IMG/VR virus record: IMGVR_UViG_2537561944_000032 | Origin: a virus | Taxonomy: Duplodnaviria; Heunggongvirae; Uroviricota; Caudoviricetes | Length of the DNA stretch: 39,436 bases | Strand: one strand, 5' to 3' | Shown: positions 1 to 39,436 of the stretch, in pieces | Layout: the number at the start of each line of letters is the position of its first letter | Numbering within the stretch: position 1 is the first letter of the stretch | Position numbers and translations under genes: made by a program | The notes under the pieces: generated by a model | Seen by the model: only the letters and a program-made list of their open reading frames with translations | Database searches by the model: none | What the model was told of the DNA's origin: nothing

Positions 1-549
1 ATGCAATTTAATATCCCTACGTTGCTTACACTGTTCCGTGTCATCCTTATCCCATTCTTTGTATTGGTCTTTTATCTGCCTGTCACCTGGTCGCCGTTTG
101 CCGCCGCGCTCATTTTCTGCGTCGCGGCGGTGACTGACTGGTTCGATGGTTTTCTGGCACGCCGCTGGAACCAGAGTACCCGGTTTGGTGCTTTCCTTGA
201 CCCTGTAGCAGATAAAGTTCTCGTGGCTATCGCCATGGTGCTGGTAACCGAGCATTATCACAGCTGGTGGGTGACCCTACCGGCGGCAACGATGATCGCC
301 CGTGAAATTATTATTTCTGCGCTACGCGAATGGATGGCGGAGTTGGGTAAACGCAGTAGCGTGGCTGTCTCCTGGATTGGGAAAGTGAAAACCACTGCCC
401 AGATGGTGGCGTTGGCCTGGCTGCTGTGGCGTCCGAACATTTGGGTTGAGTACGCCGGTATTGCACTTTTCTTTGTGGCTGCGGTACTGACTCTGTGGTC
501 AATGTTGCAATATTTGAGCGCTGCGCGTGCAGATTTGCTTGATCAGTGA
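1..549 (+). CDS. pgsA: CDP-diacylglycerol--glycerol-3-phosphate 3-phosphatidyltransferase (phosphatidylglycerophosphate synthase), complete 182 aa
   Basis: Full ORF with polytopic membrane character and the CDP-alcohol phosphotransferase motif region (DWFDGFLAR...[11 protein letters not shown]); length and sequence match E. coli PgsA as I recall it; followed by the glyW-cysT-leuZ tRNA cluster as in E. coli K-12. Confidence 0.93.
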
Positions 550-599
550 TCGTTTCGGCGTAATTTTCAGCAAACGATCAAAAGTGGTGAAAAATATCG

Positions 600-627
600 T
601 TGACTCATCGCGCCAGGTAAGTAGAAT
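600..627 (+). promoter_or_regulatory. sigma70-type promoter of the tRNA operon (-35 TTGACT, 16-bp spacer, -10 TAGAAT)
   Basis: TTGACT at 600-605 and TAGAAT at 622-627, about 75 bp upstream of the first tRNA, with an A/T-rich tract upstream. Confidence 0.6.
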
Positions 628-700
628 GCAACGCATCGAACGGCGGCACTGATTGCCAGACGATAATAAAATCAAGTGATTAACTGATTGCTTGATGAAT

Positions 701-776
<76 letters not shown>

Positions 777-830
777 GTTTAAAAGACATCGGCGTCAAGC
801 GGATGTCTGGCTGAAAGGCCTGAAGAATTT

Positions 831-904
831 GGCGCGTTAACAAAGCGGTTATGTAGCGGATTGCAAATCCGTCTAGTCCGGTTCGACTCCGGAACGCGCC
901 TCCA
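831..904 (+). tRNA. cysT: tRNA-Cys (anticodon GCA)
   Basis: 74-nt sequence ggcgcgttaacaaagcggttatgtagcggattgcaaatccgtctagtccggttcgactccggaacgcgcctcca; GCA anticodon; CCA encoded. Confidence 0.95.
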
Positions 905-916
905 CTTTCTTCCCGA

Positions 917-1003
917 GCCCGGATGGTGGAATCGGTAGACACAAGGGATTTAAAATCCCTCGGCGTTCGCGCTGTGCGGGTTCAAGTCCCGCTCCGGGTA
1001 CCA
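917..1003 (+). tRNA. leuZ: tRNA-Leu (anticodon TAA), long variable arm
   Basis: 87-nt sequence gcccggatggtggaatcggtagacacaagggatttaaaatccct...gggttcaagtcccgctccgggtacca; class II tRNA with TAA anticodon. Confidence 0.95.
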
Positions 1004-1044
1004 TGGGAAAGATAAGAATAAAATCAAAGCAATAAGCAGTGTCG

Positions 1045-1072
1045 TGAAACCACCTTCGGGTGGTTTTTTCGT
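1045..1072 (+). terminator. rho-independent terminator of the tRNA operon
   Basis: Hairpin aaaccacc-ttcg-ggtggttt followed by a T-run (ggtggttttttcg). Confidence 0.7.
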
Positions 1073-1541
1073 ATTTGTATTTTGTGCAATGGCGGTAGAG
1101 TGGCGATGGTGTGGCGATATGCAGAAACAATGGTAGTGCACGTGCTGTTTAAACTCTAAGGATGAAGCAGAATTCTTCTGCAGCTCCTCCGTATTTCGCA
1201 TAGTGAACCAGGACCTCTGTTAAACAAAAATTTTTCTGGGATTTTTTCACTCGACTTCATTTTTCCTCCTGCAATCCACCAACAGGTACCTGCGCTAATC
1301 TATCTTTTTAATCTGACAACATCTTGGGAAAAGGCAAATTCGTCAGATTTACTGTTTTTCTGCTGCCTCGAATGCCGATGTCTGAAGCACTGATAAGAGT
1401 TCTATCTCTTTGATATAGATCTTTTTTTTGATGAATTGCACGACATATTATCGTTATGACACCTTCTTGTTAAAGGTATTGTACTCCTCATCTCGATTTT
1501 ATGATGTGGGCTATGATTGGTTAGTAATAGAGTGTATCGGT

Positions 1542-1823
1542 ATGCGATGTGGTTTATTAATGGCAATCTGCCTTTGTTTAGTATCTTTTAGTGGATATGC
1601 AGCAACAGGAAAGTCTGATGCTCAGATCAAAAAAGAAATAATTAAAGAATCCATTGAATCTTATCCAGGCAATTGTGCGTGTCCTTATAATCATGCAAGG
1701 AATGGTAGTAGATGTGGTGGACGCAGTGCATATAGCCGTAATGGAGGGTATGACGTGGTATGTTATGAGGGTGATGTTACCGATGAAATGATCCGGCAAT
1801 GGAAGCAGGAGAATGCTGAGTAA
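1542..1823 (+). CDS. hypothetical small secreted cysteine-rich protein (signal peptide, about 93 aa mature precursor)
   Basis: ORF 1428..1823; likely start at internal Met (MRCGLLMAICLCLVSFSGYAATG...) giving a signal peptide; C-terminal region is Cys/Gly/Arg-rich; AT-rich context; start codon uncertain. Confidence 0.4.
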   Translation: MRCGLLMAICLCLVSFSGYAATGKSDAQIKKEIIKESIESYPGNCACPYNHARNGSRCGGRSAYSRNGGYDVVCYEGDVTDEMIRQWKQENAE

Positions 1824-1894
1824 TCTCTTTTAACAGGTTTGTTGTGCGAGCATTATGTGCCGTTAACGGTACACTAGCTAGTGATTGTTCCAAA

Positions 1895-1932
1895 AAGAAA
1901 ACCCGCAGTTCTTACGCTGCGGGTTTGTTGTT
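1895..1932. terminator. bidirectional hairpin terminator
   Basis: acccgcag-ttcttacg-ctgcgggt hairpin flanked by A-run upstream and T-rich run downstream; sits downstream of ORF 1542..1823. Confidence 0.5.
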
Positions 1933-2011
1933 CATGTCTGTGAGATAGGGTGCCACTTCAGCCAACCTTAGCAACCGATTGACGGGGGATTGCTCCCCCG
2001 TCGCGGTTTCC

Positions 2012-2152
2012 TTACTGCTTACACTGTAAGAACGCCGCAAACTCCGCTCCCCAGAAGCTCATCCGTATTTCACACAGCGAACCGCGTAGCATCCAGATGA
2101 TGAGGATTACCGTCACGCAGAACGTGATGGCTGTAAGCGATTTTTGCGACAT
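2012..2152 (-). CDS. Hok/Gef-family type I toxin-like small membrane peptide (46 aa)
   Basis: Translation MSQKSLTAITFCVTVILIIWMLRGSLCEIRMSFWGAEFAAFLQCKQ: single TM segment followed by the SLCE(I/L)R and AAF motifs shared with Hok/HokA/Gef as I recall them; GGAG RBS 8 nt upstream of ATG; stable hairpin (cgggggagcaatcccccg) immediately after the stop. Below the 60-aa ORF-track cutoff, found by manual translation. Confidence 0.6.
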   Translation of the reverse strand: MSQKSLTAITFCVTVILIIWMLRGSLCEIRMSFWGAEFAAFLQCKQ

Positions 2153-2342
2153 AGCGCTTGCTCCTTTGTTGGAGAGGCGCTAACCTATCACTTGCTTAAG
2201 GTAGATATGTTAGGGCCTCGGTTAAACAGAAATGTTTTCCGGGGCCTTTCCACATCCGGCCTTCGGGTATTCCTCCGACCATCAGCCGAAAGGCACCCGC
2301 GGGTAATCTATCGTTTTTTTGTTACTCCGGCAATTCTGCCTG

Positions 2343-2603
2343 TTAATTCTGAGGTAAAGGCAAACTCATCTGATTGTTTCCCCTGTGTGAAGCTGGCAGC
2401 TCATGCCACGGGATACCTTCCGAAGAGTGAACGCCGGAGGCGTGTTTTGATGTGAATTTATGGAAAGCTTCCAGTGTTGAGAAGCATACGCCGCATTCCA
2501 GGTTGTTACACTGGTAATACTTTTGCCGCACAGTGTTTGAATCGTTTTCCGGACGACTGGTGCGGATTCGGGCAGATGCGCCACAAAGCGGACAACGGAA
2601 CAT
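2343..2603 (-). CDS. ogr: Ogr/Delta-family zinc-finger late-gene transcription activator
   Basis: N-terminus MFRCPLCGASARIRTSR...YYQCNNLECGVCF has the C4 zinc-finger spacing of P2 Ogr (MFHCPLC...); sits downstream of D on the same strand as in P2. Confidence 0.8.
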   Translation of the reverse strand: MFRCPLCGASARIRTSRPENDSNTVRQKYYQCNNLECGVCFSTLEAFHKFTSKHASGVHSSEGIPWHELPASHRGNNQMSLPLPQN

Positions 2604-2889
2604 AGCGACCTCCCTTAACGTGGTGCTGCCGCTATTCTAAGTTGTAATAGCTCAGACTCCAACTGACAGTTTGCGCAGCCAGAATACAATCAAACCTAGC
2701 GGTACGCTTTGTGCGAAGAGCGGAAGTTCGCAACTCCAACAACTTTGATAACCTCCGCATAAATGGAAATCGGTTGCTTACATAAGTTTATTGGCTGAGC
2801 ATATCGGGAAGCAAGCGGGCAGTGCCATCTTATCTGTTACAATCCCGAAATGATTGTTCAGCCCGCTTTTTCTAACAGCATGTAAACAT

Positions 2890-4029
2890 TCAGCTGCAAA
2901 TTTCGTTGTTGCTGCATGTTATCTCTTCAAGTGCAGCGGCGTTATAATCAACGGAATGATCAACCTGTGATGTAGGTCTGCCAAAAAATTCAACCCCTGA
3001 CATAATCATGTTGCCGATATTCTCTCGCTGTTTATCACTGAGCCTGTCCCACCACTCAGGGGATGAATATGTATTTTCGGCCTTTGTGAAGAAAAAATAC
3101 AGAAGGGTATTGAACATCCTGTTAGCTGGGATCTTAATTAGTGTCCGTATAAAACGTCTGATAATTGTTGAAGTTCTCAGCCAACTGAACACTACATATC
3201 CCTTACCTCCGCAGGAAAAAGCATTGAAACATACTTGTTCCGCCGACACTGTAAGATCGCTCAAATCCTGAATTTTGGTCCCATCGAAATCCCTCTCCGG
3301 TGAAAGAATTGACGAAACTACAATTGGTAAAGGCTCTGCAAAAGTGAAGATAACACTTTCAATTTCTGAAAATTGCCTGCTAAGTAGGATGCGGTCGAGG
3401 CTAGTTTTAAGATTATTTAATTCAATTATTGCTGCATTTAAGCCACTTTGGTGCTGGTCGATTAATTTCTGAATATAATACTGTTCAACTTGTAGCTTTC
3501 CTTTATCGGCATTTTTAGCAAAATCAGAAGATAGCACTCCCCCTTCTTTGGCATAAATTTCTTTAGACAATGAACGAAACATTAAGGCAAAGCACTGCTC
3601 GTCCGTGCCTGTAAATTTTTCGTTCTCTAGGCATGAAAATAAGATTCTGTCATGAACTGCACAAAATCCTGTAAAAGTGGATGCCTGATTGATACCGATC
3701 TTCTCGGGAAGCCATTTTCCGTTGTTTCTCATCAGGCTTGCTAAGTTCATTATCACCCCCATGACGTGATTGCTGGAGTCGGCGATCGCCTTAAGGCTAC
3801 TGCTCTTAGATATCGTATGCGCCTGAACGATGCGTTTATCACAATCTTCGTGCATGGATGCTGGCGCATAACATGCCTTTCTCTGCGAGAGAGACTTTGA
3901 AAATTTCAGTGCCTCGGCTTTGGATACCGGAGTTTCACGATCTCGACCAAGATGGCACTTTTTATACTTAAGTCCTGAATTACACCAGCACTTATCATTT
4001 CTTCCTAATTTCACTTTATTGTTTCCCAC
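2890..4029 (-). CDS. hypothetical protein with N-terminal SEC-C metal-binding motif (379 aa), cargo gene in AT-rich island
   Basis: ORF begins ...GRNDKCWCNSGLKYKKCH (CxC-x8-CH SEC-C motif); remainder has no family I recognise; region is markedly AT-rich relative to flanking phage genes; inserted between D and ogr, which are adjacent in P2. Start codon uncertain (GTG at 4029 or downstream GTG). Confidence 0.6.
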   Translation of the reverse strand: MGNNKVKLGRNDKCWCNSGLKYKKCHLGRDRETPVSKAEALKFSKSLSQRKACYAPASMHEDCDKRIVQAHTISKSSSLKAIADSSNHVMGVIMNLASLMRNNGKWLPEKIGINQASTFTGFCAVHDRILFSCLENEKFTGTDEQCFALMFRSLSKEIYAKEGGVLSSDFAKNADKGKLQVEQYYIQKLIDQHQSGLNAAIIELNNLKTSLDRILLSRQFSEIESVIFTFAEPLPIVVSSILSPERDFDGTKIQDLSDLTVSAEQVCFNAFSCGGKGYVVFSWLRTSTIIRRFIRTLIKIPANRMFNTLLYFFFTKAENTYSSPEWWDRLSDKQRENIGNMIMSGVEFFGRPTSQVDHSVDYNAAALEEITCSNNEICS

Positions 4030-5279
4030 GAAATTAATGTTCTATAACAAAAACACTTATCGAAAATAGGTGTAATTTATCACTCCGGCAGCTAAAAGAT
4101 CATCTGCCACATGCACGATAATAAATCTTCCTTGCGTCATCATCTCCCTCTGTTCTTAAATCAGGTGTTGCCTGTGTGCGGAGGATTCGCGAAGTACAGT
4201 AGCCGAAATGCATGATCTTACCCATCAATGGTGAGCACGCGATAATAAGTGAGTCCCTAATTGACCACTCATGGCAATACAACTTCAACCAGCATTCATG
4301 ACCACTATCCGTGGATTAACTGTTACATAAGCAACACCTGCTCTAGGCACAAAGCGGGCTGCCAGATTGGGTCTGGCACTGTGCTGTGAGTGTGTCAGTT
4401 CTGGTTTGAGTCAATACATCTAATTTGCTCATTCTGTTTCTGCTATCCATTCCGGGATTTTTGCTTCAAGCTCAAGCTGTGTGGTAAAGCCGCTGTTATC
4501 AATGGTGTGCTCGGCTTTTGCAATAATCCAGTCCTGATTATCGATGTCACTTTTGAAGCCTGTCACCGTGCCATGCATTTCGGGATAGAGTTCTGCGCGT
4601 CCACGCGCCAGCGTGATGGAGAATGATGCGGCTCCGCGTTGTAGCTGCTGCCACTTTGCCGCCGCTGCACGTCTTGCTGCCTGCTCGTTCTGATAAGTCT
4701 TGCGTAACACAAACACGTTGCCTTCCGCACCTTCCATATAGTCACCTTCACGGCTGCTGCTTTTCTCCTTTTTCGGTTTGCGGCGTTTCACGCTGACTTT
4801 TTTCTTTTCCCGTAATTAAGATCAAGCCAGTAAGCACGTACCCCCGTATACGCTTCGCGGTCAGCAATGCGGAACTGATGGCGATCGCCACTGCTGCGCG
4901 TGATGGCGAACGATGGCAACGGCTGGCCCTGTGCGTTCACGCCACCGCCTGGCATGATGAATAACAGATTACTGCTTTTTACCGTAGTGATTGCGCCCAG
5001 CATTTCCGCCATGCGCGTAAGGAAGGACATGTCGCTTTCTTCGGTCTGGTCGGCGTGGTCGATTTCAATATCCATCAGCATTTCGCTGATTTGTGGTTTC
5101 AGACCGTACCGATGAGCGATGGCGGATACCACGCGCTCAACGGTCACATCATGCCAGGACACCTCACGTTTAACGTTAAATTCATCCCGAAAATCTGCGC
5201 TTCTGGCTGAAACAGTCAGCCTGTCCGGCGGTCCTTCGTGAGCGATTTCATCAACAATGTAAGTGCCTTTTTCTGTCAG

Positions 5280-5306
5280 TGAGGTAGCCTGAGTTTAACG
5301 GACACT
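5280..5306 (+). repeat. IS left terminal inverted repeat
   Basis: tgaggtagcctgagtttaacggacact; matches reverse complement of 6517-6543 at about 19/27 positions, including the terminal TGAGGT and the CGGACACT block. Confidence 0.7.
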
Positions 5307-5343
5307 CCTTCCTGAAATAGAATGGCATCAGAAGGAGCTAATA

Positions 5344-5646
5344 ATGAGCAGAAAAACCCAACGTTACTCTAAAGAGTTCAAAGCCGAAGCTGTCAGAACG
5401 GTTCTTGAAAATCAACTTTCGATCAGTGAAGGCGCTTCCCGATTATCTCTTCCTGAAGGCACTTTAGGACAATGGGTTACCGCCGCCAGAAAAGGGCTCG
5501 GTACTCCTGGTTCCCGCACGGTGGCTGAACTGGAATCTGAAATTCTGCAACTGCGTAAGGCGTTAAATGAAGCTCGCCTTGAGCGAGATATATTAAAAAA
5601 AGCAACAGCGTATTTTGCACAGGAGTCGCTGAAAAATACGCGTTAA
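5344..5646 (+). CDS. IS3-family transposase OrfA (HTH DNA-binding, 100 aa)
   Basis: MSRKTQRYSKEFKAEAVRTV...LERDILKKATAYFAQES; typical IS3 OrfA with leucine zipper; contains slippery A_AAA_AAA_G at 5595-5602. Confidence 0.85.
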   Translation: MSRKTQRYSKEFKAEAVRTVLENQLSISEGASRLSLPEGTLGQWVTAARKGLGTPGSRTVAELESEILQLRKALNEARLERDILKKATAYFAQESLKNTR

Positions 5647-6500
5647 TCGAACAATGGCGACAACAATTTCCCATTGAAGCGATGTGTCAGGTATTTGGTG
5701 TATCCAGGAGCGGTTATTACAACTGGGTACAGCATGAACCCTCAGACAGAAAACAAAGTGATGAGCGGCTAAAACTGGAGATTAAGGTGGCACATATCCG
5801 CACTCGCGAAACATATGGAACCCGGCGGCTCCAGACGGAGCTGGCAGAGAATGGCATCATCGTTGGTCGTGACCGACTGGCACGTCTTCGTAAGGAGCTA
5901 AGGCTACGCTGTAAGCAGAAACGCAAGTTCAGAGCGACTACGAACTCGAACCACAATCTGCCAGTTGCGCCAAATCTGCTGAACCAGACGTTCGCTCCTA
6001 CAGCACCAAATCAGGTCTGGGTGGCGGACCTGACGTATGTTGCCACACAGGAGGGATGGTTGTACCTCGCTGGCATCAAAGATGTTTATACGTGCGAAAT
6101 TGTCGGCTACGCCATGGGAGAGCGCATGACAAAAGAGCTGACAGGTAAAGCTCTGTTTATGGCGCTCAGGAGCCAGCGCCCACCTGCCGGGCTAATCCAC
6201 CACTCTGATCGAGGTTCACAGTACTGCGCATACGATTACCGGGTCATACAGGAGCAGTTTGGTCTGAAAACATCAATGTCGCGTAAAGGTAACTGTTACG
6301 ACAACGCTCCGATGGAAAGCTTCTGGGGAACGCTGAAAAATGAGAGCCTGAGCCACTATCGTTTTAATAACCGGGATGAAGCCATCTCAGTAATACGGGA
6401 ATACATTGAGATTTTCTACAATCGTCAGCGTCGTCACTCTCGTCTGGGGAATATCTCCCCGGCAGCCTTCAGGGAAAAATATCATCAGATGGCTGCTTAA
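5595..6500 (+). CDS. IS3-family transposase OrfB (DDE integrase domain), expressed as OrfAB fusion by -1 frameshift
   Basis: Frame -1 relative to orfA is open from 5583; reads KKSNSVFCTGVAEKYALIEQWRQQFPIEAMCQVFGVSRSGYY... with DDE catalytic core (HSDRGSQY...NAPMESFWGTLK); start coordinate given at the slip site. Confidence 0.8.
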   Translation, partial: KKSNSVFCTGVAEKYALIEQWRQQFPIEAMCQVFGVSRSGYYNWVQHEPSDRKQSDERLKLEIKVAHIRTRETYGTRRLQTELAENGIIVGRDRLARLRKELRLRCKQKRKFRATTNSNHNLPVAPNLLNQTFAPTAPNQVWVADLTYVATQEGWLYLAGIKDVYTCEIVGYAMGERMTKELTGKALFMALRSQRPPAGLIHHSDRGSQYCAYDYRVIQEQFGLKTSMSRKGNCYDNAPMESFWGTLKNESLSHYRFNNRDEAISVIREYIEIFYNRQRRHSRLGNISPAAFREKYHQMAA

Positions 6501-6516
6501 AAAAAGAACAAATGGT

Positions 6517-6543
6517 AGTGTCCGCTATTGCCAGTACACCTCA
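6517..6543 (+). repeat. IS right terminal inverted repeat
   Basis: agtgtccgctattgccagtacacctca; terminal CA; its last three bases create the TGA stop that truncates the gpD N-terminal fragment. Confidence 0.7.
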
Positions 6544-6952
6544 CAGCGGTTCTCCTTTCCAGCCAATGAGAACCGTCAGGCGCGCGCCCCGTGGCGGTAG
6601 CTGCAACTGACCATCCGCATCATCCAGCGTGATGGTGAGCAGGTCCGCTTCAAATCCCCGGTTGTCGGTCAGTGACAGGCTCATCAGGCGCTCTGCCACG
6701 CCGGACAGTGTTTCCCCCTCCGCGAGAATATCAAAATCCGGCATTTTCACGGGGTCTGTGCTCTGACTGAGCAATTGCATGGTGGTATCGGTCATCTGTT
6801 CCCTCCCTGTGCGGCATGGTCGCATGTGCGTGCATAGGGGGTTACTGCTTTTTGTTGTCGCCGTGGCGGGAGAACGGCGCAGGGGTGAGATTACGCGCGT
6901 GGTGGGTGATGATTGTTGCCGAATCATTTAACGGATACAAGGGGCTGAAGCT

Positions 6953-8137
6953 ATGAGTGAAACTCGTTTTCATGGTGCCCGTGTTACGGAAAGTACCGAC
7001 CTGGTAACAGCGATTAATGATGTTGATTCCAGTGTTATCGGTATCGTGGCAACGGCGGATGATGCGGACGCGGAGCTGTTCCCGCTGAACAAGCCCACAC
7101 TGCTGACCCGCGTCAATGACGTGCTGGGAAAATGCGGGACTACGGGGACGCTTTATCGTGCGCTTAAGGCTATTGCAGACCAGGTGAGCACAAAAGTGAT
7201 CGTCGTTCGCGTGGCTGAACACAAAGAAGAAGGCGGTAAGACGCAGGATCAACTGGTTATCGGTGGTTCTGAATCTGACGGCAGCTATACGGGGATGTAT
7301 GCGCTGCTTGTTGCAGAGCAGGATGAAAGCATCGGATACCGTCCGCGTATTCTGGCCGCGCCGGAGCTGGACACGGAGGCGGTGACAAAATCCCTGTGCG
7401 TGATTGCGGGTAAACTGCGCGCGTTTGTGTATGCCTCATGTCATGACTGTAACACGATGGCTGAGGCAATTACCTACCGCCAGAAATTCAACGAACGTGA
7501 GGTGATGCTCTTATGGCCGGACTTCATCGCCTACAACCCGAAAAGTGGCAAAAACGAAACGTTCCCCGCGCCTGCCTATGCGTGCGGCCTTCGTGCGTAC
7601 ATTGACCATGAGCAGGGCTGGCACAAATCGCTGTCCAACGTTCCTGTTAAAAATGTGCTGGGGATGTCCAGGCATGTTTTCTGGTCGTTGCAGGCCGAAG
7701 ACAGTGATGCCAACAGCCTCAACAACAAAGAAATCACGACCATTATTCGTCGCAACGGGTTCCGCTTCTGGGGCAACCGCACACCGGAAACGAACGCCTA
7801 CATCTTTGAGGTGTATACCCGAACCGCACAGGTGCTGGCTGATTCAATTGCGGAAGCGCAGTTTGAAACCATCGACAGTCCACTGACGCCTGCGAACGTG
7901 AAGGATGTTATCAGTGCCATCAGGGCAAAACTGGATTCGCTGGTTACTGCCGGGAAACTGATTGGCGCGGAGTGCTGGTATGACGTGGTGGATAACAGCA
8001 CCACGGATTTACGTCAGGGGCGTGTGCGTATTCGCTACAAATATACGCCCGTTCCGCCACTGGAAGACATGGAGCTTTACCAGACGTTTACTGATGAATA
8101 CTTTGAACCCGCATTTGCGGTGCTGGGAGGTGCCTGA
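6953..8137 (+). CDS. FI: contractile tail sheath protein (P2 gpFI-like)
   Basis: 394-aa ORF, size and sequence consistent with P2 FI (396 aa); followed directly by FII, E/E', T, U in P2 order. Confidence 0.85.
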   Translation: MSETRFHGARVTESTDLVTAINDVDSSVIGIVATADDADAELFPLNKPTLLTRVNDVLGKCGTTGTLYRALKAIADQVSTKVIVVRVAEHKEEGGKTQDQLVIGGSESDGSYTGMYALLVAEQDESIGYRPRILAAPELDTEAVTKSLCVIAGKLRAFVYASCHDCNTMAEAITYRQKFNEREVMLLWPDFIAYNPKSGKNETFPAPAYACGLRAYIDHEQGWHKSLSNVPVKNVLGMSRHVFWSLQAEDSDANSLNNKEITTIIRRNGFRFWGNRTPETNAYIFEVYTRTAQVLADSIAEAQFETIDSPLTPANVKDVISAIRAKLDSLVTAGKLIGAECWYDVVDNSTTDLRQGRVRIRYKYTPVPPLEDMELYQTFTDEYFEPAFAVLGGA

Positions 8138-8649
8138 TGGCTGTACCAAAACATCTTCGCTTTTTTACGCTGTTTGTGGATGGTGAAAACGAAGTGGGTA
8201 AGGTGACGTCCGTCACTCTGCCTAAGCTGACGCGCAAAACCGACAGCTACCGGGGTGGTGGCATGATGGGTGCGGTAAGTATTGATCTCGGTCTGGACGA
8301 CTCCGCGCTTGATGCGAGCTTTGTCATGGGGGGCGCAGTTCGTGAGCTGTTCCTTAAGTATGGCGGCACGATTGACGGCACGCTGCTGCGTTTTGCGGGT
8401 GAATATTACACCGATGCAGAAAGCGACCTGTATGAAGTCGAAATGCGCGGACGTGTGACGGAAATTGATATGGGGGAAGCCAAACAGGGCGAAGCCACAT
8501 CACACACTTACGCCATTAAAAACACCTACTACAAGCTGAGTGTTAACGATCGCCCGTTGTGGGAGATTGACCTGCTGAACTTCATTTACCGGAAGGACGG
8601 CAAGGACATTGTGCCCGATCGCATCCGTTCCGCGCTCGGGCTTGGCTGA
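8137..8649 (+). CDS. FII: tail tube protein (P2 gpFII-like)
   Basis: 170-aa ORF immediately after FI (ATGA overlap), size as P2 FII (172 aa). Confidence 0.85.
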   Translation: MAVPKHLRFFTLFVDGENEVGKVTSVTLPKLTRKTDSYRGGGMMGAVSIDLGLDDSALDASFVMGGAVRELFLKYGGTIDGTLLRFAGEYYTDAESDLYEVEMRGRVTEIDMGEAKQGEATSHTYAIKNTYYKLSVNDRPLWEIDLLNFIYRKDGKDIVPDRIRSALGLG

Positions 8650-8703
8650 TAAGTAATATGCAGGCGGCGCAGTGCGTCGCCTCTGACTGAAAGGAGTTTC
8701 CTG

Positions 8704-9069
8704 ATGAAAGAGACGAAAAACATCGATACCGAAAACACGGTAGTTGCTGACACTGTGAAAGAAACCAGTGAGCGTGGTGTAAAACTTACCCAACCAATTG
8801 AGCGAGGCGGCGAAAAAATCACGTATGTGGAGATCACCGGGGCTATTGAGCAGGCTGGATCTCTGCGAGATTTGTCGCTGTCTGATGTGCTGAATCTGAA
8901 AGCGGAATCCATGTTTACGCTGCTGTCACGCGTGACATCACCGCGACTGGATGAAGTGACGATCAAAAAAATGGCATCCCGTGACTTTATTCAGTTATGT
9001 GTGGTTGCCGTAAATTTTTTGAGCGGTGCGGACTCTGGCGGGAAGAACGAACAGGCGACGGAAGCCTGA
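8704..9069 (+). CDS. E: tail assembly chaperone gpE; gpE+E' produced by -1 programmed frameshift (8704..9021 joined to -1 frame ending 9233)
   Basis: Small acidic ORF between tube and tape-measure genes; slippery T_TTT_TTG at 9015-9021; -1 frame ORF 8997..9233 encodes conserved E' extension (FEHIEDFVADIAVIFNWSPAEIF). Confidence 0.8.
   Translation: MKETKNIDTENTVVADTVKETSERGVKLTQPIERGGEKITYVEITGAIEQAGSLRDLSLSDVLNLKAESMFTLLSRVTSPRLDEVTIKKMASRDFIQLCVVAVNFLSGADSGGKNEQATEA
9015..9021 (+). other. programmed -1 ribosomal frameshift slippery heptamer TTTTTTG (gpE to gpE+E')
   Basis: T6G in the 0-frame context aat ttt ttg; same heptamer and position as the P2 E/E' frameshift site. Confidence 0.75.
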
Positions 9070-9210
9070 TCACGGTTGTGTGCTTTGAGCACATAGAAGA
9101 CTTTGTGGCAGATATTGCCGTTATTTTTAACTGGTCGCCCGCCGAAATCTTCATGATGACGCCCGGCGAAGTGGTTAGCTGGCGTGAGCGGGCGGCACTT
9201 CGCAGCGGGA

Positions 9211-12027
9211 ATGCAGACAATGAAGACTCTTGATATCCGGGTCGCTTTCAGCGCCGTTGACAGGCTGACCCGGCCTGCCGAAAACGCCCGCCGCCTGATG
9301 GGGCAGTTTGGTGACTCCATCCAGCGAACGCAGGGGGCGATTAAAAATCTCGAGCGTCAGGCTCGTTCATTTGAGCGCGCCCGCGACGCTGTCAGTAAAG
9401 CGGATGCGGGTATCGTGAAAGCACGACGCCAGCTTAACGCCCTTAATCAGTTACAACGCACGGGTACAGTGCTCAGCGAAAAACAACAAAAGCTGATGCA
9501 GCAGTTAAGCACCCGGCTTGAACGCCTGAATGAATCGCGCACACGGGAAATTCAGAAAATGCGGGAGCTTGGCGGAGAGCTGAAACGCCACGGCATTTCC
9601 CTGACAGGCAGCGATAACACCATCCAGCAGGCCATCAGACGCACCGAACAGTACAACAACCAGCTTGAACGCGAACGGCAGGCGCTTGCGCGTGTAACGC
9701 GGGCGCGTAAGTGGTATTCGCGCGCGCAGGAAACCGCGGGAAAACTGAAAACAGGTGGTGCGCTGGCAATTGGTGCGGCAGCGGCGGGCGGCTATGCTGC
9801 CGGGCGTTTTTTGCAGCCCGCGATCGGGTTCGGCAAAGAGATGTCCCGCGTTCAGGCGCTGACGCGAATCGACCAGAACAGCCCGCAGTTTAAGGCGCTG
9901 CGTGAGCAGGCGTTAAAACTTGGCTCTGAAACGCAGTTCACCGCAGGCGATGCCGCCAGTGGGCAGGCATTTCTTGCAATGGCAGGCTTCACACCGCAGG
10001 CCATTCAGGCTGCGCTTCCCGGAGTGCTGAGCATGGCAACGGCTGGCGGTATGGATCTCGGCGAGACGGCGGATATTGGCTCAAATATCCTGACGCAGTT
10101 CGGCCTTTCTGCTGACCAGATGGACCGGGTCGGTGACACACTCACCGCAGCGTTTACCCGTACCAACACTGACCTTCGCGCACTGGGCGAAACCATGAAA
10201 TATGCAGGTCCGGTGGCGGGTAAGCTGGGAATATCGCTGGAGCAGGCCGCAGCGATGGCTGGTGTGCTGGCGAATATGGGCATCAGAGGGAGTGATGCCG
10301 GGACGGCAATGCGTGCCAGCCTGGCTCGTCTGGCATCACCGCCAAAGGCGGCGGCAGAAGCTCTGAAAGAGCTGGGCGTGTCCGTCTCGGATGCCGGGGG
10401 TAAAATGCGCCCGATGGAGGATGTGCTGGCCGACCTTTATAAAGCCACCCGCAAATACGGGGAAGTTGACCGGGTATCGTTCTTTAAGGACATTGCCGGA
10501 GAAGAGGCTTTCACATCGTTTATGGCGCTCGTTGATGCAGTGGGTGACGGTTCCTTACCCAAACTGAGAAAAGAACTTGAAGGCGCGCGCGGTGAGGCTG
10601 AACGCACAGCAAAGGTTATGGCCAACAACCTTGACGGCGATCTGAAATCACTCGGCAGTGCATGGGAAGGGTTGCGCATCCGCATTGCAGATCTGATTGA
10701 CGGTCCGCTGCGTTCTGTCACGCAGTGGCTCACGCGGGTGGTATCAAGGGTGACGGCGCTGGCGCAGGCCCATCCGGCACTGACGCGCCAGCTACTGATA
10801 GCAGGCGGTGCGTTGCTGGCAATGACTGCAACGGTTGGCTCGTTGTCGCTGGCTATTGGTGTGCTTGCTGGTCCGCTGGCAAAACTGCGTCTTGGTTTTT
10901 CTCTCCTGACCGGATCAATGAATGCTGTCAGGGTCCTGCCAGCACTATGGGGAATGGTGACGGGTTCCGTTTCTTTACTGGGAGGCGCTATCGGGGCGCT
11001 GTTCAGTCCGGTTGGTCTTATCGTGGCTGCGCTTGCCGGAGCTGCCGTCCTTATCTGGAAATACTGGGATCCCATCAGGGCATTTTTTGCCGGGGTGTTC
11101 AGCGGGATTATGGAAAGGCTGAACCCGTTGCGTGAAACCTTTGAACGGTTTGGCCCTGTTTTTGACGCAATCGGAAGCGGGATCAGCCAGGTGTTTAACT
11201 GGTTTAAATCGCTGCTGTCACCGATGGAGTCCAGCAAGGAAACGTTGGATAAATGTACCAGTGCTGGCGAGATATTCGGTAACGTTCTTGGCGGTGCGTT
11301 ACAACTTGTTCTGACACCTGCAAAAATGCTACTGGATACGCTGGCGTGGATACTTGAAAAACTTGGCGTCCTTCCGGATGAAGCGGAAAGGGCGCGCAAG
11401 AAAATCGAAGACGCACAGCGTGCGGCCATTCTTCAGGATAAGGTTGCCTTACTTCAGGGGGACCTGGCGAAAATCAATCCGCCGAAGCCTGTGGAAAATG
11501 GCAATGGCACCGGAGGTGATAAACCCAAAGACAACAAACCGCTCACAGACAGCAATACCGGGACGCTACGCAGACTCAGCAAAATTGCTGATAACACAGG
11601 TAAGCTGGTTGATGAGACGAAAAAACGCATTGGCCCCGGCGATATTGTCTTTAAGAACCTGCCCCGCGCACTTGCTGTTCGTGGGGAGTGGCAGGAGCGG
11701 AAGATTGCGCAGGTCAGTAAGCCTGCCCCCGCAATTAATATCACACCCGTAGTCCCGGCTCCGCTGCCTCCGGCGCTGGTCCCTGTTGTTGCGGCCAGCT
11801 CCCGCCCGGTGGCGGAGGCCATACGATCGCCAGTGGCATCAGTTCCTGCAGCTTCCCGTAATCGGGAGCCTGCTGTCTCCAGATTTGGCGGTGAAATTCA
11901 TGTTCATCTGCATAACGTTGTTACGCAGAATCCCCGCGAACTGGCGAAACTGGTCGGTGAAATGGTCAGGGCAGAAATGGAACGGCGCGCCCGTGCCGGG
12001 CGTGGCAGTTTTTACGATAAAGATTGA
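9211..12027 (+). CDS. T: tail tape measure protein (P2 gpT-like)
   Basis: About 940-aa protein with extended coiled-coil N-terminal half and Gly/Ala-rich hydrophobic segments; position between E' and U. Start ambiguous (ATG 9211 or 9220; ORF opens at 9184). Confidence 0.85.
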   Translation: MQTMKTLDIRVAFSAVDRLTRPAENARRLMGQFGDSIQRTQGAIKNLERQARSFERARDAVSKADAGIVKARRQLNALNQLQRTGTVLSEKQQKLMQQLSTRLERLNESRTREIQKMRELGGELKRHGISLTGSDNTIQQAIRRTEQYNNQLERERQALARVTRARKWYSRAQETAGKLKTGGALAIGAAAAGGYAAGRFLQPAIGFGKEMSRVQALTRIDQNSPQFKALREQALKLGSETQFTAGDAASGQAFLAMAGFTPQAIQAALPGVLSMATAGGMDLGETADIGSNILTQFGLSADQMDRVGDTLTAAFTRTNTDLRALGETMKYAGPVAGKLGISLEQAAAMAGVLANMGIRGSDAGTAMRASLARLASPPKAAAEALKELGVSVSDAGGKMRPMEDVLADLYKATRKYGEVDRVSFFKDIAGEEAFTSFMALVDAVGDGSLPKLRKELEGARGEAERTAKVMANNLDGDLKSLGSAWEGLRIRIADLIDGPLRSVTQWLTRVVSRVTALAQAHPALTRQLLIAGGALLAMTATVGSLSLAIGVLAGPLAKLRLGFSLLTGSMNAVRVLPALWGMVTGSVSLLGGAIGALFSPVGLIVAALAGAAVLIWKYWDPIRAFFAGVFSGIMERLNPLRETFERFGPVFDAIGSGISQVFNWFKSLLSPMESSKETLDKCTSAGEIFGNVLGGALQLVLTPAKMLLDTLAWILEKLGVLPDEAERARKKIEDAQRAAILQDKVALLQGDLAKINPPKPVENGNGTGGDKPKDNKPLTDSNTGTLRRLSKIADNTGKLVDETKKRIGPGDIVFKNLPRALAVRGEWQERKIAQVSKPAPAINITPVVPAPLPPALVPVVAASSRPVAEAIRSPVASVPAASRNREPAVSRFGGEIHVHLHNVVTQNPRELAKLVGEMVRAEMERRARAGRGSFYDKD

Positions 12028-12033
12028 GGAGTC

Positions 12034-12528
12034 ATGGCCATGATGATGATCTATGGCATGTTTGTTTTTGAGCTGCGCACGCTGCCGCATCAGCAGTTAC
12101 AGCAAAATAAAAGCTGGCGGCATGTGAAAAATGAACGCGTTAACCGTTCAGCAAGCTGGCAGTATATCGGTGCAGGTGATGATCGCATCGTTCTTTCTGG
12201 TGTGCTTTATCCTGAAATTACAGGTGGCGAAGTGTCGCTGTCTCTGCTGACCACGCAGGCGTATACAGGACGGCCCTGGCCTCTGATTGATGGCGTCGGG
12301 CAGATTTACGGCATGTATGTCCTGACCGAAACGAATACGACCCGCTCCGAGTTTGATCGCTACGGTAAGTCGAAAAAGATAGAATTTTCACTGACTCTTG
12401 AACGCTGTGATGAGGATTTGCGGGAGCGCCTGCAATCCTCATCGTTCAGCGATATGTTGTCCGGCTTCAAAGATAAGGTGACATCATCCCTTAATAGCGC
12501 GACCAGCTCAGTTAAGGGGCTGCTCTGA
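12034..12528 (+). CDS. U: tail protein gpU-like
   Basis: 164-aa ORF (MAMMMIYGMFVFELRTLPHQ...) resembling P2 gpU (159 aa); directly after tape measure. Confidence 0.8.
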   Translation: MAMMMIYGMFVFELRTLPHQQLQQNKSWRHVKNERVNRSASWQYIGAGDDRIVLSGVLYPEITGGEVSLSLLTTQAYTGRPWPLIDGVGQIYGMYVLTETNTTRSEFDRYGKSKKIEFSLTLERCDEDLRERLQSSSFSDMLSGFKDKVTSSLNSATSSVKGLL

Positions 12529-12684
12529 TTTAACGTATGTCGCCAATTTCCTGATGAAGGTGACTGGCGACTTGCTGTTGTATGTCCTTCTCAGAAAATT
12601 GTTTTTGAATAACAAACAACAGGATTTTATAATCTCTTAACCTTATAATATGTGTGGTCTGAAATAATAATTAAGGAGATTATC

Positions 12685-13257
12685 GTGCTGTCTTACTTAA
12701 TGGCAATTCACTTTGCTTTATTTGGGGACTCTACTAATTTAAAAAACTTCTGGAAATATGAAGTAATTCGGCGGAAACGTATGGATATCTGGAGGCTTTT
12801 AAGAGAGAAAAAACAGCGTAACCGGAATTTCCTTTTCTGGTGGCGGTTGGCTAACGAAATGTATATTAATGGTAATAAATTACATAAGAAAGCAGCCAAA
12901 AAGTTAAACAGTAAAATAATTAACAAATTTGGTTGTGAAATTGGATTGGGCGCAAATATTGGAAAAGGGTTAACAATTCCCCATCATGCTGGAATTGTTG
13001 TTCATTTTGCTGTTGATGCTGGTGAAAATCTGGTGTTACGACAGAATACTACCATTGGACAGATAGATGGTGACATGCCTGGTTCAAGAGTAAAAATTGG
13101 TAGTAACGTTGATATCGGAGCTAATTGTTGCATCATTGGATTATCACGTAAAATTGGGGATAATGTAAAAATAGGTGCAATGTCTTTTATAAATAAAGAT
13201 ATACCATCGAACTGCACATATATAACTAAAAAGAGCGGTGTTGTATTGTATAAATAG
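12685..13257 (+). CDS. hexapeptide-repeat (left-handed beta-helix) acetyltransferase, CysE/LacA/WcaB-like; cargo gene
   Basis: Repeated [LIV]-G-x-x-x-x-I hexapeptide units (IGKGLTIPHHAGIVV...VKIGSNVDIGANCCIIG...KIGDNVKIGAMSF); GTG start at 12685 with AAGGAG RBS (ATG at 12700 alternative); region 12570-13260 is strongly AT-rich; followed by hairpin terminator. Confidence 0.75.
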   Translation: MLSYLMAIHFALFGDSTNLKNFWKYEVIRRKRMDIWRLLREKKQRNRNFLFWWRLANEMYINGNKLHKKAAKKLNSKIINKFGCEIGLGANIGKGLTIPHHAGIVVHFAVDAGENLVLRQNTTIGQIDGDMPGSRVKIGSNVDIGANCCIIGLSRKIGDNVKIGAMSFINKDIPSNCTYITKKSGVVLYK

Positions 13258-13265
13258 AGTACATA

Positions 13266-13300
13266 AAGCCATCTATATTTCAATCGATGGCTTTTTCTCT
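13266..13300 (+). terminator. rho-independent terminator after acetyltransferase gene
   Basis: gccatc...gatggc stem followed by TTTTTCTCTTTATT. Confidence 0.55.
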
Positions 13301-13879
13301 TTATTGTGGGGCGACTGGCCACTCAACATCCGCTGCTACCGCTGTATTAACACGATTCAACAATACCCGGTATGTCTTCCATGCAGCCAGTAACGATGCC
13401 TCTTCCTCCGTTGCAATATCCAAATCTACGGCATCCTGAAGTGGCGCAATATGCTCGCTGGCTACCTGCATCAGGCTGTTTTTTGTTTCTTCCGCCTCCC
13501 TTATCCGAAACAGTTTTTCTGCTTCTGCATCTTTCACCCAGGATGTGCCGTTCCACTTCTGATACTCTCCATACGGCGACAACCAGGTAACATTTTCCGG
13601 TAATGGACCGAGTTCAGAAATAAATAACGAGTCCCCTGATGCCACGTCATAAACCGTTTTACCCCGATGGTCTTCAACGAGATGCCACGATGCCTCATCA
13701 CTGTTGAAAACGGCCACGAAGCCAGCCGGAATATCTGGCGGGGCAATATCGGTACTGTTTGCAGGCAGACCTGTATGAGGTGGAATGTATGCATCACCTT
13801 CACCAATAAACTCATTGGTTCCGGTCAGTAGATTATAAATTTTTATGGTCCGTGAGTGTTCACTCATTCTGAATGTCAT
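13301..13879 (-). CDS. G: tail fiber assembly protein (P2 gpG-like)
   Basis: 192-aa ORF immediately downstream of the tail fiber gene on the same strand; typical size and position of gpG/Tfa. Confidence 0.75.
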
Positions 13880-16011
13880 TATGCAAGCCTCACAATATAG
13901 TTAAATGCGATGTTTTTTACGGTGTTTTCTTCGTTACCCGTAGCGTTAACGGTGATGGTGTGTCCGTGGGGACCAATAATGACAGAATGGGCATGAGCAC
14001 CAATGCCGATAGTGTGGTTATGGGCACCGATATATACATTGTGAGCATGCTCGCCTGCGCTCGACGTGGTACCAGTACCTAACGCAGCGTTATAACCGGC
14101 TGATACACCATTCCCCGCGCCAGTGTGACCAACAGGTATATTGTGTGAATGATTTCCAGCGCTATTCGTAGTTTTTGTGCCGTAATCAAATGAACTGGTC
14201 GTTTTAGTACCGTAATCAAACGACGATGTGGTTTTCGTCCCCAAATCCGTACTGGATGCGCTGGCGCTGTGGGTGTGCGATTTAATGCCGTCCTGTTCCT
14301 GAGACAATACGGCACGACCACTGCCGGGCTTGCCCTTAATCGTCCAGCCACGCATATCAGGAATAACGCCTGACGGATAAGCGACTGCAAGTTTCGGGTA
14401 TGCAGATTTGTCAAAAGTCTGCCCCTGCATCAGGGCATAACCAGACGGAACGGTATCTGATGGCCACGGAATCGGTGCACCGACTGGATAAAACTCTTCA
14501 GGAGGATGAGCCGAGGTGTAAAGCTGCGCCCACGGCGACCAGTTTGCGTCGGGCGTATCCCGTCGTGAACGAATAAATGCCGGAGCATGAGCACCGCTTA
14601 TACCACTCCAGCCGATGAGTAATTCGCCTTCGCCAACGGCTGTCATCCCTTTCAGGTGAATGATATTTCCATACGTTGTTGGATATCCGTTGTTATACGC
14701 CTCGTATAACTCCAGACCTGTGGCCCCCTGCATATTATCTGTCAGGGCGGTCAGCCGACCTTTTGAAGCCAGATTAACTGACGATACTGCTGTCCCATCT
14801 GACGGTAACGCCCCGATCTCTGATGCTGTTGGCTTATTCCTGGAGTTATAGTCCCTTCGCCAGCCAGGAGCATAAGCATCACCATGATTAATATAAGTAA
14901 ATTGAGCATTAGGGATGCCTTCACCGCTGGATGTACTCGGTGTGGTAATGCGTATGGTCATTGCGCCGCGGGTGCCAATAACTTCCACAACAGCACCTGC
15001 AAGACAAATACTTCCGCAACCTGTATCTGTAATGACCTTATTATTTGCATAAGCCCATGAGCCTTTGCACATCCAGTAAGGATGGTTAAATGCCCCCTGA
15101 CTCTCTAGCCAAAAAATCAACTGCGCAGTTGTCCATGCTTCACTATCTCCACCAATATTCAGCTCTGCACTATATGCACGGCAGGCACCGATATTTTTCG
15201 TAAAGGTGTCTTTATCAGAGATATCCTCACCATTCTTAGCTTTCTGCAGACGTTTTTCAGCATTGTCATAGGCAGCTTTTACTGCATTTGATGTTGCCGC
15301 CAGCGTTTCAGATGTACTGTTGGTTGCACTACTAAGCTGGACAAGGCCTTTTCGCGCTGTTGTGGCATCCTGCGCTGTATATTTTCCGTTAGCAAGATCA
15401 TACGCGACCTTAACCGCTTTCGGCGTTGCAGCCAGCGTTTCAGAATCGCTGTTAGTGGCGCTACTGAGTTGAACAAAGCCTTTTGCGGTCAGCGAGGCAT
15501 CCGGGTGACATCGTGACTGTTCATGCTCTTTCAGTTCGTTATCCACGTAATCCACTGTGGCCATCACCATGGTGTTATCCACGGTAAGCGCCACAGTGGC
15601 AGTGCTGGATACGGTCAGAATGGTGCGAAATGTTTGTGCACGTCCGGACCCTTCGGCAACGGCTGGCTTGTAACTTTCGGCAGTATTGCCCACCGCGATT
15701 AAATCGCCGTGCTCATCAAACACACCAATTTCCCGGATCCAGAATCCGCCCGTTTCTGGAGGAATAACCAGCTCCGCAATAATGCGGTTCTGATGTGTTG
15801 CGTCCAGGATGACGCGATTAACAGTGTGTCGCCACACCTCATGCACCAGACGGGTCTGCTTACTGTCTGGTGTGGGCAACGCGCCGCCACCGTCGCCCAC
15901 GGCCATATGAGTCAGGCGGACAGGCTTACCATCTGGCGCGGCTGCCTGAGCTAATTTTTTGGCACCTGTATCGGTGATAACGGTTTTAAATTTTCGTGTT
16001 GTGGTACTCAT
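13879..16011 (-). CDS. H: tail fiber protein (P2 gpH-like) with divergent His-rich C-terminal receptor-binding tip
   Basis: N-terminal two-thirds match P2 gpH as I recall it, including the duplicated [23 protein letters not shown] segment; C-terminus carries HxH repeats ([33 protein letters not shown]). Confidence 0.9.
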
Positions 16012-16013
16012 GC

Positions 16014-16544
16014 TTAATCGTCCGGATAAATGGTAATAACTTCACCGTCATGAGTTGCCGCCGCTGCAAAAATATCCCCCGGAATTTCCTGAATGATATT
16101 CAGCCCTGTCATGTGGCGGCTGACCGGACGGGCATCAGCAATCAACCGCTCCATTTCCAGATACATTTCCTCCGTCACGCCACTGTCCAGTGTGCCGACT
16201 TCAACGGTAAATGTTCCCGGTTCTCCGCCGAACTCCCACCACTCAGACACGCGAATGAGGTATCCCAGCGGCTCAATGGCCCTGCGCAGTGCGCTGATGG
16301 TCCCTTTGTGTCGGTGTATCAGCCATGCATCACGAATCACCTGTCGTTTTGTCTCTTCCGGCCAGTTGCGATCCCAGCGGTCAACGGAAAATGCCCAGGC
16401 GAGATAAGGCAGCAGGTGCACCGGGCAGGTGTCCGGCGACCACAGCGTGTTGAGGTCTACCGGGATGTCTGTAATGCGCGTTCCGACAGCTTCGGCACAA
16501 CGCATGAAACTGCTGGCTGATGGTGGTAACAGTGAATTACTCAT
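16014..16544 (-). CDS. I: baseplate assembly protein gpI-like
   Basis: Position between J and H; about 176 aa from Met at 16544 (MSNSLLPP...), P2 gpI size. Confidence 0.8.
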
Positions 16545-17433
16545 TGCGCCCACCTTCGCTGATGGTGAACGACTCACAGCGCGCCGCCTGTATGTCGCTG
16601 ATGGCCATATTCTGTGTGGGTTCGATTATCTCCACGCGTTGCACACCGTGCACATGCAGTGCGGCAGCAATGGCGGACAACGCCACGTCCTGACCGATAA
16701 GCCCCTGCTCAGCCAGCCACTTCCTGAACGACGATTCAGCCGCCGCCAGAATAGGTTCGGATTCCGGGCCGGGGTAAAAGTACAGTTTTGCATTCAGCCG
16801 CCATGTCACGATTCTGGCGCTCTGTACCGTCAGGCGGTCGGCCACCGGGCGGGTATCCTCTGCATTCAGAACGGCGCGAACGGTATTAAGCAACGCCTCC
16901 GTTGCTGTGCCGTCGCCTTCAGTGGACAGGATGGAAACCGTCACATTTGCCGGAGACGGACTGATAGCCCGCGCATCACGCACCAGACCGCTGGCGCTGC
17001 GGGCAAAATACTCGTATGCACCTGACGGGCCAGCAACACTCAGGCCATCGTACGCCCGCTGCGCCCGCAGTCTCAGCGAGGTGTCACTTTCCATCACTGC
17101 GTCGGTGGTATCCGTTGCCGGAGTGATGGTCAGGCGCTTTGTGTTCATATTGCCCGCGAGGTTGTCCAGGTCTGTCCCGGCGCTGTGGCTTAACATGCAG
17201 GCGCGTGCCCCCTCATTGACCCGCTGGCGTAACAGCATTTCACGAAACGCTGTTGTCTGGGCGATAACGTTCAGGGGTTCCGATTCCAGCTCCAGCGCGG
17301 CGGAGACGGCTTCACGCTGTTCGGCAGGATAGGACGCAATCATCATGGCCTTTGTGTCAGCCAGAATTGCCTCAAAGTCAGGCTCCGCGATGATGGCGGG
17401 TTCCGGTAACTGGGAAAGGTCAACGGCAGGCAT
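16537..17433 (-). CDS. J: baseplate protein gpJ-like
   Basis: 298-aa ORF between W and I; size matches P2 gpJ (302 aa). Confidence 0.85.
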   Translation of the reverse strand: MPAVDLSQLPEPAIIAEPDFEAILADTKAMMIASYPAEQREAVSAALELESEPLNVIAQTTAFREMLLRQRVNEGARACMLSHSAGTDLDNLAGNMNTKRLTITPATDTTDAVMESDTSLRLRAQRAYDGLSVAGPSGAYEYFARSASGLVRDARAISPSPANVTVSILSTEGDGTATEALLNTVRAVLNAEDTRPVADRLTVQSARIVTWRLNAKLYFYPGPESEPILAAAESSFRKWLAEQGLIGQDVALSAIAAALHVHGVQRVEIIEPTQNMAISDIQAARCESFTISEGGRNE

Positions 17434-17436
17434 GAT

Positions 17437-17787
17437 TTACTCCCTCAGCGTGATGGTTAATTCAACATTCTGCATGGTCTGCATGACAGTGCCCGACAGC
17501 GTCACCCCGGCGCGGCCTCCTGCCTTCCAGACAACGTCGATGGCGTCCAGGGCAATGCGGGGTTCCCATCGTGTCAGCGCAATCACGGCAGCACTCATGC
17601 ATTGCAGACGAGTGGTGTTATTCATGGGTTCGTCAATTAAATCGGGCACAAGGCTGCCATATTCCCGTCGCATAACCCGGCTTGCCAGCGGGGTGATCAG
17701 GATGTCCCTGACTGACTGTTTCAGATGCTCCATATCGTTCAGGTTTCCCGTTCCGTCCGGGTTCATTCCTGTGTAGCGGGTTGTCAC
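17437..17787 (-). CDS. W: baseplate wedge protein gpW-like (gp25/lysozyme-like fold family)
   Basis: 116-aa ORF between V and J; P2 gpW is 115 aa. Confidence 0.85.
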   Translation of the reverse strand: MTTRYTGMNPDGTGNLNDMEHLKQSVRDILITPLASRVMRREYGSLVPDLIDEPMNNTTRLQCMSAAVIALTRWEPRIALDAIDVVWKAGGRAGVTLSGTVMQTMQNVELTITLRE

Positions 17788-18365
17788 TGCGGGCCTCCTG
17801 TCGAATCGCTGCCACCTTTAACGCCACCATGTTTATGCGTATGCACTGTGATGCCGTTTGAGGTGAAATTGCCGCCGCTGTGCGTGATATTGCCGCTCAT
17901 CTTTCCCCCTTTTGTGACGTCAAGCGTCGCCGTTCTCAGAAGGTCTGTGCATTCCACGACGGGCGTGTCCAGTGTCACACTGACGGATGCCTGCAGGGTG
18001 GCCGTTTTCATGCCGCTGGCGCTCAGTGCGCCTGCGTCCGCGTCGTAGCGGAACACCGCGCCATCCGGCGCGCTGACCACGATTTCTTTCAGGCTTTTGC
18101 CGGGGGCCGGATTGGCATCACTCCACAGGCTGCCAATTATCATGGCGGTTTCCGGGTTGCCGCCAATGCAGGCAATTACCACCTGTTCGCCGGGTGATGG
18201 CGGCAGCCACACATTGAAGGCTCCCGCGCGCGTGGTGTTCCAGCGCAACCAGCCTGTTTCCAGTTCGCCGCTGCGAACGCGCACGCACCAGGACTTCTCA
18301 TCAACTTCAGAGATGATCCCGGTGCGGATGATGTTGCTCAGCAGTCGCATGAGTTCTGCGCTCAC
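17784..18365 (-). CDS. V: baseplate central spike protein gpV-like
   Basis: 193-aa ORF upstream of W with Gly-rich C-terminus; P2 gene order S-V-W-J-I-H-G. Confidence 0.8.
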   Translation of the reverse strand: MSAELMRLLSNIIRTGIISEVDEKSWCVRVRSGELETGWLRWNTTRAGAFNVWLPPSPGEQVVIACIGGNPETAMIIGSLWSDANPAPGKSLKEIVVSAPDGAVFRYDADAGALSASGMKTATLQASVSVTLDTPVVECTDLLRTATLDVTKGGKMSGNITHSGGNFTSNGITVHTHKHGGVKGGSDSTGGPQ

Positions 18366-19006
18366 CGTACAGCCTCCGCAATCCGGCCCAGCACCGTGTT
18401 ATAAATCAGGCGTTCATCTGCCTGACTGATGCCCAACAGCTCACGTACCGGGTAATCGGTGAAAATGCCCGGCGCAACCTGATCGCGCTCACCGAACTGA
18501 TGAACGCGGGCAATACGTGCGGCCACGCCGCTGTAACCCACCGTCACACCGGAAGCATCTGCACGGGCTTTCAGGTAGCGGGCGGTGCGCAGTTTTACGA
18601 ACATGGGGACGCGCTTTGTGCTGTCCTGGTTGATGCGCCGGGTGCGTATTTCCAGAAAGCGGTCGATGTCATCCCGGTAAAACGTGCGGATATTGTTTTT
18701 ATCCTCATCCCACCCGGTAATGGTTCGCCCGTATTTCCCCGTGTCGTGATGCCAGTTTTTCAGCGTGCGTGCTTCGTTATTCCAGATAAAGCGAATGCGC
18801 TCCTGTATCCGGGTTACGCGGCGTCTGCGTGGTGTCCACGCGGTCCCGTCCGGCGCTTTCTGTGACCGGATACGCGCCTGCTGGGCGCGGCGTAAATCCT
18901 GTGCCAGCTTTCTGGCGATGTTATTGATGGCCTGCTGATTCAGGCTGTCGCGGATAGCCTCAAAGGTTTCATCCACGCGGGTGAATGCCTTATCCATCGC
19001 TTTCAC
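18362..19006 (-). CDS. S: tail completion / virion morphogenesis protein gpS-like
   Basis: Basic 214-aa ORF between R and V in conserved P2 order. Confidence 0.7.
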   Translation of the reverse strand: MKAMDKAFTRVDETFEAIRDSLNQQAINNIARKLAQDLRRAQQARIRSQKAPDGTAWTPRRRRVTRIQERIRFIWNNEARTLKNWHHDTGKYGRTITGWDEDKNNIRTFYRDDIDRFLEIRTRRINQDSTKRVPMFVKLRTARYLKARADASGVTVGYSGVAARIARVHQFGERDQVAPGIFTDYPVRELLGISQADERLIYNTVLGRIAEAVR

Positions 19007-19457
19007 CCCACGTCACATCCTGGAATACATGCGACCAGTCGCCTTCGGAAGATGGCAGACGGGGTTTTGGCTCCTGCAGGTGTTCTGCCTGCGGTGCCCC
19101 CTGACTGCTGCGCGTGATGCGAACGCGTTCCCGCAGAGGGAGCGTAAACAGGAGATCGGCGCTGTCATCGTCATTGATAACGGCGGAGAATTTGATGTCC
19201 TGATTACGCTCCGGATTAAGCAACAATTGCGGCTGATTTTCGGATAACCACGCCAGTAGCGGCAGCGTGAGGTCGTCCAGCTCCCCGGCGTAATCCATGA
19301 CAAACATCACCATCTGATAGCGGTAAACAAACGAGGGCGTTTCTCCGGTCGTTTCAATGTTGCCGCTCTCCACGAAAATGGTGAATTTTTCCGGGTTGGC
19401 CTGACACCAGCGACACCCATGAATCATGCCCTTCCGGAGGCTGTTTGTCTTAAGCAT
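18990..19457 (-). CDS. R: tail completion protein gpR-like
   Basis: 155 aa from Met at 19457 (MLKTNSLRKG...), AGGAG RBS; resembles P2 gpR N-terminus (MLKPDSLRR...) and LAWL.ENQP motif. Confidence 0.8.
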   Translation of the reverse strand: MLKTNSLRKGMIHGCRWCQANPEKFTIFVESGNIETTGETPSFVYRYQMVMFVMDYAGELDDLTLPLLAWLSENQPQLLLNPERNQDIKFSAVINDDDSADLLFTLPLRERVRITRSSQGAPQAEHLQEPKPRLPSSEGDWSHVFQDVTWGESDG

Positions 19458-19480
19458 CTGTTTTGCTCTCCTGTTCATCC

Positions 19481-21358
19481 TTACGCTGCAGGACTATTTA
19501 TTTCCAGCACCAGACTTTCTATCTCAACGCCATACGTTGCATTTTTGGTAATATCCGTCAGCGTCAGTGCATTCAGCCCCAGTGTCAGACTGTCTTTTAT
19601 GACCTGGAATGCCGGGCCAGCCACTCCATTCAGTTTCGGAGTAACCGTGGCACTGCTGGCGGTGAACACCAGCTCCAGCGTCTGCCAGTCGTTACTGTAA
19701 TTCCCGAACTCGCCCAACTTTGTGTTTCCTGCTTTCTTGTGATGCATCAGATTCAGTTTGCCGTCTGTGGTCTGGGTGAAGAACGACATCAGGAACGGGT
19801 TACCAGTCCCGGTCATCGCCACGACGTCAGGTAACGCTACATCGGTATACAGATAAATTCCCAGACCGAACTGATTGTTGGTCAGTGCGCCTGACAGGCG
19901 GAACTTACAGGTCAGTCTGCCGCCCTGTGTCAGCAGGGTAATTGCGTCATCCACCGGATGCGTCAGGGACCAGGTTTTATTGCTCTGCTTGGTGATCTTA
20001 AATACACCATCTGACAACTGAATTCCGCCATCCTTAATGCTCCAGCCCTGCGCAGCAGCCTCTCCGGCTGCCGGCAGCAGGGAGATTGTGCGAACGGACG
20101 TATCTGCAGACGGACCCGATGGCGTGTTGCCGCCGGGCGAGGGTTTGATTTCCGGTGCCTTACCACTGATGAAGGCTAAGGTGCGACCGGCTACGTTCAG
20201 AATAGCGGTTGCCATACGATCCGGAATAATGCTCCTGCGCGCCCATGAACTGAAATGCGTCTGGCGATTTGATGATACCCAGTTTTTGTTCGTTCGGGAT
20301 GCCGAACCGTAATATCCCTCACTTGCAGCATCCGGATCTTCCGTTGGTGCGTTGGTGGAGGTATTGTTGCCACTACCATCGGTCAGGAATGGCACAAAGA
20401 AAACGTTGTCGCTCTCCCTGTTTTTGTACGCCCCGTAAATGGTGTCGTACTGCGTGCCGTAGGTGTTTTTCCAGTAATACGTCGTGTCACCACAAATCCA
20501 TGGCACACTTGCCGCTCTGCCTCCATGACACTGCGTGTTAAACTCGGTAATGTCCGCACGAAACTGTTTCAGCATGGCCGCAAACAGCGGAGGTTGCTGT
20601 GAGTACGTAGCGGCGCTCATGTCAAATTCGCCCTGCATCCAGCATACGGCCAGCAGCATGTTTTTTGGGTTTTTCTGCAATGCGGCCTTCGTGCGCAAAA
20701 TCAGGTCCTGATATAAAGGTTTACCCACACCCCAGCGAGCCGAATCCTGACTGGCTCCTGTGGACTCGCTGAATGTCCCCTCCGCGCCCTGGGTGAATGC
20801 CGAACCACCACGACAGCATGGAACCAGTAAAATCCCGGCATTCTGTGGAATGTAAGGCAACAGGCGTTTGGCAATATGCAAGCCCTGTCCGACACAGCCA
20901 TACTGCCCTTTGCTCAGGTCTGCATTCGGGTGATTCAGTACGCTCATATCCTGAACATCATGCAGGCAGTGATCTGCCGGAATGATGTCGTTAAATGCGC
21001 ATGCTTTACCACCGGGAGTCACTGTGTTGCGACGGGCCAGTTGCTTAATGCGTGGGTGGGGCGCATCGTAAGAATCCGGCAGCGGCATTCCCTCACCATA
21101 TGACATGGCATTGGATTGACCAGCAAGTACCACCACGTAATACCACTCCGGCACGCTGCCGTGCTGGGGGGAATCAGGTGAGATGTCTGTAGTGCCATCG
21201 GCCACCATTGCCTGCATTAGATACCACGGGGTGCCGGGTTCGTAGGCAACCCGCGTCTCCCCCTGAAGATGCCACCCTTTCGCAAGATGTTCATTCACCT
21301 TTTGAGTCAGTTCAGCCTGTGTCATGGCTGTAATCAGTGCAAAGTTCTTACTGGTCAT
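19481..21358 (-). CDS. prophage NanS-p-like protein: N-terminal DUF1737 + SGNH-hydrolase/sialate O-acetylesterase-like domain + C-terminal beta-rich domain (625 aa); cargo gene
   Basis: N-terminus MTSKNFALITAMTQAELTQKVNEHLAKGW resembles DUF1737; VVLAGQSNAMSYG contains the GQSN motif of the DUF303/SASA esterase family; inserted between lysC and R, which are adjacent in P2. Confidence 0.7.
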   Translation of the reverse strand: MTSKNFALITAMTQAELTQKVNEHLAKGWHLQGETRVAYEPGTPWYLMQAMVADGTTDISPDSPQHGSVPEWYYVVVLAGQSNAMSYGEGMPLPDSYDAPHPRIKQLARRNTVTPGGKACAFNDIIPADHCLHDVQDMSVLNHPNADLSKGQYGCVGQGLHIAKRLLPYIPQNAGILLVPCCRGGSAFTQGAEGTFSESTGASQDSARWGVGKPLYQDLILRTKAALQKNPKNMLLAVCWMQGEFDMSAATYSQQPPLFAAMLKQFRADITEFNTQCHGGRAASVPWICGDTTYYWKNTYGTQYDTIYGAYKNRESDNVFFVPFLTDGSGNNTSTNAPTEDPDAASEGYYGSASRTNKNWVSSNRQTHFSSWARRSIIPDRMATAILNVAGRTLAFISGKAPEIKPSPGGNTPSGPSADTSVRTISLLPAAGEAAAQGWSIKDGGIQLSDGVFKITKQSNKTWSLTHPVDDAITLLTQGGRLTCKFRLSGALTNNQFGLGIYLYTDVALPDVVAMTGTGNPFLMSFFTQTTDGKLNLMHHKKAGNTKLGEFGNYSNDWQTLELVFTASSATVTPKLNGVAGPAFQVIKDSLTLGLNALTLTDITKNATYGVEIESLVLEINSPAA

Positions 21359-21636
21359 TGTGTTACTCCCGTCTGGTGTGTCAGTTCGGCTATTCTCTTA
21401 TCCAGTTCAGCAATGGCCCGTTTATCCGCGTTACAGGTTTCCAGTGCATCCAGAAGGCGGTCGCCCCATATTCCGAGGTTTCCCCATGTGGGTTGGTCAG
21501 GGAAGGGGGGAGGCGTTACCGGCATGGTCAGCGTCTGCGGTATAAGCCGGACTGACGGCGCTGGCCGTGGCGCGTTCTGCGTGCCTGCGCAACCTGTCAG
21601 TAAAACGAGCGTCAGGCAAAGCGTGGGCGCATTCAT
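21355..21636 (-). CDS. o-spanin lipoprotein (LysC/Rz1-like)
   Basis: Met at 21636 gives MNAPTLCLTLVLLTGCAG with lipobox LLTGC; Pro-rich mature part; overlaps 3' end of i-spanin gene in another frame. Confidence 0.75.
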   Translation of the reverse strand: MNAPTLCLTLVLLTGCAGTQNAPRPAPSVRLIPQTLTMPVTPPPFPDQPTWGNLGIWGDRLLDALETCNADKRAIAELDKRIAELTHQTGVTQ

Positions 21637-21904
21637 CTTTTGCAATATCGTTGCGTAGCTGTTCACGTCTTACCTCTCCGTCCTGATTGCGTTGCTGATT
21701 GTCCGCGCGGAGTTGAGCCAGCACCTGCTGCATATCCTGTACCCCGGCGCTGATGATATTCAGTGTGTCGACGGTACTTTTCAGGGTGCTGGCCTGCGCT
21801 TCGTTTCTGGCGTTCTCCCGGCCCAGCGACCACGACAGACGCATGGATGTTCCCCATGCGGCAATCAGAAGGAAAGCGACGCCAAGCGTGGGCCAGAGCT
21901 TCAT
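21497..21904 (-). CDS. i-spanin (LysB/Rz-like)
   Basis: Met at 21904 gives N-terminal TM segment (MKLWPTLGVAFLLIAAWG) followed by coiled-coil-rich periplasmic domain; downstream of endolysin. Confidence 0.7.
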   Translation of the reverse strand: MKLWPTLGVAFLLIAAWGTSMRLSWSLGRENARNEAQASTLKSTVDTLNIISAGVQDMQQVLAQLRADNQQRNQDGEVRREQLRNDIAKDECAHALPDARFTDRLRRHAERATASAVSPAYTADADHAGNASPLP

Positions 21905-22293
21905 GCCGGATAGGCTCCGTGTGGTAACTGAAAATGCGGTCCGTCTTTCAGGGTCTTCCAGTCGCCGCCCCATTCCACCGGAATATTCAGTTCCCGGCTG
22001 GCCTGTCTGAATGCTGCTGCGATTTTTTCGTACAGCGGCCATTCCCATGACACCTGGCTGCCAACATAAGCCACAACATCCACGGCATGCCCTGTGAGAT
22101 GGCGACTGTTCATGGTCTGGCTCTTGCCTGTGGTCACGAGCTGCTTCTGACGATAACGACTGCGCAATCCTTCGGTGATACCAAAATCCACTTCCGAGAT
22201 TTCCAGCGCCCGTCGGGTCACTTTCACCAGATCAGGATTTACACCCTGCAAATTCTTTTCGCTTCGGCTGCTGAATTTAAATGTGTTGCTCAT
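21901..22293 (-). CDS. endolysin, peptidase M15-family (L-alanyl-D-glutamate peptidase-like)
   Basis: 130-aa ORF with H...D...H metal-binding pattern (SRHLTGHAVDV...GPHFQL); strong RBS AAGGAGAGGA; ATGA overlap with holin stop. Confidence 0.75.
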   Translation of the reverse strand: MSNTFKFSSRSEKNLQGVNPDLVKVTRRALEISEVDFGITEGLRSRYRQKQLVTTGKSQTMNSRHLTGHAVDVVAYVGSQVSWEWPLYEKIAAAFRQASRELNIPVEWGGDWKTLKDGPHFQLPHGAYPA

Positions 22294-22613
22294 TCGTTCC
22301 TCTCCTTCACCCTGCGATCAAATATTGCAATAACCTTGTCGCGTGCTTTCTCTGCGCCCATAAAACCGATTGAGGCACCAAAAAACGTCACTGCATCCTC
22401 AGGGATCCCGAAGAAGCGCAGCGACCCGGCCACGGCCATGGCAAGAACGCCGCACGCCAGCGATCCCGTTACGGTCTGAACCAGTGTTCGTCCGTCATAA
22501 AGACTCATCAGCGCGGAAATGCTGACAGCCGCGCCTACTGCATACACCGTTGGCAGGTGGTCAAAGAGCCACGCAATAACCTGCTCTGTGATCCCTGTTT
22601 GAATGGTGCTCAC
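22290..22613 (-). CDS. holin (P2 gpY-like position)
   Basis: GTG start at 22613 with GGGGGAG RBS; about 107 aa with hydrophobic helices; immediately upstream of endolysin. The ORF-track N-terminal extension overlaps gene X and is rejected. Confidence 0.6.
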   Translation of the reverse strand: MSTIQTGITEQVIAWLFDHLPTVYAVGAAVSISALMSLYDGRTLVQTVTGSLACGVLAMAVAGSLRFFGIPEDAVTFFGASIGFMGAEKARDKVIAIFDRRVKERNE

Positions 22614-22615
22614 TG

Positions 22616-22822
22616 CTACTCCCCCCACAACTGAATCATTTCTCGTTTCTTCTTCTCCGGCTCCGGCATCTCCACTTCCTGCCCGGCGTCCAGAAATACC
22701 TGCTGACAGAGTCCGGGGTTGGCATCCAGCACCTTTTCGGTGACGCCCCGTGTCGTGCCGTAGTACCGGAAACAGAGCGAATCCACGGTGTCGCCTTCCA
22801 GTGCCTTCACTTTCATCAGCAC
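22616..22822 (-). CDS. X: tail protein X (LysM-like, P2 gpX)
   Basis: 68-aa ORF MLMKVKALEGDTVDSLCFRYYGTTRGVTEKVLDANPGL... matches P2 gpX pattern; between L and the lysis genes. Confidence 0.85.
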   Translation of the reverse strand: MLMKVKALEGDTVDSLCFRYYGTTRGVTEKVLDANPGLCQQVFLDAGQEVEMPEPEKKKREMIQLWGE

Positions 22823-23319
22823 AGCTCCGCAAACATTCGCGGTCGTCCCAGAATGTCAGAGATGGCCCAGCTCACATCGCGCCACAAATCCGATGTCTGT
22901 ATATCCAGTGCGTCCGCCCGGCGGTCGCCCTTGTCCGTTGTGTCCGCATCGCGGTAACGCTCCAGAATCAGGGCGCGTGTGGCGGTATAAACAGCATTGC
23001 GCCAGTGCCAGAGATTGACGCTTTCTCCGTTAATTACAGGGGCCGGAACATCGGCCAGCGTCTGATAGCCAGCCGCCTGTTGTTCCTGCTGCCATGCTTC
23101 CAGCTCGCGGGTAACGTGTGCTATGGCCCCGGTGGCGGTATGCAGCAGGCGGGAGGTGGTCACGCGGCCCGGCAGTCGTACCGCCAGACGCAGCTCACGC
23201 AGCACAATATCCGGCCAGAATGCACCCGCTGAAATGCGAGTGTCGCCATCATCGGTATCGGTGATGTCGTCCTCTGCGGGGCCGGGGTTAGTTCTGGCAA
23301 CCATACTCATGGGGTTCAC
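22816..23319 (-). CDS. L: head completion/stabilisation protein gpL-like
   Basis: 167-aa ORF after M; P2 gpL is 169 aa. Confidence 0.8.
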   Translation of the reverse strand: MNPMSMVARTNPGPAEDDITDTDDGDTRISAGAFWPDIVLRELRLAVRLPGRVTTSRLLHTATGAIAHVTRELEAWQQEQQAAGYQTLADVPAPVINGESVNLWHWRNAVYTATRALILERYRDADTTDKGDRRADALDIQTSDLWRDVSWAISDILGRPRMFAELC

Positions 23320-23411
23320 TCCTGAAAAAATCGGGCGGTGGGTGCGCGGTGTAAACGGTCACGGAGTCAAACCGGAACACCGCGCACGCCGCCCGCTGAC
23401 GGGGTCAGTCG

Positions 23412-24212
23412 TTAACCGCGCTTTGCCTTCTGCGTCGCGGTGGTTTTTCGTGTTGCAGGCTTCCGCGTTGTCTTTTTATTTTTGCTGCTTTCGTCCTGCG
23501 CCTGCTGTGCGCTGGCGTCTTCTGGTTCGGCTGCGGAATCGGCTTTTTTCAGGGCGCGGGAAAGGGTTGCAATCTCGCGTTTCACACCTGCGTTCGGGTT
23601 CAGGTGCATCGCTTCGCGCAGCAGCTTCAGTGATGAGGCCATGTTGTCTGCATCGGTCAGGCCACGACGGGCAAAGGCACACGCCTTGCATAATTTGGCG
23701 CGCACTTCGTCCGGAATGTCCTGGTTGGCGACAATTTCCCAAAGTGTGTCCAGTGGTTCGATAAAGGCGGATAAATCCGCGTCGGCATCCGTCCCAGCCT
23801 GCGTCAGTACCGGGTTGCAGATTTCTTCGGTCAGTACCGTGGCAGCAGTACGGCCAAAGTTATCCGGCATGATGAGGTTGTGACGGACCACATATGCACC
23901 AATACGCAGCGCCAGCGGAAGATCGCCGCAGTCAATCGCCCACACCATCAGCGTGGCAATTACTTCGTCCTGTTGCCCGCCGTCAGCCTCCAGCGTTCCC
24001 TCAATCCAGCCGGAAAAGTCCGGCAACAACTCTTTTTTGATGGCGGCTTTCGCGCTTCTGGCCTGTATGGCCTTTAGCCTGGCCTGTGCCAGACGCAGAC
24101 GATACAGCACTTCTTCATGCGCGGTACACGCGGCGTGGTCCACACCTTCATTCGCCCGGCCTGCGCGCTGTGCCATCACGTTCTGCCAGTGTTGTTGTGC
24201 AGGAGTAATCAT
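23412..24212 (-). CDS. M: terminase small (endonuclease) subunit gpM-like
   Basis: 266-aa ORF between N and L with basic Lys/Arg-rich C-terminal tail; P2 order O-N-M-L. Confidence 0.8.
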   Translation of the reverse strand: MITPAQQHWQNVMAQRAGRANEGVDHAACTAHEEVLYRLRLAQARLKAIQARSAKAAIKKELLPDFSGWIEGTLEADGGQQDEVIATLMVWAIDCGDLPLALRIGAYVVRHNLIMPDNFGRTAATVLTEEICNPVLTQAGTDADADLSAFIEPLDTLWEIVANQDIPDEVRAKLCKACAFARRGLTDADNMASSLKLLREAMHLNPNAGVKREIATLSRALKKADSAAEPEDASAQQAQDESSKNKKTTRKPATRKTTATQKAKRG

Positions 24213-24257
24213 TTTTTCTCTCCGTTACAGGCGGGCATGATGCCCGCCGTGAGTTGA

Positions 24258-25310
24258 TTAGCTGTCGGCGAACTTCAGGCCAGTGACCATCGCGCACTTG
24301 CCATAGTCTTCAACGACATAAGCGTCATTGATGGACTGGTAGGTGGCGATGCGGTTGTATTCCGGCTCGTCTTTCATCAGACGACGCATTGAACCTTTCT
24401 GCCAGTAAATCGACAGGTTGTTGAACGAGGTGATAAGCATCGTTGCATCCGGGAAGAACGGCGCAAGGAACACGCCCAGCCCGCCAATGGTGCGCGATGA
24501 CAGGATGAGCTGCCCGGCAAGTAATTCCGCATTGGGATTCTGGCCGCTGATGCTGTTCAGCACGGGCAGACGCAGCGAGTTAAACAGGTTGCGCCCCATA
24601 ATCACCACGAGGTCGTCAGCTTCCTTGTGCCATTCATCCAGCAGGGATGAGCGCGCATCCTGTACCAGAGCATCGGCATTCGCATACTTACCCGCGTGCG
24701 CCACAGTGTTGTCCATGTTGCGGGAGGTCAGCGTCACGTCATTCATTACGCGCTCGCTGGCATCGGTTCTGATGTGCTCCAGCCAGCCCACGTTAACGTC
24801 CTGAAGCAGCTTGTTGGTGTGAAAATCAGACTCGTAGGCGTGGGATGTGCCGTTAAAGCCAATCATGATGCGATCAAGCGCTACCTGCCGGGCGATCTGT
24901 GTACTGATACGGGACTGAAAATCGCTGTGGGCCGCCCAGGTATCAAGCTGTGGGTACGAAATAAAGGTATCGTAGTTCACCTGTTCGCACTGGTACTGAC
25001 GAGACTTCATATCGATCACGTTATTCGGGTTACGGCGTTTGATGCCGTCATAACTGCTATTCGTGCGCGCAATTGGCCCGGTGGTGTCCGGGAGGATTTT
25101 TTCGCCTTTCTGGTCGGTCACGCCGATCACGTTAATTCTTTTCGTAAATTCGGTACTTTCCTTTGAGGCGTTTTCAAAACGCTGCTGCACCGCGGGTTCC
25201 ACGGTAAATCGCGATACCAGTGCAGATACCGGGATATTGTTAAGCGACGCCTGCTGCGCCATATAGCAACCCAGCTTGTTGCGGGTAATATCTGACATCA
25301 CCAGATTCAT
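24258..25310 (-). CDS. N: major capsid protein gpN-like
   Basis: 350-aa ORF with clear similarity to P2 gpN as I recall it (KFTVEP...; LITSFNNLSIYWQ; YVVEDYG). Confidence 0.9.
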   Translation of the reverse strand: MNLVMSDITRNKLGCYMAQQASLNNIPVSALVSRFTVEPAVQQRFENASKESTEFTKRINVIGVTDQKGEKILPDTTGPIARTNSSYDGIKRRNPNNVIDMKSRQYQCEQVNYDTFISYPQLDTWAAHSDFQSRISTQIARQVALDRIMIGFNGTSHAYESDFHTNKLLQDVNVGWLEHIRTDASERVMNDVTLTSRNMDNTVAHAGKYANADALVQDARSSLLDEWHKEADDLVVIMGRNLFNSLRLPVLNSISGQNPNAELLAGQLILSSRTIGGLGVFLAPFFPDATMLITSFNNLSIYWQKGSMRRLMKDEPEYNRIATYQSINDAYVVEDYGKCAMVTGLKFADS

Positions 25311-25333
25311 AAAAAATTTGCTCCTTTGTCTTA

Positions 25334-26170
25334 TCAGAAGTCAGCCAGCTGGTCGGAGGCTGCGCCCGTTGCGGTGAAGCGGTTCTGCGGATCGCCGTCC
25401 TGCGTGCGCAGTTTTTCCTTCAGTGCTGTCAGCTCTGTGGTCAGTGACGTGATTTTCTGGCGGTCCTGCTGATGGCGGGTTTCCAGCACATTAAAACGGT
25501 CGATAATGTCGACCTGTGATGTTGCAACGCCTTCCACCGCTTCCTGAATACGGGAGAAACTGGCGTCATCCGCTTTGCGGCCACGACCAATAATCCCCAT
25601 TACGCGGTTAAACCACTGGGTGCCTTCTTCCTGGCGTTGTTCTGCCATTTCGATGATTTCAGACTCGATGGCTTCGGAGATAAGCGGTGCTTCACCCTGG
25701 ATACTGTTGAACGTCATCACCGCCTGACGCTGCTGTGCCGTGAATTTCAGGCGCTCAGTGCCCAGGCTTGCCGGGGTGTCGGTCATCGCCAGCCCGACCA
25801 GATAGGCACGCCCGTTAACGGAGAACTGCGGGTGCAGTTCGATACTGGAATAGATTTTCTTGCCGTCAGCGATAAGCTGCTTCATGCGCTCGGTCGGTTC
25901 GATTTCTGCATACAGCGCAGTACGTCCGGCCAGCGGGCCTTCCGTAATATCTTCCGTACTCAGCGCGGTGACATCGCCCATTGCGGAAAATTCGCTTGAC
26001 GGGCATGGCGAGAGATAGTGCTCAACGTTCACGCGGGCAGCGTAAACATCCGGGTTGAAGTTCTCGGCGGCTTCACGCAGATGTACCGGGCTGATTTCGC
26101 GGCCATCAACAGTTGATCCGGAGACAGCCACGCGAAACTTTTTGCGGGATGTCTTTTTTTCATTAGCCAT
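25334..26170 (-). CDS. O: capsid scaffolding protein gpO-like
   Basis: Met at 26170 (MANEKKTSRKKFRVAVSGSTVDGREIS...) with GAGGGG RBS; matches P2 gpO N-terminus and LVGLAMTDTPASLGTE block. Confidence 0.9.
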   Translation of the reverse strand: MANEKKTSRKKFRVAVSGSTVDGREISPVHLREAAENFNPDVYAARVNVEHYLSPCPSSEFSAMGDVTALSTEDITEGPLAGRTALYAEIEPTERMKQLIADGKKIYSSIELHPQFSVNGRAYLVGLAMTDTPASLGTERLKFTAQQRQAVMTFNSIQGEAPLISEAIESEIIEMAEQRQEEGTQWFNRVMGIIGRGRKADDASFSRIQEAVEGVATSQVDIIDRFNVLETRHQQDRQKITSLTTELTALKEKLRTQDGDPQNRFTATGAASDQLADF

Positions 26171-26324
26171 AGTTTTTGCCCCTCTGACTGGTTCTTCAGT
26201 CATGATGGCAAAGCGTAACAGGCTGATACAAAGGGATTTTGTTGTAAGAAAACGGCCAGAACAGGGGGTTAAGGAGAACAGTTTCGCGCGCGGGTAATCT
26301 TCCTGTAATTACTCAGGGGGAGCA

Positions 26325-28075
26325 ATGATTCAGGACGCTTTTGTGCGCCAGCGTGCGCGGCAACTTTACTGGCAGGGTTATCCGCCCGCAGAAATATCAC
26401 GTCTGATGGGAATAAACCCGAACACGATTTATGCGTGGAAAAAACGCGACCAGTGGGATGAAACGCCACCCGTGCAGCGTGTCACGCAGTCCATCGATGC
26501 GCGCCTCATCCAGCTTACTGAAAAACAGAATAAAACAGGCGGTGACTTTAAGGAAATAGACCTGCTGACCCGGCAGCTTAAAAAACTGCATGATGGCCAG
26601 CCGGATGCGACGGTCACAGGAAAGAAAGGCCGGGCGAAAAAACTCAAAAATCATTTCACGCCGGAACAGATTGCCGCACTGCGGGAAAAAATCATCAGCA
26701 GGCTGGAGTGGCATCAGCGGGGCTGGTTTGACTCCCTGACCCTTTGCAGGGAAGCCGGGATACGTAACAGGATGATCCTGAAATCCCGACAGATTGGGGC
26801 GACCTGGTATTTTGCACAGGAAGCTCTGCTGATGGCGCTGCGTGACGATGTGGCGCAACCTTACCAGCGTAACCAGATTTTTTTGCTGCGTCGCGTCGTC
26901 AGGCGTTCCAGTTTAAAAGCATTATTCAGAAGGCCGCGGCTGAAGTTGATGTGGAGCTGAAAGGGGGCGATAAAATCATCCTCTCCAACGGCGCAGAGCT
27001 GCATTTTCTCGGCACTTCTGCTGCGTCGGCACAGTCCTATACGGGCAATTTTTATTTTGATGAATTTTTCTGGGTCAGTCGCTTTGCTGAACTGCGCAAG
27101 GTGGCTGGCGCTATGGCAACCCTCAGCGGACTGCGGCGCACCTACTTCTCCACGCCATCCACCGAAACGCACGAGGCATACGCCTACTGGAACGGCGACC
27201 GCTGGAACGAGAAAAAGGCCACGCATAAACGCCAGCGTTTTTCTGTGGACTGGAAAACGCTGCATAACGGGCTTATCTGCCCTGACCGGACGTGGCGGCA
27301 AATTGTCACGCTGGAAGATGTGGTCAATCACGGCTGGAAACACACCGATATCGACGAAATTCGTGATGAAAACACCGAAGACGAGTTCCTCAATCTCTAT
27401 ATGTGTGAGTTTGTCCGCGAAGGGGAATCGGCATTTAACCTGAATATCCTGATTGGCTGCGGTGTTGACGGATACGACGACTGGAAAGACTGGAAACCTT
27501 TTGCTCCCCGCCCGATGGGGAATCGTCCGGTATGGATTGGGTATGACGCAAACGGCAGTAGTGGCAACGGCGACAGCGGCGCTGTGTCCGTGGTGGTTCC
27601 TCCGGCTGTTCCTGGTGGCCGTTTTCGAACGGTGGAGACGCGACGCGTTCAGGGGCTGGAGTTTGAAGAACAGGCCAGAGTCATTGAAGAGTTCACGTAT
27701 CGCTACAACGTGGAACACATCGGCATTGATGTGACGGGCGGGAACGGGGAGGCTGTTTATCAGATAGTGAAACGGTTTTTCCCTGCTGCTATTCCGTACA
27801 CCTTCACGCTGTCATCAAAACGGTCGCTGGTACTGAAAATGCTGCAAATAATGCGTGCCGGGCGGTGGGAATACGATCGCGCCGAACGCGAGCTGGTCGC
27901 GGCCTTTAACGCCGTGCGTAAGGTGAAAACACCGGGCGGCTTTATCACTTACGAAACGGACCGCGCGAGGGGGATCAGCCACGGCGACCTTGCGTGGGCA
28001 ACCATGCTTGCTGTCATTAACGAACCGATTGGCGGCGAAGGAGAAAACGAGCGTTTCACGGTTATGGAGTTCTGA
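26325..28075 (+). pseudogene. P: terminase large (ATPase) subunit gpP-like, split into two frames at a T7 homopolymer (frameshifted)
   Basis: ORF 26325..26960 matches the gpP N-terminus (ARQLYWQG...LKSRQIGATWYFA...NQIFL), then runs out of frame; ORF 26951..28075 in another frame continues the gpP alignment (VELKGG...RTYFSTPST...IGYD...FRTVE). Frame break is at the T-run 26878-26884. Confidence 0.85.
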
Positions 28076-28100
28076 TGAGCAGAAAAATAAAAAAGTGCGC

Positions 28101-29120
28101 ATGAGTTCACGCATTGATCTCGCTGATGCGCTCAGGAAAGAATCATCGCTCAGTGCATTCACATTTGATGGTCCTTATCGCCTGACCGGGCATGACCTGC
28201 TGGACAATATGTACTGTGCTGATAACGGACGGTGGTATGAAACCCCGGTGGACTGGTACGGTCTGGCAAGAGCAGCCCGGCAAACGTCCTGGCATCAGTC
28301 TGCGCTTTACTTTAAGCGCAATGTATTACTCGGTTGCTACATCCCGCACCCGCTGCTTTCCCGGCAGGATTTCTCGGCGCTGGCGCTGGACTGGTTTGTG
28401 TTCGGTAACGCATTCCTTGAGCTTAGAAGCAATATGCTCGGCGAACCGCTTAAATTACGGCACGCCCTGGCGAAATACATGCGACGCGGAAGCGATCTTG
28501 AATCATGGTGGTATGTGCAGGATGGCAAGGACGCGTTCCAGTTTCGCCCTGGCAAAGTGTGCCACCTGATGAATCCGGATATTAACCAGGAAATCTACGG
28601 CATGCCGGAATATCTTGGCGCATTACTCTCGGCCAGCCTTTCTCATTCGGCGGACATGTTCAGAAAACTGTACTACGACAACGGATCCCACGCCGGGTGC
28701 ATCATCTACATCGGTGCAGCGCAGGTAAACCGCGAAAGCATGGACTCCCTGAAAGAAACGTTACAGGGCGCGCGTGGTGGTGGTGCGTTTAAAAACGTAC
28801 TCATCCATGCGCCCAACGGGGGCAAAGAAGGTGTGCAAATTTTGCCGTTCCAGCAGATCACTGCAAAGGATGAGTTCATGAATGTTAAGGCGGCATCCCG
28901 TGATGATGTGCTGGCTGCGCACCGCGTTCCGCCGCAACTGATGGGGGCGATGCCGGGCGAAAAAAGTGCGTTTGGTGATGTGGAGAAGGCCGCGCGGGTT
29001 TACGCAATTAACGAGCTGATGCCCGTTATGGAGGCCATGAAGCACATCAATGACTGGCTTGGCGAAGAGGTGATCCGCTTTAACCCTTACGCACTGCTAG
29101 ATACCCAGCCCACATCCTGA
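28101..29120 (+). CDS. Q: portal (capsid vertex) protein gpQ-like
   Basis: 339 aa from ATG 28101 (ORF opens at 27990, overlapping the end of P); downstream of P on the same strand, divergent from O as in P2. Confidence 0.85.
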   Translation: MSSRIDLADALRKESSLSAFTFDGPYRLTGHDLLDNMYCADNGRWYETPVDWYGLARAARQTSWHQSALYFKRNVLLGCYIPHPLLSRQDFSALALDWFVFGNAFLELRSNMLGEPLKLRHALAKYMRRGSDLESWWYVQDGKDAFQFRPGKVCHLMNPDINQEIYGMPEYLGALLSASLSHSADMFRKLYYDNGSHAGCIIYIGAAQVNRESMDSLKETLQGARGGGAFKNVLIHAPNGGKEGVQILPFQQITAKDEFMNVKAASRDDVLAAHRVPPQLMGAMPGEKSAFGDVEKAARVYAINELMPVMEAMKHINDWLGEEVIRFNPYALLDTQPTS

Positions 29121-29146
29121 CGCGCTTCGCTTGTCTGCTGCTTCGC

Positions 29147-29171
29147 CGGGGCATAAAAAATTTATGCCCCG
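29147..29171. terminator. perfect palindromic hairpin (bidirectional terminator candidate) downstream of Q
   Basis: ggggcataaa-aaa-tttatgcccc; 10-bp perfect arms with A/T loop. Confidence 0.6.
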
Positions 29172-29543
29172 ACTCTCCAGCTCCTGTATCAATCAGATAA
29201 TTTCACGACGCTTTTCTGCTTATTGTCATCATCGGCGGTCAGACTCTTACGCAATCCCACCGCGTTGACTGCATGTTCTCGCCGCCTCAGTGCGATTTTG
29301 ACGGCCTTATCTGCCACCCATCAAATCAAAAGCCCTCACGTCTTTTTCACGCTCAGCGTGAGAAATACAGCCATTCTGTTGTGTCGCTGCGACATCGTTC
29401 AGGGGATGCTATTTACCCCCTGAAACGCGGGCTGTTCCCCCGTCACCTGCGCGCAGAAAAAGCGCGTTTTTTTGTGCACGCACGGATCCTTGACGGATCC
29501 AGCCGCCATGCGGGCCGGAAGGGTAAAAAGTCGTTCAAAAAAA

Positions 29544-29570
29544 TTGTGCAAACTTGTGCACTATTGTGCA
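29544..29570. repeat. three tandem TTGTGCA iterons at exact 10-bp phasing
   Basis: aaaTTGTGCAaacTTGTGCActaTTGTGCA; lies in the non-coding region between Q and the Ea22-like gene, where the P2 cos site would be expected. Confidence 0.6.
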
Positions 29571-29609
29571 GCAGGGCGATGCGCGATTATCGCCCTGGTT
29601 TGAGGGGGA

Positions 29610-30200
29610 TCAGGTGTTATTTTTATCTGTCGTCAGTGGGCTAAACCATCCACGATTTACATCGCAGGACTGATGCGTTCTGTCCTCGTGTTTCTCCTGC
29701 CACAATGCTTTTCCGCCAGCCTTTATGATGGCTCTTTCAACATCCCGCTCGTATCGCAAGGGCTGAAATACGTCATTAATGAAATATTCGCTTATGTCCG
29801 GAAGCGATACTGCAAAATTATTTGTTTGTTGCGCCGTCCTGCTATGCAGCAAAGCGGCATACTTTAATGCGTCCTGTGCTTTCTGGAATTTAAGTGCATA
29901 GTCAGTGGCGATTTTTTCCAGTTCAGCGATTCGGTTGTCTTTGGTTTCCAGCCAATCAAGTAGCGCCAATACTTCAGGATCCCCGACATCCAACACTGTT
30001 ACGCGTGATTTTTCATAATGTTCGTCGGCAAGAGTTCGGCCAATTTTGAAATCTCCATCATCACCATAACCGGAGCAGGCATAAACAACCTGTGCTCCAG
30101 ATATTCGCTGAATTGACATTTCCTCGCCGCAAATAGGGCATTTCGGTACTGGCACAGGTGAATAACGTTCACGTAATGCCTGATAGTTGATTTCGCTCAT
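29610..30200 (-). CDS. hypothetical protein, Ead/Ea22-like N-terminus with CxxC...C zinc-ribbon-like motif (196 aa)
   Basis: Starts MSEINYQALRERYS...KCPICGEEMSIQRISGAQVVYACSG; AAGGAG RBS; last gene of the parM-parR-containing unit. Confidence 0.55.
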   Translation of the reverse strand: MSEINYQALRERYSPVPVPKCPICGEEMSIQRISGAQVVYACSGYGDDGDFKIGRTLADEHYEKSRVTVLDVGDPEVLALLDWLETKDNRIAELEKIATDYALKFQKAQDALKYAALLHSRTAQQTNNFAVSLPDISEYFINDVFQPLRYERDVERAIIKAGGKALWQEKHEDRTHQSCDVNRGWFSPLTTDKNNT

Positions 30201-30263
30201 TAAGTCGTTCTCCTTGTTTATGTTCTGAGGTGGAGAGCAGGGCGAACTCGCCCTGATGTTTTG

Positions 30264-30575
30264 TTATTCAGGAAATAACGCCCGGATATTTCCGGCCATC
30301 TGACTGGTTATCTGTGCGGTTGATACTGGCTGTGATGCGGGGCGTTCTGTCCTGGTTTGTGTCACTGATAACGCTTCATCACCAGCCCATGCAGCCAGTC
30401 GATAAGCCTCTGCCGGATTCATTTTCAGAAGTGCCAGCCCGGCCAGAAAAGCCACGCGTTGGCCGCTTTTGCGGGCTTCTGGTGTAAGGCTGTCCAGCCA
30501 GGCGCATGCTTCTCCTTCGTTCTTGACGGCGGTGGGCTTCAGATAGAAACTTATCCGTCTGGTTGGAGTCGTCAT
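30264..30575 (-). CDS. ParR/StbB-like centromere-binding adaptor (ribbon-helix-helix type)
   Basis: 103 aa from ATG 30575 (AAGGAG RBS, 2 nt after parM-like stop). RRISFYLKP...LDSLTPEARKSGQRVAFLAGLALL and C-terminal IRALFPE resemble plasmid R1 ParR as I recall it. Confidence 0.65.
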   Translation of the reverse strand: MTTPTRRISFYLKPTAVKNEGEACAWLDSLTPEARKSGQRVAFLAGLALLKMNPAEAYRLAAWAGDEALSVTQTRTERPASQPVSTAQITSQMAGNIRALFPE

Positions 30576-30579
30576 TGGT

Positions 30580-31539
30580 TTACTCCTTGTCCATTGCGTA
30601 CAGCCCATTAACCAGAGCAAACTGTGGCACCCCGTCCGCGATGAAAGTCGCATTAACTCCGCAGGCTTCGCGGATAGCGGGTGCCACAATCTCCGCCCCT
30701 CCACCGACAACCATCACCCGCCCGTAACCCGAAAAACCCGCCAGCGCGCGGATCACGCGTTGTTTCAGTGTTTCTTCCTTTTCACGAATAACCGCCATCA
30801 GGCTGGCGTAATGCGCGTCATTGTGGATGTGCTGGCGCAGCCAGGCTTCATCATGGCGATGTTCGATAATGGTATTGGCGATGTGGTGACTGGTGCGCAT
30901 ACCGTTAGTGGCCATCACCGACAGTACGGCATCGGCCATCAGAGAAACGCCCACGTGTGGATCGCAAAACACCTGGCTGATACCTGCCAGTTGCCCCTGA
31001 ACCTTTGCCACATCCAGAGTGGTTCCGCCCAAATCCACAATCAGCAGGGATTCAAACGGACTCATGTCAGCCAGTGCCTTAAAGCCAGCCGGAATGGATT
31101 CAGGCATAACCCGTACGTTACGGATAGTGAATGCTTCGCCGTTCTGGTACTCCACCGGGCGCATGACGTTCGCTTTTTTGCGGTTGATGTTGGCCATGTC
31201 CGGCTGTGCGTTTGTATCGAAATACTCGCTCAGTGGCAGGGTGACAACCACATCCACTTCCTGTGGTGTGATGCCTGATTTGACCAGCGCGTGATGAATG
31301 GCAATTATATTCACATCGCTGTACTGGTATTGCGTGTCGGTCGTCTGGACAAAGCGATCGCTGACCGGATCAAAACCATAGCGCACGCCATCAAGCATGT
31401 AGTTCGCGGGCTGCGTGCCACCGAACGGCGCAGACCATTCCGACTTGAAGCTGTTCGGGCTGATGGCGTTGCGGCGTTCGCCGTTCTCAGTCCATGCCAG
31501 CTTGATGTTGGTGGAGCCGTCGTCGATACAAATTTTCAT
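30580..31539 (-). CDS. ParM/StbA-like actin-family ATPase
   Basis: N-terminus MKICIDDGSTNIKLAW...ISPNSFKSEW...QYSDVNIIAIHHALVKSG closely parallels plasmid R1 ParM (FIDDGSTNIKLQW...ISPNSFKREW...QYSDVNVVAVHHALL) as I recall it; also the adjacent-Gly phosphate-binding loop DLGGTT. Confidence 0.8.
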   Translation of the reverse strand: MKICIDDGSTNIKLAWTENGERRNAISPNSFKSEWSAPFGGTQPANYMLDGVRYGFDPVSDRFVQTTDTQYQYSDVNIIAIHHALVKSGITPQEVDVVVTLPLSEYFDTNAQPDMANINRKKANVMRPVEYQNGEAFTIRNVRVMPESIPAGFKALADMSPFESLLIVDLGGTTLDVAKVQGQLAGISQVFCDPHVGVSLMADAVLSVMATNGMRTSHHIANTIIEHRHDEAWLRQHIHNDAHYASLMAVIREKEETLKQRVIRALAGFSGYGRVMVVGGGAEIVAPAIREACGVNATFIADGVPQFALVNGLYAMDKE

Positions 31540-31574
31540 GTCGCTTTTCCTTGTGTTGATTAATTAATCGGTTA

Positions 31575-31685
31575 CAGGATTTTTAAATCCCGCTTTTGCC
31601 TGTTTTGTGCGCGCTTCATATATCGCGGCACGTTTTTTGCTCATTTACGGGATTTGTGAGTCCCGTTTCTGTCTGTTTTTTGTTT
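31575..31685. repeat. two copies of a 35-40 bp direct repeat containing a short palindrome, spanning the 3' end of gene A and the parM upstream region
   Basis: acaggatttttaaatcccgcttttgcctgttttgtg (31575-31610) versus acgggatttgtgagtcccgtttctgtctgttttttg (31645-31680), about 80% identical. Confidence 0.4.
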
Positions 31686-34456
31686 CCACTGGTCAGGCTA
31701 CCCCGCAGCAGGTCTGCTTTGCGGTGGGCGCGTTCAGTGGTTTCACTGATTCTCTGTGCGTGCACTGCGTCACGGATGGCGCGCAGCATGTCAGAAAGCA
31801 CGGTAACGGGGGTTTTCATGGTGTTCTGGTCCTGCTGAAGTGTGGATGCCAGGTGTGCGGCGGCTTCGGGGTCTGATGCCCCCAGCTGTTCCAGATAGCT
31901 GGCGACCGGGTTATGGCGGATCTCCGTGCTGCTTACGCCGTGATTACGGCTCAGGCGCTGCCAGAGTTGCGTGATTCGGCTGTCCGGGCGGGTATCTGGT
32001 TTGCGTACAATTTCAAATCCCTGCGGTGCAATGATGCTGCCGTCAACGTACAGACTGCCGCCCCGTAACAGGTGCTGCATCTGCTGTTCACCGATATGCA
32101 GGCCGAGAGATTCAGCAGACTCCCGCCATTCTTTAGCGAGTAACTCGTGATTATCAGGCAAAGGCCGTGGCTGTTTGCGGCTCTGTGTCCAGTTCTGCAT
32201 TTCATCACTGCTGTTTTTTGCCTGTTTGTCACGCAGCGAACGCATCAGCGCCCGGCGTTCGTGCCGTTTCAGTGAGCGCATCCATTCATTCACGTCAACG
32301 CCGTCAGGAAGCTGCGGCCACGGTGCTGGCCTTTCTTCCGGCTGTTCTGTCCCGTTGTTGTCCGTTTCCTGTACACGGGGACAGTTATTGCCACGAGTCC
32401 AAGGGGCGGCAGGGCCGCCCTGAAGGTCAAAACCATTTTCGCGGGTGCTGTCTTCCGCTTCCGGTTTACGTCTTACCAGCTTCCAGTTATCCGGGTGCGT
32501 GCACACACGGGAGGATTCCCCGATGAGTGGTGACCAGATCCCGTAAATCTGTACGCTCTGTTCGCCGTAATCGTTCAGCTCATCTGCGAGGTCGTAGGCG
32601 GTGCGAATCAGGTAGTCTTTGCGTGGAACAAGTACGCCGCCCTGTTTCTCAATGTAGGTGGCAAAACACCCGGCATCAGCGGCAGCGAGTACCGCATCCA
32701 TTGCATCATCCTTCAGCCGTTGTGGGCCTTCCGGGTTGCGTGCCATCTGGCTGGCAAGGCGGCGGAGTTCACGCCATACCTGACGGGAGGGGATGCCAAA
32801 GAACTGGAACTGGCGGACCCGGTGAAGGCGTGCCCAGCCGATGGCGCGTTCCACGCTCTCGGCCATTGATTTTCCGGTTTCGTGGTCAACGCGTGGCTTG
32901 CCCGTTTTCGGGTCGATGCCATCCACGGCGCGGCTGTCCAGGTTCTTTCCGATGTAGGTGGCGATGTAGCTGGTTGGCGTGCCTTTTGAGCCGTCGACAT
33001 ACTCCACCTTAAAGCGCGGAGTAATATCATTGCCCAGCTCGTGGCGGTCTTCCTGAATGGCAATATCGCGGGTGTGGGACACAATGGTGTCGATTTCTTC
33101 CGGATGAGCAAAGACCATCATATGCCAGTGCACGGTGCCGTCATGGTGAGGCTCCACCGTGCGGATGCCATACCAGCGCAGGCCGTCGCGGTTCAGTTTC
33201 TTGCGGACCGCCGCAAAAAACGTGTTAACCAGGTAATCGCTGGAGTCGCGCATGGTGGCCCCGTTCCATTTGGGATTCGGATGACCGTTCTCTGTTGTGG
33301 CGTGGTATTTTGACGGGCAGGTGACAGTCAGAAACACCGCTCTGTCGCCACGGGCTTCGGCCAGAAGTTCCAGCCCCTTCATGGTGGCCATCATTTCTGC
33401 CTTACGGTGAATCGGGTTACTTACTCCCGCGTAATACACTGTCTCGAGATCAATCGTGAACCCGTCTTCGTTTTCCAGCATGAAACTTTTCAGGAAATCG
33501 CGTGTTTTCTCGCGCTGTGCGCGAAACTCGCTTAACGCGTCCTGGCTCAGATAGGGTGATGTTTTTCTGGAAACCAGACAGGCGGCGCGGAGTTGTTCTT
33601 CTCTCCACTCGCAACGTAACAGCCACAGTTTGCGTTTCCACCATTCCGCACAGGTCAGGCGAAGGATTGCGCCCGGCAGCAGCTCCGTGTCCGGTTCATT
33701 CCTCCGGTCTTTGTCTGTTGTCAGAGCGTCATAATGTGGAGGCATAGCGTGCAGGTGTAACGCCATGCGGGCCAGCATCTGATACGCCTTCAGCGTTACA
33801 TCCATGGTCAGCTCGCCATCGGTCGCGCCAAAGCCATCGCAGAGTTTTTCAAAAGTGCCACTGAACATCGCCGCCGTCATGGTGGCCAGCGTCTGTATCT
33901 GGTGTTTGTTGAGCTGCGGCAGGTAAAGCAAATCGTCCAGGCGTTCGCGTCCGGCAAGGGAGCGATAGCCCGGTGTCAGCCAGCGGCTGTCGGTGCGGTC
34001 CAGACGTTCGAATATTTTGCGCAGGGTTCCGCGCGCGTAGCGTTCAGCCTGCCAGCTCTTTTTGCCTTTCTGACGATCGGCTTCCTGCTTCTTGCGCAGA
34101 AAAGAGAGGTGGCGGCTCAGAGGTTCACGCAGATAAACGGGAAGCACCTTCAGTGTGGCAAAAGCACGGGCCACCGGGTCTTGTTCTGTTGCCTGACGCT
34201 TGCTGATGATGCTTTGTGCCAGCTTTTCACGCTGTCCGGCTTCCTCAAGGGATGCCATGAGTTTTTTACCCACGGTGGATTGTGCGAAAAAGGCTTCTTC
34301 CTTCGCTTCCTGTTCTTCCTGTGCCCTTTTGTTTGCCTCAAGGTAGTAACGGATGGCGCGTTGCAGGTCGGTTTCAGTTTCCTGCCTGCGCTCCGTAAAT
34401 CTGGCCGGATCAATGGCTGGCCGTGGTTCATTCCAGCTCCATGCAAACGCACTCAT
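31616..34456 (-). CDS. A: replication initiation endonuclease gpA-like (rolling-circle HUH nickase)
   Basis: About 946 aa; HUH motif GTVHWHMMVFAH and paired catalytic tyrosines SYIATYIGK; ATG 34456 in ATGA overlap with upstream ORF (GTG 34483 alternative). Confidence 0.85.
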   Translation of the reverse strand: MSAFAWSWNEPRPAIDPARFTERRQETETDLQRAIRYYLEANKRAQEEQEAKEEAFFAQSTVGKKLMASLEEAGQREKLAQSIISKRQATEQDPVARAFATLKVLPVYLREPLSRHLSFLRKKQEADRQKGKKSWQAERYARGTLRKIFERLDRTDSRWLTPGYRSLAGRERLDDLLYLPQLNKHQIQTLATMTAAMFSGTFEKLCDGFGATDGELTMDVTLKAYQMLARMALHLHAMPPHYDALTTDKDRRNEPDTELLPGAILRLTCAEWWKRKLWLLRCEWREEQLRAACLVSRKTSPYLSQDALSEFRAQREKTRDFLKSFMLENEDGFTIDLETVYYAGVSNPIHRKAEMMATMKGLELLAEARGDRAVFLTVTCPSKYHATTENGHPNPKWNGATMRDSSDYLVNTFFAAVRKKLNRDGLRWYGIRTVEPHHDGTVHWHMMVFAHPEEIDTIVSHTRDIAIQEDRHELGNDITPRFKVEYVDGSKGTPTSYIATYIGKNLDSRAVDGIDPKTGKPRVDHETGKSMAESVERAIGWARLHRVRQFQFFGIPSRQVWRELRRLASQMARNPEGPQRLKDDAMDAVLAAADAGCFATYIEKQGGVLVPRKDYLIRTAYDLADELNDYGEQSVQIYGIWSPLIGESSRVCTHPDNWKLVRRKPEAEDSTRENGFDLQGGPAAPWTRGNNCPRVQETDNNGTEQPEERPAPWPQLPDGVDVNEWMRSLKRHERRALMRSLRDKQAKNSSDEMQNWTQSRKQPRPLPDNHELLAKEWRESAESLGLHIGEQQMQHLLRGGSLYVDGSIIAPQGFEIVRKPDTRPDSRITQLWQRLSRNHGVSSTEIRHNPVASYLEQLGASDPEAAAHLASTLQQDQNTMKTPVTVLSDMLRAIRDAVHAQRISETTERAHRKADLLRGSLTSGNKKQTETGLTNPVNEQKTCRDI

Positions 34457-34842
34457 GGCTGGTATCCCGTCACGCGCTGCCACTCCTGTGAGAAGAGGGC
34501 GGAAAGGCGGTTAAATTCAGCGGAGTATTCACTCAGCGAGGCACACCCGCCAGCAGTGCGATGCGCCAGCATTGCCGCAAATATGGAGGCCGGGGAGTCG
34601 TAATACGCCAGCAGTGATTCGCCGTGTGGTGTCAGGCAGTGCAACGCCAGCCCGTGTGGTGTGAAGTCCACGCGGTAGCAGTCGTCTACTGTGAAATAAA
34701 GGGTGTCTGCATTCTCCGGTTTTGTGGTGCGTGCTCTGTTGTCACGACCACGGATGTAGAGATCAAATAATCCCTGAAGAACGGGAGCCAGACGGGTGTC
34801 CTGTGTGCGCACCCATCTTGTGAAGTCATGAGCGTCAATCAT
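34453..34842 (-). CDS. hypothetical early protein (129 aa)
   Basis: ORF translationally coupled to gene A (ATGA overlap); no family recognised. Confidence 0.5.
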   Translation of the reverse strand: MIDAHDFTRWVRTQDTRLAPVLQGLFDLYIRGRDNRARTTKPENADTLYFTVDDCYRVDFTPHGLALHCLTPHGESLLAYYDSPASIFAAMLAHRTAGGCASLSEYSAEFNRLSALFSQEWQRVTGYQP

Positions 34843-34950
34843 GCTGCAATTCTCTTTACTACAGATGTGCGAAGGCTTCCTGCCAAAAAACTCAGAAGCG
34901 GTCGGTTACAGGAATTGACGTTCTACGAGTAGTTATTGCTGGCTTGAGGT

Positions 34951-35169
34951 TCATTTCTGTTTAATTCCGTGCATGCTGTAGAAGAAATCAAAAGTGTTAT
35001 CTATGCGTATCATGAGCTCACGCTGCATCGCTTCTGGTGTTTCTGGTTCGCCTGGTGAGCCAACTCCCGCGAAGAAATCACCGATCTCGCTTTGAATAAG
35101 TGCCTTTAGCGTTGCTGAGGAACTCAGGTGTGTTCGGTGATGTCTGCGAGTGATTCTTCTCCTACTCAT
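34951..35169 (-). CDS. hypothetical early protein (72 aa)
   Basis: ORF with ATGA overlap to upstream gene; basic N-terminus. Confidence 0.45.
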   Translation of the reverse strand: MSRRRITRRHHRTHLSSSATLKALIQSEIGDFFAGVGSPGEPETPEAMQRELMIRIDNTFDFFYSMHGIKQK

Positions 35170-35369
35170 TTGCGTGGATCCTGTACCTGTCGGATAAGAT
35201 TCACCCGCGCCACATTAGTGGCGCAAAAGTAAGTGCCGTCAGTGAGATAGATGTGGTGTGCATCCTTTTCTGAGCGGTGTTTGTCGATTGTGGTAATCAG
35301 ACGTTCGTCGACTTCGTATTCACGTCCTCTGGAGGTGAAACGAACGACAGGAAAATGCTTAATTGCCAT
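35166..35369 (-). CDS. hypothetical early protein (67 aa)
   Basis: Met at 35369 (MAIKHFPVVRF...) preceded by perfect AAGGAGG RBS; ORF-track version extends to 35420 without RBS support. Confidence 0.55.
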   Translation of the reverse strand: MAIKHFPVVRFTSRGREYEVDERLITTIDKHRSEKDAHHIYLTDGTYFCATNVARVNLIRQVQDPRK

Positions 35370-35455
35370 TACGCCTCCTTGGTGTGTGTGAATACCTCTG
35401 CGAATGCAGATTGTGTTCACATTTTTTTATTTAAGCTGGGGTTTTATTTATGCGG

Positions 35456-35569
35456 TTATTCGCCAGTGAAAAAGCGTTCAATCTTTTTTACTGAATTAAT
35501 AATTCGCATAATACCAATTGCACAAACCACCGAAATAATAAGAACAATCCAGGATATAAATATACTCAT
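35456..35569 (-). CDS. small hydrophobic membrane peptide (37 aa)
   Basis: Manual translation MSIFISWIVLIISVVCAIGIMRIINSVKKIERFFTGE: one TM helix plus charged tail; ATG overlaps stop of upstream gene (ATGA). Below the ORF-track cutoff. Confidence 0.4.
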   Translation of the reverse strand: MSIFISWIVLIISVVCAIGIMRIINSVKKIERFFTGE

Positions 35570-35808
35570 GCGATATTTCCCAGTTTGTACGGCTCAATAT
35601 GCTCCCCGCATTCTGCGGCGCAGATAAGCTCAGAAAGTTCATTAAGTGCATCCAGATCGTCAGCGTAAAAAGCTACGTCATACAGACTCCGGATAGCCCT
35701 GGTCAATGAGTCACGGGCTGCACGTTCTGAATGAGCGCCGGATGCGCTTAAACGAAAATAAAAACGCTCAAGTGCTTTGTTGATGAGAGTTTTATATTCT
35801 TTATCCAT
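35566..35808 (-). CDS. hypothetical early protein (80 aa)
   Basis: ORF in the early operon; no family recognised. Confidence 0.45.
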   Translation of the reverse strand: MDKEYKTLINKALERFYFRLSASGAHSERAARDSLTRAIRSLYDVAFYADDLDALNELSELICAAECGEHIEPYKLGNIA

Positions 35809-35819
35809 CGCAACACCCT

Positions 35820-36098
35820 TTAATCTGCTTTCTGAATTTCAGCTTCTGAATCCATGCAGATAATCTCGATATAGGGTTCATCGCCATTAACCTGACGAGA
35901 TTTTTCGGCTTCGCTAATTATTTCGCGAATGATCTGGTACGGAAGCTCTACAGTCAGGCGTGTACCGTTCAGATAAACGTAGGTAGCTGCGTTTTTTTCA
36001 GATGGAACTACTCCGTCAATAGCTGATGCGCGTAATAACAGTTCACCGCGAAAATCAATAAAGCGGATAAATACACCTTGTGCATGGTCTTTAGTCAT
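35820..36098 (-). CDS. hypothetical early protein (92 aa)
   Basis: ORF in the early operon; no family recognised. Confidence 0.45.
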   Translation of the reverse strand: MTKDHAQGVFIRFIDFRGELLLRASAIDGVVPSEKNAATYVYLNGTRLTVELPYQIIREIISEAEKSRQVNGDEPYIEIICMDSEAEIQKAD

Positions 36099-36108
36099 AA
36101 AGCACCTG

Positions 36109-36458
36109 TTATAAAGCAGCCTGTTTAATAAAACTTTGCCCGCGAAGCAGACGATCGACTGTGCGTAGTGCTTCGTACAATGTGAAATCCTGCCCGAACT
36201 GATTATCGCCGCTGCTTAATGCAAAAATGCGGTTTCCGGTAAACGGATTGTGTGGGCATCTGTGAACCACGATTCCAGCTTTCTCAATCAGCCAGGTGTG
36301 TTCGCCGATTTGTTTTACAGCGTGCCCATCTGGTGTTGCGTGCGTCTCGTTCAGGTTATAGCGGCTGTTACTACGTGATGCACTGGTAGCGACGTGGTGT
36401 ACATGGCGTTCTACGCCATTACGAAATTTGGAGTATGGATTATTAGTGTTTTTTTCAT
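36109..36458 (-). pseudogene. possible frameshifted early gene (about 115 codons open but without an in-frame start)
   Basis: ATG at 36458 opens a frame that stops after 15 codons; the +1 frame is open for about 120 codons to a stop at 36109-36111 (…HNPFTGNRIFALSSGDNQFGQDFTLYEALRTV…). The two frames would join with one extra A in the A7 run (plus-strand T-run 36449-36455). Confidence 0.3.
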
Positions 36459-36479
36459 GATGATGCTCTGTTCATTGTT

Positions 36480-36683
36480 TTAGCTGTTAGCCAAAGCGTC
36501 TTTTAACATCGCCACAAGGTTTACTTCAGGCTTTTCCATTTTGGCGCGTTTGGGGCGGATAATAATTCGACCGTCAGCCAACATCTTTTTGCATGTATTA
36601 AGAGGGATACCTGTTATCTCTGCATATTTCTGCAGGGATACATAGGGGGCATTCACATTGATATTGATGGTTATACCTGACAT
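36480..36683 (-). CDS. small HTH DNA-binding protein, excisionase/Cox/AlpA-like (67 aa)
   Basis: AGGAGG RBS; YVSLQKYAEITGIPLNTCKKMLADGRI resembles the helix-turn-helix of Xis/AlpA-type proteins; second gene of the early rightward-type operon. Confidence 0.5.
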   Translation of the reverse strand: MSGITININVNAPYVSLQKYAEITGIPLNTCKKMLADGRIIIRPKRAKMEKPEVNLVAMLKDALANS

Positions 36684-36699
36684 CCCACTAGCCTCCTGA

Positions 36700-36906
36700 T
36701 CAGGAAGATTTGTTTTGTTCTTTCTGGGTTAGCTCTAGGCCGCGAAGGAAGATCATGCGCGCCATGTTAGAGGATGAGCGTTGTTCTTTAGCTGCCATTT
36801 CATCAATGACGGCTCGCTCCTCGAGGGACAGCCGAAGTGCCAGTCTTGGACCTGTGGCGGTGTTACGCGGAATGCGTGATCTGGTATCGTGAAGAACTTG
36901 TTTCAT
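36700..36906 (-). CDS. ribbon-helix-helix-like small regulator, first gene of early lytic operon (Cro/Apl-like role)
   Basis: 68 aa; RLALRLSLEERAVIDEMAAKEQRSSSNMARMI fits a beta-strand plus two-helix RHH pattern; divergent from the CI-like repressor gene. Confidence 0.5.
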   Translation of the reverse strand: MKQVLHDTRSRIPRNTATGPRLALRLSLEERAVIDEMAAKEQRSSSNMARMIFLRGLELTQKEQNKSS

Positions 36907-36981
36907 AGTGGTATATTGTGATCATCTAATAGCTCGTGAAATCATTTTGGTATCAAAAAAGATACCTGTCAAGGTTTTTGT
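36907..36981. promoter_or_regulatory. divergent promoter/operator region between CI-like repressor and early operon, with palindrome GGTATC-A6-GATACC
   Basis: 75-bp AT-rich spacer between divergent starts; perfect inverted repeat GGTATCaaaaaaGATACC at 36949-36966 and a TGATCA palindrome at 36919-36924. Confidence 0.5.
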
Positions 36982-37386
36982 ATGAAAAATGATATTGGTC
37001 AGCGGTTGCGTGAGGAAAGGGAAAGATTGGGACTTAGTCAAGTTGCCATGAGCGACATTGGTGGAGTCAAAAAGCTAACTCAGCTTAGATATGAGAAAGG
37101 AGATAGCTTTCCTGATGCTGCGTATTTGGCAGCGCTGTCTCGTTTTGGCCTTGATGTTCAGTATGTTGTGTTGGGAATTCACTCACCTGAAACTTATAAC
37201 GATGATGAGCAGGAGTTGATTACTCGCTTTCGAGCAGCTTCGTTAGATGTGAAAAACGCGGTGATCGGGGCTTTAAAAGGTGCGATCAGTGAAAAGGAAA
37301 CTCAGCCATCAGGACGTGAGTTAAATATTTCTGGTGGTAATAACCGTATCGCTGGTCGTGACTATAACGAAACTAAGGGTAGGTGA
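36982..37386 (+). CDS. CI-like repressor, XRE-family helix-turn-helix (134 aa)
   Basis: N-terminal HTH (QRLREERERLGLSQVAMSDIGGVKKLTQLRYEKGDSFPDAAYLAALSRFGLDVQYVVLG); divergent from early operon and on the same strand as int, like P2 C / 186 cI. Confidence 0.75.
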   Translation: MKNDIGQRLREERERLGLSQVAMSDIGGVKKLTQLRYEKGDSFPDAAYLAALSRFGLDVQYVVLGIHSPETYNDDEQELITRFRAASLDVKNAVIGALKGAISEKETQPSGRELNISGGNNRIAGRDYNETKGR

Positions 37387-37401
37387 TAGTAGGGAGGTGA
37401 C

Positions 37402-38052
37402 ATGGCCGTCAACTCAAACGGTTCAAACAATCGCGTTGCTGGGCGTGATTTTCACGAAAAGAATATTCAGATAGAGCGATATGATGGTTCTCATACCGTC
37501 AATATCGCAATCCCTTCGAATAATGATGATGACGATCGCCCTTTGCTTAAGGCTCAGCGTAAGGAGCTAAATAGCTTGGTTGCTGCTATTGCAGAAGCTA
37601 GCAATACTGAAGCGTTTATTATTTGGCAAAAAGTACATGCGGAGATTGGTGTAGCTGGTATTGATGATATGACAGTAAATCAATATAAAACAGCGGAGAG
37701 TTTTCTGCATGCAATGCTTGAGCGATGTAAAGATCATGATGCCTGTAAGACTCTTGTAAGTTTATTACTACGTAACAGTGAAGACTGTGGACTTCGACAA
37801 AAACTTCTGCGGTATTGCCATATCAATTTCGGTACAGGACGTTTAAACGATCTTACTCGTTCTCAGTTACAGTCTGCATTGTCGTGGTTAGAGCAACAAT
37901 CGGCATCAAGTCACACAGAGAGTTCGGCCTTACCAGAAGTTCGACTTCGTGCTTCAGAATTAATCCGACTTTATCCAAAAGAAATAATATTCTTTATCTG
38001 CGTAGGGGTTTTGGTAGGCGGTGCCATTTCTAGGGTGTTTTTTAATTTGTAA
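37402..38052 (+). CDS. hypothetical protein with C-terminal transmembrane anchor (216 aa); lysogeny-operon cargo
   Basis: In the same frame as the repressor ORF, separated by TGA-TAG-TAG and a GGGAGGTGA RBS; N-terminus repeats the repressor C-terminal motif (SNNRVAGRDFHE versus GNNRIAGRDYNE); C-terminal hydrophobic helix IIFFICVGVLVGGAISRVFF. Confidence 0.55.
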   Translation: MAVNSNGSNNRVAGRDFHEKNIQIERYDGSHTVNIAIPSNNDDDDRPLLKAQRKELNSLVAAIAEASNTEAFIIWQKVHAEIGVAGIDDMTVNQYKTAESFLHAMLERCKDHDACKTLVSLLLRNSEDCGLRQKLLRYCHINFGTGRLNDLTRSQLQSALSWLEQQSASSHTESSALPEVRLRASELIRLYPKEIIFFICVGVLVGGAISRVFFNL

Positions 38053-38081
38053 TCTTACTTGAGCTAAATTGAGGTAATGAT

Positions 38082-38429
38082 ATGAAAGTAAAAAAGGTTC
38101 AACTATTAGTTACTTTTTTATCTATGTTTTCTTTTTCCGCCGTCGCAATGCCTTTTAAAACTATTGAACGTGAGAGTTTCAATGGGGTATGGCCATTTAA
38201 TACTGATGAGGTTCAATTACAGTGTCTTGATGGTAATCCTTATGTGATGAATTTTGACGATAATAAGTTATATGCGCTTACAGGTTTAGCTCGAATAAAA
38301 GGTAAAACATTTGGTGCGTTACCGTTAGATAACAATAATCCATTTTGGCTAGATAATGATGCCGCCCCAGGGTTAAAAAAGAGTCTGGGGGATGTCACTA
38401 AGGCTGCATTTGATTTATGTGATAAGTAA
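38082..38429 (+). CDS. small secreted/periplasmic protein (signal peptide; possibly DUF2511/YebY-like), 115 aa
   Basis: Classical signal peptide MKVKKVQLLVTFLSMFSFSAVA; two Cys (possible disulfide); located between repressor module and int. Confidence 0.55.
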   Translation: MKVKKVQLLVTFLSMFSFSAVAMPFKTIERESFNGVWPFNTDEVQLQCLDGNPYVMNFDDNKLYALTGLARIKGKTFGALPLDNNNPFWLDNDAAPGLKKSLGDVTKAAFDLCDK

Positions 38430-38434
38430 CTAAA

Positions 38435-39436
38435 ATGTCGGTTCGTAAGATTCCATCAGGTAAATGGCTTTGCGAATGTTATCCCTACGGGGCATCGGGA
38501 AAACGCATTCGTAAACAGTTTGCGACAAAAAGTGAGGCGCTCTCTTATGAGCGCCGTTTAATGAATAGTAGAGTTGGAGACGAGTTTCAAGATGGTTCTG
38601 GTCCTCGTCTTTCTGAGTTGATTGCTCGTTGGTTTGAGATGTACGGTAAAACCTTGTCCTCTGGTGCAGAGCGCAAAGTCAAACTTGAGGCGATTTGTTC
38701 CAGGCTGGGGGATCCATTTGCTTCTCAGTTTGACAAAAATATGTTTGCTACTTATCGGGAAAGAAGGCTATCAGGAGAATGGAATCCCAAGGGGAAGAAA
38801 AAACTTAGTGAAGCAACCGTTAATCGCGAGCAGTCATATCTACATGCTGTTTTTGCCGAACTGAAGCGCCTTGGGGAGTGGTCTGGTGAAAACCCCCTGA
38901 CTGGTATTCGCAAGTTTCGTGAGGAAGAAAAGGAACTGGCGTTTCTGTATGTAGATGAGATTGAACGCCTTCTGATTGCGTGTGATGAGTCACGGAATAA
39001 AGATTTGGGGGTTGTTGTCCGTATTGGGCTTGCGACTGGTGCTCGGTGGAGTGAAGCTGAAGGATTAAAGCAATCTCAAGTACTGCCCGGTCGAATCACA
39101 TTTGTTAAAACTAAAGGAAAGAAGAACCGCACTGTACCGATTTCACCTCAATTGCAGGCTATGCTTCCTCAAAAACGAGGAGCGCTATTTTCACCATGTT
39201 ATGAGGCTTTTGACGCTGCAATTAAGAGAGCGAAGATCGAGCTTCCTGATGGGCAATTAACTCATGTGCTACGTCACACGTTTGCCAGTCATTTTATGAT
39301 GCGGGGCGGAAATATTCTTGTGTTGCAAAAAATACTGGGGCATAGCGATATAAAAATGACTATGCGTTATGCGCATTTTGCTCCAGGTCATTTAGAGGCT
39401 GCTGTTGAATTGAACCCTTTTGACAATAGAGGGTAA
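38435..39436 (+). CDS. int: tyrosine-type site-specific integrase (P2 Int-like), 333 aa
   Basis: C-terminal catalytic region with R...HVLRHTFAS...MRYAHF (R-H-R-Y signature); ORF ends at the last base of the window, so the adjacent att site is not visible. Confidence 0.9.
   Translation: MSVRKIPSGKWLCECYPYGASGKRIRKQFATKSEALSYERRLMNSRVGDEFQDGSGPRLSELIARWFEMYGKTLSSGAERKVKLEAICSRLGDPFASQFDKNMFATYRERRLSGEWNPKGKKKLSEATVNREQSYLHAVFAELKRLGEWSGENPLTGIRKFREEEKELAFLYVDEIERLLIACDESRNKDLGVVVRIGLATGARWSEAEGLKQSQVLPGRITFVKTKGKKNRTVPISPQLQAMLPQKRGALFSPCYEAFDAAIKRAKIELPDGQLTHVLRHTFASHFMMRGGNILVLQKILGHSDIKMTMRYAHFAPGHLEAAVELNPFDNRG

Follow-up and report, generated by a model that had tools for sequence, protein, structure and literature searches.

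Left junction and nearly whole body of a P2-like prophage, very probably inserted in the tRNA gene leuZ

The stretch of DNA analysed here (the window; 39,436 nucleotides in all) starts in pgsA, runs through a tRNA cluster and ends on a phage integrase gene. The genes that mark out its two ends are given below.

1–549: pgsA, at the window start
701–776, plus strand: glyW (ARAGORN)
831–904, plus strand: cysT (ARAGORN)
917–1003, plus strand: leuZ, tRNA-Leu(UAA), intact, at attL (ARAGORN; Rfam tRNA, 57.7 bits; K-12 annotation)
2343–2603, minus strand: ogr, late-gene activator (Pfam Ogr_Delta, E = 5e-14; annotation)
36480–36683, minus strand: Cox/Apl-like excisionase-repressor (phrog_575, E = 1e-27)
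36982–37386, plus strand: immunity repressor, helix-turn-helix (phrog_8 and phrog_4 transcriptional repressor families; annotation)
38435–39436, plus strand: int, tyrosine integrase of the HP1/186 type (Pfam Int_N and Phage_integrase)

The tRNA gene leuZ is the final gene of the glyW-cysT-leuZ operon, and ogr is the last gene of the phage backbone toward attL. The lysogenic operon has the repressor as its first gene and int as its last, and the final base of the window (39436) is the end of the int stop codon. The cox-like gene and the repressor complete a recombination and immunity module. An earlier note on this DNA had pointed out that the tRNA cluster adjoins the ogr end while int lies at the far window edge, and these coordinates (leuZ 917–1003, ogr 2343–2603, int 38435–39436) bear it out.

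As a reference we used 49 kb of the E. coli O26:H11 FWSEC0001 chromosome (locus L001), to which the window is 99.96% identical over 1–5279 and 6544–39436. The sole large difference is a 1264-bp IS600, flanked by a 3-bp target duplication, within tail gene D; except for this insertion the window's copy of the prophage is full length. With gene D interrupted, the prophage might still excise but would not be expected to form plaques. The reference carries a full set of P2-like genes between leuZ and yecA, ogr being nearest leuZ and int nearest yecA; as annotated, the order is D, sheath, tube, tape measure, baseplate, lysis, capsid, terminase, portal, replication endonuclease, cox, repressor and int. 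P2-type gene order is present, and with the att site between int and ogr these two genes come to lie at opposite prophage ends. Many E. coli O26:H11 chromosomes contain the stretch from the end of leuZ to ogr (1004–2343) with 100% identity.

The element is bracketed by a perfect direct repeat (121 of 121 positions), one copy of which lies at 949–1069 of the window and the other at 40569–40689 of the reference. The parts of the copy in the window are as follows.

949–1069, plus strand: att identity block, attL copy, 121 bp (repeat with the reference locus; K-12 empty site)
949–955, plus strand: anticodon loop, presumed 7-bp crossover segment (5' limit of the block; the tRNA-Leu segment of the HP2 attP begins at the same TTTAAAATCCCT)
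1004–1069, plus strand: copy of the 3'ETS-leuZ trailer (66 of 67 nt identical to K-12 ncRNA b4759)

The block's 5' edge coincides with the start of the leuZ anticodon loop (TTTAAAA). From there the block takes in the 3' 55 nt of leuZ and then the 3'ETS-leuZ trailer and terminator up to the T-run, including the operon terminator hairpin at 1046–1067 found by terminator scan; the sole difference from b4759 is the last base of the T-tail. Within the window the leuZ 3' end occurs once: as the earlier note had observed for 1004–2343, a second copy is absent from that interval, and it is equally absent from the rest of the window. The note had proposed to search past position 39436 for a direct repeat matching the leuZ 3' end, and such a repeat is found in the near-identical reference, where the int stop is followed by 106 bp and then, starting 107 bases after the stop, by the second repeat copy. 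Were the window extended, this attR copy would fall at about 39543–39663, and the 106-bp P arm between int and the repeat, as expected from the near-identical genome, begins AAAAGTGGCGATAAAAAGTGACAATAG. A third copy of the block was not found, there being two in the reference locus and one in the window. The IS600 insertion in gene D of the window was absent from all complete genomes in the collection when its junctions were searched for, so that attR of the window's own strain is taken from relatives of 99.96% identity.

It is a rule for genomic islands that the regenerated tRNA gene and the displaced fragment mark the two ends (PMC4383910). Here the tyrosine integrase gene lies inside the element and adjoins one of its att sites, 106 bp from attR. 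The prophage boundary, which the earlier note had left unresolved, is indeed not resolvable inside the window, but the shared block starts at 949, within leuZ, and ends at 1069, rather than starting at 1004. The apparent oddity of the boundary arises because the window stops about 107 bases short of attR.

The empty site is preserved in K-12 MG1655, where the left flank of attL is followed by one block and then by the right flank of attR into yecA; on the yecA side K-12 and the flank of the element differ by 1 mismatch in 400 bp. We also queried both junctions against a population sample of 5,426 complete E. coli genomes. The attL junction (leuZ and the first 190 bp past the block) was matched in full in 643 of them, and in the other genomes among the matches listed, evenly sampled, the match ends at window positions 1069–1074. 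The attR junction (int end, P arm, block and yecA flank) was matched in full in 513 of the 5,426, and in the other genomes among the matches listed, again evenly sampled, the match starts at the first base of the block (40569 of the reference). Judged from these evenly sampled matches, the break at the repeat edges would hold in the great majority of the genomes (about 4,800 of the 5,426). The comparison with prophage-free strains that had been suggested for this DNA thus comes out with breaks at both repeat edges, in K-12 and in the population queries alike.

These results bear on the reading in which 1004–2343 is ordinary host sequence and the att repeat lies elsewhere, for example near ogr. 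Positions 1004–1069 are identical to K-12 host sequence, as that reading would have it, but in K-12, as in the vast majority of the 5,426 genomes, the yecA flank follows directly on the 121-bp block, and 1070–1895 is carried by only 618 of the 5,426. In all six genomes in which the context was checked (FWSEC0001, O157:H7 SS17, Z1831, NDM2, PSS-08-2 and the window itself), 1070–1895 lies directly beside leuZ, together with a P2-like prophage or a remnant of one. We regard a host origin as exceedingly improbable: an uninterrupted core genome across 1004–2343 is refuted by the K-12 empty site and the population breakpoints, and the possibility raised earlier that 1070–2343 is host DNA fails on the same empty site, present in K-12 and thousands of genomes. 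By these comparisons 1070–2343 is prophage DNA, and 1004–1069, the shared att core, is its only host-like neighbour in the interval.

To the right of the core the interval contains the following features.

1087–1119, plus strand: three tandem Int arm-type sites, CAATGGCGGTA, GAGTGGCGATG and GTGTGGCGATA, in the P' arm (match to the 186 consensus)
1145–1319, minus strand: decayed hok-locus remnant (colinear with the intact locus at 2015–2333)
1542–1823, plus strand: small AT-rich ORF, 93 aa, four Cys, N-terminus resembling a signal peptide (phrog_27544, E = 7e-58)
1899–1926, both strands: bidirectional intrinsic terminator (terminator scan)
2012–2152, minus strand: intact hok-family toxin, 46 aa (Pfam HOK_GEF, PF01848, 34.9 bits against a cut-off of 22)
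2142–2298, minus strand: hok leader/sok antitoxin RNA region, sok-like (Rfam RF01794, 46.7 bits, E = 1e-8, below the gathering score of 59)

The arm-type sites were found with the Int consensus of phage 186, YAYCGCCAYTY, taken from the annotation of NC_001317 and searched as its reverse complement. The three P' sites have 1, 0 and 1 mismatches to this consensus and are spaced 11 bp apart, and the site at 1098 is the only exact 11-mer match in the 39-kb window. In the reconstructed attP there are five sites with at most one mismatch, two after the int stop and three in tandem on the ogr side. Four lineages with P' arms of 87–99% identity have the P' sites in their attL arms as well, with 0–2 base changes and with the TGGCG core and the 11-bp spacing kept. 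A count of the shorter 8-mer RTGGCGRT over the locus was uninformative, the 8-mer being frequent in coding DNA (28 observed against 8.6 expected), and the case for the sites is built instead on the 11-mer consensus together with their position and their tandem 11-bp spacing. We infer from the consensus matches and the recurrence in several lineages that the DNA directly right of the core is an attP arm for this type of integrase, and 1087–1119 would be the part of it that Int recognizes. The integrase itself is 59% identical to HP2 Int, 56% to 186 Int and 39% to P88 Int.

The remainder of the interval appears to be phage cargo. The earlier list of its contents, with a terminator (1046–1067), an AT-rich secreted-protein ORF (1542–1823) and a Hok-like gene (2012–2152), stands in full. 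The decayed hok remnant keeps the leader and the C-terminal coding part ('SLCEIR') but has lost about 128 nt, start codon and membrane helix included. Aligned locally to the intact locus, it scores 82, against 23.9 ± 3.5 for shuffled sequences. The 93-aa ORF, annotated as hypothetical protein WP_001303543.1, had no Pfam or NCBIfam family match and no tblastn match in deposited phages, only the PHROG profile being matched. We consider it a putative small secreted-protein moron. PADLOC assigned none of the cargo genes to a defence system, and the only matches were weak ones to the SEC-C motif. The bidirectional terminator separates this ORF from the hok module, whose toxin also matches phrog_251 ('MokW-like host killing', E = 3e-23). 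From about 1892 to 2343 this module is 92–98% identical in nucleotide sequence to the module adjoining ogr in P88, P884B11, 500465-2 and Chuche, and hok and ogr are contiguous in the deposited genomes of P88-like phages. In PSS-08-2, TagO-like and zinc-ribbon genes replace the 93-aa ORF at the same place, as they do in phage P884B11, and cargo appears to be exchanged in the att-ogr interval of leuZ-integrating P2-like phages. The order from 1070 onward would then be the P' arm with its three Int arm-type sites, the decayed hok, the secreted-protein moron, the terminator, hok/sok and ogr.

Some of these properties would also suit a separate small islet or satellite at 1070–2343, sitting in tandem at leuZ with the P2-like prophage merely adjoining it. 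The stretch is AT-rich and compositionally distinct (GC 0.35–0.42 over 1051–1800), its middle part with the small ORF is without a match in deposited phage genomes, and this middle part is exchanged for other genes in PSS-08-2. A tandem array, however, requires an att copy between its elements, and with two block copies in the reference and one in the window there is none to spare; nor does 1070–2343 have an integrase of its own. Directly beside the core, the arm-type sites at 1087–1119 match the consensus of an integrase, that of 186, to which the Int encoded here is 56% identical, and at the right end the hok module is contiguous with ogr in P88-like phages. The exchange in PSS-08-2 takes place inside conserved flanks, the P' arm on one side and hok-ogr on the other, a pattern that a moron hotspot within a single phage would produce. 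The suggestion that these sequences belong to another islet, which had been raised for this DNA, gives way before the missing third att copy, the arm-type sites beside the core and the hok-ogr contiguity, and we hold a separate islet to be very unlikely. The interval is better read as the attL-proximal end of the prophage.

The remaining question is why int lies so far from the intact tRNA gene, which had been taken as an anomaly. The closest parallel is found in HP2, a Haemophilus phage (Hpunavirus), the attP of which has the same layout as that reconstructed here: int, two arm-type sites, the 3' half of a tRNA-Leu(UAA) gene from TTTAAAATCCCT, sequence from downstream in the operon, and further arm-type sites. 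In both phages the tRNA segment lies downstream of int and is co-oriented with it, so that int adjoins the displaced fragment rather than the intact tRNA, and the core TGGCGRT is common to the arm sites of both. The two differ in host, in backbone (Hpunavirus against Xuanwuvirus here) and in what follows the tRNA-Leu half, which is a spacer and a whole tRNA-Lys gene in HP2 but the 3'ETS-leuZ trailer and terminator here. Phage 186 (Eganvirus, ileY) likewise has its attP between the ogr homologue B and int, with three arm sites toward B and two toward int, and the motif, the numbers and the orientation relative to the backbone are the same here; two of the arm-site pairs in 186 are 11 bp apart, a spacing also found here. 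In contrast, 186 targets a tRNA-Ile gene, has only 36 bp in common with attB and has a predicted crossover near the tRNA 3' end, and its tRNA fragment points toward int, so that int would adjoin the regenerated tRNA. The tRNA fragment in the present phage is inverted relative to the backbone in comparison with 186, and leuZ therefore adjoins ogr. The distance of int from the intact leuZ follows from the orientation of the attP segment, downstream of int and co-oriented with it, and this geometry is a known variant within the integrase family.

Integration can be pictured on this basis. The attP would lie between int and ogr, as in P2, 186 and HP2, and would bear a stretch of 121 bp copied from the host, which follows int and has the same orientation. 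Exchange, presumably in the 7-bp anticodon loop, would join the 5' part of host leuZ to the phage-borne 3' part and so would restore leuZ as an intact gene, complete with trailer and terminator, at the ogr end (attL, 949–1069), while the displaced host 3' half would stay 106 bp downstream of int, adjoining yecA (attR). The crossover is placed in the anticodon loop (949–955) because of the 5' limit of the block and the parallel with HP2, and its position there is presumed by analogy. In the related phage HP1, strand exchange was reportedly mapped experimentally to the anticodon region, by Hauser and Scocca in 1992. The attL copy in O157 differs from the O157 attR copy by one SNP, which is consistent with a crossover left of position 64, although a single SNP cannot map the crossover. 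Sites centred on the anticodon form one major class of tDNA integration sites (PMC4383910).

The same block invites another route of entry, namely RecA-dependent homologous recombination across the 121-bp identity instead of Int-mediated exchange in the anticodon loop. Perfect identity over 121 bp suffices in length for homologous recombination, and the product would be indistinguishable in sequence. Yet the element has an intact int of the HP1/186 type and a gene for a cox-like excisionase, and its core has arm sites to either side; the block starts exactly at the anticodon loop, as in HP2; and the same junctions occur in hundreds of genomes of different lineages. Entry by homologous recombination thus seems highly improbable, and we retain site-specific integration by Int.

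Among known elements, P88 and its relatives (Xuanwuvirus) share with the present prophage the hok/sok-ogr-D-tail module (92–98% identical) and the overall gene order, but differ in the integrase (see above). The leuZ-type core is absent from their int-ogr interval, and their attachment site is a different one. In Shiga toxin-producing E. coli (STEC), prophages at leuZ have been reported, among them Sp13 in the O157:H7 strain Sakai (PMC8190617) and conserved prophages in O121:H19 (PMC8767318), and an integrative element has been described at leuZ in O145:H28 (PMC7067040). The O157 leuZ prophage resembles the one described here in the P' arm and small ORF (99.4% identical) and in the int-side junction (98.9% identical), but it is a degraded remnant of about 21 kb without hok, ogr and most morphogenesis genes, and with IS elements instead. 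With the reconstructed 903-bp attP as the query, we found no virion-derived genome with a contiguous leuZ-type attP among deposited phages. The sole phage-database record with this int and P arm is phage 520873 (Xuanwuvirus xv520873), which reaches 97.7% identity across the int end, P arm and core and has the same P2-like gene order; the record includes host yecA, which marks it as a prophage extraction and not as independent proof of an excised form.

Taken together, the window very probably holds almost all of a P2-like prophage inserted in leuZ, together with its left junction, and we are likewise highly confident in assigning it to the Peduoviridae, as a Xuanwuvirus-type prophage that entered leuZ by site-specific tyrosine-recombinase insertion. 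The situation is an ordinary one and is already known from the STEC prophages at this tRNA gene.

One aspect of the attP could reach beyond integration. It holds the whole 3'ETS-leuZ trailer and not just the tRNA 3' half, and in lysogens the trailer is duplicated. In the K-12 literature, the only source on its function, 3'ETS-leuZ is described as an sRNA sponge for RyhB and RybB that is released by processing (cited in PMC7154689). In a lysogen the sponge made from the glyW-cysT-leuZ transcript would be supplied by the phage, and the displaced copy would fall 160 bp beyond int, where the lysogenic operon ends. Its transcription and processing, should they occur, would give lysogens a higher sponge dose and move the thresholds of RyhB and RybB. 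We think this idea unlikely to hold; the simplest reading is that the phage bears the trailer and terminator only to restore the 3' end of the operon.

The practical value of these results lies mainly in correct annotation. The ends of the prophage can be set to the base, on the left at 949/1070 and on the right at the repeat about 107–227 bases past the window end, and both the small secreted-protein gene and the hok module count as cargo of the phage rather than as genes of the host. An int distant from the intact tRNA gene is not a sign of a composite island when the attP bears the tRNA segment downstream of int.

Between the attachment site and the intact hok gene, the content of the prophage changes from one relative to another. 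Where the window carries the 93-aa ORF for a small secreted protein (1542-1823, plus strand), on the att side of hok, strain PSS-08-2 (L008 6346-7990) and phage P884B11 (L005 1089-3660) both carry two other genes, one TagO-like and one of the zinc-ribbon type. Because this pair swaps with the 93-aa ORF, the att-hok interval behaves as a cargo-exchange spot. The neighbouring attP arm, P', holds the remains of a further gene:

1145-1319, minus strand, decayed second hok locus within the conserved P' arm region

Its leader and the C-terminal 'SLCEIR' part of the coding region are kept, while about 128 nt, the start codon and membrane helix among them, have been deleted. Each of the four leuZ-type lineages in the comparison has conserved the decayed locus, and the deletion is therefore old.

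Cargo is also found elsewhere along the prophage:

2890-4029, minus strand, low-GC ORF of 379 aa, flanked by ogr on one side and D on the other, annotated 'YecA family'
12682-13257, plus strand, serine O-acetyltransferase, cargo at the Z/fun position
19481-21358, minus strand, DUF6645 protein of 625 aa, an insertion that separates the lysis genes from tail genes R/S
29610-31539, minus strand, ParM, a partition protein and an Ead/Ea22-like gene, cargo at the old/tin position
37402-38429, plus strand, two extra genes in the lysogenic operon, repressor upstream and int downstream: a membrane protein (216 aa, phrog_5825) and a DUF2511 protein (115 aa, phrog_2950)

The Z/fun and old/tin positions are P2 cargo hotspots. 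The 379-aa ORF is an unusually placed moron whose sole recognisable feature is an N-terminal SEC-C metal-binding motif; it belongs to no PHROG family and drew no convincing match from PADLOC, and we consider it a candidate accessory or defence gene. A PADLOC search with the DUF6645 protein returned zero matches, and phage 520873, a prophage-derived Xuanwuvirus record, differs from the window prophage in lacking a DUF6645 gene at this position. Both extra proteins of the lysogenic operon are likely expressed in the lysogen.

One tail gene is interrupted:

about 4429-6795, minus strand, tail gene D, split by IS600
5280-6543, IS600 of 1264 bp inside D, with a 3-bp target duplication

The prophage of E. 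coli FWSEC0001 lacks this IS600, and the insertion in D was found in no complete E. coli genome of the collection searched. The window copy is probably defective for tail assembly.

At the attachment sites of O157:H7 Z1831, the attL copy of 3'ETS-leuZ carries an A-to-C change at L012 645 (corresponding to window 1012) that is absent from the attR copy; thus in that lineage the expressed sponge copy differs from the ancestral one. In phage 186 (L011 1486-1531), the tRNA-derived fragment is inverted relative to int and ogr/B when compared with the window prophage, whereas the arm sites point the same way in both and the two integrases share 56% identity. The integrase family to which both enzymes belong has no fixed target orientation.

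Follow-up and report, generated by a model that had tools for sequence, protein, structure and literature searches.

Between ogr, the late-gene activator, and the end of a P2-family prophage lies a 46-codon open reading frame, and two questions are raised by it: does so short a frame encode a Hok toxin, and, if so, how is its translation controlled? The frame was examined within the window, by which is meant the whole stretch of 39,436 nucleotides of caudoviricete DNA that was analysed. A sequence-only reading had placed a Hok-like type I toxin gene here, about 190 bp from the ogr stop and beside a tRNA cluster. The frame and its surroundings are as follows.

2012 to 2152, minus strand: hok coding sequence, ATG start, 46 codons and TAA stop, MSQKSLTAITFCVTVILIIWMLRGSLCEIRMSFWGAEFAAFLQCKQ, taken from the open reading frame list
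2343 to 2603, minus strand: ogr (late-gene activator), upstream neighbour, outside the locus; Pfam Ogr_Delta, 52.4 bits
949 to 1069, plus strand: left copy of a 121-bp att direct repeat, comprising the 3' part of tRNA-Leu(UAA) and terminator; prophage end

The frame was found where it had been placed, and its distance from ogr was upheld, with ogr ending at 2343, 190 bp from the hok ATG. The tRNA cluster (701-1003) proved not to be a neighbour, lying about 1 kb from hok, past the prophage end and one more open reading frame.

For identification of the product, the 46-residue peptide was searched against protein family collections. Pfam returned PF01848 (HOK_GEF) at 34.9 bits (E = 1.1e-8; gathering score 22), with peptide residues 7-44 aligned to positions 5-42 of the 42-position profile. 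PHROG 251, whose label of 'MokW-like host killing' is taken from hokW-sokW, matched at 82 bits (E = 3e-23). A chance frame in the ogr-att spacer, with a coincidental SLCEIR...AAF motif, could be argued from its length, since 46 residues falls under the usual gene-calling cut-offs; these two matches, the independent homology of the leader at the RNA level (RF01794, below) and a reading frame conserved in 90 related loci, collected in a search seeded with a three-sequence alignment of the peptide, refute that view and leave it practically no probability. The SLCE(I/L)R...AAF signature noted earlier is thus real. On alignment to the family, all seven residues kept in >80% of Hoks in a recent census (M1, C16, T18, L30, C31, E32 and E41 in census numbering; bioRxiv 10.1101/2025.08.07.668861) were present, as M1, C12, T14, L26, C27, E28 and E37 of the window peptide. 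The predicted topology is that of a Hok, with a short N-terminus on the cytoplasmic side (K4), a single membrane-spanning helix at about residues 6-22, where the hydrophobic stretch LTAITFCVTVILIIWML lies, and a periplasmic C-terminal part holding C27 and C44. Codon position 3 varies more than positions 1 and 2, and the peptide, judged by its substitution pattern, is under purifying selection because pN/pS is 0.07-0.41. Taken on these comparisons, the frame is a genuine Hok-family membrane toxin gene.

Identical DNA at the same coordinates is annotated in RefSeq as "Hok/Gef family protein" (WP_000078921.1), adjoining ogr in numerous genomes, that of E. coli O26:H11 among them. The closest named Hok is HokA of E. 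coli K-12, at 45% identity over 47 residues, with M.QK, WM.R.SLCE and AAFL.CK in common, including the C-terminal cysteine. Assignment as a HokA orthologue was nevertheless rejected, as NCBIfam Hok models scored far below their cut-offs (39.4 versus 89 bits for NF007290, the HokA equivalog; 27.4 versus 73 bits for NF007279, the Hok subfamily). K-12 hokA is a chromosomal gene next to IS150 and is accompanied by a mokA pseudogene, whereas the window hok is phage-borne. No PADLOC model matched the peptide. The clade itself corresponds to cluster 72 of the census of Escalera-Maurer et al., where it is flagged as high-abundance and where constructs were cloned for arabinose-induced toxicity tests; the cloned representatives were 72_1621, which is identical to the window peptide at 44 of 46 residues (V15A and R23H relative to it), and 72_1589, identical to the Stx-phage copy (Table S2; bioRxiv 10.1101/2025.08.07.668861). 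Toxicity was reported there for 42 of 45 constructs, and none of the three named as non-toxic comes from cluster 72 (bioRxiv 10.1101/2025.08.07.668861). Through the reported toxicity of peptides differing at 2 of 46 residues, the window peptide is a candidate toxin. The toxin gene is therefore already known, with an identical protein in RefSeq as Hok/Gef and a cluster that has been catalogued and toxicity-tested. The census deliberately left out mok, Sok and mRNA structure, and the ogr-att position in P2-like phages is unmentioned in it (bioRxiv 10.1101/2025.08.07.668861).

As accessory cargo, the locus lies between ogr and the attachment site in a prophage at tRNA-Leu that is P88-like (Xuanwuvirus, P2-family). 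It was placed inside the prophage because the att repeat at 949-1069 marks the prophage end; in E. coli O26:H11 11368 the same 121 bp, without a mismatch, are found again past the integrase gene. A second att copy was not found within the window, which ends at the integrase stop, so the repeat could not be detected inside it. Linkage to ogr was seen in 84 of the 90 related loci, with hok about 190 nt downstream of ogr (about 450 nt start to start). The locus is present in 1554 of 5426 complete E. coli genomes, and the module also occurs in P88 and in Stx2a phages. Enrichment of hok in prophages has been described (bioRxiv 10.1101/2025.08.07.668861). Homology with the Stx-phage module starts at 2319, at the hok promoter, and ends at 1948, in the 3' fold-back inhibitory (fbi) element, which are among the transcript features listed here.

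2305 to 2333, minus strand: hok promoter, -35 TTGCCG (2333-2328), 17-nt spacer, -10 TAGATT (2310-2305); 8 of 12 consensus positions matched
1893 to 2298, minus strand: predicted full-length hok mRNA, about 406 nt, with predicted ends
2292 to 2298, minus strand: 5' half of the fold-back (fbi/tac) helix, GGGUGCC, pairing with 1948-1954 in the minimum free energy (MFE) fold and the RNAalifold consensus
2154 to 2180, minus strand: hairpin sequestering the Shine-Dalgarno (SD) sequence, GCGCCUCUCC / GGAGCAAGCGC, from the predicted fold
2161 to 2164, minus strand: hok Shine-Dalgarno GGAG, 8 nt before the ATG (2152-2150), read directly and nearly invariant in the alignment of relatives
1980 to 2003, minus strand: 3' stem-loop directly after the stop codon, G+C-rich, GACGGGGGA-GCAA-UCCCCCGUC, from a terminator-like scan
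1948 to 1954, minus strand: 3' fbi element, GGCACCC, partner of 2292-2298
1899 to 1926, minus strand: intrinsic terminator, 10-11 bp stem followed by a U run; the scan matches both strands

Around the frame, these features make up a hok/sok-type locus of about 440 bp (1893-2333). The hok promoter is weak: neither it nor a sok promoter was detected by a standard promoter scan, and a relaxed scan recovered both together with other candidates equally weak. Its -10 box aligns with those of R1, hokB and hokC, as does the 5' end GGGUGC, and transcription is inferred to start at G2298. The leader could be aligned with those of R1 hok, hokB and hokC element for element. Rfam RF01794 matched the hok strand at 2298-2142 over its full length (model positions 1-157, E = 2e-8), with a score of 46.7 bits that is below the gathering score of 59; on the same strand the controls gave 118 (hokC), 110 (hokB) and 87 bits (R1 type), and the P88 and Stx-phage copies 48 and 42. 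RF01794 bears the name 'sok' and is in practice the hok leader in sense orientation. Both the GGAG ribosome-binding site and the stable 3' hairpin of the sequence-only reading were recovered. Its boundaries had to be redrawn: the leader, given as 2153..2343, is transcribed only from about 2298 to 2153, with 2305-2333 being promoter, and the locus, given as 2012-2343, runs downstream of the frame to about 1893 and takes in the 3' fbi element and terminator.

Folding of the leader had been proposed as a way to look for fbi/tac-like elements, and a predicted helix of this kind was found in the transcript. The predicted mRNA has an MFE of -174.6 kcal/mol (z = -7.9 versus shuffles) and is closed by a 5'-3' helix, formed by the GGGUGCC/GGCACCC pair. 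In 47 unique relatives, 99% of cells were paired versus about 43% for slid controls, and 12 pairs had compensatory changes versus 3.0 +/- 1.1 in shuffles, with 0 of 500 shuffles reaching 12; the structure tested in both cases came from the same alignment. Pairing is held by compensatory changes across sequences down to 61% identity. The strongest covariation could be seen in the 3' stem-loop (2003-1980), where G-C is replaced by A-U in 10 sequences and A-U by G-C or C-G in 7. This element is presumed to protect the 3' end of the processed, active mRNA, a role drawn from its R1 equivalent (PMC9841398). For the fbi/tac helix, 100% of cells are paired in the 47 sequences and 6 of the 7 columns of the 5' half are invariant, and invariant pairs give no covariation evidence. 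When the mRNA was truncated at its 3' end, the predicted folds showed refolding of the 5' end, and the Sok target became more accessible (0.40, from 0.21 before truncation). A long-range helix of the window MFE fold, CCUUAAGCAA (mRNA 97-106) with UUGCUAAGG, was dropped, as it is not maintained in relatives. The terminator is bidirectional and is common to the hok locus and a convergent open reading frame at 1542-1823.

On the opposite strand, two features were assigned.

2194 to 2255, plus strand: predicted Sok-like antisense RNA, about 55-62 nt, with a 5' single-stranded tail of about 19 nt, a hairpin GGCCUCGG...CCGGGGCC and then UUUCC
2158 to 2186, plus strand: putative sok promoter, -35 TTGCTC (2158-2163), 17-nt spacer, -10 TAACCT (2181-2186)

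A cis-encoded antisense Sok RNA is predicted at about 2194-2255, an interval onto which the annotated K-12 sokB and sokC both project via the alignment. It folds at -22.7 kcal/mol (z = -3.6), and no segment of the locus varies more than the target of its tail (mRNA positions 87-105). The putative promoter is the positional homologue of antisense-strand hexamers in the R1-like (TTGCGC-17-TATCCT) and hokB (TTGCCG-17-TAAGAT) loci. The search for a convergent Sok-like promoter that had been proposed thus gave a divided result: the complement of the -10 box, AGGUUA, is invariant in 47 of 47 sequences, and the match to consensus is weak, at 6 of 12.

The layout is the same as that of hok/sok (parB) of plasmid R1, the type I toxin-antitoxin paradigm, and the two can be aligned throughout. 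Common to both are the weak hok promoter, a 5' GG(G/C)(U/G)GC start with 5'-3' fold-back pairing, a GCCCCG...CGAGGC hairpin that doubles as Sok terminator on the opposite strand, a CCUCU anti-SD element, the GGAG ribosome-binding site, the 3' protective stem-loop and terminator, an antisense promoter (putative in the window) whose -35 overlaps the hok SD, and the toxin core SLCEIR...E.AAF. The window locus differs from that of R1 in lacking a mok frame, in a leader about 27 nt shorter, in a Hok of 46 rather than 52 residues with 42% identity over 31 residues only, in the lower RF01794 score and in being carried on an integrated phage rather than on a plasmid. It is, in our estimation, likely to be a hok/sok-type type I toxin-antitoxin module carried as prophage cargo. 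Counted against this explanation are the poor consensus match of the putative sok promoter, the RF01794 and NCBIfam scores below their cut-offs, the lack of a canonical mok start in all 47 sequences, and an SD hairpin of greater stability than its counterparts in R1, hokC and hokB (-14.2 kcal/mol versus -9.1 to -11.4) that is closed in every predicted fold, full-length or truncated, so that the probability of an unpaired SD is about 0. Pairing of this hairpin is maintained via G-C/G-U changes in the 47 sequences.

Apart from the missing mok helper frame, the locus is ordinary. The leader had been expected to hold mok/sok-type elements, and the sok half of that expectation is supported by the projection of sokB and sokC; for mok, there is no frame. 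The canonical start (ATG, GTG or TTG 11-12 nt after GAGG, running through the hok ribosome-binding site) was absent in 47 of 47 clade members; the same script recovered mok in all three controls (R1-like, hokB and hokC). No ATG, GTG or TTG frame reaches the hok SD in 31 of the 47 sequences, the window included, where the leader holds the following.

2180 to 2282, minus strand: leader short open reading frames and stop cluster, with AUG 2282, AUG 2255 and GUG 2253, and UAA 2198-2196, UGA 2190-2188, UAG 2187-2185 and UAG 2182-2180

The stop codons at 2198-2180 close all three frames just upstream of the SD hairpin. A 28-residue leader frame (2282-2196) was considered as a conserved peptide and rejected, as most relatives have it shifted out of frame by a 1-nt indel, and the Stx-phage, S. 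diarizonae and C. braakii copies have a truncated version or none. The mok frames of the R1-like and hokC loci are in frame with hok. In R1, Hok cannot be synthesised unless mok is translated as far as the hok SD, and premature mok stops upstream of hok abolish toxicity (PMC9841398). No statement on mok-less hok loci was found in the literature searched.

From these R1 results, from the stability of the SD hairpin and from the lack of any window frame reaching the SD, it could be argued that the locus is a translationally silent relic, hitch-hiking with the prophage, from which Hok is never made. Most K-12 hok copies are similarly crippled; hokA and hokC adjoin IS elements, and mokA is annotated as a pseudogene. 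A relic sits badly with the purifying selection on the peptide, with invariant fbi cores and an invariant sok -10 box alongside compensatory changes down to 61% identity, and with retention of the module in two unrelated phage groups and >1500 genomes. The mok-less state is, moreover, common to the whole clade and not the property of one decayed copy. Silence of the locus is for these reasons considered improbable.

As there is no mok reading frame, translation of Hok would start either directly, from the GGAG of hok, or with the help of short leader frames ending just before the SD hairpin. It is conceivable, at somewhat short of even confidence, that the clade represents a naturally mok-independent variant of hok/sok, in which the hok ribosome-binding site is strongly hairpinned and Sok would pair 30-90 nt upstream of it. 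Both repression and activation would therefore be exerted at a distance, for which RNase III cleavage, occlusion of a standby site and the short leader frames (AUG 2255, GUG 2253) are candidate routes. The last of these lie at the edge of the Sok duplex, and ribosomes terminating on them would halt 0-18 nt ahead of the SD hairpin, which they could melt. In tisB/istR-1, as reportedly described by Darfeuille et al. in 2007, the antisense RNA pairs not over the ribosome-binding site of the toxin, which is structured, but far upstream of it, blocking a standby site for ribosomes and bringing about cleavage by RNase III. The comparison is one of working principle, as its toxin and RNA families are unrelated to those of the window; a mok-less hok would need this type of action at a distance, and a standby site in the window is hypothetical.

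For the hok/sok-type module as a whole, the following course of events may be envisaged. The weak promoter would give an mRNA of about 400 nt, held by the GGGUGCC/GGCACCC lock in a closed, stable and untranslatable form in which the ribosome-binding site is also buried in its local hairpin, as predicted by folding and supported phylogenetically. By inference from R1 and from the folding predictions, slow 3' trimming to the stem-loop at 2003-1980 would remove the lock, whereupon the 5' end would refold and the antisense target would open. A short, unstable antisense RNA from about 2194-2255 would, by homology, pair with the leader, and the duplex would be destroyed, probably by RNase III. Were the antisense supply to stop, possibly because the element is lost, an infecting phage shuts transcription off or the prophage is induced, the processed mRNA would be translated, and the 46-residue Hok would enter the inner membrane and kill or arrest the cell.

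The most likely role of the module would be retention of the prophage, perhaps of an episomal form, and/or abortive infection. The prophage also carries ParM/ParR, which like hok/sok is an R1-type stability module, and the pairing of the two hints at an episomal phase with hok/sok as post-segregational killer. A rival account concerns the role alone and is compatible with addiction: the same locus would have been selected for the lytic cycle, Sok vanishing on induction and Hok damaging the membrane early, thereby aiding lysis and phage release. Its model is hokW-sokW of the Stx2 prophage Sp5, likewise a prophage-borne hok/sok, whose sokW RNA is complementary to the hokW 5' UTR and needs RNase III and Hfq; on mitomycin C treatment sokW RNA is lost and HokW can be seen about 1 h ahead of the endolysin, and deletion of the locus halves Sp5 phage release (Takada et al. 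2021, PMC8621323). HokW falls in another Hok cluster, however, being a HokC/D-like protein of 51 residues with 37% identity over 35 residues to the window peptide. The window locus was rejected as hokW itself, as HokW begins MKQQKAM... and has a hokC-like leader; the hokW mRNA starts GGGUGCUUGAGGCU, as does that of hokC, and its carrier is a lambdoid rather than a P2-like phage. An IS3-family element is also inserted in gene D of the window prophage, which as a result probably cannot complete a lytic cycle, yet the O26:H11 11368 prophage, with no IS at that site, has an identical hok locus. A selected role in lysis is on balance thought unlikely, and retention and/or abortive infection are preferred.

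The ogr-att end of P88-like P2-family prophages thus almost always carries what appears to be a complete hok/sok-type module, and over a quarter of complete E. coli genomes have it. No member of the clade has mok, which in the textbook system is the presumed route of Sok action; the locus therefore offers a way to find out if natural hok systems can do without mok coupling. What such modules contribute to EHEC prophages that are integrated, and in some cases defective, could be learned from it as well.

The sequence-only reading had placed a Hok-like toxin gene beside ogr, the late-gene activator gene, and its description of the reading frame was borne out. The ORF listing contains a 46-amino acid ORF with an ATG start at 2012..2152 on the minus strand, with a GGAG ribosome-binding site 8 nt from the ATG (2164-2161), a G+C-rich hairpin after the stop codon (2003-1980), and the end of the ogr ORF (Pfam Ogr_Delta, 52.4 bits) at 2343, 190 bp upstream, as had been estimated. 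Upstream of the hok ATG there is no alternative in-frame start. The proposed family was confirmed by Pfam HOK_GEF (34.9 bits, E = 1.1e-8; gathering score, 22), and the peptide scores 82 bits against PHROG 251. The closest named protein is HokA of K-12, at 45% identity, and scores against the NCBIfam HokA and Hok models fall far under their cut-offs. Equivalence to HokW of the Stx2 prophage Sp5 was considered and rejected, HokW being a different, HokC/D-like peptide.

The clade of the window copy lies in the high-abundance cluster 72 of a Hok census preprint (bioRxiv 10.1101/2025.08.07.668861), in which 72_1621 (V15A and R23H relative to the window peptide) and the Stx-phage peptide 72_1589 were both cloned. 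In that census 42 of the 45 homologues tested were toxic, and the three exceptions came from clusters other than 72. All seven positions conserved in >80% of the census Hok peptides are present in the window peptide. With a pN/pS of 0.07-0.41 against relatives, and with third codon positions the most variable, the peptide is under selection. Its identity is near certain.

To the other side of hok, a 121-bp direct repeat at 949-1069 is made up of the tRNA-Leu(UAA) (leuZ) 3' part and its terminator; its second copy, in E. coli O26:H11 11368, lies past the integrase gene. This att repeat sets the prophage start at 1070 and so puts hok inside the prophage, between ogr and att. The prophage site is the yecA-leuZ interval; the window ends exactly at the integrase stop codon, with the right att copy beyond it. 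The upstream neighbour of hok is ogr in 84 of 90 related loci, including those where Ogr is 59-74% identical. Between hok and att lies a convergent ORF (1542-1823, plus strand; 93 aa in RefSeq, WP_001303543.1), which about one in four related loci have downstream of hok. Its N-terminus is hydrophobic and signal-like, the rest is Cys-rich, and it matches PHROG 27544 (194 bits; unknown function), with no family found in Pfam or NCBIfam.

Alignment to known hok loci had been suggested as a check. The minus strand of the window was aligned with R1-type hok/sok and with K-12 hokB/sokB and hokC/sokC, and the complete architecture was recovered:

17 nt upstream of the -10 box, minus strand: hok promoter -35 box, TTGCCG
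2310-2305, minus strand: hok promoter -10 box, TAGATT, placed by alignment
2298, minus strand: predicted mRNA 5' end, GGGUGCC, matching GGGUGC of hokB and hokC
2003-1980, minus strand: stem-loop after the hok coding sequence
1954-1948, minus strand: heptamer GGCACCC, perfectly complementary to the 5' end
1926-1899, minus strand: intrinsic terminator 3' of GGCACCC, bidirectional and common to hok and ORF 1542-1823

The GCCCCG...CGAGGC hairpin, the CCUCU anti-SD element and the GGAG of the R1-type, hokB and hokC loci are likewise present. Homology to the Stx-phage copy begins with the -10 box (2319) and stops with the 3' complement (1948), limits that define the mobile unit. Rfam RF01794 hits the hok strand at 2298-2142 (46.7 bits, E = 2e-8; gathering score 59). 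Since the known loci are also matched on the hok-sense strand (hokC 118 bits, hokB 110, R1 type 87), this is in practice a hok-leader model, against which the clade, at 42-48 bits and under the gathering score, is a divergent branch. The reading of the locus as a genuine, well-formed hok/sok-type locus is supported.

The 406-nt hok RNA is predicted to fold at -174.6 kcal/mol (z = -7.9), with its ends joined by a 15-bp closing helix and the hok SD fully paired. For comparison, 47 distinct mRNA sequences were aligned, the set that remained from the window, the P88 and Stx-phage records and 87 related loci taken from genome and viral contig collections; over a slightly longer promoter-to-terminator stretch they are 61-99.6% identical to the window copy. 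A conserved mRNA fold, another check put forward, was found: the RNAalifold consensus has standard pairs in 99.0% of cells against 39-44% in a slid-partner control. Compensatory double changes occur at 12 pairs versus 3.0 +/- 1.1 in shuffles (reached in 0 of 500), the structure tested being derived from the same 47-sequence alignment. The strongest covariation is in the stem-loop after the stop codon (G-C to A-U, n=10; A-U to G-C or C-G, n=7). The fold-back core never varies, and is therefore backed by conservation, not covariation. When the RNA is cut before the 3' complement, its 5' end is predicted to refold as a local hairpin and antisense-target accessibility to rise from 0.21 to 0.40, while the SD hairpin remains closed. 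An RNA lock of the hok mRNA is phylogenetically supported.

For the antisense RNA, annotated sokB and sokC both project through the alignment onto one interval of the opposite strand:

2194-2255, plus strand: predicted Sok-like gene
2181-2186, plus strand: putative sok -10 box, TAACCT, 7 nt upstream of 2194-2255
17 nt upstream of TAACCT, plus strand: putative sok -35 box, TTGCTC

The positional counterparts, read on the antisense strand, are TTGCGC-17-TATCCT in the R1 type and TTGCCG-17-TAAGAT in hokB. At 6 of 12 positions the putative promoter is a poor match to consensus. The only fully invariant leader hexamer across the 47 sequences is the complement of its -10 box. The predicted Sok RNA starts with ~19 single-stranded nt as a 5' tail, which leads into a 35-nt hairpin and UUUCC (-22.7 kcal/mol, z = -3.6). 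The locus varies most in the segment complementary to this tail (0.59 bits/column; coding sequence, 0.14), as would be expected if tail-target recognition, complementary by construction, were diversifying. Expression of a Sok RNA is inferred.

Of the mok/sok-type elements suggested for the leader, the Sok-like gene has a predicted counterpart at 2194-2255; mok, the helper reading frame of R1, does not. In the R1-like, hokB and hokC controls, a script located an ATG 11-12 nt 3' of the conserved GAGG, opening a frame through the hok start, whereas no ATG, GTG or TTG occupies this position in any of the 47 clade sequences, though GAGG is kept. No ORF reaching the hok SD was found in 31 of the 47, the window among them. 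A synonymous TGT/TGC polymorphism at Hok Cys27 switches a stop in the overlapping frame on and off, and that frame is therefore not constrained. In R1, Hok synthesis requires mok translation up to the hok SD (PMC9841398). With mok absent, and with an SD hairpin stronger in the window (-14.2 kcal/mol) than in the reference loci (-9.1 to -11.4), the textbook scheme does not account for release of Hok translation or its block by Sok. In the R1-like plasmid copy and K-12 hokC, mok is in frame with hok, as an N-terminal extension; in hokB the two frames differ. Other starts and stops occur in the window leader:

2282, minus strand: AUG
2255, minus strand: AUG, at the predicted Sok duplex edge
2253, minus strand: GUG, at the same predicted edge
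2198-2180, minus strand: stops in all three frames, directly before the anti-SD arm

As raw counts, 44 of 47 sequences have a leader ORF that ends <=12 nt from the anti-SD arm or past it, and in 13 one spans or abuts the hok AUG; the leader-ORF peptides are not conserved across the clade. In its most divergent member, from Citrobacter braakii (1207-1572 in that record's own numbering), a leader ORF from GUG46 or UUG103 has a UGA stop that overlaps the AUG of hok as UGAUG, a layout typical of coupled translation.

O26:H11 11368 and many other EHEC genomes carry the 801 bp around the ORF at 100% identity; the ORF appears there as "Hok/Gef family protein" (WP_000078921.1) and its neighbour as "ogr/Delta-like zinc finger family protein". 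Of 5426 complete E. coli genomes, 1554 contain a match. Among sequenced phages, P88 and its fellow Xuanwuvirus members of the Peduoviridae (P2-like) match best, at 94-97% identity; in these the gene is labelled "MokW-like host killing", and a module of ~375 nt recurs at 83% identity in many Stx2a-converting lambdoid phages. Novelty is low, as the locus is already annotated and its cluster catalogued and toxicity-tested.

The O26:H11 11368 prophage is otherwise 99.97-99.98% identical, and lacks an IS3-family element (1264 bp, with 28-nt imperfect terminal inverted repeats) that lies inside late-control gene D of the window:

5280-6543: IS3-family element
5344-5646: IS3 orfA
5682-6500: IS3 orfB, 335 bits to NCBIfam transpos_IS3

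With this insertion in gene D the window prophage is probably defective; the hok locus is intact despite it. Four single-base deletions relative to O26:H11 11368 (4804, 26885, 28082 and 36448) may be assembly errors, not real frameshifts; that at 4804, the one site read, is in an A/T homopolymer run and breaks gene D into ORFs 4429-4791 and 4788-5162. Between ogr and gene D, a 379-aa ORF (2890-4029, minus strand; RefSeq 'YecA family protein') has an N-terminal SEC-C zinc motif (Pfam, 34 bits) as its sole recognisable part, with no convincing match beyond it in PADLOC or PDB. P88 lacks it, ~5 of the 90 related loci and 92 of the 5426 E. coli genomes have it, and its phage relatives are limited to distant ones (Listeria phages, 29% identity); it is a rare accessory gene in a cargo slot. 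The immunity region by the integrase differs from the C repressor and Cox of P88: 36982-38429 (plus strand) encodes an HTH protein (134 aa), a DUF2511 protein (115 aa) and a 216-aa protein without a Pfam family (RefSeq 'membrane protein'). A direct repeat at 15259-15484 consists of two 94-nt copies, 73% identical and 132 nt apart.

The mechanism we adopt is the R1 scheme without mok: the hok mRNA would be stable and folded, the antisense RNA unstable, and killing would follow once antisense supply stops, through a putative processing step and a putative trigger of Hok translation. The locus may serve in prophage or episome retention, in abortive infection or as a lysis aid. The prophage also encodes a partition pair, which P88 shares:

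30264-31539, minus strand: parM/parR pair, just after the replication endonuclease gene

ParM (319 aa) matches Pfam StbA_N (274 bits), the ParM C-terminal domain (230 bits) and R1 ParM (PDB 1mwk, 314 bits), and the 103-aa ParR/StbB-type protein matches Plasmid_stab_B (82 bits). This phage group thus has homologues of the two stability loci of R1, parMR and parB, and the combination of ParM/ParR with hok/sok suggests a possible episomal or partitioned state.

Follow-up and report, generated by a model that had tools for sequence, protein, structure and literature searches.

A solitary gene inserted between tail gene D and the late-gene activator gene ogr of a P2-like prophage encodes a 379-aa protein of the Rugutis family, and we judge, with a probability of roughly 0.7, that this insertion is a moron, a mobile piece of defence cargo in a variable D-ogr slot. 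The prophage belongs to an E. coli O26:H11 (EHEC) host and was analysed as a 39,436-nt stretch of DNA (IMG/VR record IMGVR_UViG_2537561944_000032), here called the window, whose positions are used throughout (Table 1). RefSeq labels the protein 'YecA family protein' (WP_001317900), but the gene is most likely prophage-borne defence cargo, and not a phage or housekeeping gene.

Table 1. Features of the D-ogr junction and of the gene that it carries (window positions).
Feature	Position	Strand	Basis
ogr, late-gene activator, downstream anchor	2343–2603	minus	ORF list and RefSeq annotation
TCTAAGTTG, copy on the ogr side of an imperfect 9-bp direct repeat that flanks the insert	2636–2644	n/a	Flank alignment
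Inserted cargo segment relative to the empty D-ogr junction (1,774 bp)	2645–4418	n/a	blastn against strain M00057
Rugutis-family ORF, 379 aa	2890–4029	minus	ORF list, RefSeq annotation, BLASTP, Ka/Ks
Conserved family core, residues 36–347	2989–3924	minus	Predicted fold without PDB match
Invariant Cys/His/Asp/Glu/Arg cluster	3574–3873	minus	Conservation across family alignments
N-terminal SEC-C (SecA-type) metal-binding knuckle, residues 10–27	3949–4002	minus	Pfam PF02810
Upstream non-coding region moving with the gene	4030–4335	minus	83% DNA identity to a Salmonella P4-like satellite copy
TCTAATTTG, D-side counterpart of the ogr-side 9-bp repeat (imperfect, direct)	4419–4427	n/a	Flank alignment
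Tail gene D, 3′ part, upstream anchor	4429–5279	minus	D stop codon at 4429

Rugutis is a validated single-gene phage defence of Lactococcus (Grafakou et al. 2024 NAR, PMC11381338), for which we took as reference the 359-aa SEC-C CDS of plasmid pUCCL633A (gene pUCCL633_059). BLASTP aligned residues 5–347 of the 379-aa protein with residues 3–336 of Rugutis (E 2e-37, 26% identity), tblastn gave an E-value of 4e-27, and a profile built from 42 E. coli-type members scored Rugutis at 182 bits. A profile of the core only (residues 36–379, with SEC-C removed) scored it at 151.7 bits (E 2e-43). These alignments identify the 379-aa protein as a clear relative of Rugutis over nearly its full length, and homology of this extent supports the suggestion of an earlier note on this DNA that the gene might be anti-phage. 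The two proteins share an N-terminal SEC-C motif, a core of ~330 aa that belongs to no Pfam family, an AF2 model that is confident but finds no PDB match, an invariant C/C/H...C-x2-H-D...E...R set of residues, and a stand-alone, single-gene existence on a mobile element. They differ in that the protein studied here has a Gram-negative host and, as its carrier, a P2-like prophage in place of a dairy plasmid, its SEC-C motif ends in C-H where that of Rugutis ends in C-C, its H88 is not conserved, and its last ~30 residues do not align.

In Lactococcus, Rugutis resistance acts after DNA injection and the lysis profile resembles abortive infection; certain strains did not maintain Rugutis constructs stably, and the predicted Rugutis fold likewise had no PDB match (PMC11381338). 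In all escape mutants of phage c2 the mutations lay in the ATPase domain of its large terminase, and expression of the c2 terminase was toxic only when Rugutis was present (Grafakou et al. 2025 PNAS, PMC12184496). Because the escape-mutant terminase was still toxic alongside Rugutis (PMC12184496), direct sensing of the terminase is only a candidate mechanism even for Rugutis, and because identity to the E. coli protein is only 26%, both trigger and outcome may differ there. Defence activity, the Abi-like phenotype and the terminase link have been demonstrated for the lactococcal protein only; our literature search found nothing on the 379-aa E. coli protein or on SEC-C proteins in P2 prophages.

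The Rugutis family is spread across many phyla, comprising 1,482 clusters at 50% identity (E ≤ 1e-30), with relatives on 23 IMG/VR viral contigs; the 379-aa gene itself occurs in 80 of 5,426 complete E. coli genomes. A profile search of genome contigs returned mostly SEC-C-only matches, with at least about a dozen loci that were truly full-length. On a P4-like satellite of Salmonella the gene is accompanied by its own flanks at 83% DNA identity (window positions 4335 to 2746), with PARIS alongside, and a Citrobacter island holds a homologue together with HEPN-RES, HEPN_Swt1 and DUF4238. A Klebsiella phage-plasmid-like element also carries a homologue; those on pKPN5 and a Rhizobium plasmid adjoin PifA/PifC and an ABC-3C system, respectively, and that of a Listeria phage contig directly follows Gabija GajA. 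A pooled scan (PADLOC and Pfam) of 142 neighbouring ORFs from 20 family loci of the contig search and other sources, trimmed from 25 selected, matched bSEFIR, type I R-M, a CBASS cyclase with a 2TM effector, PD-T7-1, AbiEii, DruM and RT, these being family hit counts and not an exact tally of defensive neighbours, with no matched background. The homologues were solitary in all loci examined, with unrelated neighbours that differed from locus to locus. Some stand alone between housekeeping operons (in Aeromonas, for example), a setting that is neutral as to function.

Mobile cargo could also serve an end other than defence, as an addiction or toxin module, a factor of host physiology or virulence, or a counter-defence working for the phage. 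The sole family member tested, Rugutis, gives phage resistance, and the neighbourhoods are rich in defence systems rather than virulence genes (a comparison with no matched background); nor did the loci examined contain a conserved antitoxin-like partner beside the homologues. Prophage morons are nevertheless not all defensive, the present prophage also carries Hok/Gef, ParM and an acetyltransferase, and by analogy with the unstable Rugutis constructs (PMC11381338) the protein might be toxic. On balance, we consider a non-defensive role unlikely.

The earlier note had described a 379-aa ORF with an N-terminal SEC-C motif and no other recognisable domain, and Pfam bears this out: PF02810 matches well above its gathering cut-off (34.4 bits against 20.4; E 2e-8), and SEC-C is the sole domain found in the 379-aa protein, in 42 relatives and in Rugutis. 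Within the motif, CWCNSGLKYKKCH spans residues 14–26 and contains the ligand motif C14-x-C16-x8-C25-H26; these four residues, putative metal ligands, are invariant in the 42 relatives. Metal-binding domains of the SecA type take zinc or iron and also bind SecB and ribosomes (bioRxiv 10.1101/613315). Because distant family members lack SEC-C, we regard it as an accessory module.

The core has no family match in Pfam, PHROG or PADLOC. Remote-homology comparison with the PDB, using the family profile, matched only the metal-binding peptides of SecA and YchJ (SecA MBD 1ozb/1sx0), and the AF2 model of the 379-aa protein, although confident, had no significant structural match. The defence catalogue PADLOC v2 (2023), which has no Rugutis-family model, matched only the SEC-C motif. 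Matches to E2/E1-E2, PDC-S12 and YecA-like models (PADLOC v2, NCBIfam, PHROGs) likewise covered the 20-residue SEC-C only and were set aside as uninformative for the core. Across the family, ten core residues are invariant (C53, C63, H71, F122, C123, H126, D127, F131, E135 and R152), being kept in 13 of 13 divergent members, some of them without SEC-C, and in 42 of 42 close ones. They mark a candidate second metal site and active centre.

One identity that we considered for this centre is a degenerate, zinc-stabilised HNH/His-Me-finger nuclease (C-x9-C...AH-T-I-S...G-F-C-x2-H-D) that would degrade DNA on activation. In the alignment, a Cys pair followed by 'AH[ST][IV]' and then 'C-x2-H-D...F' resembles the HNH pattern, judged against what we take to be the HNH consensus, and the predicted beta-strand-to-helix arrangement around C123–H126 would be compatible with it. 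Tests for a beta-beta-alpha-metal fold and against HNH profiles were negative, however, leaving a likeness by motif only, and we find a nuclease of this type improbable. A relationship to DUF4238 (Rst_DUF4238), a defence protein of P2 hotspots whose N-terminal motif resembles H-x-[IV]-P, was also rejected: when the family alignment was compared by hhalign with the DUF4238 protein of Citrobacter, the probability was 0.2%, and there was no Pfam match.

The ORF is intact, begins with GTG, and is the sole gene carried by the insert; its start context, V-E/G-N-D/N-K-V-K, is also kept in Pantoea and other homologues. Ka/Ks values of 0.13–0.26 against five enterobacterial homologues indicate that the gene is under purifying selection. 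The gap from ogr to D, with the limits given in the earlier note, measures 1,825 bp, compared with 42 bp in the empty junction of strain M00057, and G+C content is 42.3% in the insert and 41.3% in the ORF, against 51.7% in the window and 52.6% in the remaining prophage; only 4.9% of same-size windows reach a value as low as the insert's. Both flanks of the insert, which end in the two repeat copies, align to the identical 9 bases of the empty junction. Gene D itself is broken by a 1-base deletion at 4805 and by a 1,264-bp IS at 5280–6543, its 5′ part resuming at 6544–6795. The non-coding DNA upstream of the ORF is presumed to be the gene's own promoter or leader. Scans of the insert revealed no clear terminator and, ahead of the ORF on the minus strand, no convincing sigma-70 promoter; Rfam had no match inside the insert.

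The D/ogr flanks were matched in 1,214 E. coli genomes, of which 80 carry the 379-aa gene. A spread sample of 40 junction rows contained about 24 empty junctions, 7 with other cargo and 3 with the gene. The alternative cargo, some of it on the opposite strand, includes DUF2971 (which matches PADLOC PDC-S31), DUF3800, and a ComF-like gene with a hypothetical gene. All the marks of moron or hotspot cargo are therefore present: conserved flanks, absence from most relatives, deviant composition and alternative cargo. The earlier note had proposed this comparison of junctions, and its picture of a compositionally foreign single-gene moron within about 1.8 kb of AT-rich DNA agrees with the mostly empty slot, the other cargo found in some prophages and the mobility of the homologues. 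It had also placed the gene on the late-gene strand, which is correct for the strand of D and ogr but not for the FI–U tail genes, which in the present P2 lineage lie on the opposite one.

That orientation leaves room for read-through from the D transcript, as might be expected of a normal structural or regulatory gene of the present P2 lineage, such as a tail accessory or late-control factor. The earlier note had held that conservation at this position in most relatives would speak against a moron; instead, most sampled prophages with near-identical D and ogr have a junction that is empty, at 42 bp, or filled with unrelated genes. Plasmids, satellites and chromosomal islands that lack phage genes also harbour homologues, and PHROG matches are limited to the SEC-C motif, making a normal phage gene very unlikely. 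The RefSeq name implies a housekeeping or chaperone protein of YecA type or associated with SecA, a reading that is less credible still: the SEC-C motif is indeed common to SecA, YecA and YchJ, but it is N-terminal in the 379-aa protein and C-terminal in SecA and YecA, the score for the NCBIfam model PRK10396 is 17.9 bits where the cut-off is 149, with only profile positions 197–220 of 221 matching, Pfam finds no UPF0149 domain, strain 11368 has the genuine yecA immediately outside the prophage, and the gene is rare among complete E. coli genomes, AT-rich and mobile. All that is shared with SecA, YecA and YchJ is a knuckle of ~20 residues, G-R-N-x-x-C-x-C-x-S-G-x-K-[YF]-K-x-C-H, so that homology to a housekeeping protein, the other finding that the earlier note had said would count against a moron, does not extend beyond it. 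On this sequence evidence the name 'YecA family protein' is wrong, and since it misleads on hundreds of database entries, a correction is due.

Returning to defence cargo at the D-ogr junction, the locus resembles known P2 moron slots in being small, AT-rich and set between conserved phage genes, with cargo that turns over among relatives. P2-like phages have three moron regions, namely the TO region (tin/old), Z/fun and orf30 (PMC6823313). D-ogr is not among them, it differs from the cos-adjacent hotspot of Rousset et al. 2022 (PMC9122126), and it is empty in most sampled prophages. We flag it as an additional variable cargo slot of P2-like prophages, beyond the three usually listed.

If the protein acts as defence cargo, we envisage that the lysogen makes it, probably from the gene's ~300 bp of accompanying upstream DNA, and that it would stay inert until another phage infects. 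Homology at 26% identity suggests that the cue may be a late function of that phage, with the large terminase or DNA packaging the likeliest candidates. Activation would then arrest or kill the infected cell, by analogy with Rugutis, and no progeny would be released. The active part would be the ~310-residue core, in which conservation points to C53, C63, C123 and H126 as a putative metal site, with H71, D127, E135 and R152 as a possible catalytic or sensing centre next to it; the SEC-C zinc knuckle may be an optional docking module. The prophage itself encodes a large terminase, and a suicide gene triggered by such enzymes would have to tolerate it. A terminase cue and an abortive outcome, if the Rugutis trigger carries over, would recall other terminase-sensing defences, the Avs/AVAST STAND NTPases and lactococcal Rhea, but the 379-aa protein has no STAND NTPase, TnsE-like or recognisable effector domain, and we found no sequence or fold similarity to either.

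Taken together, these steps would make the core a new metal-dependent effector or sensor fold, with the ligands and active centre named above, that monitors phage packaging via the large terminase and shuts the cell down while SEC-C docks it on ribosomes or SecB; as a joint proposal this is tentative and rather doubtful. Were it true, a protein borne by a P2-like prophage and by P4-like satellites would have to tell foreign terminases from its helper's own gpP, P2-like phages would gain the D-ogr junction as a fourth defence hotspot that earlier lists lack, and the gene would offer a tractable E. coli model for this defence. Work on Rugutis has until now been confined to Lactococcus; an intact relative in a P2-like prophage of EHEC O26:H11 opens the questions about its family to E. 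coli genetics and to well-characterised phages (P2, P4, lambda and the T-series), with the invariant residues as a short list for mutation. For phage therapy of EHEC, prophage cargo of this kind can shape which phages replicate.

Four or five AT-rich cargo islets occur in this prophage, the D-ogr insert among them, and the classical TO slot is occupied here by a ParM partition system.

The cargo gene, a 379-aa ORF between tail gene D and ogr, lies in a P2-like prophage in a window that is almost the same as the E. coli O26:H11 chromosome (99.98% identity to strain 11368, NC_013361). The window runs from within pgsA through tRNA-Gly, tRNA-Cys and tRNA-Leu into the prophage, from its ogr end to the integrase. 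Measured against the empty junction of strain M00057, where 42 bp separate D from ogr, the foreign DNA spans 2645-4418 (1,774 bp) and is flanked on both sides by an imperfect 9-bp repeat (TCTAAGTTG / TCTAATTTG). The AT-rich island described in the earlier note is thus borne out, with 42.3% G+C in the insert vs 51.7% in the window, a value equally low in only 4.9% of same-size windows, and the ORF proposed there was recovered on the minus strand at 2890..4029 with a Pfam SEC-C match to residues 10-27 (34.4 bits, cut-off 20.4), of which residues 14-26 read CWCNSGLKYKKCH. Ka/Ks values of 0.13-0.26 against five enterobacterial copies indicate that the gene is under purifying selection, and no promoter consensus was found upstream of the ORF. 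The same note had placed the gene on the late-gene strand, which holds for D (4429-6795, -) and ogr and fails for tail genes FI-FII-E-E'-T-U (6953-12530, +), which also lie opposite V-W-J-I-H-G (13300-19400, -). P2 itself has the operon order FETUD, which differs from this layout; because strain M00057 shares the layout, we regard it as a feature of the lineage rather than an assembly error, and D, the cargo gene and ogr thus make up a unit of their own with a single orientation, starting at the divergent D/FI intergenic region.

Features of the prophage and its borders, in window coordinates
Feature	Position	Strand	Remarks
Cys-rich small protein ORF	1428-1823	+	motif GNCACPYNHARNGSRCGGRSAYSRNGG; hypothetical only in RefSeq
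Hok/Gef type I toxin gene	2012-2152	-	between ogr and prophage end
ogr	2343-2603	-	strand as cargo ORF
Cargo ORF	2890..4029	-	379 aa, GTG start
D stop codon	4429	-	strand as cargo ORF
IS3-family insertion sequence	5280-6543		1,264 bp; orfA 5344-5646, orfB 5682-6500
Hexapeptide/serine O-acetyltransferase	12685-13257	+	Z/fun slot; 37% G+C, lowest in window
Rfam IS009 small-RNA family match	13338-13536	-	192 bits vs gathering score 117
625-aa DUF6645 protein	19481-21358	-	between lysC and tail-completion genes
ParM, partition protein, Ea22-like gene	about 29600-31540		TO region
Membrane protein and DUF2511	37402-38429	+	adjoins int

Searches of Pfam, NCBIfam, PHROGs and PADLOC detected nothing in the cargo protein beyond the SEC-C motif, so that the defence-catalogue check suggested earlier hit the motif alone and left the rest of the protein unmatched. 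Literature on SEC-C and phage defence (PMC13064643; PMC11381338) brought up Rugutis, a 359-aa single-gene anti-phage system encoded by the lactococcal plasmid gene pUCCL633_059. Its SEC-C motif is N-terminal, and its fold, predicted with confidence, matches nothing in the PDB (PMC11381338). Searching the plasmid collection by tblastn gave hits in five plasmids of Lactococcus (E about 1e-27), among them pUCCL633A, whose sole SEC-C CDS encodes exactly 359 aa. BLASTP aligned this protein with residues 5-347 of the 379 in the cargo protein (E 2e-37, 26% identity), and a profile derived from 42 members of the E. coli type gave it 182 bits, of which 151.7 bits remained once the SEC-C columns were removed (E 2e-43, database size 177,635 sequences). 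Since the pairwise match and the SEC-C-free profile agree, the homology is full-length rather than an artefact of the motif, and the cargo protein almost certainly belongs to the Rugutis family. Naming and validation of the family date from 2024 and concern Lactococcus only, and our literature search found no mention of the E. coli protein or of SEC-C proteins in P2 prophages.

It is a large family, with 296 clusters in a word-indexed search and, among 50%-identity representatives searched exhaustively, 1,482 profile matches at E<=1e-30 and 7,523 at E<=1e-3, the latter including SEC-C-only matches. Salmonella, Citrobacter, Pantoea, Enterobacter and Klebsiella carry relatives that are 85-88% identical, and more distant ones come from Gammaproteobacteria, Alphaproteobacteria, Chloroflexota, Desulfobacterota and Bacillota. 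Ten residues (C53, C63, H71, F122, C123, H126, D127, F131, E135 and R152) are invariant in an alignment of 13 divergent members, four of which lack the SEC-C knuckle (Klebsiella pKPN5, Priestia, Bradyrhizobium and Staphylococcus xylosus plasmids) and nevertheless keep these residues, identifying the core as the conserved unit and the knuckle as an accessory. An AlphaFold2 model from a 42-sequence alignment (pLDDT 88.5, pTM 0.87) is composed of the knuckle, a small alpha/beta region in which the invariant Cys/His/Asp residues lie, an extended helical hairpin (residues 143-217) and a C-terminal beta-sheet plus helices. Kinship of the core with DUF4238 was rejected (hhalign probability 0.2%).

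At all loci examined the family gene is solitary, and its neighbours never repeat. The Salmonella copy belongs to a P4-like satellite with an integrase, AlpA and a DUF927 primase, on which PARIS (AAA_15 + DUF4435) is found too; about 1.6 kb there matches the window at 83% identity, a stretch that takes in ~300 bp ahead of the ORF. The Citrobacter copy sits amid HEPN-RES, HEPN_Swt1, DUF6932 and DUF4238 genes, that of Klebsiella variicola in an element resembling a phage-plasmid (gp32, RecA and Rep3), the SEC-C-less relative on pKPN5 beside PifC/PifA, and a Rhizobium plasmid relative beside an ABC-three-component system. On phage LM 4-11-1 contig OR846759, a Listeria relative comes immediately after two ORFs, one of them a Gabija-like GajA (E 6e-92), within 3300-5986 of our locus L017; the contig is entered as a 23.8-kb 'phage' without annotation, carries the flag UNVERIFIED_ORG and could instead be part of a plasmid or island. 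When 142 ORFs neighbouring the gene at 20 family loci (25 selected before trimming) were pooled and scanned, they matched bSEFIR/TIR, type I R-M, CBASS cyclase with a 2TM effector, PD-T7-1, AbiEii, AbiJ, DruM and reverse transcriptases, which we treat as supporting evidence only because the scan has no matched background. Relatives also occur on 23 IMG/VR viral contigs, often near a contig end or adjoining an integrase, and some copies, as in Aeromonas, are isolated between housekeeping operons.

The D-ogr junction behaves as a variable slot. Its flanks were matched in 1,214 of 5,426 complete E. coli genomes, 80 of which carry the whole insert; the best match reached at least 99% identity in 70 of 1,217 matching records, several O26:H11 strains being among those listed. 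In 40 evenly spaced records, D and ogr were directly adjacent in about 24, separated by the cargo gene in 3 and by other cargo in 7, and only partially matched in 6. The alternative cargo, seen for example in E. coli strains A1, O104:H4 RM8376 and NCTC9966 (loci L009, L010 and L011), comprises DUF2971 on the opposite strand, DUF3800, a ComF-like phosphoribosyltransferase with a hypothetical gene, and other hypotheticals. Among these, the DUF2971 gene matches PADLOC candidate system PDC-S31 and shares a Pfam family with the lactococcal anti-phage protein Aristaios, and the ComF-like gene weakly matches PsyrT. Towards ogr, a stretch of about 22 bp (TAATAGCTCAGACTCCAACTGAC) is common to occupied junctions and missing from the empty one, which points to cassettes being exchanged or deleted between short repeats. 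P2-like phages have three described moron regions, TO, orf30 and Z/fun (PMC6823313), plus a cos-adjacent hotspot (PMC9122126); in the searchable literature (PMC6823313, PMC9122126) the D-ogr junction is not among them.

The cargo protein is homologous to a validated defence protein; the gene is mobile, stands alone and is under purifying selection, the family's neighbourhoods are rich in defence genes, and the phage slot is variable. On these grounds we estimate a probability of about 0.7 that the cargo gene has an anti-phage function. The moron reading of the earlier note agrees with the variable slot, the mobile relatives and the single, AT-rich gene. Cargo serving addiction, host physiology or counter-defence is a less likely alternative, and we found no positive support for it. 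A core phage function is excluded by the junction occupancy, which contradicts a conserved phage gene at this position, and housekeeping of the YecA kind is excluded by the gene distribution and by the YecA model, which reaches SEC-C only. The RefSeq name 'YecA family protein' derives from that motif alone, as the YecA model scores 17.9 bits (cut-off 149) and aligns only at its last 24 positions. The genuine yecA (UPF0149 family protein YecA) of strain 11368 happens to flank this same prophage, at NC_013361.1 2667387-2668052, just past the integrase and outside the window.

Rugutis targets skunaviruses and phage c2, acts after DNA injection and protects cultures at low and not at high MOI, an abortive-infection-like profile (PMC11381338). 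Expression of the c2 terminase lowers viability only in the presence of Rugutis, and the mutant terminase is still toxic alongside it (PMC12184496), which leaves the terminase as a candidate cue. By extension, a lysogen would express the cargo gene from the co-transferred upstream DNA, a foreign phage would trigger the protein late in infection, and the activated protein would arrest or kill the cell. That the large terminase is the trigger is a tentative suggestion, and a suicide protein sensing it would have to ignore the carrier prophage's own. The invariant Cys/His cluster could form a second metal site, next to a centre for catalysis or sensing, and the knuckle would be a dispensable module for docking; domains of the SecA type bind zinc or iron as well as SecB and ribosomes (bioRxiv 10.1101/613315). 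Our confidence in any specific effector chemistry is low. Defensive P2 cargo will not surprise specialists; the modest novelty lies in the wide distribution of the family with its SEC-C-less branch, the invariant residues and the additional cargo slot, and the value in a tractable E. coli model for a mechanistically opaque defence.

The prophage in the window has changed relative to that of strain 11368, which is otherwise near-identical and lacks the IS3-family element. This element, with a 3-bp target duplication, splits D, leaving the prophage defective for tail assembly. Four single-base deletions (4805, 26886, 28088 and 36456) reflect either real decay or homopolymer sequencing errors; that at 4805, the only one whose context was inspected, lies at a T-rich run and frameshifts D. 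Another divides gpP, the gene for the large terminase, into two ORFs (26325-26960 and 26951-28075), which matters given the family's link to that protein. Several further AT-rich cargo islets occur in the prophage. Of the other cargo in the table, the acetyltransferase and the DUF6645 protein had no PADLOC match. The IS009 match falls between the acetyltransferase and a tail-fibre assembly gene. Between tRNA-Leu and hok, 981-1980 is also AT-rich (about 41% G+C), and the Hok/Gef gene is kept at the same position in every related P2-like prophage inspected.

Follow-up and report, generated by a model that had tools for sequence, protein, structure and literature searches.

We found that an IS600 element interrupts gene D, the baseplate hub gene, of a P88-like prophage carried in the window, by which we mean the whole stretch of 39,436 nucleotides analyzed here. 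Very probably, this arrangement reflects a simple IS600 transposition that inactivated D and left the prophage unable to make infective particles. By analogy with phage P2, the insertion almost certainly disables the phage tail. The coordinates of the element, of the pieces of gene D and of four single-base deletions are collected in Table 1.

Identity and coding capacity of the element

Inspection of the window letters showed that the boundaries given in a preliminary description of this DNA are exact: the element spans 1264 bp, beginning with TGAGGTAGCCTGAG at position 5280 and finishing with CAGTACACCTCA at position 6543, and the window has no other copy of it. The imperfect terminal inverted repeats reported in that description were also present (5'-TGAGGT...ACCTCA-3'). 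The two ends of the element constitute the longest inverted repeat of the region, extending over 27-28 nt with approximately 71% complementarity, the 28-nt version including one flanking base that fits by chance. In the alignment of the ends, the terminal bases matched at 6/6 positions and were accompanied by a conserved GGACACT block, with TG...CA at the termini.

Subsequently, the element was named by comparison with known copies. A megablast search of positions 5280-6543 against plasmid records returned 890 matching records, 782 of which were at least 99% identical, and many annotated copies were identical to the element at 1264 of 1264 bases. With the exception of one Burkholderia record, the matching records belonged to Escherichia or Shigella throughout, and the label on the matches was 'IS3-like element IS600 family transposase'. 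The comparison that had been proposed for naming the element thus led to IS600, a name that rests on the RefSeq/PGAP annotation of identical copies and not on the ISfinder reference entry. The IS3 family assignment was borne out by these IS600-annotated copies at 100% identity and by a full-length match to the NCBIfam IS3 transposase equivalog NF033516, in which the fused OrfAB scored 414.5 bits against a cut-off of 160 bits and covered model positions 1-369 of 369. In addition, the element displays the length (approximately 1.2-1.55 kb) and imperfect TG...CA inverted repeats of the IS3 family, a short direct target-site duplication (CAG, within the 3-4 bp of the family), overlapping open reading frames with an A-rich slippery heptamer, and an N-terminal HTH domain combined with a C-terminal DDE (rve) domain. 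Judged by these sequence features, the element is IS600 of the IS3 family. IS600 was first described in Shigella sonnei and is often found both in Shigella and in STEC strains of E. coli. The present copy has the same sequence, length, TG...CA ends, orfA/orfB organization with a -1 frameshift and 3-bp target duplication as IS600 elsewhere, and the element itself is without differences; what is peculiar to the present strain is the insertion site at codon 84 of D in a P88-like prophage. The interior of a multi-copy insertion sequence in a draft assembly may represent a consensus of several copies; its junctions are locus-specific.

The orfB frame lies at -1 relative to orfA and is open from position 5583, and joining the two frames at position 5601 yields a 385-aa fusion. 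Pfam matches within orfB comprised rve (PF00665, E = 3.2e-26) and HTH_21 (PF13276, E = 1.5e-13). From the sequence, together with the RefSeq annotation of a near-identical IS600 copy (3 mismatches) whose CDS is given in two pieces as a 'programmed frameshift', we infer that OrfAB is produced by -1 ribosomal frameshifting. The predicted stem-loop downstream of the slippery site had a minimum free energy of -13.1 kcal/mol (z = -1.84), with 8 of 200 shuffled sequences folding equally well, and its candidate role as a frameshift stimulator is modestly supported by the folding. Both ends and the coding capacity of the element are intact, and the copy may be able to transpose.

Table 1 Features of the IS600 insertion, the interrupted gene D and the single-base deletions in the window.
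Feature	Position	Strand	Remarks
IS600 (IS3 family)	5280..6543	+	1264 bp; transposase on + strand, opposite to gene D
Left terminal inverted repeat (IRL)	5280..5306		begins 5'-TG; end-to-end alignment
Right terminal inverted repeat (IRR)	6517..6543		finishes CA-3'; end-to-end alignment
Target-site duplication, left copy CAG	5277..5279		equals CTG, the Leu84 codon, on the D coding strand
Target-site duplication, right copy CAG	6544..6546		flank letters and empty-site comparison
orfA, 100 aa, HTH_Tnp_1 DNA-binding domain	5344..5646	+	Pfam PF01527, E = 1.5e-20
Slippery site A AAA AAA G	5595..5602	+	putative programmed -1 ribosomal frameshift giving OrfAB; sequence
Predicted stem-loop just 3' of the slippery site	5604..5644	+	candidate frameshift stimulator; folding and inverted repeat
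orfB part, HTH_21 and rve DDE integrase core	5601..6500	+	Pfam; stand-alone ATG ORF 5682-6500
Gene D N-terminal fragment, codons 1-84	6544..6795	-	tblastn 84/84 identity; start from O26:H11 annotation
Gene D middle fragment, codons 84/85 to approximately 241	4788..5279	-	then out of frame, with premature stop after GKRKKSA
Gene D C-terminal fragment, codons approximately 242-366	4429..4791	-	other frame; tblastn 125/125; ORF list
1-bp deletion, T5 to T4 (A-run on the coding strand)	4805..4808		frameshift at D codons 241-242, GKRKKSA then stop
1-bp deletion, GTC to GC	26885		large terminase (gpP) split into ORFs 26325-26960 and 26951-28075
1-bp deletion, A6 to A5	28082		portal gene (gpQ), codons 4-5
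1-bp deletion, T8 to T7	36448		small DUF4761 early gene

Insertion into the hub gene of a P88-like prophage

The window extends from pgsA and tRNA-Gly/Cys/Leu at one end to the prophage integrase, and, with the insertion sequence as the sole structural difference, the prophage of E. coli O26:H11 11368 is collinear with it and 99.97-99.98% identical. IS600 is absent from that prophage, in which the empty site reads TTTTTCTGTCAGCGGTTCTCC, which contains one CAG and corresponds exactly to the window minus the element and one CAG. In the window, the left flank closes on GCCTTTTTCTGTCAG at position 5279 and the right flank opens with CAGCGGTTCTCC at position 6544. A 3-bp match between flanks is by itself weak, as it arises by chance in approximately 1 of 64 cases; nevertheless, the CAG duplication previously described on both flanks was confirmed, and the target-site duplication is settled because the empty site carries a single CAG. 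The flanks were identical to O26:H11 11368 at 1434 of 1435 bases and, without the element, were found at 99.9% identity in many O26, O103 and related genomes. A target sequence of 3 nt for IS600 is mentioned in the methods of an earlier study (PMC9397093). Furthermore, strain 2013C-4830 carries an independent IS600 copy, with 3 mismatches, that has its own 3-bp duplication, AAG.

These junctions also bear on whether the element was placed in D by an assembly artefact, with contigs mis-joined at a repeated IS600, an explanation to which we give next to no probability. IS600 is multi-copy in such strains, with 27 copies in an O121 strain (PMC9397093) and up to 43 places per E. coli genome matching the IS600 region, and the window probably derives from a draft assembly; however, a chimera would unite two loci, whereas the flanks here are adjacent in the reference and differ only by the duplicated CAG. 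A chimeric join is ruled out because the two flanks adjoin each other in the genome with the empty site, and the insertion is situated within a contig of 255 kb whose sequence on either side of it is collinear with that of the reference prophage. In the simple transposition that we favour, a single copy of IS600 would have moved into codon 84 of D of the P88-like prophage beside tRNA-Leu/pgsA in an O26/STEC-like E. coli; the two strands would have been cut at CAG with a stagger of 3 bp, and repair would then have left the 3-bp duplication. This is the usual route of IS3-family elements, and we infer it from knowledge of the family.

The annotation of the prophage in O26:H11 lists a gene set of the P2 type. 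The D/sheath (D/FI) junction, the part of the genome that was compared with P88, matched it at 97.2% with 100% coverage, and the prophage is assigned to the P88-like phages (Xuanwuvirus, Peduoviridae, P2-related) because this junction was 96-98% identical to those of P88, Xuanwuvirus P884B11, PhiR44_2, 520873 and others. The prophage in the window has the layout of P88/Xuanwuvirus and of the O26:H11 tRNA-Leu prophage, with the FI-FII-E-E'-T-U block in the opposite orientation to that of P2. A rearrangement, possibly mediated by the insertion sequence, was considered for the inverted orientation of FI...U with respect to D and was rejected, as the layout is native in O26:H11, P88, PhiR44_2 and others. 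D is intact in P88, PhiR44_2 and the O26:H11 prophage, in contrast to the interrupted D of the window, and P88 and PhiR44_2, close relatives in which D and the sheath gene diverge likewise, are viable. Mitomycin C induces phage P88, which produces plaques (PMC5285337), and for this reason induction with mitomycin C is suited to the prophage in the window.

The preliminary description had recognized the interrupted gene as tail gene D, and comparison of the intact reference gene supported its identification as a gpD orthologue. In O26:H11 11368, D encodes 366 aa annotated as 'phage late control D family protein'; the protein matched the Pfam family Phage_GPD ('phage tail baseplate hub', PF05954) at E = 8.2e-18 and 65 bits (cut-off 30), and BLASTP aligned it with P2 gpD at 49% identity over residues 19-366 (E = 3e-119). 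In addition to this full-length similarity and the shared Phage_GPD family, the position of the gene next to ogr is as in P2. In contrast, the FI...D operon of P2 ends with D, which is on the same strand as FI, whereas D and FI diverge in the present prophage, where D and ogr are separated by a 379-aa gene with a SEC-C motif. A comparison of the cargo genes with defence-system models gave weak matches at the SEC-C motif only.

In P2, gpD is a trimeric hub that forms the core of the baseplate and links the spike gpV to the tube initiator gpU, and the P2 record states that the D protein contributes to tail formation. On the basis of the P2 gpD trimer and this record, D would be expected to be essential for tail assembly in P88-type phages. 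At the right end of the element, the last three bases, TCA, form on the D strand a TGA stop codon that follows the Leu84 codon without a gap, and the open reading frame at 6541-6927(-) accordingly ends in WKGEPL and a stop. The antisense right terminus would therefore permit at most an 84-residue stub of the 366-residue hub. Failure of tail assembly is predicted because no more than this stub would be made; left with the stub only, the prophage is expected to assemble neither baseplate nor tail and to make no infective particles. The structure and the record of P2 argue strongly for this loss of tail assembly and infectivity. A second intact copy of D, named in the preliminary description as a finding that would speak against it, was not detected within the window by tblastn with the reference D. 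Another P2-like prophage elsewhere in the genome may supply a complementing D.

Single-base deletions and reversibility

With the insertion sequence set aside, the window differed from O26:H11 by 6 substitutions and 4 single-base deletions. The deletions had escaped the preliminary description, and all of them fell in coding sequence. The deletion in D was the sole difference across the 1435 flank bases, and among the best flank matches listed from complete E. coli genomes, none was 100% identical and none shared it. This deletion qualifies the earlier claim that D becomes continuous once the element and one CAG are removed: the frame across the junction (...IGWKGEPL/TEKGTYIVDE...) is indeed uninterrupted in WP_000132847.1, but the whole gene is not restored, owing to the 1-bp deletion at 4805-4808. 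As sequenced, D is in three pieces, and therefore precise excision of the insertion sequence would not restore it.

The deletions raise the alternative that decay of the prophage had begun before the insertion or went on alongside it, with the insertion as one of several hits, such that the phage would be dead regardless of IS600; we regard this as a substantial possibility, somewhat short of an even chance. It draws on the four coding single-base deletions relative to O26:H11, with the terminase split and D frameshifted, and on the prophage copy of strain 2013C-4830, which is also degraded: its D is truncated, its tape-measure gene is partial, and an IS600 adjoins ogr. However, four deletions against six substitutions is an indel share far above that of natural mutation in E. 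coli, in which indels amount to approximately one tenth of base substitutions. Moreover, homopolymer runs of 5-8 bases hold three of the four deletions, which is a signature of sequencing error; the probable source is a draft assembly, and the deletion in D occurs in none of the best-matching complete genomes listed. The homopolymer deletions could be either real mutations or sequencing errors, and the chances that the deletions are real are roughly even. Given the additional frameshifts in D, terminase, portal and the early gene, the insertion may have been preceded or accompanied by other inactivating lesions.

The same deletion in D bears on whether inactivation by IS600 is permanent. In STEC O121:H19, IEE-mediated excision of IS600 restores lacZ, and IEE is present in O26, O111, O103 and other STEC, excision requiring an active IS transposase (PMC9397093). 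Considering this precedent and the intact coding capacity of the IS600 copy described here, the insertion might represent a reversible off-state of tail and particle production, relieved by IEE-driven precise excision of IS600, instead of a permanent knockout. We consider this unlikely: the frameshift in D, if real, blocks restoration by excision, the iee locus lies outside the window, and there is no sign of selection for such switching. That IS600 in D and a host IEE together act as an on/off switch, with the prophage switched off in most cells and restored in the rare ones that have lost the element, is very unlikely, and it requires all four single-base deletions to be sequencing errors. 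The insertion in D resembles that in lacZ of STEC O121:H19 in being a gene knockout by an IS600 oriented opposite to its target gene and reversible in principle by IEE (PMC9397093). Unlike lacZ, D is a structural gene of a prophage and has no obvious selectable phenotype, and the extra frameshift, if real, would block reversal.

Occurrence and significance of the insertion

The insertion of IS600 at this site in D was found in 0 of 5,426 complete RefSeq E. coli genomes. Four records reached at least 80% coverage; in these, IS600 was located elsewhere, between hok and ogr, and the prophage copy was more diverged and degraded. The exact left junction had no matches among GTDB species representatives. 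At the protein level, a 128-aa truncated D, as would result from an alternative upstream start, was not on record, and the exact 84-aa D stub was on record in one assembly only. The one public record with the insertion, contig AFAI02000036.1 of the draft assembly GCA_000194725.2, contains an 8255-bp exact match and is the probable source of the window. These comparisons mark the insertion as specific to the strain and probably recent, and a recent origin is in keeping with the insertion sequence being 100% identical to other copies.

Inactivation of prophage genes by insertion sequences is well documented in the IS-rich genomes of STEC and Shigella. The element and the type of insertion are known, a public assembly already contains the insertion, and the insertion in D is an ordinary strain-specific event. 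For annotation, its value is that this prophage copy is to be scored as defective and its insertion sequence can be named, and the junction of GCCTTTTTCTGTCAG with TGAGGTAGCC is a strain-specific marker usable for typing or lineage tracing. The second frameshift in D and the three elsewhere in the prophage bear on which lesion killed the phage.

Orientation of the tail genes and the putative attachment site

Compared with the canonical gene order of P2, the window carries the FI-FII-E-E'-T-U tail block, together with an acetyltransferase-like gene, in inverted orientation, and the baseplate-hub gene D is therefore divergent from FI rather than standing at the end of the F operon. Because the near-identical prophage of E. 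coli O26:H11 11368 (the reference genome) and viable P88-like phages have the same layout, the inversion is native to Xuanwuvirus.

At the tRNA-Leu end of the window, a 124-bp stretch includes a sequence that differs at one position from the P88 attP core as published (ACCACCCGAAGGTG versus GCCACCCGAAGGTG, window 1051-1064). In the reference genome, a second copy of this stretch with 99% identity was found at the other end of the prophage, past the integrase and just beyond the point corresponding to the window end, such that the window stops short of it. The repeat with its attP-core copy is presumably the att site.

Features of the window prophage and of the related prophage in E. coli 2013C-4830
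Feature	Location	Strand	Remarks
FI-FII-E-E'-T-U block and acetyltransferase-like gene	window 6953-13257	+	
D	window 4429-6795	-	
G/H	window 13301-16011	-	
379-aa cargo gene	window 2890-4029	-	between D and ogr; RefSeq 'YecA family protein'
625-aa protein gene	window 19481-21358	-	DUF1737, SASA sialate O-acetylesterase domain, DUF6645
124-bp repeated stretch	window 949-1072		overlaps 3' end of tRNA-Leu (917-1003)
1-bp deletion	window 4805-4808		D
1-bp deletion	window 26885		terminase large subunit
1-bp deletion	window 28082		portal
1-bp deletion	window 36448		DUF4761 early gene
Independent second IS600 copy	2013C-4830 (NZ_CP027325.1) locus L002, 3003-4266		3 mismatches; AAG duplication

Cargo genes

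The sole recognised feature of the 379-aa cargo protein is an N-terminal SEC-C zinc-binding motif, to which its weak PADLOC matches were limited. The gap that its gene occupies is a typical moron site of P2-like phages. On the tRNA-Leu side of ogr, the reference genome annotation places a hok/gef family toxin gene (713-853 of the reference locus), whose counterpart would lie at about 2000-2300 in the window. The 625-aa SASA-domain protein, encoded between lysis genes and tail-completion genes, matched none of the defence models; its domain architecture resembles that of the NanS-p esterases of STEC prophages.

Lesions in the prophage family

Sequence comparison with the O26:H11 11368 prophage revealed four single-base deletions in the window, all within coding sequence and three of them in homopolymer runs of 5-8 bases. 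These deletions represent either decay of the prophage at several sites or sequencing errors, the source being a draft assembly.

A related member of this prophage family in E. coli 2013C-4830 harbors the second IS600 between hok/gef and ogr; in addition, its D is truncated and its tape-measure gene is only partial. IS600 repeatedly hits the family to which both prophages belong, and this family decays in STEC-like strains.

Follow-up and report, generated by a model that had tools for sequence, protein, structure and literature searches.

Phages P2 (Peduovirus) and 186 (Eganvirus) carry the tail genes FI to U and D as a single operon on the same strand as V to G, with U overlapping D. In the 39,436-nt stretch of viral DNA analyzed here (IMG/VR record IMGVR_UViG_2537561944_000032, hereafter the window), the late gene set and an Ogr-type activator are those of P2 and 186, but FI to U has the reverse orientation, leaving D by itself on the opposite strand. 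Is this a rearrangement of one genome, or the order of the lineage to which the genome belongs?

Gene layout of the tail region

The window encodes a P2-like (Peduoviridae) contractile tail module, with homologues of FI, FII, E/E', T, U, D, V, W, J, I, H, and G all present. The ORF list, tblastn against P88, P2, and 186, and Pfam place the FI-FII-E-E'-T-U block (6953-12528) on the plus strand, and the ORF list, tblastn, and Pfam place D, ogr, R, S, V, W, J, I, H, and G on the minus strand. Pfam matches in the window include sheath, tube, tape measure, GpU, GPD, Baseplate_J, gpV, GpR, and Ogr_Delta, and the RefSeq annotation of the near-identical prophage of Escherichia coli O26:H11 11368 agrees with the gene identities and strands.

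2343-2603, minus strand: ogr, Ogr/Delta-type zinc-finger late activator (Pfam Ogr_Delta, E=5e-14)
4429-6796, minus strand: D, baseplate hub / late control D (pieces 97-99% identical to P88 D)
6797-6952 (156 bp), no strand: divergent D/FI spacer, putative bidirectional late promoter region (from sequence)
6953-8137, plus strand: FI, tail sheath (Pfam Phage_sheath_1, Gp18_domIII_N, sheath_1C)
8137-8649, plus strand: FII, tail tube (Pfam Phage_tube, E=7.5e-47)
8704-9069, plus strand: E, member of the tail assembly chaperone pair (tblastn to P88 E and P2 E)
9078-9233, plus strand: E', partner of E in that pair (tblastn; RefSeq annotation)
9220-12027, plus strand: T, tape measure protein (Pfam PhageMin_Tail, E=3.6e-58)
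12040-12528, plus strand: U, tail protein, last gene of the flipped block (Pfam Phage_P2_GpU)
13301-18365, minus strand: G, H, I, J, W, and V, baseplate and tail-fibre genes (tblastn to P88/P2/186; Pfam; RefSeq)
13301-13879, minus strand: G (tblastn, RefSeq)
13879-16011, minus strand: H (tblastn, RefSeq)

By tblastn, the FI protein shares 98% identity with that of P88 and 45-47% with the sheaths of P2 and 186, and the G-V region matches the Pfam families Caudo_TAP, Baseplate_J, and Phage_base_V/spike. E has no Pfam match at E<=1e-5, though tblastn pairs it with the E proteins of P88 and P2; at the E and E' positions of O26 11368, RefSeq names a "tail protein" and a "GpE family phage tail protein", and the ogr counterpart there is an "ogr/Delta-like zinc finger family protein".

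The first-pass annotation of this DNA had put FI-U on the plus strand and the other tail genes on the minus strand, with one breakpoint in the D/FI spacer and a second between U and the acetyltransferase island, where the cargo slot lies, all of which our analyses confirm; the spacer measures 156 bp (6797-6952) and not the 157 bp it gave. Its wording that all other late genes are on the minus strand is right for D, ogr, and R-S-V-W-J-I-H-G but not for P and Q (26325-29120), which are also on the plus strand and whose P2 counterparts likewise lie opposite to O. The V-G genes and the FI-U block converge from opposite strands, and D is transcribed away from FI. This is not the P2/186-type late layout, in which FI..U-D is co-directional with V..G, but the P88-like one, with relative strands V..G (+), U-T-E'-E-FII-FI (-), and D (+) and a divergent FI-D spacer of about 125-180 bp.

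D itself is broken. Alignment to O26:H11 11368, whose intact 366-aa D matches Pfam Phage_GPD, reveals a 1-nt frameshift near 4790 and a 1264-bp insertion.

5280-6543, plus strand: IS3-family insertion sequence of IS600 size (1264 bp), inside D (alignment to O26 11368)

The element has ORFs at 5344-5646 and 5682-6500 and is flanked by a 3-bp target duplication (5277-5279 and 6544-6546). Copies 99-100% identical occur in Stx phages, and related E. coli matches include a feature named "IS3-like element IS600 family transposase". This copy of the prophage is degraded.

Distribution of the flipped order

The first-pass annotation had called for a comparison with P2, 186, and their relatives, and this comparison sets the two reference phages, which differ from the window, apart from P88, which does not. 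The window and P88 align as a single collinear series at 95.8% identity over aligned bases, 6544-12534 included, and P88 carries U-T-E'-E-FII-FI opposite in strand to V..G and D. About 72% of P88 aligns with the window; 71.7% aligned at 95.8% identity gives a borderline product of 68.7%, for a window that possibly is not the whole prophage and that contains insertions. Membership in the genus Xuanwuvirus calls for roughly at least 70% whole-genome nucleotide similarity to P88. The window is a P88-like (Xuanwuvirus-like, Peduoviridae) E. coli prophage.

P88 and its relatives PhiSM, P884B11, PhiR44_2, and Chuche have the whole gene order of the window, flipped FI-U included, with a tail block 97% identical to the window's at the nucleotide level and a D/FI spacer of 157 bp. 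The differences lie elsewhere: P88 has an invertible tail-fibre segment and a DNA invertase, neither of which is in the window, and in place of both the window has an H with another C-terminus, a G unlike that of P88, and a serine acetyltransferase. A YecA-family gene and a NanS-like esterase are additional cargo in the window, the integrase is nearer to that of 186, and D, unlike that of P88, is disrupted by the insertion sequence and the frameshift. Two phages with the flipped order, P88 and PhiSM, are viable and plaque-forming (PMC5285337, PMC6456863).

The order extends beyond the P88 group to SEN4 (Senquatrovirus), 3LV2017 (Reginaelenavirus), and phiT5282H (Novemvirus), which share the flipped FI-U and divergent D with the window, although identity to P88 D reaches only 62-76% for their D proteins, and their cargo and tail fibres differ. 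Among 80 loci retrieved with D (a single genome per species across Enterobacterales, taken as the best matches to P88 D and hence a non-random set), 51 are flipped (L004-L052, L054, and L083). All loci with a D at least 61% identical to P88 D, which are these 51 from about 20 Enterobacterales genera, are flipped; among the remaining loci, best D matches (to either P88 or P2) run at 49-79% identity and most loci are collinear, with two (L081 and L082) unclassifiable for absence of the genes required. Once reference records are added, the count is 56 flipped to 31 collinear loci. In complete E. coli genomes, the intact D|FI junction is present in 1358 of 5426 (about 25%) and the intact U|cargo|G junction in 495 of the same 5426.

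Could the order nonetheless reflect a recent inversion peculiar to this genome, or an assembly error, as the first-pass annotation had allowed? It does depart from the textbook P2 and 186 maps, and the decay of the prophage that carries it is plain from the insertion sequence and the frameshift that interrupt D. However, the same arrangement is found in P88 and O26:H11 11368, the window is collinear with P88 on both junction sides, and each junction recurs in independent complete genomes, hundreds of them for one and over a thousand for the other. Because the flipped order is common to P88, three further genera, 51 of the 80 loci, and 1358 genomes, it is neither a misassembly nor a genome-specific event; the P88 order, the retrieved loci, and the E. 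coli junction counts refute that explanation, and we give it a negligible probability. "In-place inversion" thus remains apt relative to the P2/186 order but not as an event of this genome, and the counter-case that the same annotation had named, a conserved arrangement of a P2-like sublineage, proved to be the true one. The flipped FI-U block is the fixed, functional, and ordinary order of a large P2-related lineage made up of P88-like phages and sister genera.

For genome scanning, these data serve as a calibration: departure from the P2/186 map is no anomaly in the P88-like lineage, whose prophages are found in about 25% of complete E. coli genomes. We found no published description of the flipped order in the literature searched; a word search of the P88, PhiSM, SEN4/5, and Serratia PP4 papers returned no wording on inversion or orientation, and the xenorhabdicin paper mentions inversions for tail-fibre segments only.

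Probable origin of the flipped order

As P2, 186, Fels-2, and the distant phiCTX are all collinear, with FI..U-D on the strand of V..G, the flipped state is derived; Fels-2 had been considered as a candidate flipped relative and was set aside as collinear. Flipped loci are monophyletic when D, FI, FII, and U trees are built by neighbour joining with phiCTX as the root, whereas J and I trees fail to separate the two arrangements. Given these mixed J and I trees, and the mosaicism near the block, a single origin is strongly suggested, though unproven for every locus. The trees and gene orders point strongly to a single ancient inversion of the late promoter pF together with FI..U, and the P88-like prophage very probably inherited its flipped pF-FI-FII-E-E'-T-U segment from that one event, as the normal order of its sublineage.

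The mosaicism of P2-like phages, and J and I trees that ignore the split between flipped and collinear loci, would also be expected if recombination with a phage of another type, whether illegitimate or homologous, had inserted a foreign sheath-tube-tape-measure cassette in reverse. We consider such a module replacement improbable: the same tree split is seen for FI, FII, and U inside the block and for D outside it, and divergence from P2 within the block (FI 45-47%, FII 44-46%, U 43-46%, T 33% identity) is comparable to that of V (45-46%), W (44-46%), J (52-55%), and D (about 50%). The block also retains a P2-type activator site at a P2-type distance from FI.

A programmed, reversible switch, in which a phage DNA invertase flips FI-U as invertases flip the tail-fibre segments of Mu, P1, and P88, is a further conceivable source of the arrangement, and a Gin/Cin-type invertase gene does lie 42-99 bp from the 3' end of U in some clade members and 100-127 bp upstream of FI in collinear relatives such as Fels-2. 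Such a gene is present in only 5 of 54 flipped loci, though, and has no match in the window. The first-pass annotation had seen no inverted repeats at the junctions by eye and had proposed a search for junction repeats or a recombinase site; our inverted-repeat search over 4300-13400 bears out its impression, with only scattered short, chance-like pairs, none joining the two junctions as crossover sites would, and no pair linking 6797-6952 with 12529-12651. All clade members share a single orientation that tracks phylogeny, which argues against both orientations in one lysogen, and a switch of this kind is hardly credible. An invertase-mediated origin of the ancient inversion is a separate idea. 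Invertase genes lie on the fibre side of the F block, at its edge, in both arrangements (5 of 54 flipped loci, 3 of 23 collinear ones), which is suggestive, but the idea is speculation only.

Under the single ancient inversion that we favor, the inverted segment would have been bordered on one side by the 5' end of D and on the other by the variable cargo slot that lies downstream of the tail-fibre genes. FI-U would have kept its own Ogr-dependent promoter, carried along with the block, and D, severed from the F operon, would now diverge from the same 156-bp spacer, most likely driven in the reverse direction by the same dyad-type activator site, as at the P2 P/O promoters. The V-G and FI-U operons would have come to converge on the cargo slot. 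A P2-like precedent for rearranged tail operons that kept late promoters of the TGT-N12-ACA type is Stenotrophomonas phage Smp131 (PMC3931495); its rearrangement is a gene exchange between the V and F operons, and its FI-U is not inverted, unlike in the window.

Putative late promoters at the D/FI spacer

P2 late promoters have a common TGT-N12-ACA motif and are Ogr-dependent (PMC3931495). As the mark of an Ogr/B/delta-dependent promoter we used a phage-encoded activator of the Ogr family plus a TGT-N12-ACA dyad whose centre is about 55 nt upstream of where the transcript begins. The D/FI spacer is conserved throughout the flipped clade, and a promoter scan detected no sigma-70 consensus promoter in it. 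Exact matches to TTGTTGT-N12-AGAAC number two in the window and two in P88, in each case one in the D/FI spacer and one in the O/P spacer.

6852-6875, plus strand: candidate Ogr-type activator site TTGTTGT-N12-AGAAC (core TGT-N12-AGA at 6856-6873)
26239-26262, plus strand: second TTGTTGT-N12-AGAAC copy, in the divergent O/P spacer (26204-26324)

From the centre of the D/FI site it is 88 nt to the FI ATG and 69 nt to the D ATG; in P2 the pF site is similarly about 80 nt from the FI ATG. The O/P copy corresponds to the activator site shared by P2 pO and pP, annotated in the P2 record as one site for both; the window resembles P2 and 186 both in a dyad about 80 nt upstream of FI and in putative divergent P/O promoters on one site. 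Across the clade, 53 of 57 spacers contain one TGT-N12-A[CG]A each, with a variable interior and a distance to the FI start of 74-88 nt. The Xuanwuvirus dyad reads TGT-N12-AGA rather than ACA, and TGT-N12-ACA occurs in the sister genera, the spacers of SEN4, 3LV2017, and phiT5282H having either this canonical form or the AGA variant. A -10-like GATGAT starts 43.5 nt from the dyad centre, and TAATCT in the O/P spacer is equally spaced; in the direction of D, the -10-like hexamer GACCAT (6821-6816) is weak and would leave a leader of only about 13 nt.

A divergent spacer with a dyad at a P2-like distance, and a motif identical to that between O and P, leads us to infer from sequence that the D/FI spacer is a bidirectional Ogr-dependent promoter giving D a separate transcript. 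As a candidate third late-promoter site upstream of R, S, and V, we saw no convincing TGT-N12-A[CG]A in a suitable intergenic position. Perfect TGT-N12-ACA palindromes at 1856, 4038, and 29377 were rejected as promoter sites, these three being no more than chance, which we estimate at about 10 per strand.

It is evenly balanced, in our judgment, whether dyad symmetry is what let the inversion succeed: placing D beside the upstream side of pF would have created an instant second bidirectional late promoter like pP/pO, making D (with ogr, by read-through) a fifth late transcription unit in a Peduoviridae sublineage. The literature searched contained no paper describing or testing such a dyad-enabled D promoter. 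The significance for P2 biology is modest, in that the F operon would have been split by the ancient inversion, so that D now has a divergent, probably Ogr-dependent promoter to itself; that promoter, if real, would leave the understanding of P88-like phages unchanged.

The cargo slot between U and G

Homology to P88 at the U side ends at 12534 by blastn, and the sequence beyond belongs to the cargo side of the junction.

12539-12571, plus strand: stable hairpin just 3' of U, candidate FI-U terminator (RNA fold -22.3 kcal/mol, z=-3.8), on the cargo side
12605-13294, plus strand: serine O-acetyltransferase moron in the variable cargo slot (promoter scan, Pfam, RefSeq, folds)

The moron, with a GC content of 0.38, comprises a promoter, TTGAAT-17-TATAAT at 12605-12633 in the promoter scan, a coding sequence at 12685-13257, whose Pfam Hexapep match (E=3e-05) is under the Pfam gathering score and whose RefSeq name agrees, and a two-way terminator hairpin at 13265-13294 (fold z=-4.8 and -4.7). 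The inversion would have left this moron slot flanked by two late operons that converge on it.

Strand layout and relationship to P88

All of the window beyond about 1.9 kb is a P2-related prophage, and the genes that bear on its tail region are as follows.

Host DNA and genes of the tail region
1-549, host DNA, end of pgsA
701-1003, host DNA, tRNA-Gly/Cys/Leu
2343-2603, minus, ogr
4429-6796, minus, D
6953-8137, plus, FI
8137-8649, plus, FII
8704-9233, plus, E/E'
9220-12027, plus, T
12040-12528, plus, U
minus strand, G, H, I, J, W, V, S and R

Gene identities from Pfam, tblastn to P88, P2 and 186, and RefSeq annotation of the near-identical O26 prophage bear out the first-pass annotation in placing FI through U on the strand opposite to D and V through G, unlike P2 and 186. 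Its broader wording, that the block opposes all other late genes, holds for ogr, D and G through R but not for P and Q, which are also on the plus strand. In P2, 186, Fels-2 and Pseudomonas phage phiCTX, FI through U and D instead lie downstream of V through G on a shared strand.

Megablast of 5000-14500 matched many E. coli chromosomes, including that of O26:H11 strain 11368, at 100% identity, and P88 and its relatives at 94.5-97.2%. Alignment of the window to the whole P88 genome gave a single series of blocks (1892-2643, 4419-5279, 6544-12534, 15259-19415, 21411-29570, 30212-34135 and 35166-36411; 95.8% identity over aligned bases) whose relative orientation is constant throughout, and thus the prophage is not rearranged with respect to P88. 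It agrees with the P88 layout in every test and departs from the P2/186 operon layout. The prophage belongs to the P88-like lineage, though by nucleotide similarity (68.7% to P88) its placement in the genus Xuanwuvirus is borderline.

Distribution of the flipped order

The P88 record itself has V-W-J-I-H-G on one strand, U-T-E'-E-FII-FI on the opposite strand and D again on the first, an order shared by SEN4 (Senquatrovirus), 3LV2017 (Reginaelenavirus) and phiT5282H (Novemvirus). We positioned V, J, I, FI, FII, T, U and D by tblastn in 80 loci encoding D relatives, drawn from a one-genome-per-species collection. Every locus with a D at or above 61% identity to that of P88, 51 in total, has the block flipped; the hosts include Salmonella, Serratia, Edwardsiella, Erwinia, Pantoea, Enterobacter, Kosakonia, Klebsiella, Citrobacter, Pectobacterium, Brenneria, Symbiopectobacterium, Providencia, Morganella, Xenorhabdus, Photorhabdus, Yersinia, Hafnia and Rouxiella. 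The other loci, with D nearer the P2/186 type, are collinear wherever classifiable; two (L081 and L082), having no FI or U matches, were left out of this classing. Of 5426 complete E. coli genomes, 1358 cover at least 80% of the D/FI junction (6560-7400), and 495 do so for the U/acetyltransferase/G junction.

The first-pass annotation had allowed that this orientation might be conserved in a distinct P2-like sublineage, and P88, SEN4, 3LV2017, phiT5282H and the 51 loci demonstrate exactly that; its concern about misassembly is excluded, as the flipped order is lineage-wide. P88 and PhiSM, a related phage, form plaques (PMC5285337, PMC6456863). The observation is real, though its biology is ordinary, and the order is already known from named viable phages and a quarter of complete E. 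coli genomes. Comment on it was not found in the literature searched, yet it is plain in annotated reference genomes.

Probable origin of the flipped order

Burkholderia P2-like phages have D, U and T adjacent on one strand in the gene tables of PMC3091744; as the collinear order occurs in these and in the distant phiCTX, the flipped order is derived. In neighbor-joining trees rooted on phiCTX, the flipped loci form a single clade for D, FI, FII and U but not for J and I, which adjoin recombination-prone fiber genes. An imported foreign cassette is one conceivable source of the block. However, the split given by D, which is not part of the block, is the same as that given by the block genes FI, FII and U, and block proteins have diverged from P2 about as much as neighboring proteins have; both points favor a single in-place inversion as the likelier origin. 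The inverted interval would comprise pF (the P2 late promoter of the FI operon) plus FI through U, with one end at the D start and the fiber-side end at the variable cargo slot between U and G. P88 homology ends 6 nt past the U stop codon. In loci with an invertase gene, that gene lies at the fiber-side edge of the block in flipped and collinear arrangements alike, and an invertase may have mediated the inversion.

An inverted-repeat search confirmed that no such repeats join the two junctions, as had been judged by eye. We rejected the idea that the block is an invertible segment because it has no flanking repeats, the window has no invertase and a single orientation is found across the clade.

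A candidate late promoter between D and FI

The D/FI spacer is 156 bp long (6797-6952) rather than the 157 bp first annotated. P2 late promoters share TGT-N12-ACA and require the activator Ogr (PMC3931495), and in the P2 record the divergent promoters pO and pP share a single annotated activator site.

Candidate late-promoter elements
6852-6875, TTGTTGT-N12-AGAAC, D/FI spacer
26239-26262, TTGTTGT-N12-AGAAC, O/P spacer
FI direction, -10-like GATGAT beginning 43.5 nt from site center, predicted start ~6920
P direction, -10-like TAATCT beginning 43.5 nt from site center, predicted start ~26307
D direction, weaker GACCAT (6821-6816) at the mirror position to site center, predicted start ~6809

These two copies are the only exact matches to TTGTTGT-N12-AGAAC in the window and in P88. 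Since the pattern was derived from these spacers, those of the clade serve as an independent test: 53 of 57 clade D/FI spacers contain exactly one TGT-N12-A[CG]A, centered 74-88 nt upstream of the FI ATG, with a freely varying 12-nt interior. The P2 pF site lies ~80 nt from the FI ATG, and this matching distance indicates that pF moved with the block. Smp131, another P2-like phage, has rearranged tail operons and retains TGT-N12-ACA promoters (PMC3931495).

By hexamer spacings read off the spacer sequences, the predicted FI and P starts each fall ~55 nt from the site center. The D ATG is 69 nt from it, and a transcript from the predicted start toward D would have a very short leader. A promoter scan found no sigma-70 consensus promoter in the D/FI spacer and, because D has no co-directional upstream gene, its transcript must begin in or near this spacer. 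The simplest model for D is a bidirectional Ogr-dependent promoter, toward which we lean slightly; such a promoter would be the one mildly new element here.

An alternating CG run (CGCGCGCG or ACGCGCG) adjoins the activator site in each of the window's two divergent spacers, at 6893-6902 and 26285-26292, just upstream of the -10-like hexamers. Most clade spacers (D/FI spacers of loci L006-L054) have such a run on their D side as well, and P2 pP carries the similar CGCGGGGCGCG.

Decay of this copy

This prophage copy is decaying. Compared with O26:H11 11368, D carries a 1264-bp IS3-family element (IS600-size; 5280-6543) with a 3-bp target duplication, and its frame is also shifted by a 1-nt indel near ~4790; the 11368 prophage lacks both and is otherwise 99.96-99.98% identical. 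Tails could probably not be built by this copy. Gene P, for the large terminase, is broken into two overlapping ORFs (26325-26960 and 26951-28075), each 98-99% identical to part of a single P88 gene, which points to a probable frameshift.

Cargo and side genes

Cargo and side features
2012-2152, minus, Hok/Gef-family toxin gene (RefSeq annotation in O26 11368)
2890-4029, minus, 379-aa protein, N-terminal SEC-C motif (RefSeq "YecA family protein")
12539-12571, stable hairpin 3' of U (z=-3.8)
12605-13294, serine O-acetyltransferase moron (GC 0.38)
19481-21358, minus, 625-aa protein with DUF1737, SASA (sialate O-acetylesterase) domain and DUF6645
30264-30710, minus, partition-protein homolog (P88 annotation)
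30580-31539, minus, homolog of P88 "plasmid segregation protein ParM"
36982-38429, low-GC genes adjoining the integrase: HTH protein, 216-aa protein without family match, DUF2511 protein
38435-39436, plus, integrase

A near-consensus sigma-70 promoter (TTGAAT-17-TATAAT) belongs to the acetyltransferase moron itself, and a two-way terminator hairpin sits before G; together with the hairpin after U, these features indicate that two late operons converge on an insulated slot. In this slot P88 instead carries an invertible tail-fiber segment and a DNA invertase. The cassette of H C-terminus, tfa and acetyltransferase recurs at 95-96% identity in the unrelated large E. coli phages Ro157c2YLVW and JL22.

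The integration/immunity end has been swapped: the integrase is 56% identical to that of 186, 39% to P88 and 38% to P2, and P88 has no match to the three genes beside it. P88 also lacks the 379-aa protein, low-GC cargo between ogr and D, and any counterpart of the 625-aa protein, the alignment being broken from 19415 to 21411. The latter is encoded between the lysis genes and R, and its domains resemble those of NanS-type esterases of EHEC prophages. ParM and partition genes are unusual in an integrating P2-like phage. The Hok/Gef toxin gene is situated between ogr and the prophage end nearest the tRNAs, at a place matched in P88 by a "MokW-like host killing" gene.

Follow-up and report, generated by a model that had tools for sequence, protein, structure and literature searches.

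Between the stop codon of gene U and the stop codon of the tail-fibre assembly gene G (tfa; 13301–13879, minus strand), the window, by which we mean the whole stretch of 39,436 nt that was analysed, contains an AT-rich island (12529–13300) that encodes a predicted acetyltransferase. The acetyltransferase gene occupies positions 12685–13257 on the plus strand, opening with GTG at 12685, closing with TAG at 13255–13257 and specifying 190 aa; the GTG start agrees with the RefSeq/PGAP annotation of the prophage of strain E2865, and homologues of the protein align from residue 1, in keeping with this start. A ribosome-binding site, AAGGAG, is located 6 nt 5′ of the start codon (12673–12678, plus strand), and a sigma-70-like promoter candidate, TTGAAT-17 nt-TATAAT, is located at 12605–12633 on the same strand, where it is a consensus match only, at 10 of 12 positions. 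Downstream of the gene is a bidirectional intrinsic terminator hairpin with a U run on the plus strand (13265–13294). The hairpin folds on both the plus strand (ΔG −14.1, z = −5.3) and the minus strand (ΔG −12.3, z = −4.9) and so can end both the acetyltransferase gene and the convergent gene G. The island has a GC content of 34.2%, compared with 52.5% for the remainder of the prophage; the coding sequence itself has 34.7% GC and 29.8% GC3, while U, G and the tail-fibre gene H (13879–16011, minus strand) have 48–50% GC. An earlier note, made from the sequence alone, had described an AT-rich island holding a gene with its own ribosome-binding site and terminator on the strand opposite to G and H, and each of these points is borne out.

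In a blastn comparison of the window, the match to phage P88 stops at 12534, 6 bp past the U stop codon, and in two other phage backbones similarity begins at 12601–12603, just 5′ of the promoter candidate. Between these positions, a second hairpin (12538–12572, plus strand) may weakly terminate the FI-U late operon; the fold of 12525–12585 has a ΔG of −21.3 (z = −4.3), with no clean U run after the hairpin. The acetyltransferase gene is co-directional with the FI-U late operon, so read-through from U is possible. There are no tandem repeats within 12400–13400, which rules out phase variation of the gene, and the inverted repeats are only short and at chance level, which rules out transposon-like borders or the remnant of an invertible segment. 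A gix/cix-like core, AAACCNNGGTTT, is absent from the entire window, and no Rfam family matches within the island. Adjacent to the island, within the 3′ part of tfa, is a full-length Rfam match to IS009 (RF02111, 192 bits; 13338–13536, minus strand), a match that could be due simply to the conservation of tfa ends among K-12 cryptic prophages, with no separate sRNA involved.

As a prophage, the window belongs to the P2 family and, within it, to the P88-like lineage (genus Xuanwuvirus); its insertion point adjoins the tRNA Gly-Cys-Leu cluster of E. coli. The host is a Shiga-toxin-type E. coli, and the prophage of strain E2865 is 99.97% identical to the window apart from a copy of IS600 in the window. 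This IS3-family element (5280–6543), absent from the E2865 prophage, interrupts the late-control/tail gene D, leaving fragments at about 4429–5279 and 6544–6795 on the minus strand; with D split, the window copy of the prophage is probably tail-defective, though its acetyltransferase gene is intact. Other cargo is present elsewhere in the prophage. In particular, the ogr/D end carries a Hok/Gef toxin gene (2012–2152, minus strand) and, between D and ogr, a gene for a 379-aa YecA-family (SEC-C motif) protein (2890–4029, minus strand); a gene for a 625-aa DUF6645 protein, unusually large cargo at that place for a P2-family phage, is wedged between R and the lysis genes (19481–21358, minus strand); and the old/tin hotspot between Q and A (29610–31539, minus strand) carries Ea22-like, ParR-like and ParM genes, a plasmid-partition cassette having been reported in about a quarter of P2-like phages (Rousset et al. 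2022).

The position of the island corresponds to a variable locus of P2. The FI-FII-E-E′-T-U block (6953–12528, plus strand) is inverted relative to P2, with D remaining on the other strand; as a result of this inversion in the P88-like lineage, the island sits between the 3′ ends of U and G. At the same place, phage P88 carries a DNA invertase and an alternative fibre/chaperone pair. In true P2-type phages, defined here by an FI that is 80–88% identical to P2 FI, homologues of the acetyltransferase (51–66% identical) are found exactly between FI and G, the slot occupied in P2 by fun(Z) on the opposite strand. The earlier note had placed the gene at the Z/fun hotspot; the location downstream of G stands, as does the correspondence with the G-FI slot, which homologues fill in P2-type phages, but the slot here borders U, not FI. 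Given its location downstream of G, the variable occupancy of the site, its own expression signals and its foreign base composition, the gene qualifies as a moron at the P2 G-FI (Z/fun) locus. It shares with fun(Z) the slot, the orientation opposite to G and H, and, presumably, the character of non-essential lysogenic-conversion cargo; Fun(Z), at 528 aa, differs in function and has no sequence relationship to the window acetyltransferase.

[quoted passage not shown] The Pfam Hexapep match (E = 3e-05, 24 bits) falls just below its 27-bit cut-off; the best NCBIfam model is that of the exopolysaccharide-linked EpsC (75 bits), with cysE at 62 bits and WcaB at 55 bits, all well under curated cut-offs; and 31 PDB sequence matches reach 1e-12, the best being serine acetyltransferases. 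An AlphaFold (AF2) model built on 45 homologues (pLDDT 84) predicts five N-terminal helices (residues 1–82) followed by a left-handed beta-helix, together forming a globular protein that is soluble in form. In Foldseek comparisons, the model matches LbH enzymes with a probability of 1.00, and the best 50 PDB matches are all serine acetyltransferases, with TM scores of about 0.55–0.71. The candidate catalytic residues are Glu85 and His100. Specifically, the position equivalent to the catalytic acid of CysE (D143; Glu85) is Asp or Glu in all 107 aligned family members, and the position equivalent to the catalytic His of CysE (H158; His100) is His in 106 of them, so that the protein looks like a competent acetyltransferase. 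The description in the earlier note of a complete 190-aa LbH acyltransferase is therefore upheld by the NCBIfam, PDB and AF2/Foldseek results; its label "CysE/LacA/WcaB-like" holds for the CysE/WcaB branch, and the likeness to LacA is weak (28 bits). The AT3 (Acyltransferase_3) domain is absent, Pfam returning only Hexapep-type matches; no xenobiotic, streptogramin or chloramphenicol LbH acetyltransferase model is among the best 25 of 28 NCBIfam matches; and PADLOC returns no family at E ≤ 1 for the protein, ruling out a known defence system. The protein matches phrog_2154 (1e-87), a family to which no function is assigned.

The PGAP/RefSeq name of the gene is serine O-acetyltransferase. We compared the window protein and an alignment of 107 family members with K-12 CysE and WcaB, using MG1655 as the source of both references. 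The family HMM scores WcaB (94 bits, the best reference) above CysE (68.5 bits), and BLASTP identity is 35% to WcaB over the beta-helix and 32% to CysE over the LbH part. The window protein scores 61.7 bits against the cysE equivalog TIGR01172 (cut-off 210.65) and 36.8 bits against the CysE model NF008349 (cut-off 397); against the WcaB equivalogs it scores 54.8 and 53.5 bits (cut-offs 196 and 194.65), and its gene is in a prophage, not in a wca cluster. Pfam gives no match to the SATase_N domain at E ≤ 1. Of the residues that we take, from published CysE structures, to bind serine and cysteine (E. coli D92, D157, R192 and H193), the D92 region is absent in the family, the D157 position is occupied by Pro, Ala, Gly and others, and the R192 and H193 positions are variable across the 107 members; WcaB likewise has no serine ligands. 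The C-terminal CysK-binding tail ending in Ile is also absent: the protein ends ...SGVVLYK directly after the beta-helix, and C-termini are not conserved in the family.

CysE, with its helical domain and LbH, is the closest solved fold and shares the Asp-His pair, but it has 273 residues to the 190 of the window protein. WcaB (b2058) resembles the window protein in belonging to the SAT-like LbH branch, in its "HH" catalytic loop, in the missing serine ligands, and in its small size, solubility and short N-terminal helical part. It is not an orthologue: the N-terminal domain of the window protein has 82 residues rather than about 55, and the window protein is of a phage- and plasmid-encoded family rather than of the wca cluster. 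The window protein fails on every serine-acetyltransferase-specific feature that we examined, and the RefSeq name is probably wrong. The profile search proposed in the earlier note thus places the protein nearer to WcaB than to CysE by family HMM, with EpsC as the best NCBIfam model. Where the note left the acceptor as a surface polysaccharide or a metabolite, a glycan is favoured over serine, since the serine ligands are not conserved, the family HMM prefers WcaB, and relatives lie beside LPS and other glycan genes (below). One point counts against the glycan reading, namely that the nearest solved structures are all true serine acetyltransferases, with no WcaB structure to compare.

The family is widespread and under purifying selection. 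At least 350 members, each of about 190 aa, occur in Enterobacterales, Orbaceae and relatives of Pseudomonas. Among complete E. coli genomes, 530 of 5426 carry the gene, including O157:H7, O26, O111, O103 and O104:H4; the O serogroups represented are O157, O26, O111, O103, O104, O22 and O39, a spread that makes an O-unit-specific acceptor unlikely. Pairwise dN/dS relative to the window copy is 0.07–0.2 at 2–10% divergence; the 61 gap-free copies of full length are without exception intact. The gene is intact even in a heavily decayed O157:H7 remnant with a frameshift in the tape-measure gene and an IS in place of the fibre gene. The earlier note had raised the possibility of a truncated host cysE fragment carried over by imprecise excision; an identity of only 32% to K-12 CysE, a conserved full-length family of about 190 aa and dN/dS values of 0.07–0.2 exclude it. 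No published experiment on the family was found in the searchable literature. [quoted passage not shown] (2022) do not mention the acetyltransferase.

The acetyltransferase gene is unusually faithful to tail-fibre cassettes. Of the 34 viral loci taken as representatives, 24 have tfa immediately next to the acetyltransferase gene in convergent orientation, as in the window, and fibre or tfa genes are within about 1.5 kb in 6 more. This linkage spans acetyltransferase identities from 99% to 45% and P88-like, P2-type, P1-like and lambdoid backbones, and the protein distances of the acetyltransferase and the adjacent tfa product co-vary (Mantel r = 0.67, a value reached by 0 of 2000 permutations). 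Such co-divergence of adjacent genes is linkage, not function. A 1.8-kb exchange block (12693–14492), comprising the acetyltransferase gene, tfa and the last ~205 codons of H, is 93–94% identical in blastn of the window to P1-like phage-plasmids; in these plasmids the acetyltransferase gene lies between the two tfa genes, and in JL22 it lies within the cin-flanked fibre segment. The adjoining cassette of tfa and fibre tip, which belongs to the lambda stf/tfa type, is found, at about 90% identity, in 4441 of the 5426 genomes, nearly always without the acetyltransferase. An obligate pairing with lambda stf/tfa-type fibres is accordingly rejected, and the enzyme is an optional passenger, not a fixed partner. 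Two further features of H were observed: a 392-bp stretch (14845–15236) that, when inverted, matches the alternative fibre genes of P88 and the P1-like JL22 at 88% identity and that, judged by this match, appears to be the trace of a past exchange of fibre segments, and a 30-nt tandem duplication (14168–14227) that encodes a repeated peptide.

Several relatives are located beside genes for LPS or other surface glycans. In Xenorhabdus prophages, a gene for a GT25 LPS glycosyltransferase begins 59 bp 3′ of the homologue on the same strand, with baseplate and fibre genes adjacent (for the X. bovienii pair, 5001–6393 in loci L023–L025). In a Salmonella Gifsy-like prophage (loci L092/L093), the homologue and an HtrL/YibB-family gene form a pair beside tfa; htrL, the K-12 member of this family, directly adjoins the rfaD-waaFCL operon for the LPS core. 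The Gifsy-like locus also has a gene for a PipA/GtgA-type effector next to the pair. In Halopseudomonas, a chromosomal homologue lies between an hldE-msbA-kinase group and a pseudaminic-acid cluster.

Other relatives are found in different surroundings. EPEC EAF-type plasmids (loci L009–L013) carry a 50% identical homologue at 6001–6594 amid IS66 debris, indicating that the family is also plasmid cargo; a type IV pilus cluster that is probably bfp (T2SSE ATPase, A24 prepilin peptidase, SLT) has its final gene about 2.3 kb 5′ of the homologue. Another homologue has hok and copA as neighbours at the end of a prophage, and a Rahnella homologue lies between a POT transporter gene and a GGDEF gene. 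These three settings are uninformative, and there are no glycan genes in either the Rahnella or the EAF-plasmid context. In Salmonella enterica, a small island (loci L019/L020; 5001–5567 and 9333–9959) holds a 64% identical homologue beside an integrase gene; the same island encodes another hexapeptide protein, of 208 aa, together with a toxin-antitoxin pair of the VapBC type. A census of neighbours over 77 species is mixed, so the evidence from context is suggestive rather than uniform.

We consider it somewhat better than even (a probability of roughly 0.55) that the gene encodes a lysogenic-conversion O-acetyltransferase, dependent on acetyl-CoA, that acts on a cytoplasmic intermediate of an envelope glycan, with LPS as the leading candidate, and changes the surface for phages or for the host. 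The gene would be a phage moron, self-contained in its promoter, ribosome-binding site, open reading frame and terminator and dispensable for phage growth. Its product would be a soluble, probably trimeric O-acetyltransferase of the SAT/WcaB branch of the LbH superfamily, with acetyl-CoA as the presumed donor. Expressed in the lysogen, and perhaps also late in infection via read-through from the FI-U operon, the enzyme would O-acetylate a sugar of an envelope glycan during its assembly on the cytoplasmic side of the inner membrane. The likeliest acceptor would be the LPS core or O-unit, with ECA or colanic acid as alternatives. The altered surface would cut adsorption of competing or sister phages, or would alter host recognition.

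There are precedents for such a role. Sf6 Oac and GtrC-type seroconverting acetyltransferases O-acetylate the LPS O-antigen and thereby block readsorption. O-acetylation of O-antigen by phage-borne enzymes has been described in general terms (PMC11332146). The logic proposed here is the same, but the seroconverting enzymes are polytopic membrane AT3 proteins acting in the periplasm, whereas the window protein, having no AT3 domain and being modelled as soluble, would have to use cytoplasmic intermediates. The best functional analogy is with NeuO of E. coli K1, an LbH enzyme of prophage CUS-3 that adds O-acetyl groups to the K1 capsule and gives protection from K1 phage (PMC3046976, PMC13001214) and that is likewise a prophage-encoded cytoplasmic O-acetyltransferase. 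NeuO represents a different LbH branch, being absent, although its structure is solved, from the 31 PDB sequence matches and from the top 50 Foldseek matches; its phase-variable heptanucleotide tract has no counterpart in the window gene, and CUS-3 is P22-like.

A second explanation, which we regard as unlikely, is that the acceptor is not a glycan but a small molecule (a toxin, an antibiotic or a signalling metabolite) or a macromolecule, in which case the protein would be a single-gene factor of defence or counter-defence, the kind of cargo to be expected at the P2 Z/fun hotspot. The P2 Z/fun slot is a recognised accessory and defence hotspot, and P2 fun(Z) blocks T5 (bioRxiv 10.1101/2024.10.15.618418). 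In addition, the gene forms a single-gene cassette with its own signals, and relatives occur as isolated cargo, both on EAF plasmids and next to hok at the ends of prophages. The empty PADLOC result and the lack of a xenobiotic-type model among the best 25 of 28 NCBIfam matches argue against this explanation, as do the conserved neighbours, which are fibre and LPS-type genes, not defence genes. Moreover, to our knowledge, LbH enzymes are not known as defence effectors.

The association with fibre genes raises the more specific, and doubtful, idea that fibre tip, chaperone and enzyme form a portable cassette for recognising and masking a receptor, with the enzyme acetylating precisely the LPS epitope to which the linked tip attaches. 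In that case, every receptor specificity would bring its own superinfection exclusion and its own protection against readsorption across P2-, P88- and P1-like and lambdoid phages. The abundance of the fibre-tip/tfa cassette without the acetyltransferase weakens this idea.

It is improbable that the protein is a compact, feedback-insensitive serine O-acetyltransferase, an auxiliary metabolic gene product that raises the supply of O-acetylserine and cysteine or the induction of CysB. The PGAP name and the uniformly CysE structural matches are consistent with such an enzyme, and the helix before the beta-helix aligns with the "YRIGHWLW" helix of CysE and the catalytic pair is conserved; but the substrate-binding residues D92, D157, R192 and H193 are not, the cysE score is less than a third of its cut-off, SATase_N and the CysK-binding C-terminus are missing, the family profile prefers WcaB, and the conserved synteny is with fibre genes rather than with sulfur metabolism. 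Least credible is a role in the virion, in which the enzyme would acetylate or mature the neighbouring tail fibre or chaperone as part of one functional unit: tfa is the conserved immediate neighbour, the enzyme gene travels in a single block with tfa and the fibre tip, and it is read in the same direction as the late FI-U operon in the window prophage, but near-identical fibre-tip/tfa cassettes function in thousands of prophages without the enzyme, P2 and P88 lack the gene, the gene lies on the strand opposite to G and H and has a housekeeping-type promoter candidate and a foreign base composition, and relatives are found far from any phage.

Roughly a tenth of complete E. coli genomes contain this gene, all of them under a name that the sequence does not support. 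If the product is instead a true serine acetyltransferase, or is inert, the gene is ordinary cargo. If acetylation of LPS or another envelope glycan is its true function, the gene would represent a lysogenic-conversion factor that has escaped notice in major pathogens, relevant to phage typing, phage therapy, serology and host recognition. Its tight travel with tail-fibre cassettes offers a simple model for the pairing of receptor recognition with receptor modification. The gene is probably a mis-named member of the surface-modifying phage morons, widespread in pathogenic E. coli.

Follow-up and report, generated by a model that had tools for sequence, protein, structure and literature searches.

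We analysed a stretch of viral DNA of 39,436 nucleotides (IMG/VR record IMGVR_UViG_2537561944_000032, Caudoviricetes), called the window in what follows. The element that carries the locus of interest is an EHEC E. coli prophage resembling P88 (Xuanwuvirus, P2 family). The locus holds a tail fibre gene, a chaperone gene and a convergent acetyltransferase gene. Their features are given below in window positions, with residue numbers referring to the fibre protein.

12685..13257, plus strand: gene for a hexapeptide-repeat (CysE/WcaB-like) O-acetyltransferase, convergent with tfa (NCBIfam/Pfam, RefSeq)
13301..13879, minus strand: gene for the tail fibre assembly chaperone (Tfa), 192 aa (Pfam Caudo_TAP, PF02413, E 1e-39)
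13879..16011, minus strand: tail fibre gene, counterpart of gpH, 710 aa, reading frame free of internal stops (open reading frame and Pfam domains)
15250..16011, minus strand: aa 1-254, module next to the baseplate, native in the P88/P2 lineage (gpH identity, Pfam)
14788..15267, minus strand: aa 249-408, part of the shaft, a homologue of the S' fibre of phage Mu (PDB 8JU3)
13879..14493, minus strand: aa 507-710 and the stop codon, distal tip of T4 gp37 / lambda Stf type, made of collar, needle and head (PDB 2XGF)
14281..14493, minus strand: aa 507-577, first part of the collar domain (Pfam Collar; T4 gp37 D10 boundaries)
13933..14280, minus strand: aa 578-693, needle domain with all six HxH motifs (aligned with T4 gp37 D11, 882-1009)
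14161..14250, minus strand: aa 588-617, three 10-aa units of DxGTKTTxS type in the predicted ascending strand of the needle (translation)
14050..14142, minus strand: aa 624-654, hypervariable head, presumed receptor-contact region (T4 alignment, length variation)
13882-13932, minus strand: aa 694-710, collar return (T4 gp37 D10 boundaries via alignment)
14269-14277, 14143-14151, 14041-14049, 14014-14022, 13987-13995 and 13960-13968, minus strand: codons of the six HxH motifs

The fibre gene follows the baseplate genes J and I, with Tail_P2_I and Baseplate_J open reading frames upstream, and its product is 100% identical to WP_000108514.1, named 'phage tail protein' and encoded in strain O26:H11 11368 of E. 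coli as well as in many other EHEC genomes. The FI-U tail genes are convergent. A rearrangement was considered as the cause and rejected; this is the normal Xuanwuvirus (P88) layout, and no inverted repeats were found flanking these genes. Gene D of the window is split by a 1264-bp IS3-family element, and for that reason the fibre may never be assembled from this particular copy. The same interruption would suit a reading in which the prophage is decaying and the gene rides along as a passenger, its fibre function lost and its features relics. We consider this unlikely, given that the fibre and tfa reading frames are both intact, that the exact 710-aa protein occurs unchanged on at least 1000 contigs and the gene is identical in many complete genomes, and that strain 11368 harbors the same prophage without the element and with a complete late-gene set. 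Whether the window copy is expressed is, moreover, irrelevant to the identity of the protein.

The fibre is a mosaic. Its N-terminal part has the Phage_tail_fib domain (PF12571, aa 6-153, E 7e-54) and two matches to Phage_fiber_2 (PF03406, E 3e-39, best stretch aa 173-213), which appear in the alignment with P2 as two adjacent repeats at about aa 173-250. The P88 gpH is 94% identical to the fibre over aa 1-254 and the P2 gpH 71% identical over aa 7-254, and protein comparison with each gpH revealed no similarity distal to aa 254. The PF12571 domain and the position after J and I are those of a Peduoviridae gpH N-terminus, and the N-terminal 254 residues, the place in the genome and the Xuanwuvirus gene layout are shared with the gpH of P88 and P2. 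The distal (receptor-binding) half is not of P2 type. The initial annotation had taken the N-terminal two-thirds of the protein to be P2-like and the C-terminal ~150 residues to differ; the P2/P88-like part is in fact 36% of the fibre, and the residues unlike P2 number about 460.

The shaft and distal parts have relatives elsewhere. Residues 177-333 of a chain of PDB 8JU3 (Tail fiber protein S / S') correspond to aa 249-408 of the fibre (domain E 3.5e-81), and the side tail fibres of mEp460 and PhiR26_1, both lambdoid, are colinear with the whole of aa 171-710 at ~76%. By its sequence, then, the distal part of the fibre is one that was swapped in by exchange. The receptor-binding domain swap proposed in the initial annotation is upheld: similarity to the gpH of P2 and P88 stops at about aa 254 and the tip cassette is common to a P1-like plasmid. 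Residues 1-254 are the native P88/P2-type part that fixes the fibre to the baseplate, and the region from about aa 250 to 710 was gained by recombination from a pool of side-tail-fibre modules to which lambdoid phages, Mu and P1 contribute.

We also considered whether the breakpoint near aa 250 was once the crossover site of an invertase. No gix/cix-like site was found with up to 2 mismatches allowed, the interval from tfa to gpU contains neither an invertase nor an alternative tip, and this origin of the breakpoint was rejected. The fibre is not of the invertase-switched kind known from Mu (Gin), P1 (Cin) and P88. In P88 the fibre genes are followed by an alternative tip, another tfa copy and the gene of a DNA invertase; at that place the prophage described here has the acetyltransferase instead.

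A phmmer search matched aa 507-710 to the crystallised tip of T4 gp37 (PDB 2XGF) at E 7e-78, and a MAFFT alignment gave 70% identity over 203 aligned residues. The lambda Stf protein (orf-314) is 65% identical over aa 508-710; at the DNA level lambda is 85-89% identical to the tip in both flanks of the head, and the DNA of the head itself does not align. Pfam Collar (PF07484) matches aa 511-558 (E 3e-11; score 43.5 bits, cut-off 24), and the boundaries of the collar were transferred through the MAFFT alignment from T4 gp37 D10 as delimited in the published description of that domain (811-881 and 1010-1026; PMC6957217). All elements of the T4 tip (811-1026), namely the collar, the HxH needle, the small head and the C-terminal 15-residue sequence, are present here, and in both phages a dedicated chaperone gene lies directly downstream. 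What the initial annotation called reminiscent of the metal-coordinating tips of T4-like fibres is, more strongly, a direct homologue of the T4 gp37 and lambda Stf tips. By these alignments the HxH end is a receptor-binding tip of an ordinary kind, well described from T4 gp37 and lambda Stf, and is set on a P2-family base.

The differences are those of detail and of setting. T4 gp37 has seven HxH motifs and the fibre six, with a third DxGTK unit at the position of T4 His915/917; the descending His boxes are four, all 9 residues apart, compared with spacings of 14, 9 and 9 in T4; and the head comprises 31 aa rather than 34, with a different sequence. The chaperone is of the lambda Tfa type (PF02413), unlike that of the T4 gp37 system, and the tip is carried by a 710-aa P2-family fibre instead of a 1026-aa distal half-fibre. 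Lambda Stf differs in its eight HxH motifs and in the length of its head region, where the fibre is the shorter of the two and the alignment needs 44 gap positions; the lambda protein is the side fibre of a siphovirus, whereas here it is the baseplate fibre of a myovirus with a different proximal part. More than 200 phage receptor-binding proteins have only their last ~215 residues in common, diverge in the specificity region and are encoded next to a chaperone gene (PMC9659904). The fibre resembles this family in all these respects: homology does not extend beyond the last ~215 residues, the specificity region is where divergence is centred, a conserved chaperone gene is directly 3', and the module sits on unrelated phage backbones. 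For annotation purposes, the RefSeq name 'phage tail protein' could become 'P88/P2-type tail fibre with lambda Stf / T4 gp37-type receptor-binding tip'. Beyond annotation the significance is little.

The six HxH motifs start at aa 579, 621, 655, 664, 673 and 682, the last four exactly 9 apart, and 13 of the 25 histidines of the fibre lie in its last 140 residues, the part encoded by the region that the initial annotation had singled out. Shuffling the whole protein yielded a mean of 0.84 HxH motifs, six being reached in 3 of 20,000 shuffles; shuffling the last 140 residues alone yielded a mean of 1.1, and 2 of 20,000 reached six. The His-rich C-terminus with regular HxH pairs that had been pointed out is confirmed, the quoted 31-residue peptide being exact and the motifs numbering six against an expectation of about one. 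Two of the six belong to the ascending and four to the descending set; five align with T4 motifs, and every HxH is aligned between T4 and the fibre except T4 His915/917. The histidines of these motifs are invariant in 33 homologues.

In published descriptions of the T4 gp37 tip, the HxH motifs of three chains hold iron ions inside the needle, seven ions in all (PMC6957217, PMC11705849). The homologies, motif positions, mosaic breakpoints and lack of copy-number variation are shown by the sequences; from homology with T4 gp37 we infer metal binding, a trimeric needle fold, strand pairing and a class of receptor for the fibre, the end of which would be the receptor-binding part of a mosaic trimeric tail fibre. 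The chain is predicted to leave the collar (aa 507-577), run up the needle (aa 578-623), pass through the head, come down again (aa 655-693) and finish with aa 694-710 in the collar. All six HxH motifs would face the three-fold axis, where each motif, contributed by three chains, would hold a single octahedral metal ion with six histidines (the metal is iron in T4), amounting to six predicted ions per fibre compared with seven in T4. An AlphaFold2 monomer model of aa 501-710, built on a 33-sequence alignment, scored low (pLDDT 50, pTM 0.20), as is expected of a monomer model that is unable to represent an intertwined, metal-bound trimer, and lends the predicted fold no independent support.

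It has been proposed for fibres bearing HxH motifs that the iron-loaded needle is itself the ligand, a mimic of an iron-siderophore complex by which the fibre would dock on a receptor for siderophores (the 'Ferrojan horse'; PMC11705849). The six motifs of the fibre would be compatible with this proposal, but the homologues vary mainly in the head and not in the His boxes, which are invariant, a pattern that fits a structural role, and we regard a ligand function of the needle as very improbable here. The small variable head (aa 624-654) is the part that would touch the receptor. The head is the largest gap between HxH motifs, aligns with the specificity region of T4 gp37 (932-965), and among 111 homologues varies from 31 to 50 aa in length and is hypervariable in sequence. 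LPS core, an outer-membrane porin or both would be the most likely receptor. For host-range engineering, the exchangeable unit would start exactly at the collar domain (about aa 507) and the specificity element would be the 31-residue head.

The three 10-residue units of the needle require separate consideration. A 25-residue stretch within them is a perfect repeat at the peptide level, and the array as a whole is near-perfect. The PF03406 model, a repeat of about 40 aa, had no match to aa 588-617 in the Pfam search of the fibre, and the units are therefore a different repeat. Their DNA is considerably more diverged: units 2 and 3 are identical at 22 of 30 nt (73%), with synonymous differences in 5 of 10 codons, and unit 1 matches these two at 17 and 15 of 30 nt. 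The longest exact run repeated among the units is 11 nt. Tandem Repeats Finder reported no repeat in the region even at a minimum score of 30, and a repeat search recovered only the one 30-nt pair at 73%. The initial annotation had described a tandemly duplicated 10-aa unit that was perfect at the DNA level. The location and the perfection of the peptide stand; that of the DNA does not, and at 15-22 of 30 nt these are not near-identical copies able to misalign.

Lambda Stf has the same three units at the same positions, the DNA of unit 1 being identical at 30 of 30 nt and that of unit 3 at 25 of 30. In T4 there are two such units, with a His box at the place of unit 3 of this fibre. The repeat is an old, fixed structural element. 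Its three units would form the His-free ascending strand of the needle and lie alongside the four descending His boxes with their 9-residue spacing, acting as structural rungs whose number would be fixed by the need for strands of equal length. They would best be treated as fixed rungs and not as a tunable tract. Taken as a whole, we hold it to be highly probable that the protein is a mosaic trimeric fibre with a tip of the T4 gp37 / lambda Stf kind and a fixed structural repeat.

A different view, raised in the initial annotation, is that the 30-bp units are a contingency tandem repeat in which slippage or unequal recombination alters needle length and host range. The near-perfect peptide array invites this view, distant homologues do differ in having two units (T4-type) or three (lambda-type), and host-range mutants of T4 arising by duplications in gene 37 have been described (Tetart et al. 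1996, as cited in PMC5221442). Against it stand the low DNA identity of the units (50-73%) with exact runs of at most 11 nt, the synonymous codon differences between units 2 and 3, the empty Tandem Repeats Finder output and the one-for-one correspondence with the lambda units. The distribution of copy number points in the same direction. All 111 scored homologues have three or two units (split 99 and 12), and these two discrete states go each with a matching number of descending His boxes. When His-box spacing was compared in 113 tails (110 complete homologous tails, lambda, T4 and this fibre), 96 had three units with four 9-spaced descending boxes and 13 had two units with three; in the single exception to the coupling, a His-to-Tyr change hides a motif. 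This coupling is weak evidence for strand pairing, since it may reflect just two ancestral architectures and not repeated independent co-variation.

There was no copy-number polymorphism among close relatives, the comparison that the initial annotation had called for. Three units were present in 29 of 29 checked, comprising 17 of 17 nearest cluster representatives (identity 93-100%) together with 12 of the 13 cluster members listed; the thirteenth is a short fragment without the repeat region. We also searched 5,426 complete E. coli genomes for recombinant junctions with 50-nt queries that cover crossovers in the 11-nt microhomology only. A junction with 30 nt gained or lost occurred in 0 records at ≥99% identity, as opposed to 177 records for the wild-type junction. 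These matches were read by identity band; query coverage, which by design was assumed to fall under 80%, was uninformative because BLAST extended wild-type DNA through mismatches. With diverged DNA copies, three units in close relatives and no +30 or -30 junction, the sequence data do not support expansion and contraction of the repeat. The contingency reading is already largely refuted, and we assign it a negligible probability.

The remaining genes of the locus appear to travel with the tip. The start codon of tfa overlaps the stop codon of the fibre gene, and its product is 88% identical to lambda Tfa (orf-194) and resembles P2 gpG in the last 66 residues only (42%). This lambda-type Tfa would act as the folding and trimerisation chaperone of the fibre, and the gene can be named accordingly. 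The neighboring acetyltransferase is called 'serine O-acetyltransferase' in RefSeq; its NCBIfam and Pfam matches all fall under the curated cut-offs. The P1-like plasmid pE2865-1 has a 1.8-kb cassette that corresponds to window positions 12693-14490 at 94%, with an edge exactly at the collar domain, that is, at the left edge of the tip (aa ~507). The acetyltransferase gene, tfa and the tip also occur together in the P1-like phages Ro157c2YLVW and JL22. A tentative proposal, which we consider rather unlikely, is that the cassette is a self-contained mobile host-range unit whose acetyltransferase might modify the receptor of the tip (a sugar of LPS or polysaccharide). If true, acetylation of the receptor would protect lysogens from superinfection or stop the re-adsorption of released virions, and the enzyme as a receptor-modifying partner of the tip is the one question of some wider appeal. 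Both the P88-like prophage and P1-like phage-plasmids from the same EHEC strains have the cassette, at the position taken in P88 by an invertase-driven fibre switch.

The region under study (window 13879-14300) is the 3' end of a minus-strand tail fibre gene, labelled 'tail fiber protein' by PHROGs, upstream of which lie the P2-type baseplate genes I and J. The 710-aa product is 100% identical to WP_000108514.1, a 'phage tail protein' of E. coli O26:H11 11368 and many other EHEC genomes, and the exact protein occurs in at least 1000 E. coli and Shigella contigs. The features of the fibre and of its assembly gene are as follows; the boundaries of tip parts are those of T4 gp37, carried over through a MAFFT alignment.

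13879-16011, minus strand: tail fibre ORF, 2133 nt, 710 aa (ORF call)
aa 6-153, minus strand: N-terminal Phage_tail_fib domain (Pfam, E 7e-54)
aa 173-213 (best stretch), minus strand: two Phage_fiber_2 repeats (Pfam)
aa 511-558, minus strand: Collar domain (Pfam, E 3e-11)
aa 507-577 and 694-710, minus strand: collar (transferred from T4 gp37)
aa 578-693, minus strand: needle (transferred from T4 gp37)
aa 624-654, minus strand: head (transferred from T4 gp37)
aa 588-617, window 14161-14250, minus strand: three 10-aa repeat units (sequence inspection)
13301-13879, minus strand: tail fibre assembly protein gene tfa, Caudo_TAP, downstream of the fibre gene (Pfam)

A search of all PDB sequences matched fibre residues 507-710 to the crystal structure of the T4 gp37 receptor-binding tip (2XGF, E 7e-78), with 70% identity over 203 residues aligned by MAFFT, and these comparisons establish both the homologies and the anatomy of the tip. 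The T4 tip consists of a collar (811-881 plus 1010-1026) and an elongated needle (882-1009) along which seven iron ions are held by histidines from all three chains, and its tip residues bind LPS and OmpC (PMC6957217; PMC5221442; PMC11705849). The lambda side tail fibre (Stf, orf-314) is 65% identical to residues 508-710 and carries the same three repeat units, and the lambda Tfa chaperone is 88% identical to the product of the downstream ORF. This tip family, with more than 200 phage members, was defined by homology that does not extend beyond the last ~215 residues, a divergent specificity region and a chaperone gene adjoining the fibre gene (Magaziner and Salmond 2022, PMC9659904). The fibre end adds one more member, on a P2-family base, to the T4 gp37/lambda Stf tip family, whose structure is well known.

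The histidine-rich peptide with regular HxH pairs reported in the initial annotation was quoted exactly. Six HxH motifs start at residues 579, 621, 655, 664, 673 and 682, the last four spaced by exactly 9 residues, and 13 of the 25 histidines fall within the last 140 residues. The pattern is not due to chance: shuffles of the whole fibre gave a mean of 0.84 motifs and reached six in 3 of 20,000 cases, and shuffles confined to the His-rich last 140 residues gave a mean of 1.1 and reached six in 2 of 20,000. Because T4 gp37 has counterparts for five of the six motifs, and its HxH at His915/917 is replaced in the fibre by the third DxGTK unit, the fibre is predicted to have six metal sites instead of seven.

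The relationship of the fibre to P2 was narrower than the P2-like N-terminal two-thirds previously proposed. Alignment with P2 gpH was limited to residues 7-254 (71% identity) and with P88 gpH to residues 1-254 (94%), the segment that belongs to the phage's own lineage. Beyond it, the phage Mu S' fibre (PDB 8JU3) matches residues 249-408 (domain E 3.5e-81), and lambdoid side tail fibres such as those of mEp460 and PhiR26_1 are colinear with residues 171-710 at ~76%. Lambda DNA matches window 13317-14004 at 89% and 14142-14481 at 85%, and showed no alignment in the head-coding stretch between 14004 and 14142. These mosaic matches therefore bear out the suggestion of a swapped receptor-binding domain, with distal matches to lambdoid, Mu and lambda fibres and P88/P2 likeness only to residue 254; the swapped part makes up almost two-thirds of the fibre, and the pieces are nested in one another.

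The 10-aa tandem duplication, described as perfect at the DNA level, was correctly located and is indeed perfect as peptide over 25 residues, but not as DNA. Between units 2 and 3, 22 of 30 nucleotides agree and five of ten codons differ synonymously, and unit 1 matches units 2 and 3 at 17/30 and 15/30; no exact repeat is longer than 11 nt (TTTGATTACGG). Tandem Repeats Finder reported nothing over the region, and a separate repeat search gave one pair at 73%. The units correspond to those of lambda Stf: unit 1 is identical to lambda unit 1 (30/30 nt), and unit 3 shares more nucleotides with lambda unit 3 (25/30) than with unit 2 of the fibre (22/30). The triplication is therefore older than the split from lambda Stf. 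Purifying selection on a structural element accounts for the perfection at the peptide level.

Copy number was scorable in 111 of the 120 best homologous cluster representatives. The His-free stretch was 39 residues (three units) in 99 and 29 residues (two units) in 12, and no third state was seen among the 111. Two units accompanied three descending His boxes at 9-residue spacing in 13 of 13 tails (T4 counted), and three units accompanied four such boxes in 96 of 97 (lambda and this fibre counted), a His-to-Tyr substitution masking one motif in the single exception. We infer length matching between ascending and descending needle limbs; the two states may also be merely two ancestral architectures, so the covariation argues weakly for such matching. 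The 17 nearest cluster representatives (93-100% identity) all had three units, as did 12 of the 13 members listed for a cluster of 343, the remaining one being a short fragment without the repeat. A search for the wild-type junction of units 2 and 3 across 5,426 complete E. coli genomes gave 177 records at ≥99% identity; the junctions expected if 30 nt were lost or gained through the 11-nt microhomology reached at best 96% and 94%, respectively, and these matches were ordinary junctions of the same or other alleles. With copy number constant in close relatives and no recombinant junction in the genomes searched, the proposed capacity of the repeat to expand or contract is not supported, and is refuted as far as the data reach.

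In the mechanism we propose, the P88-type N-terminus would anchor the fibre, and the distal end would form a trimeric collar-needle-head tip, its core stapled by six putative His6-metal sites. Folding would be driven by the lambda-type Tfa, and the 31-residue head would set receptor choice. Metal binding, trimeric fold and receptor class are here transferred by analogy from T4 and lambda; the monomer as modelled by AlphaFold2 was uninformative (pLDDT 50).

The prophage follows the standard Xuanwuvirus (P88) layout, FI-FII-E-T-U convergent with V-W-J-I-H-G. Unlike in P2, the tail and baseplate blocks are convergent and gene D is divergent from FI. The neighbouring features are:

6953-12528, plus strand: tail sheath, tube, tape-measure and U genes, convergent with the baseplate/fibre genes (13301-19000, minus strand)
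12685-13257, plus strand: predicted CysE/WcaB-like hexapeptide O-acetyltransferase gene, convergent with tfa (sequence similarity)
5280-6543: IS3-family element of 1264 bp in late gene D (orfA 5344-5646, orfB 5682-6500)

In P88, the interval between tfa and gpU contains a second tfa, a DNA invertase and an alternative fibre tip that the invertase switches, whereas at this position the prophage carries only the acetyltransferase gene; no invertase or gix/cix-like site was found in the prophage. The acetyltransferase, tfa and the tip from its first collar residue form a cassette (window 12693-14490, 1798 nt) that recurs at 94% identity on the P1-like plasmid pE2865-1, whose EHEC host also bears this prophage. 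The three genes are likewise adjacent in the Punavirus (P1-like) phages Ro157c2YLVW and JL22, and the acetyltransferase may act in partnership with the tip by modifying the receptor (lysogenic conversion). Many E. coli genomes, O103:H2 among them, encode a much shorter 'phage tail protein' of 284 aa that terminates in this same tip allele (98-100% identical). Thus at least three fibre bases bear the tip, of 710 aa (Xuanwuvirus prophage), 949 aa (P1-like elements) and 284 aa.

The prophage of strain O26:H11 11368, otherwise 99.97% identical, is without the IS3-family element, and the flanks of the element overlap by 3 bp, which suggests a target-site duplication; the interrupted copy is probably defective and not rescuable. 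A 625-aa ORF (window 19481-21358, minus strand) annotated only as 'DUF6645 domain-containing protein', for which an NCBIfam search gave no match, separates the lysis genes from tail gene R, where P2-family prophages typically carry cargo genes. Two further features are unusual as accessory content in a P2-type prophage: a gene for a YecA-family protein between gene D and ogr (window 2890-4029, minus strand), and ParM-like and plasmid-partition genes that adjoin the replication endonuclease gene in the early region (near 30580-31539).
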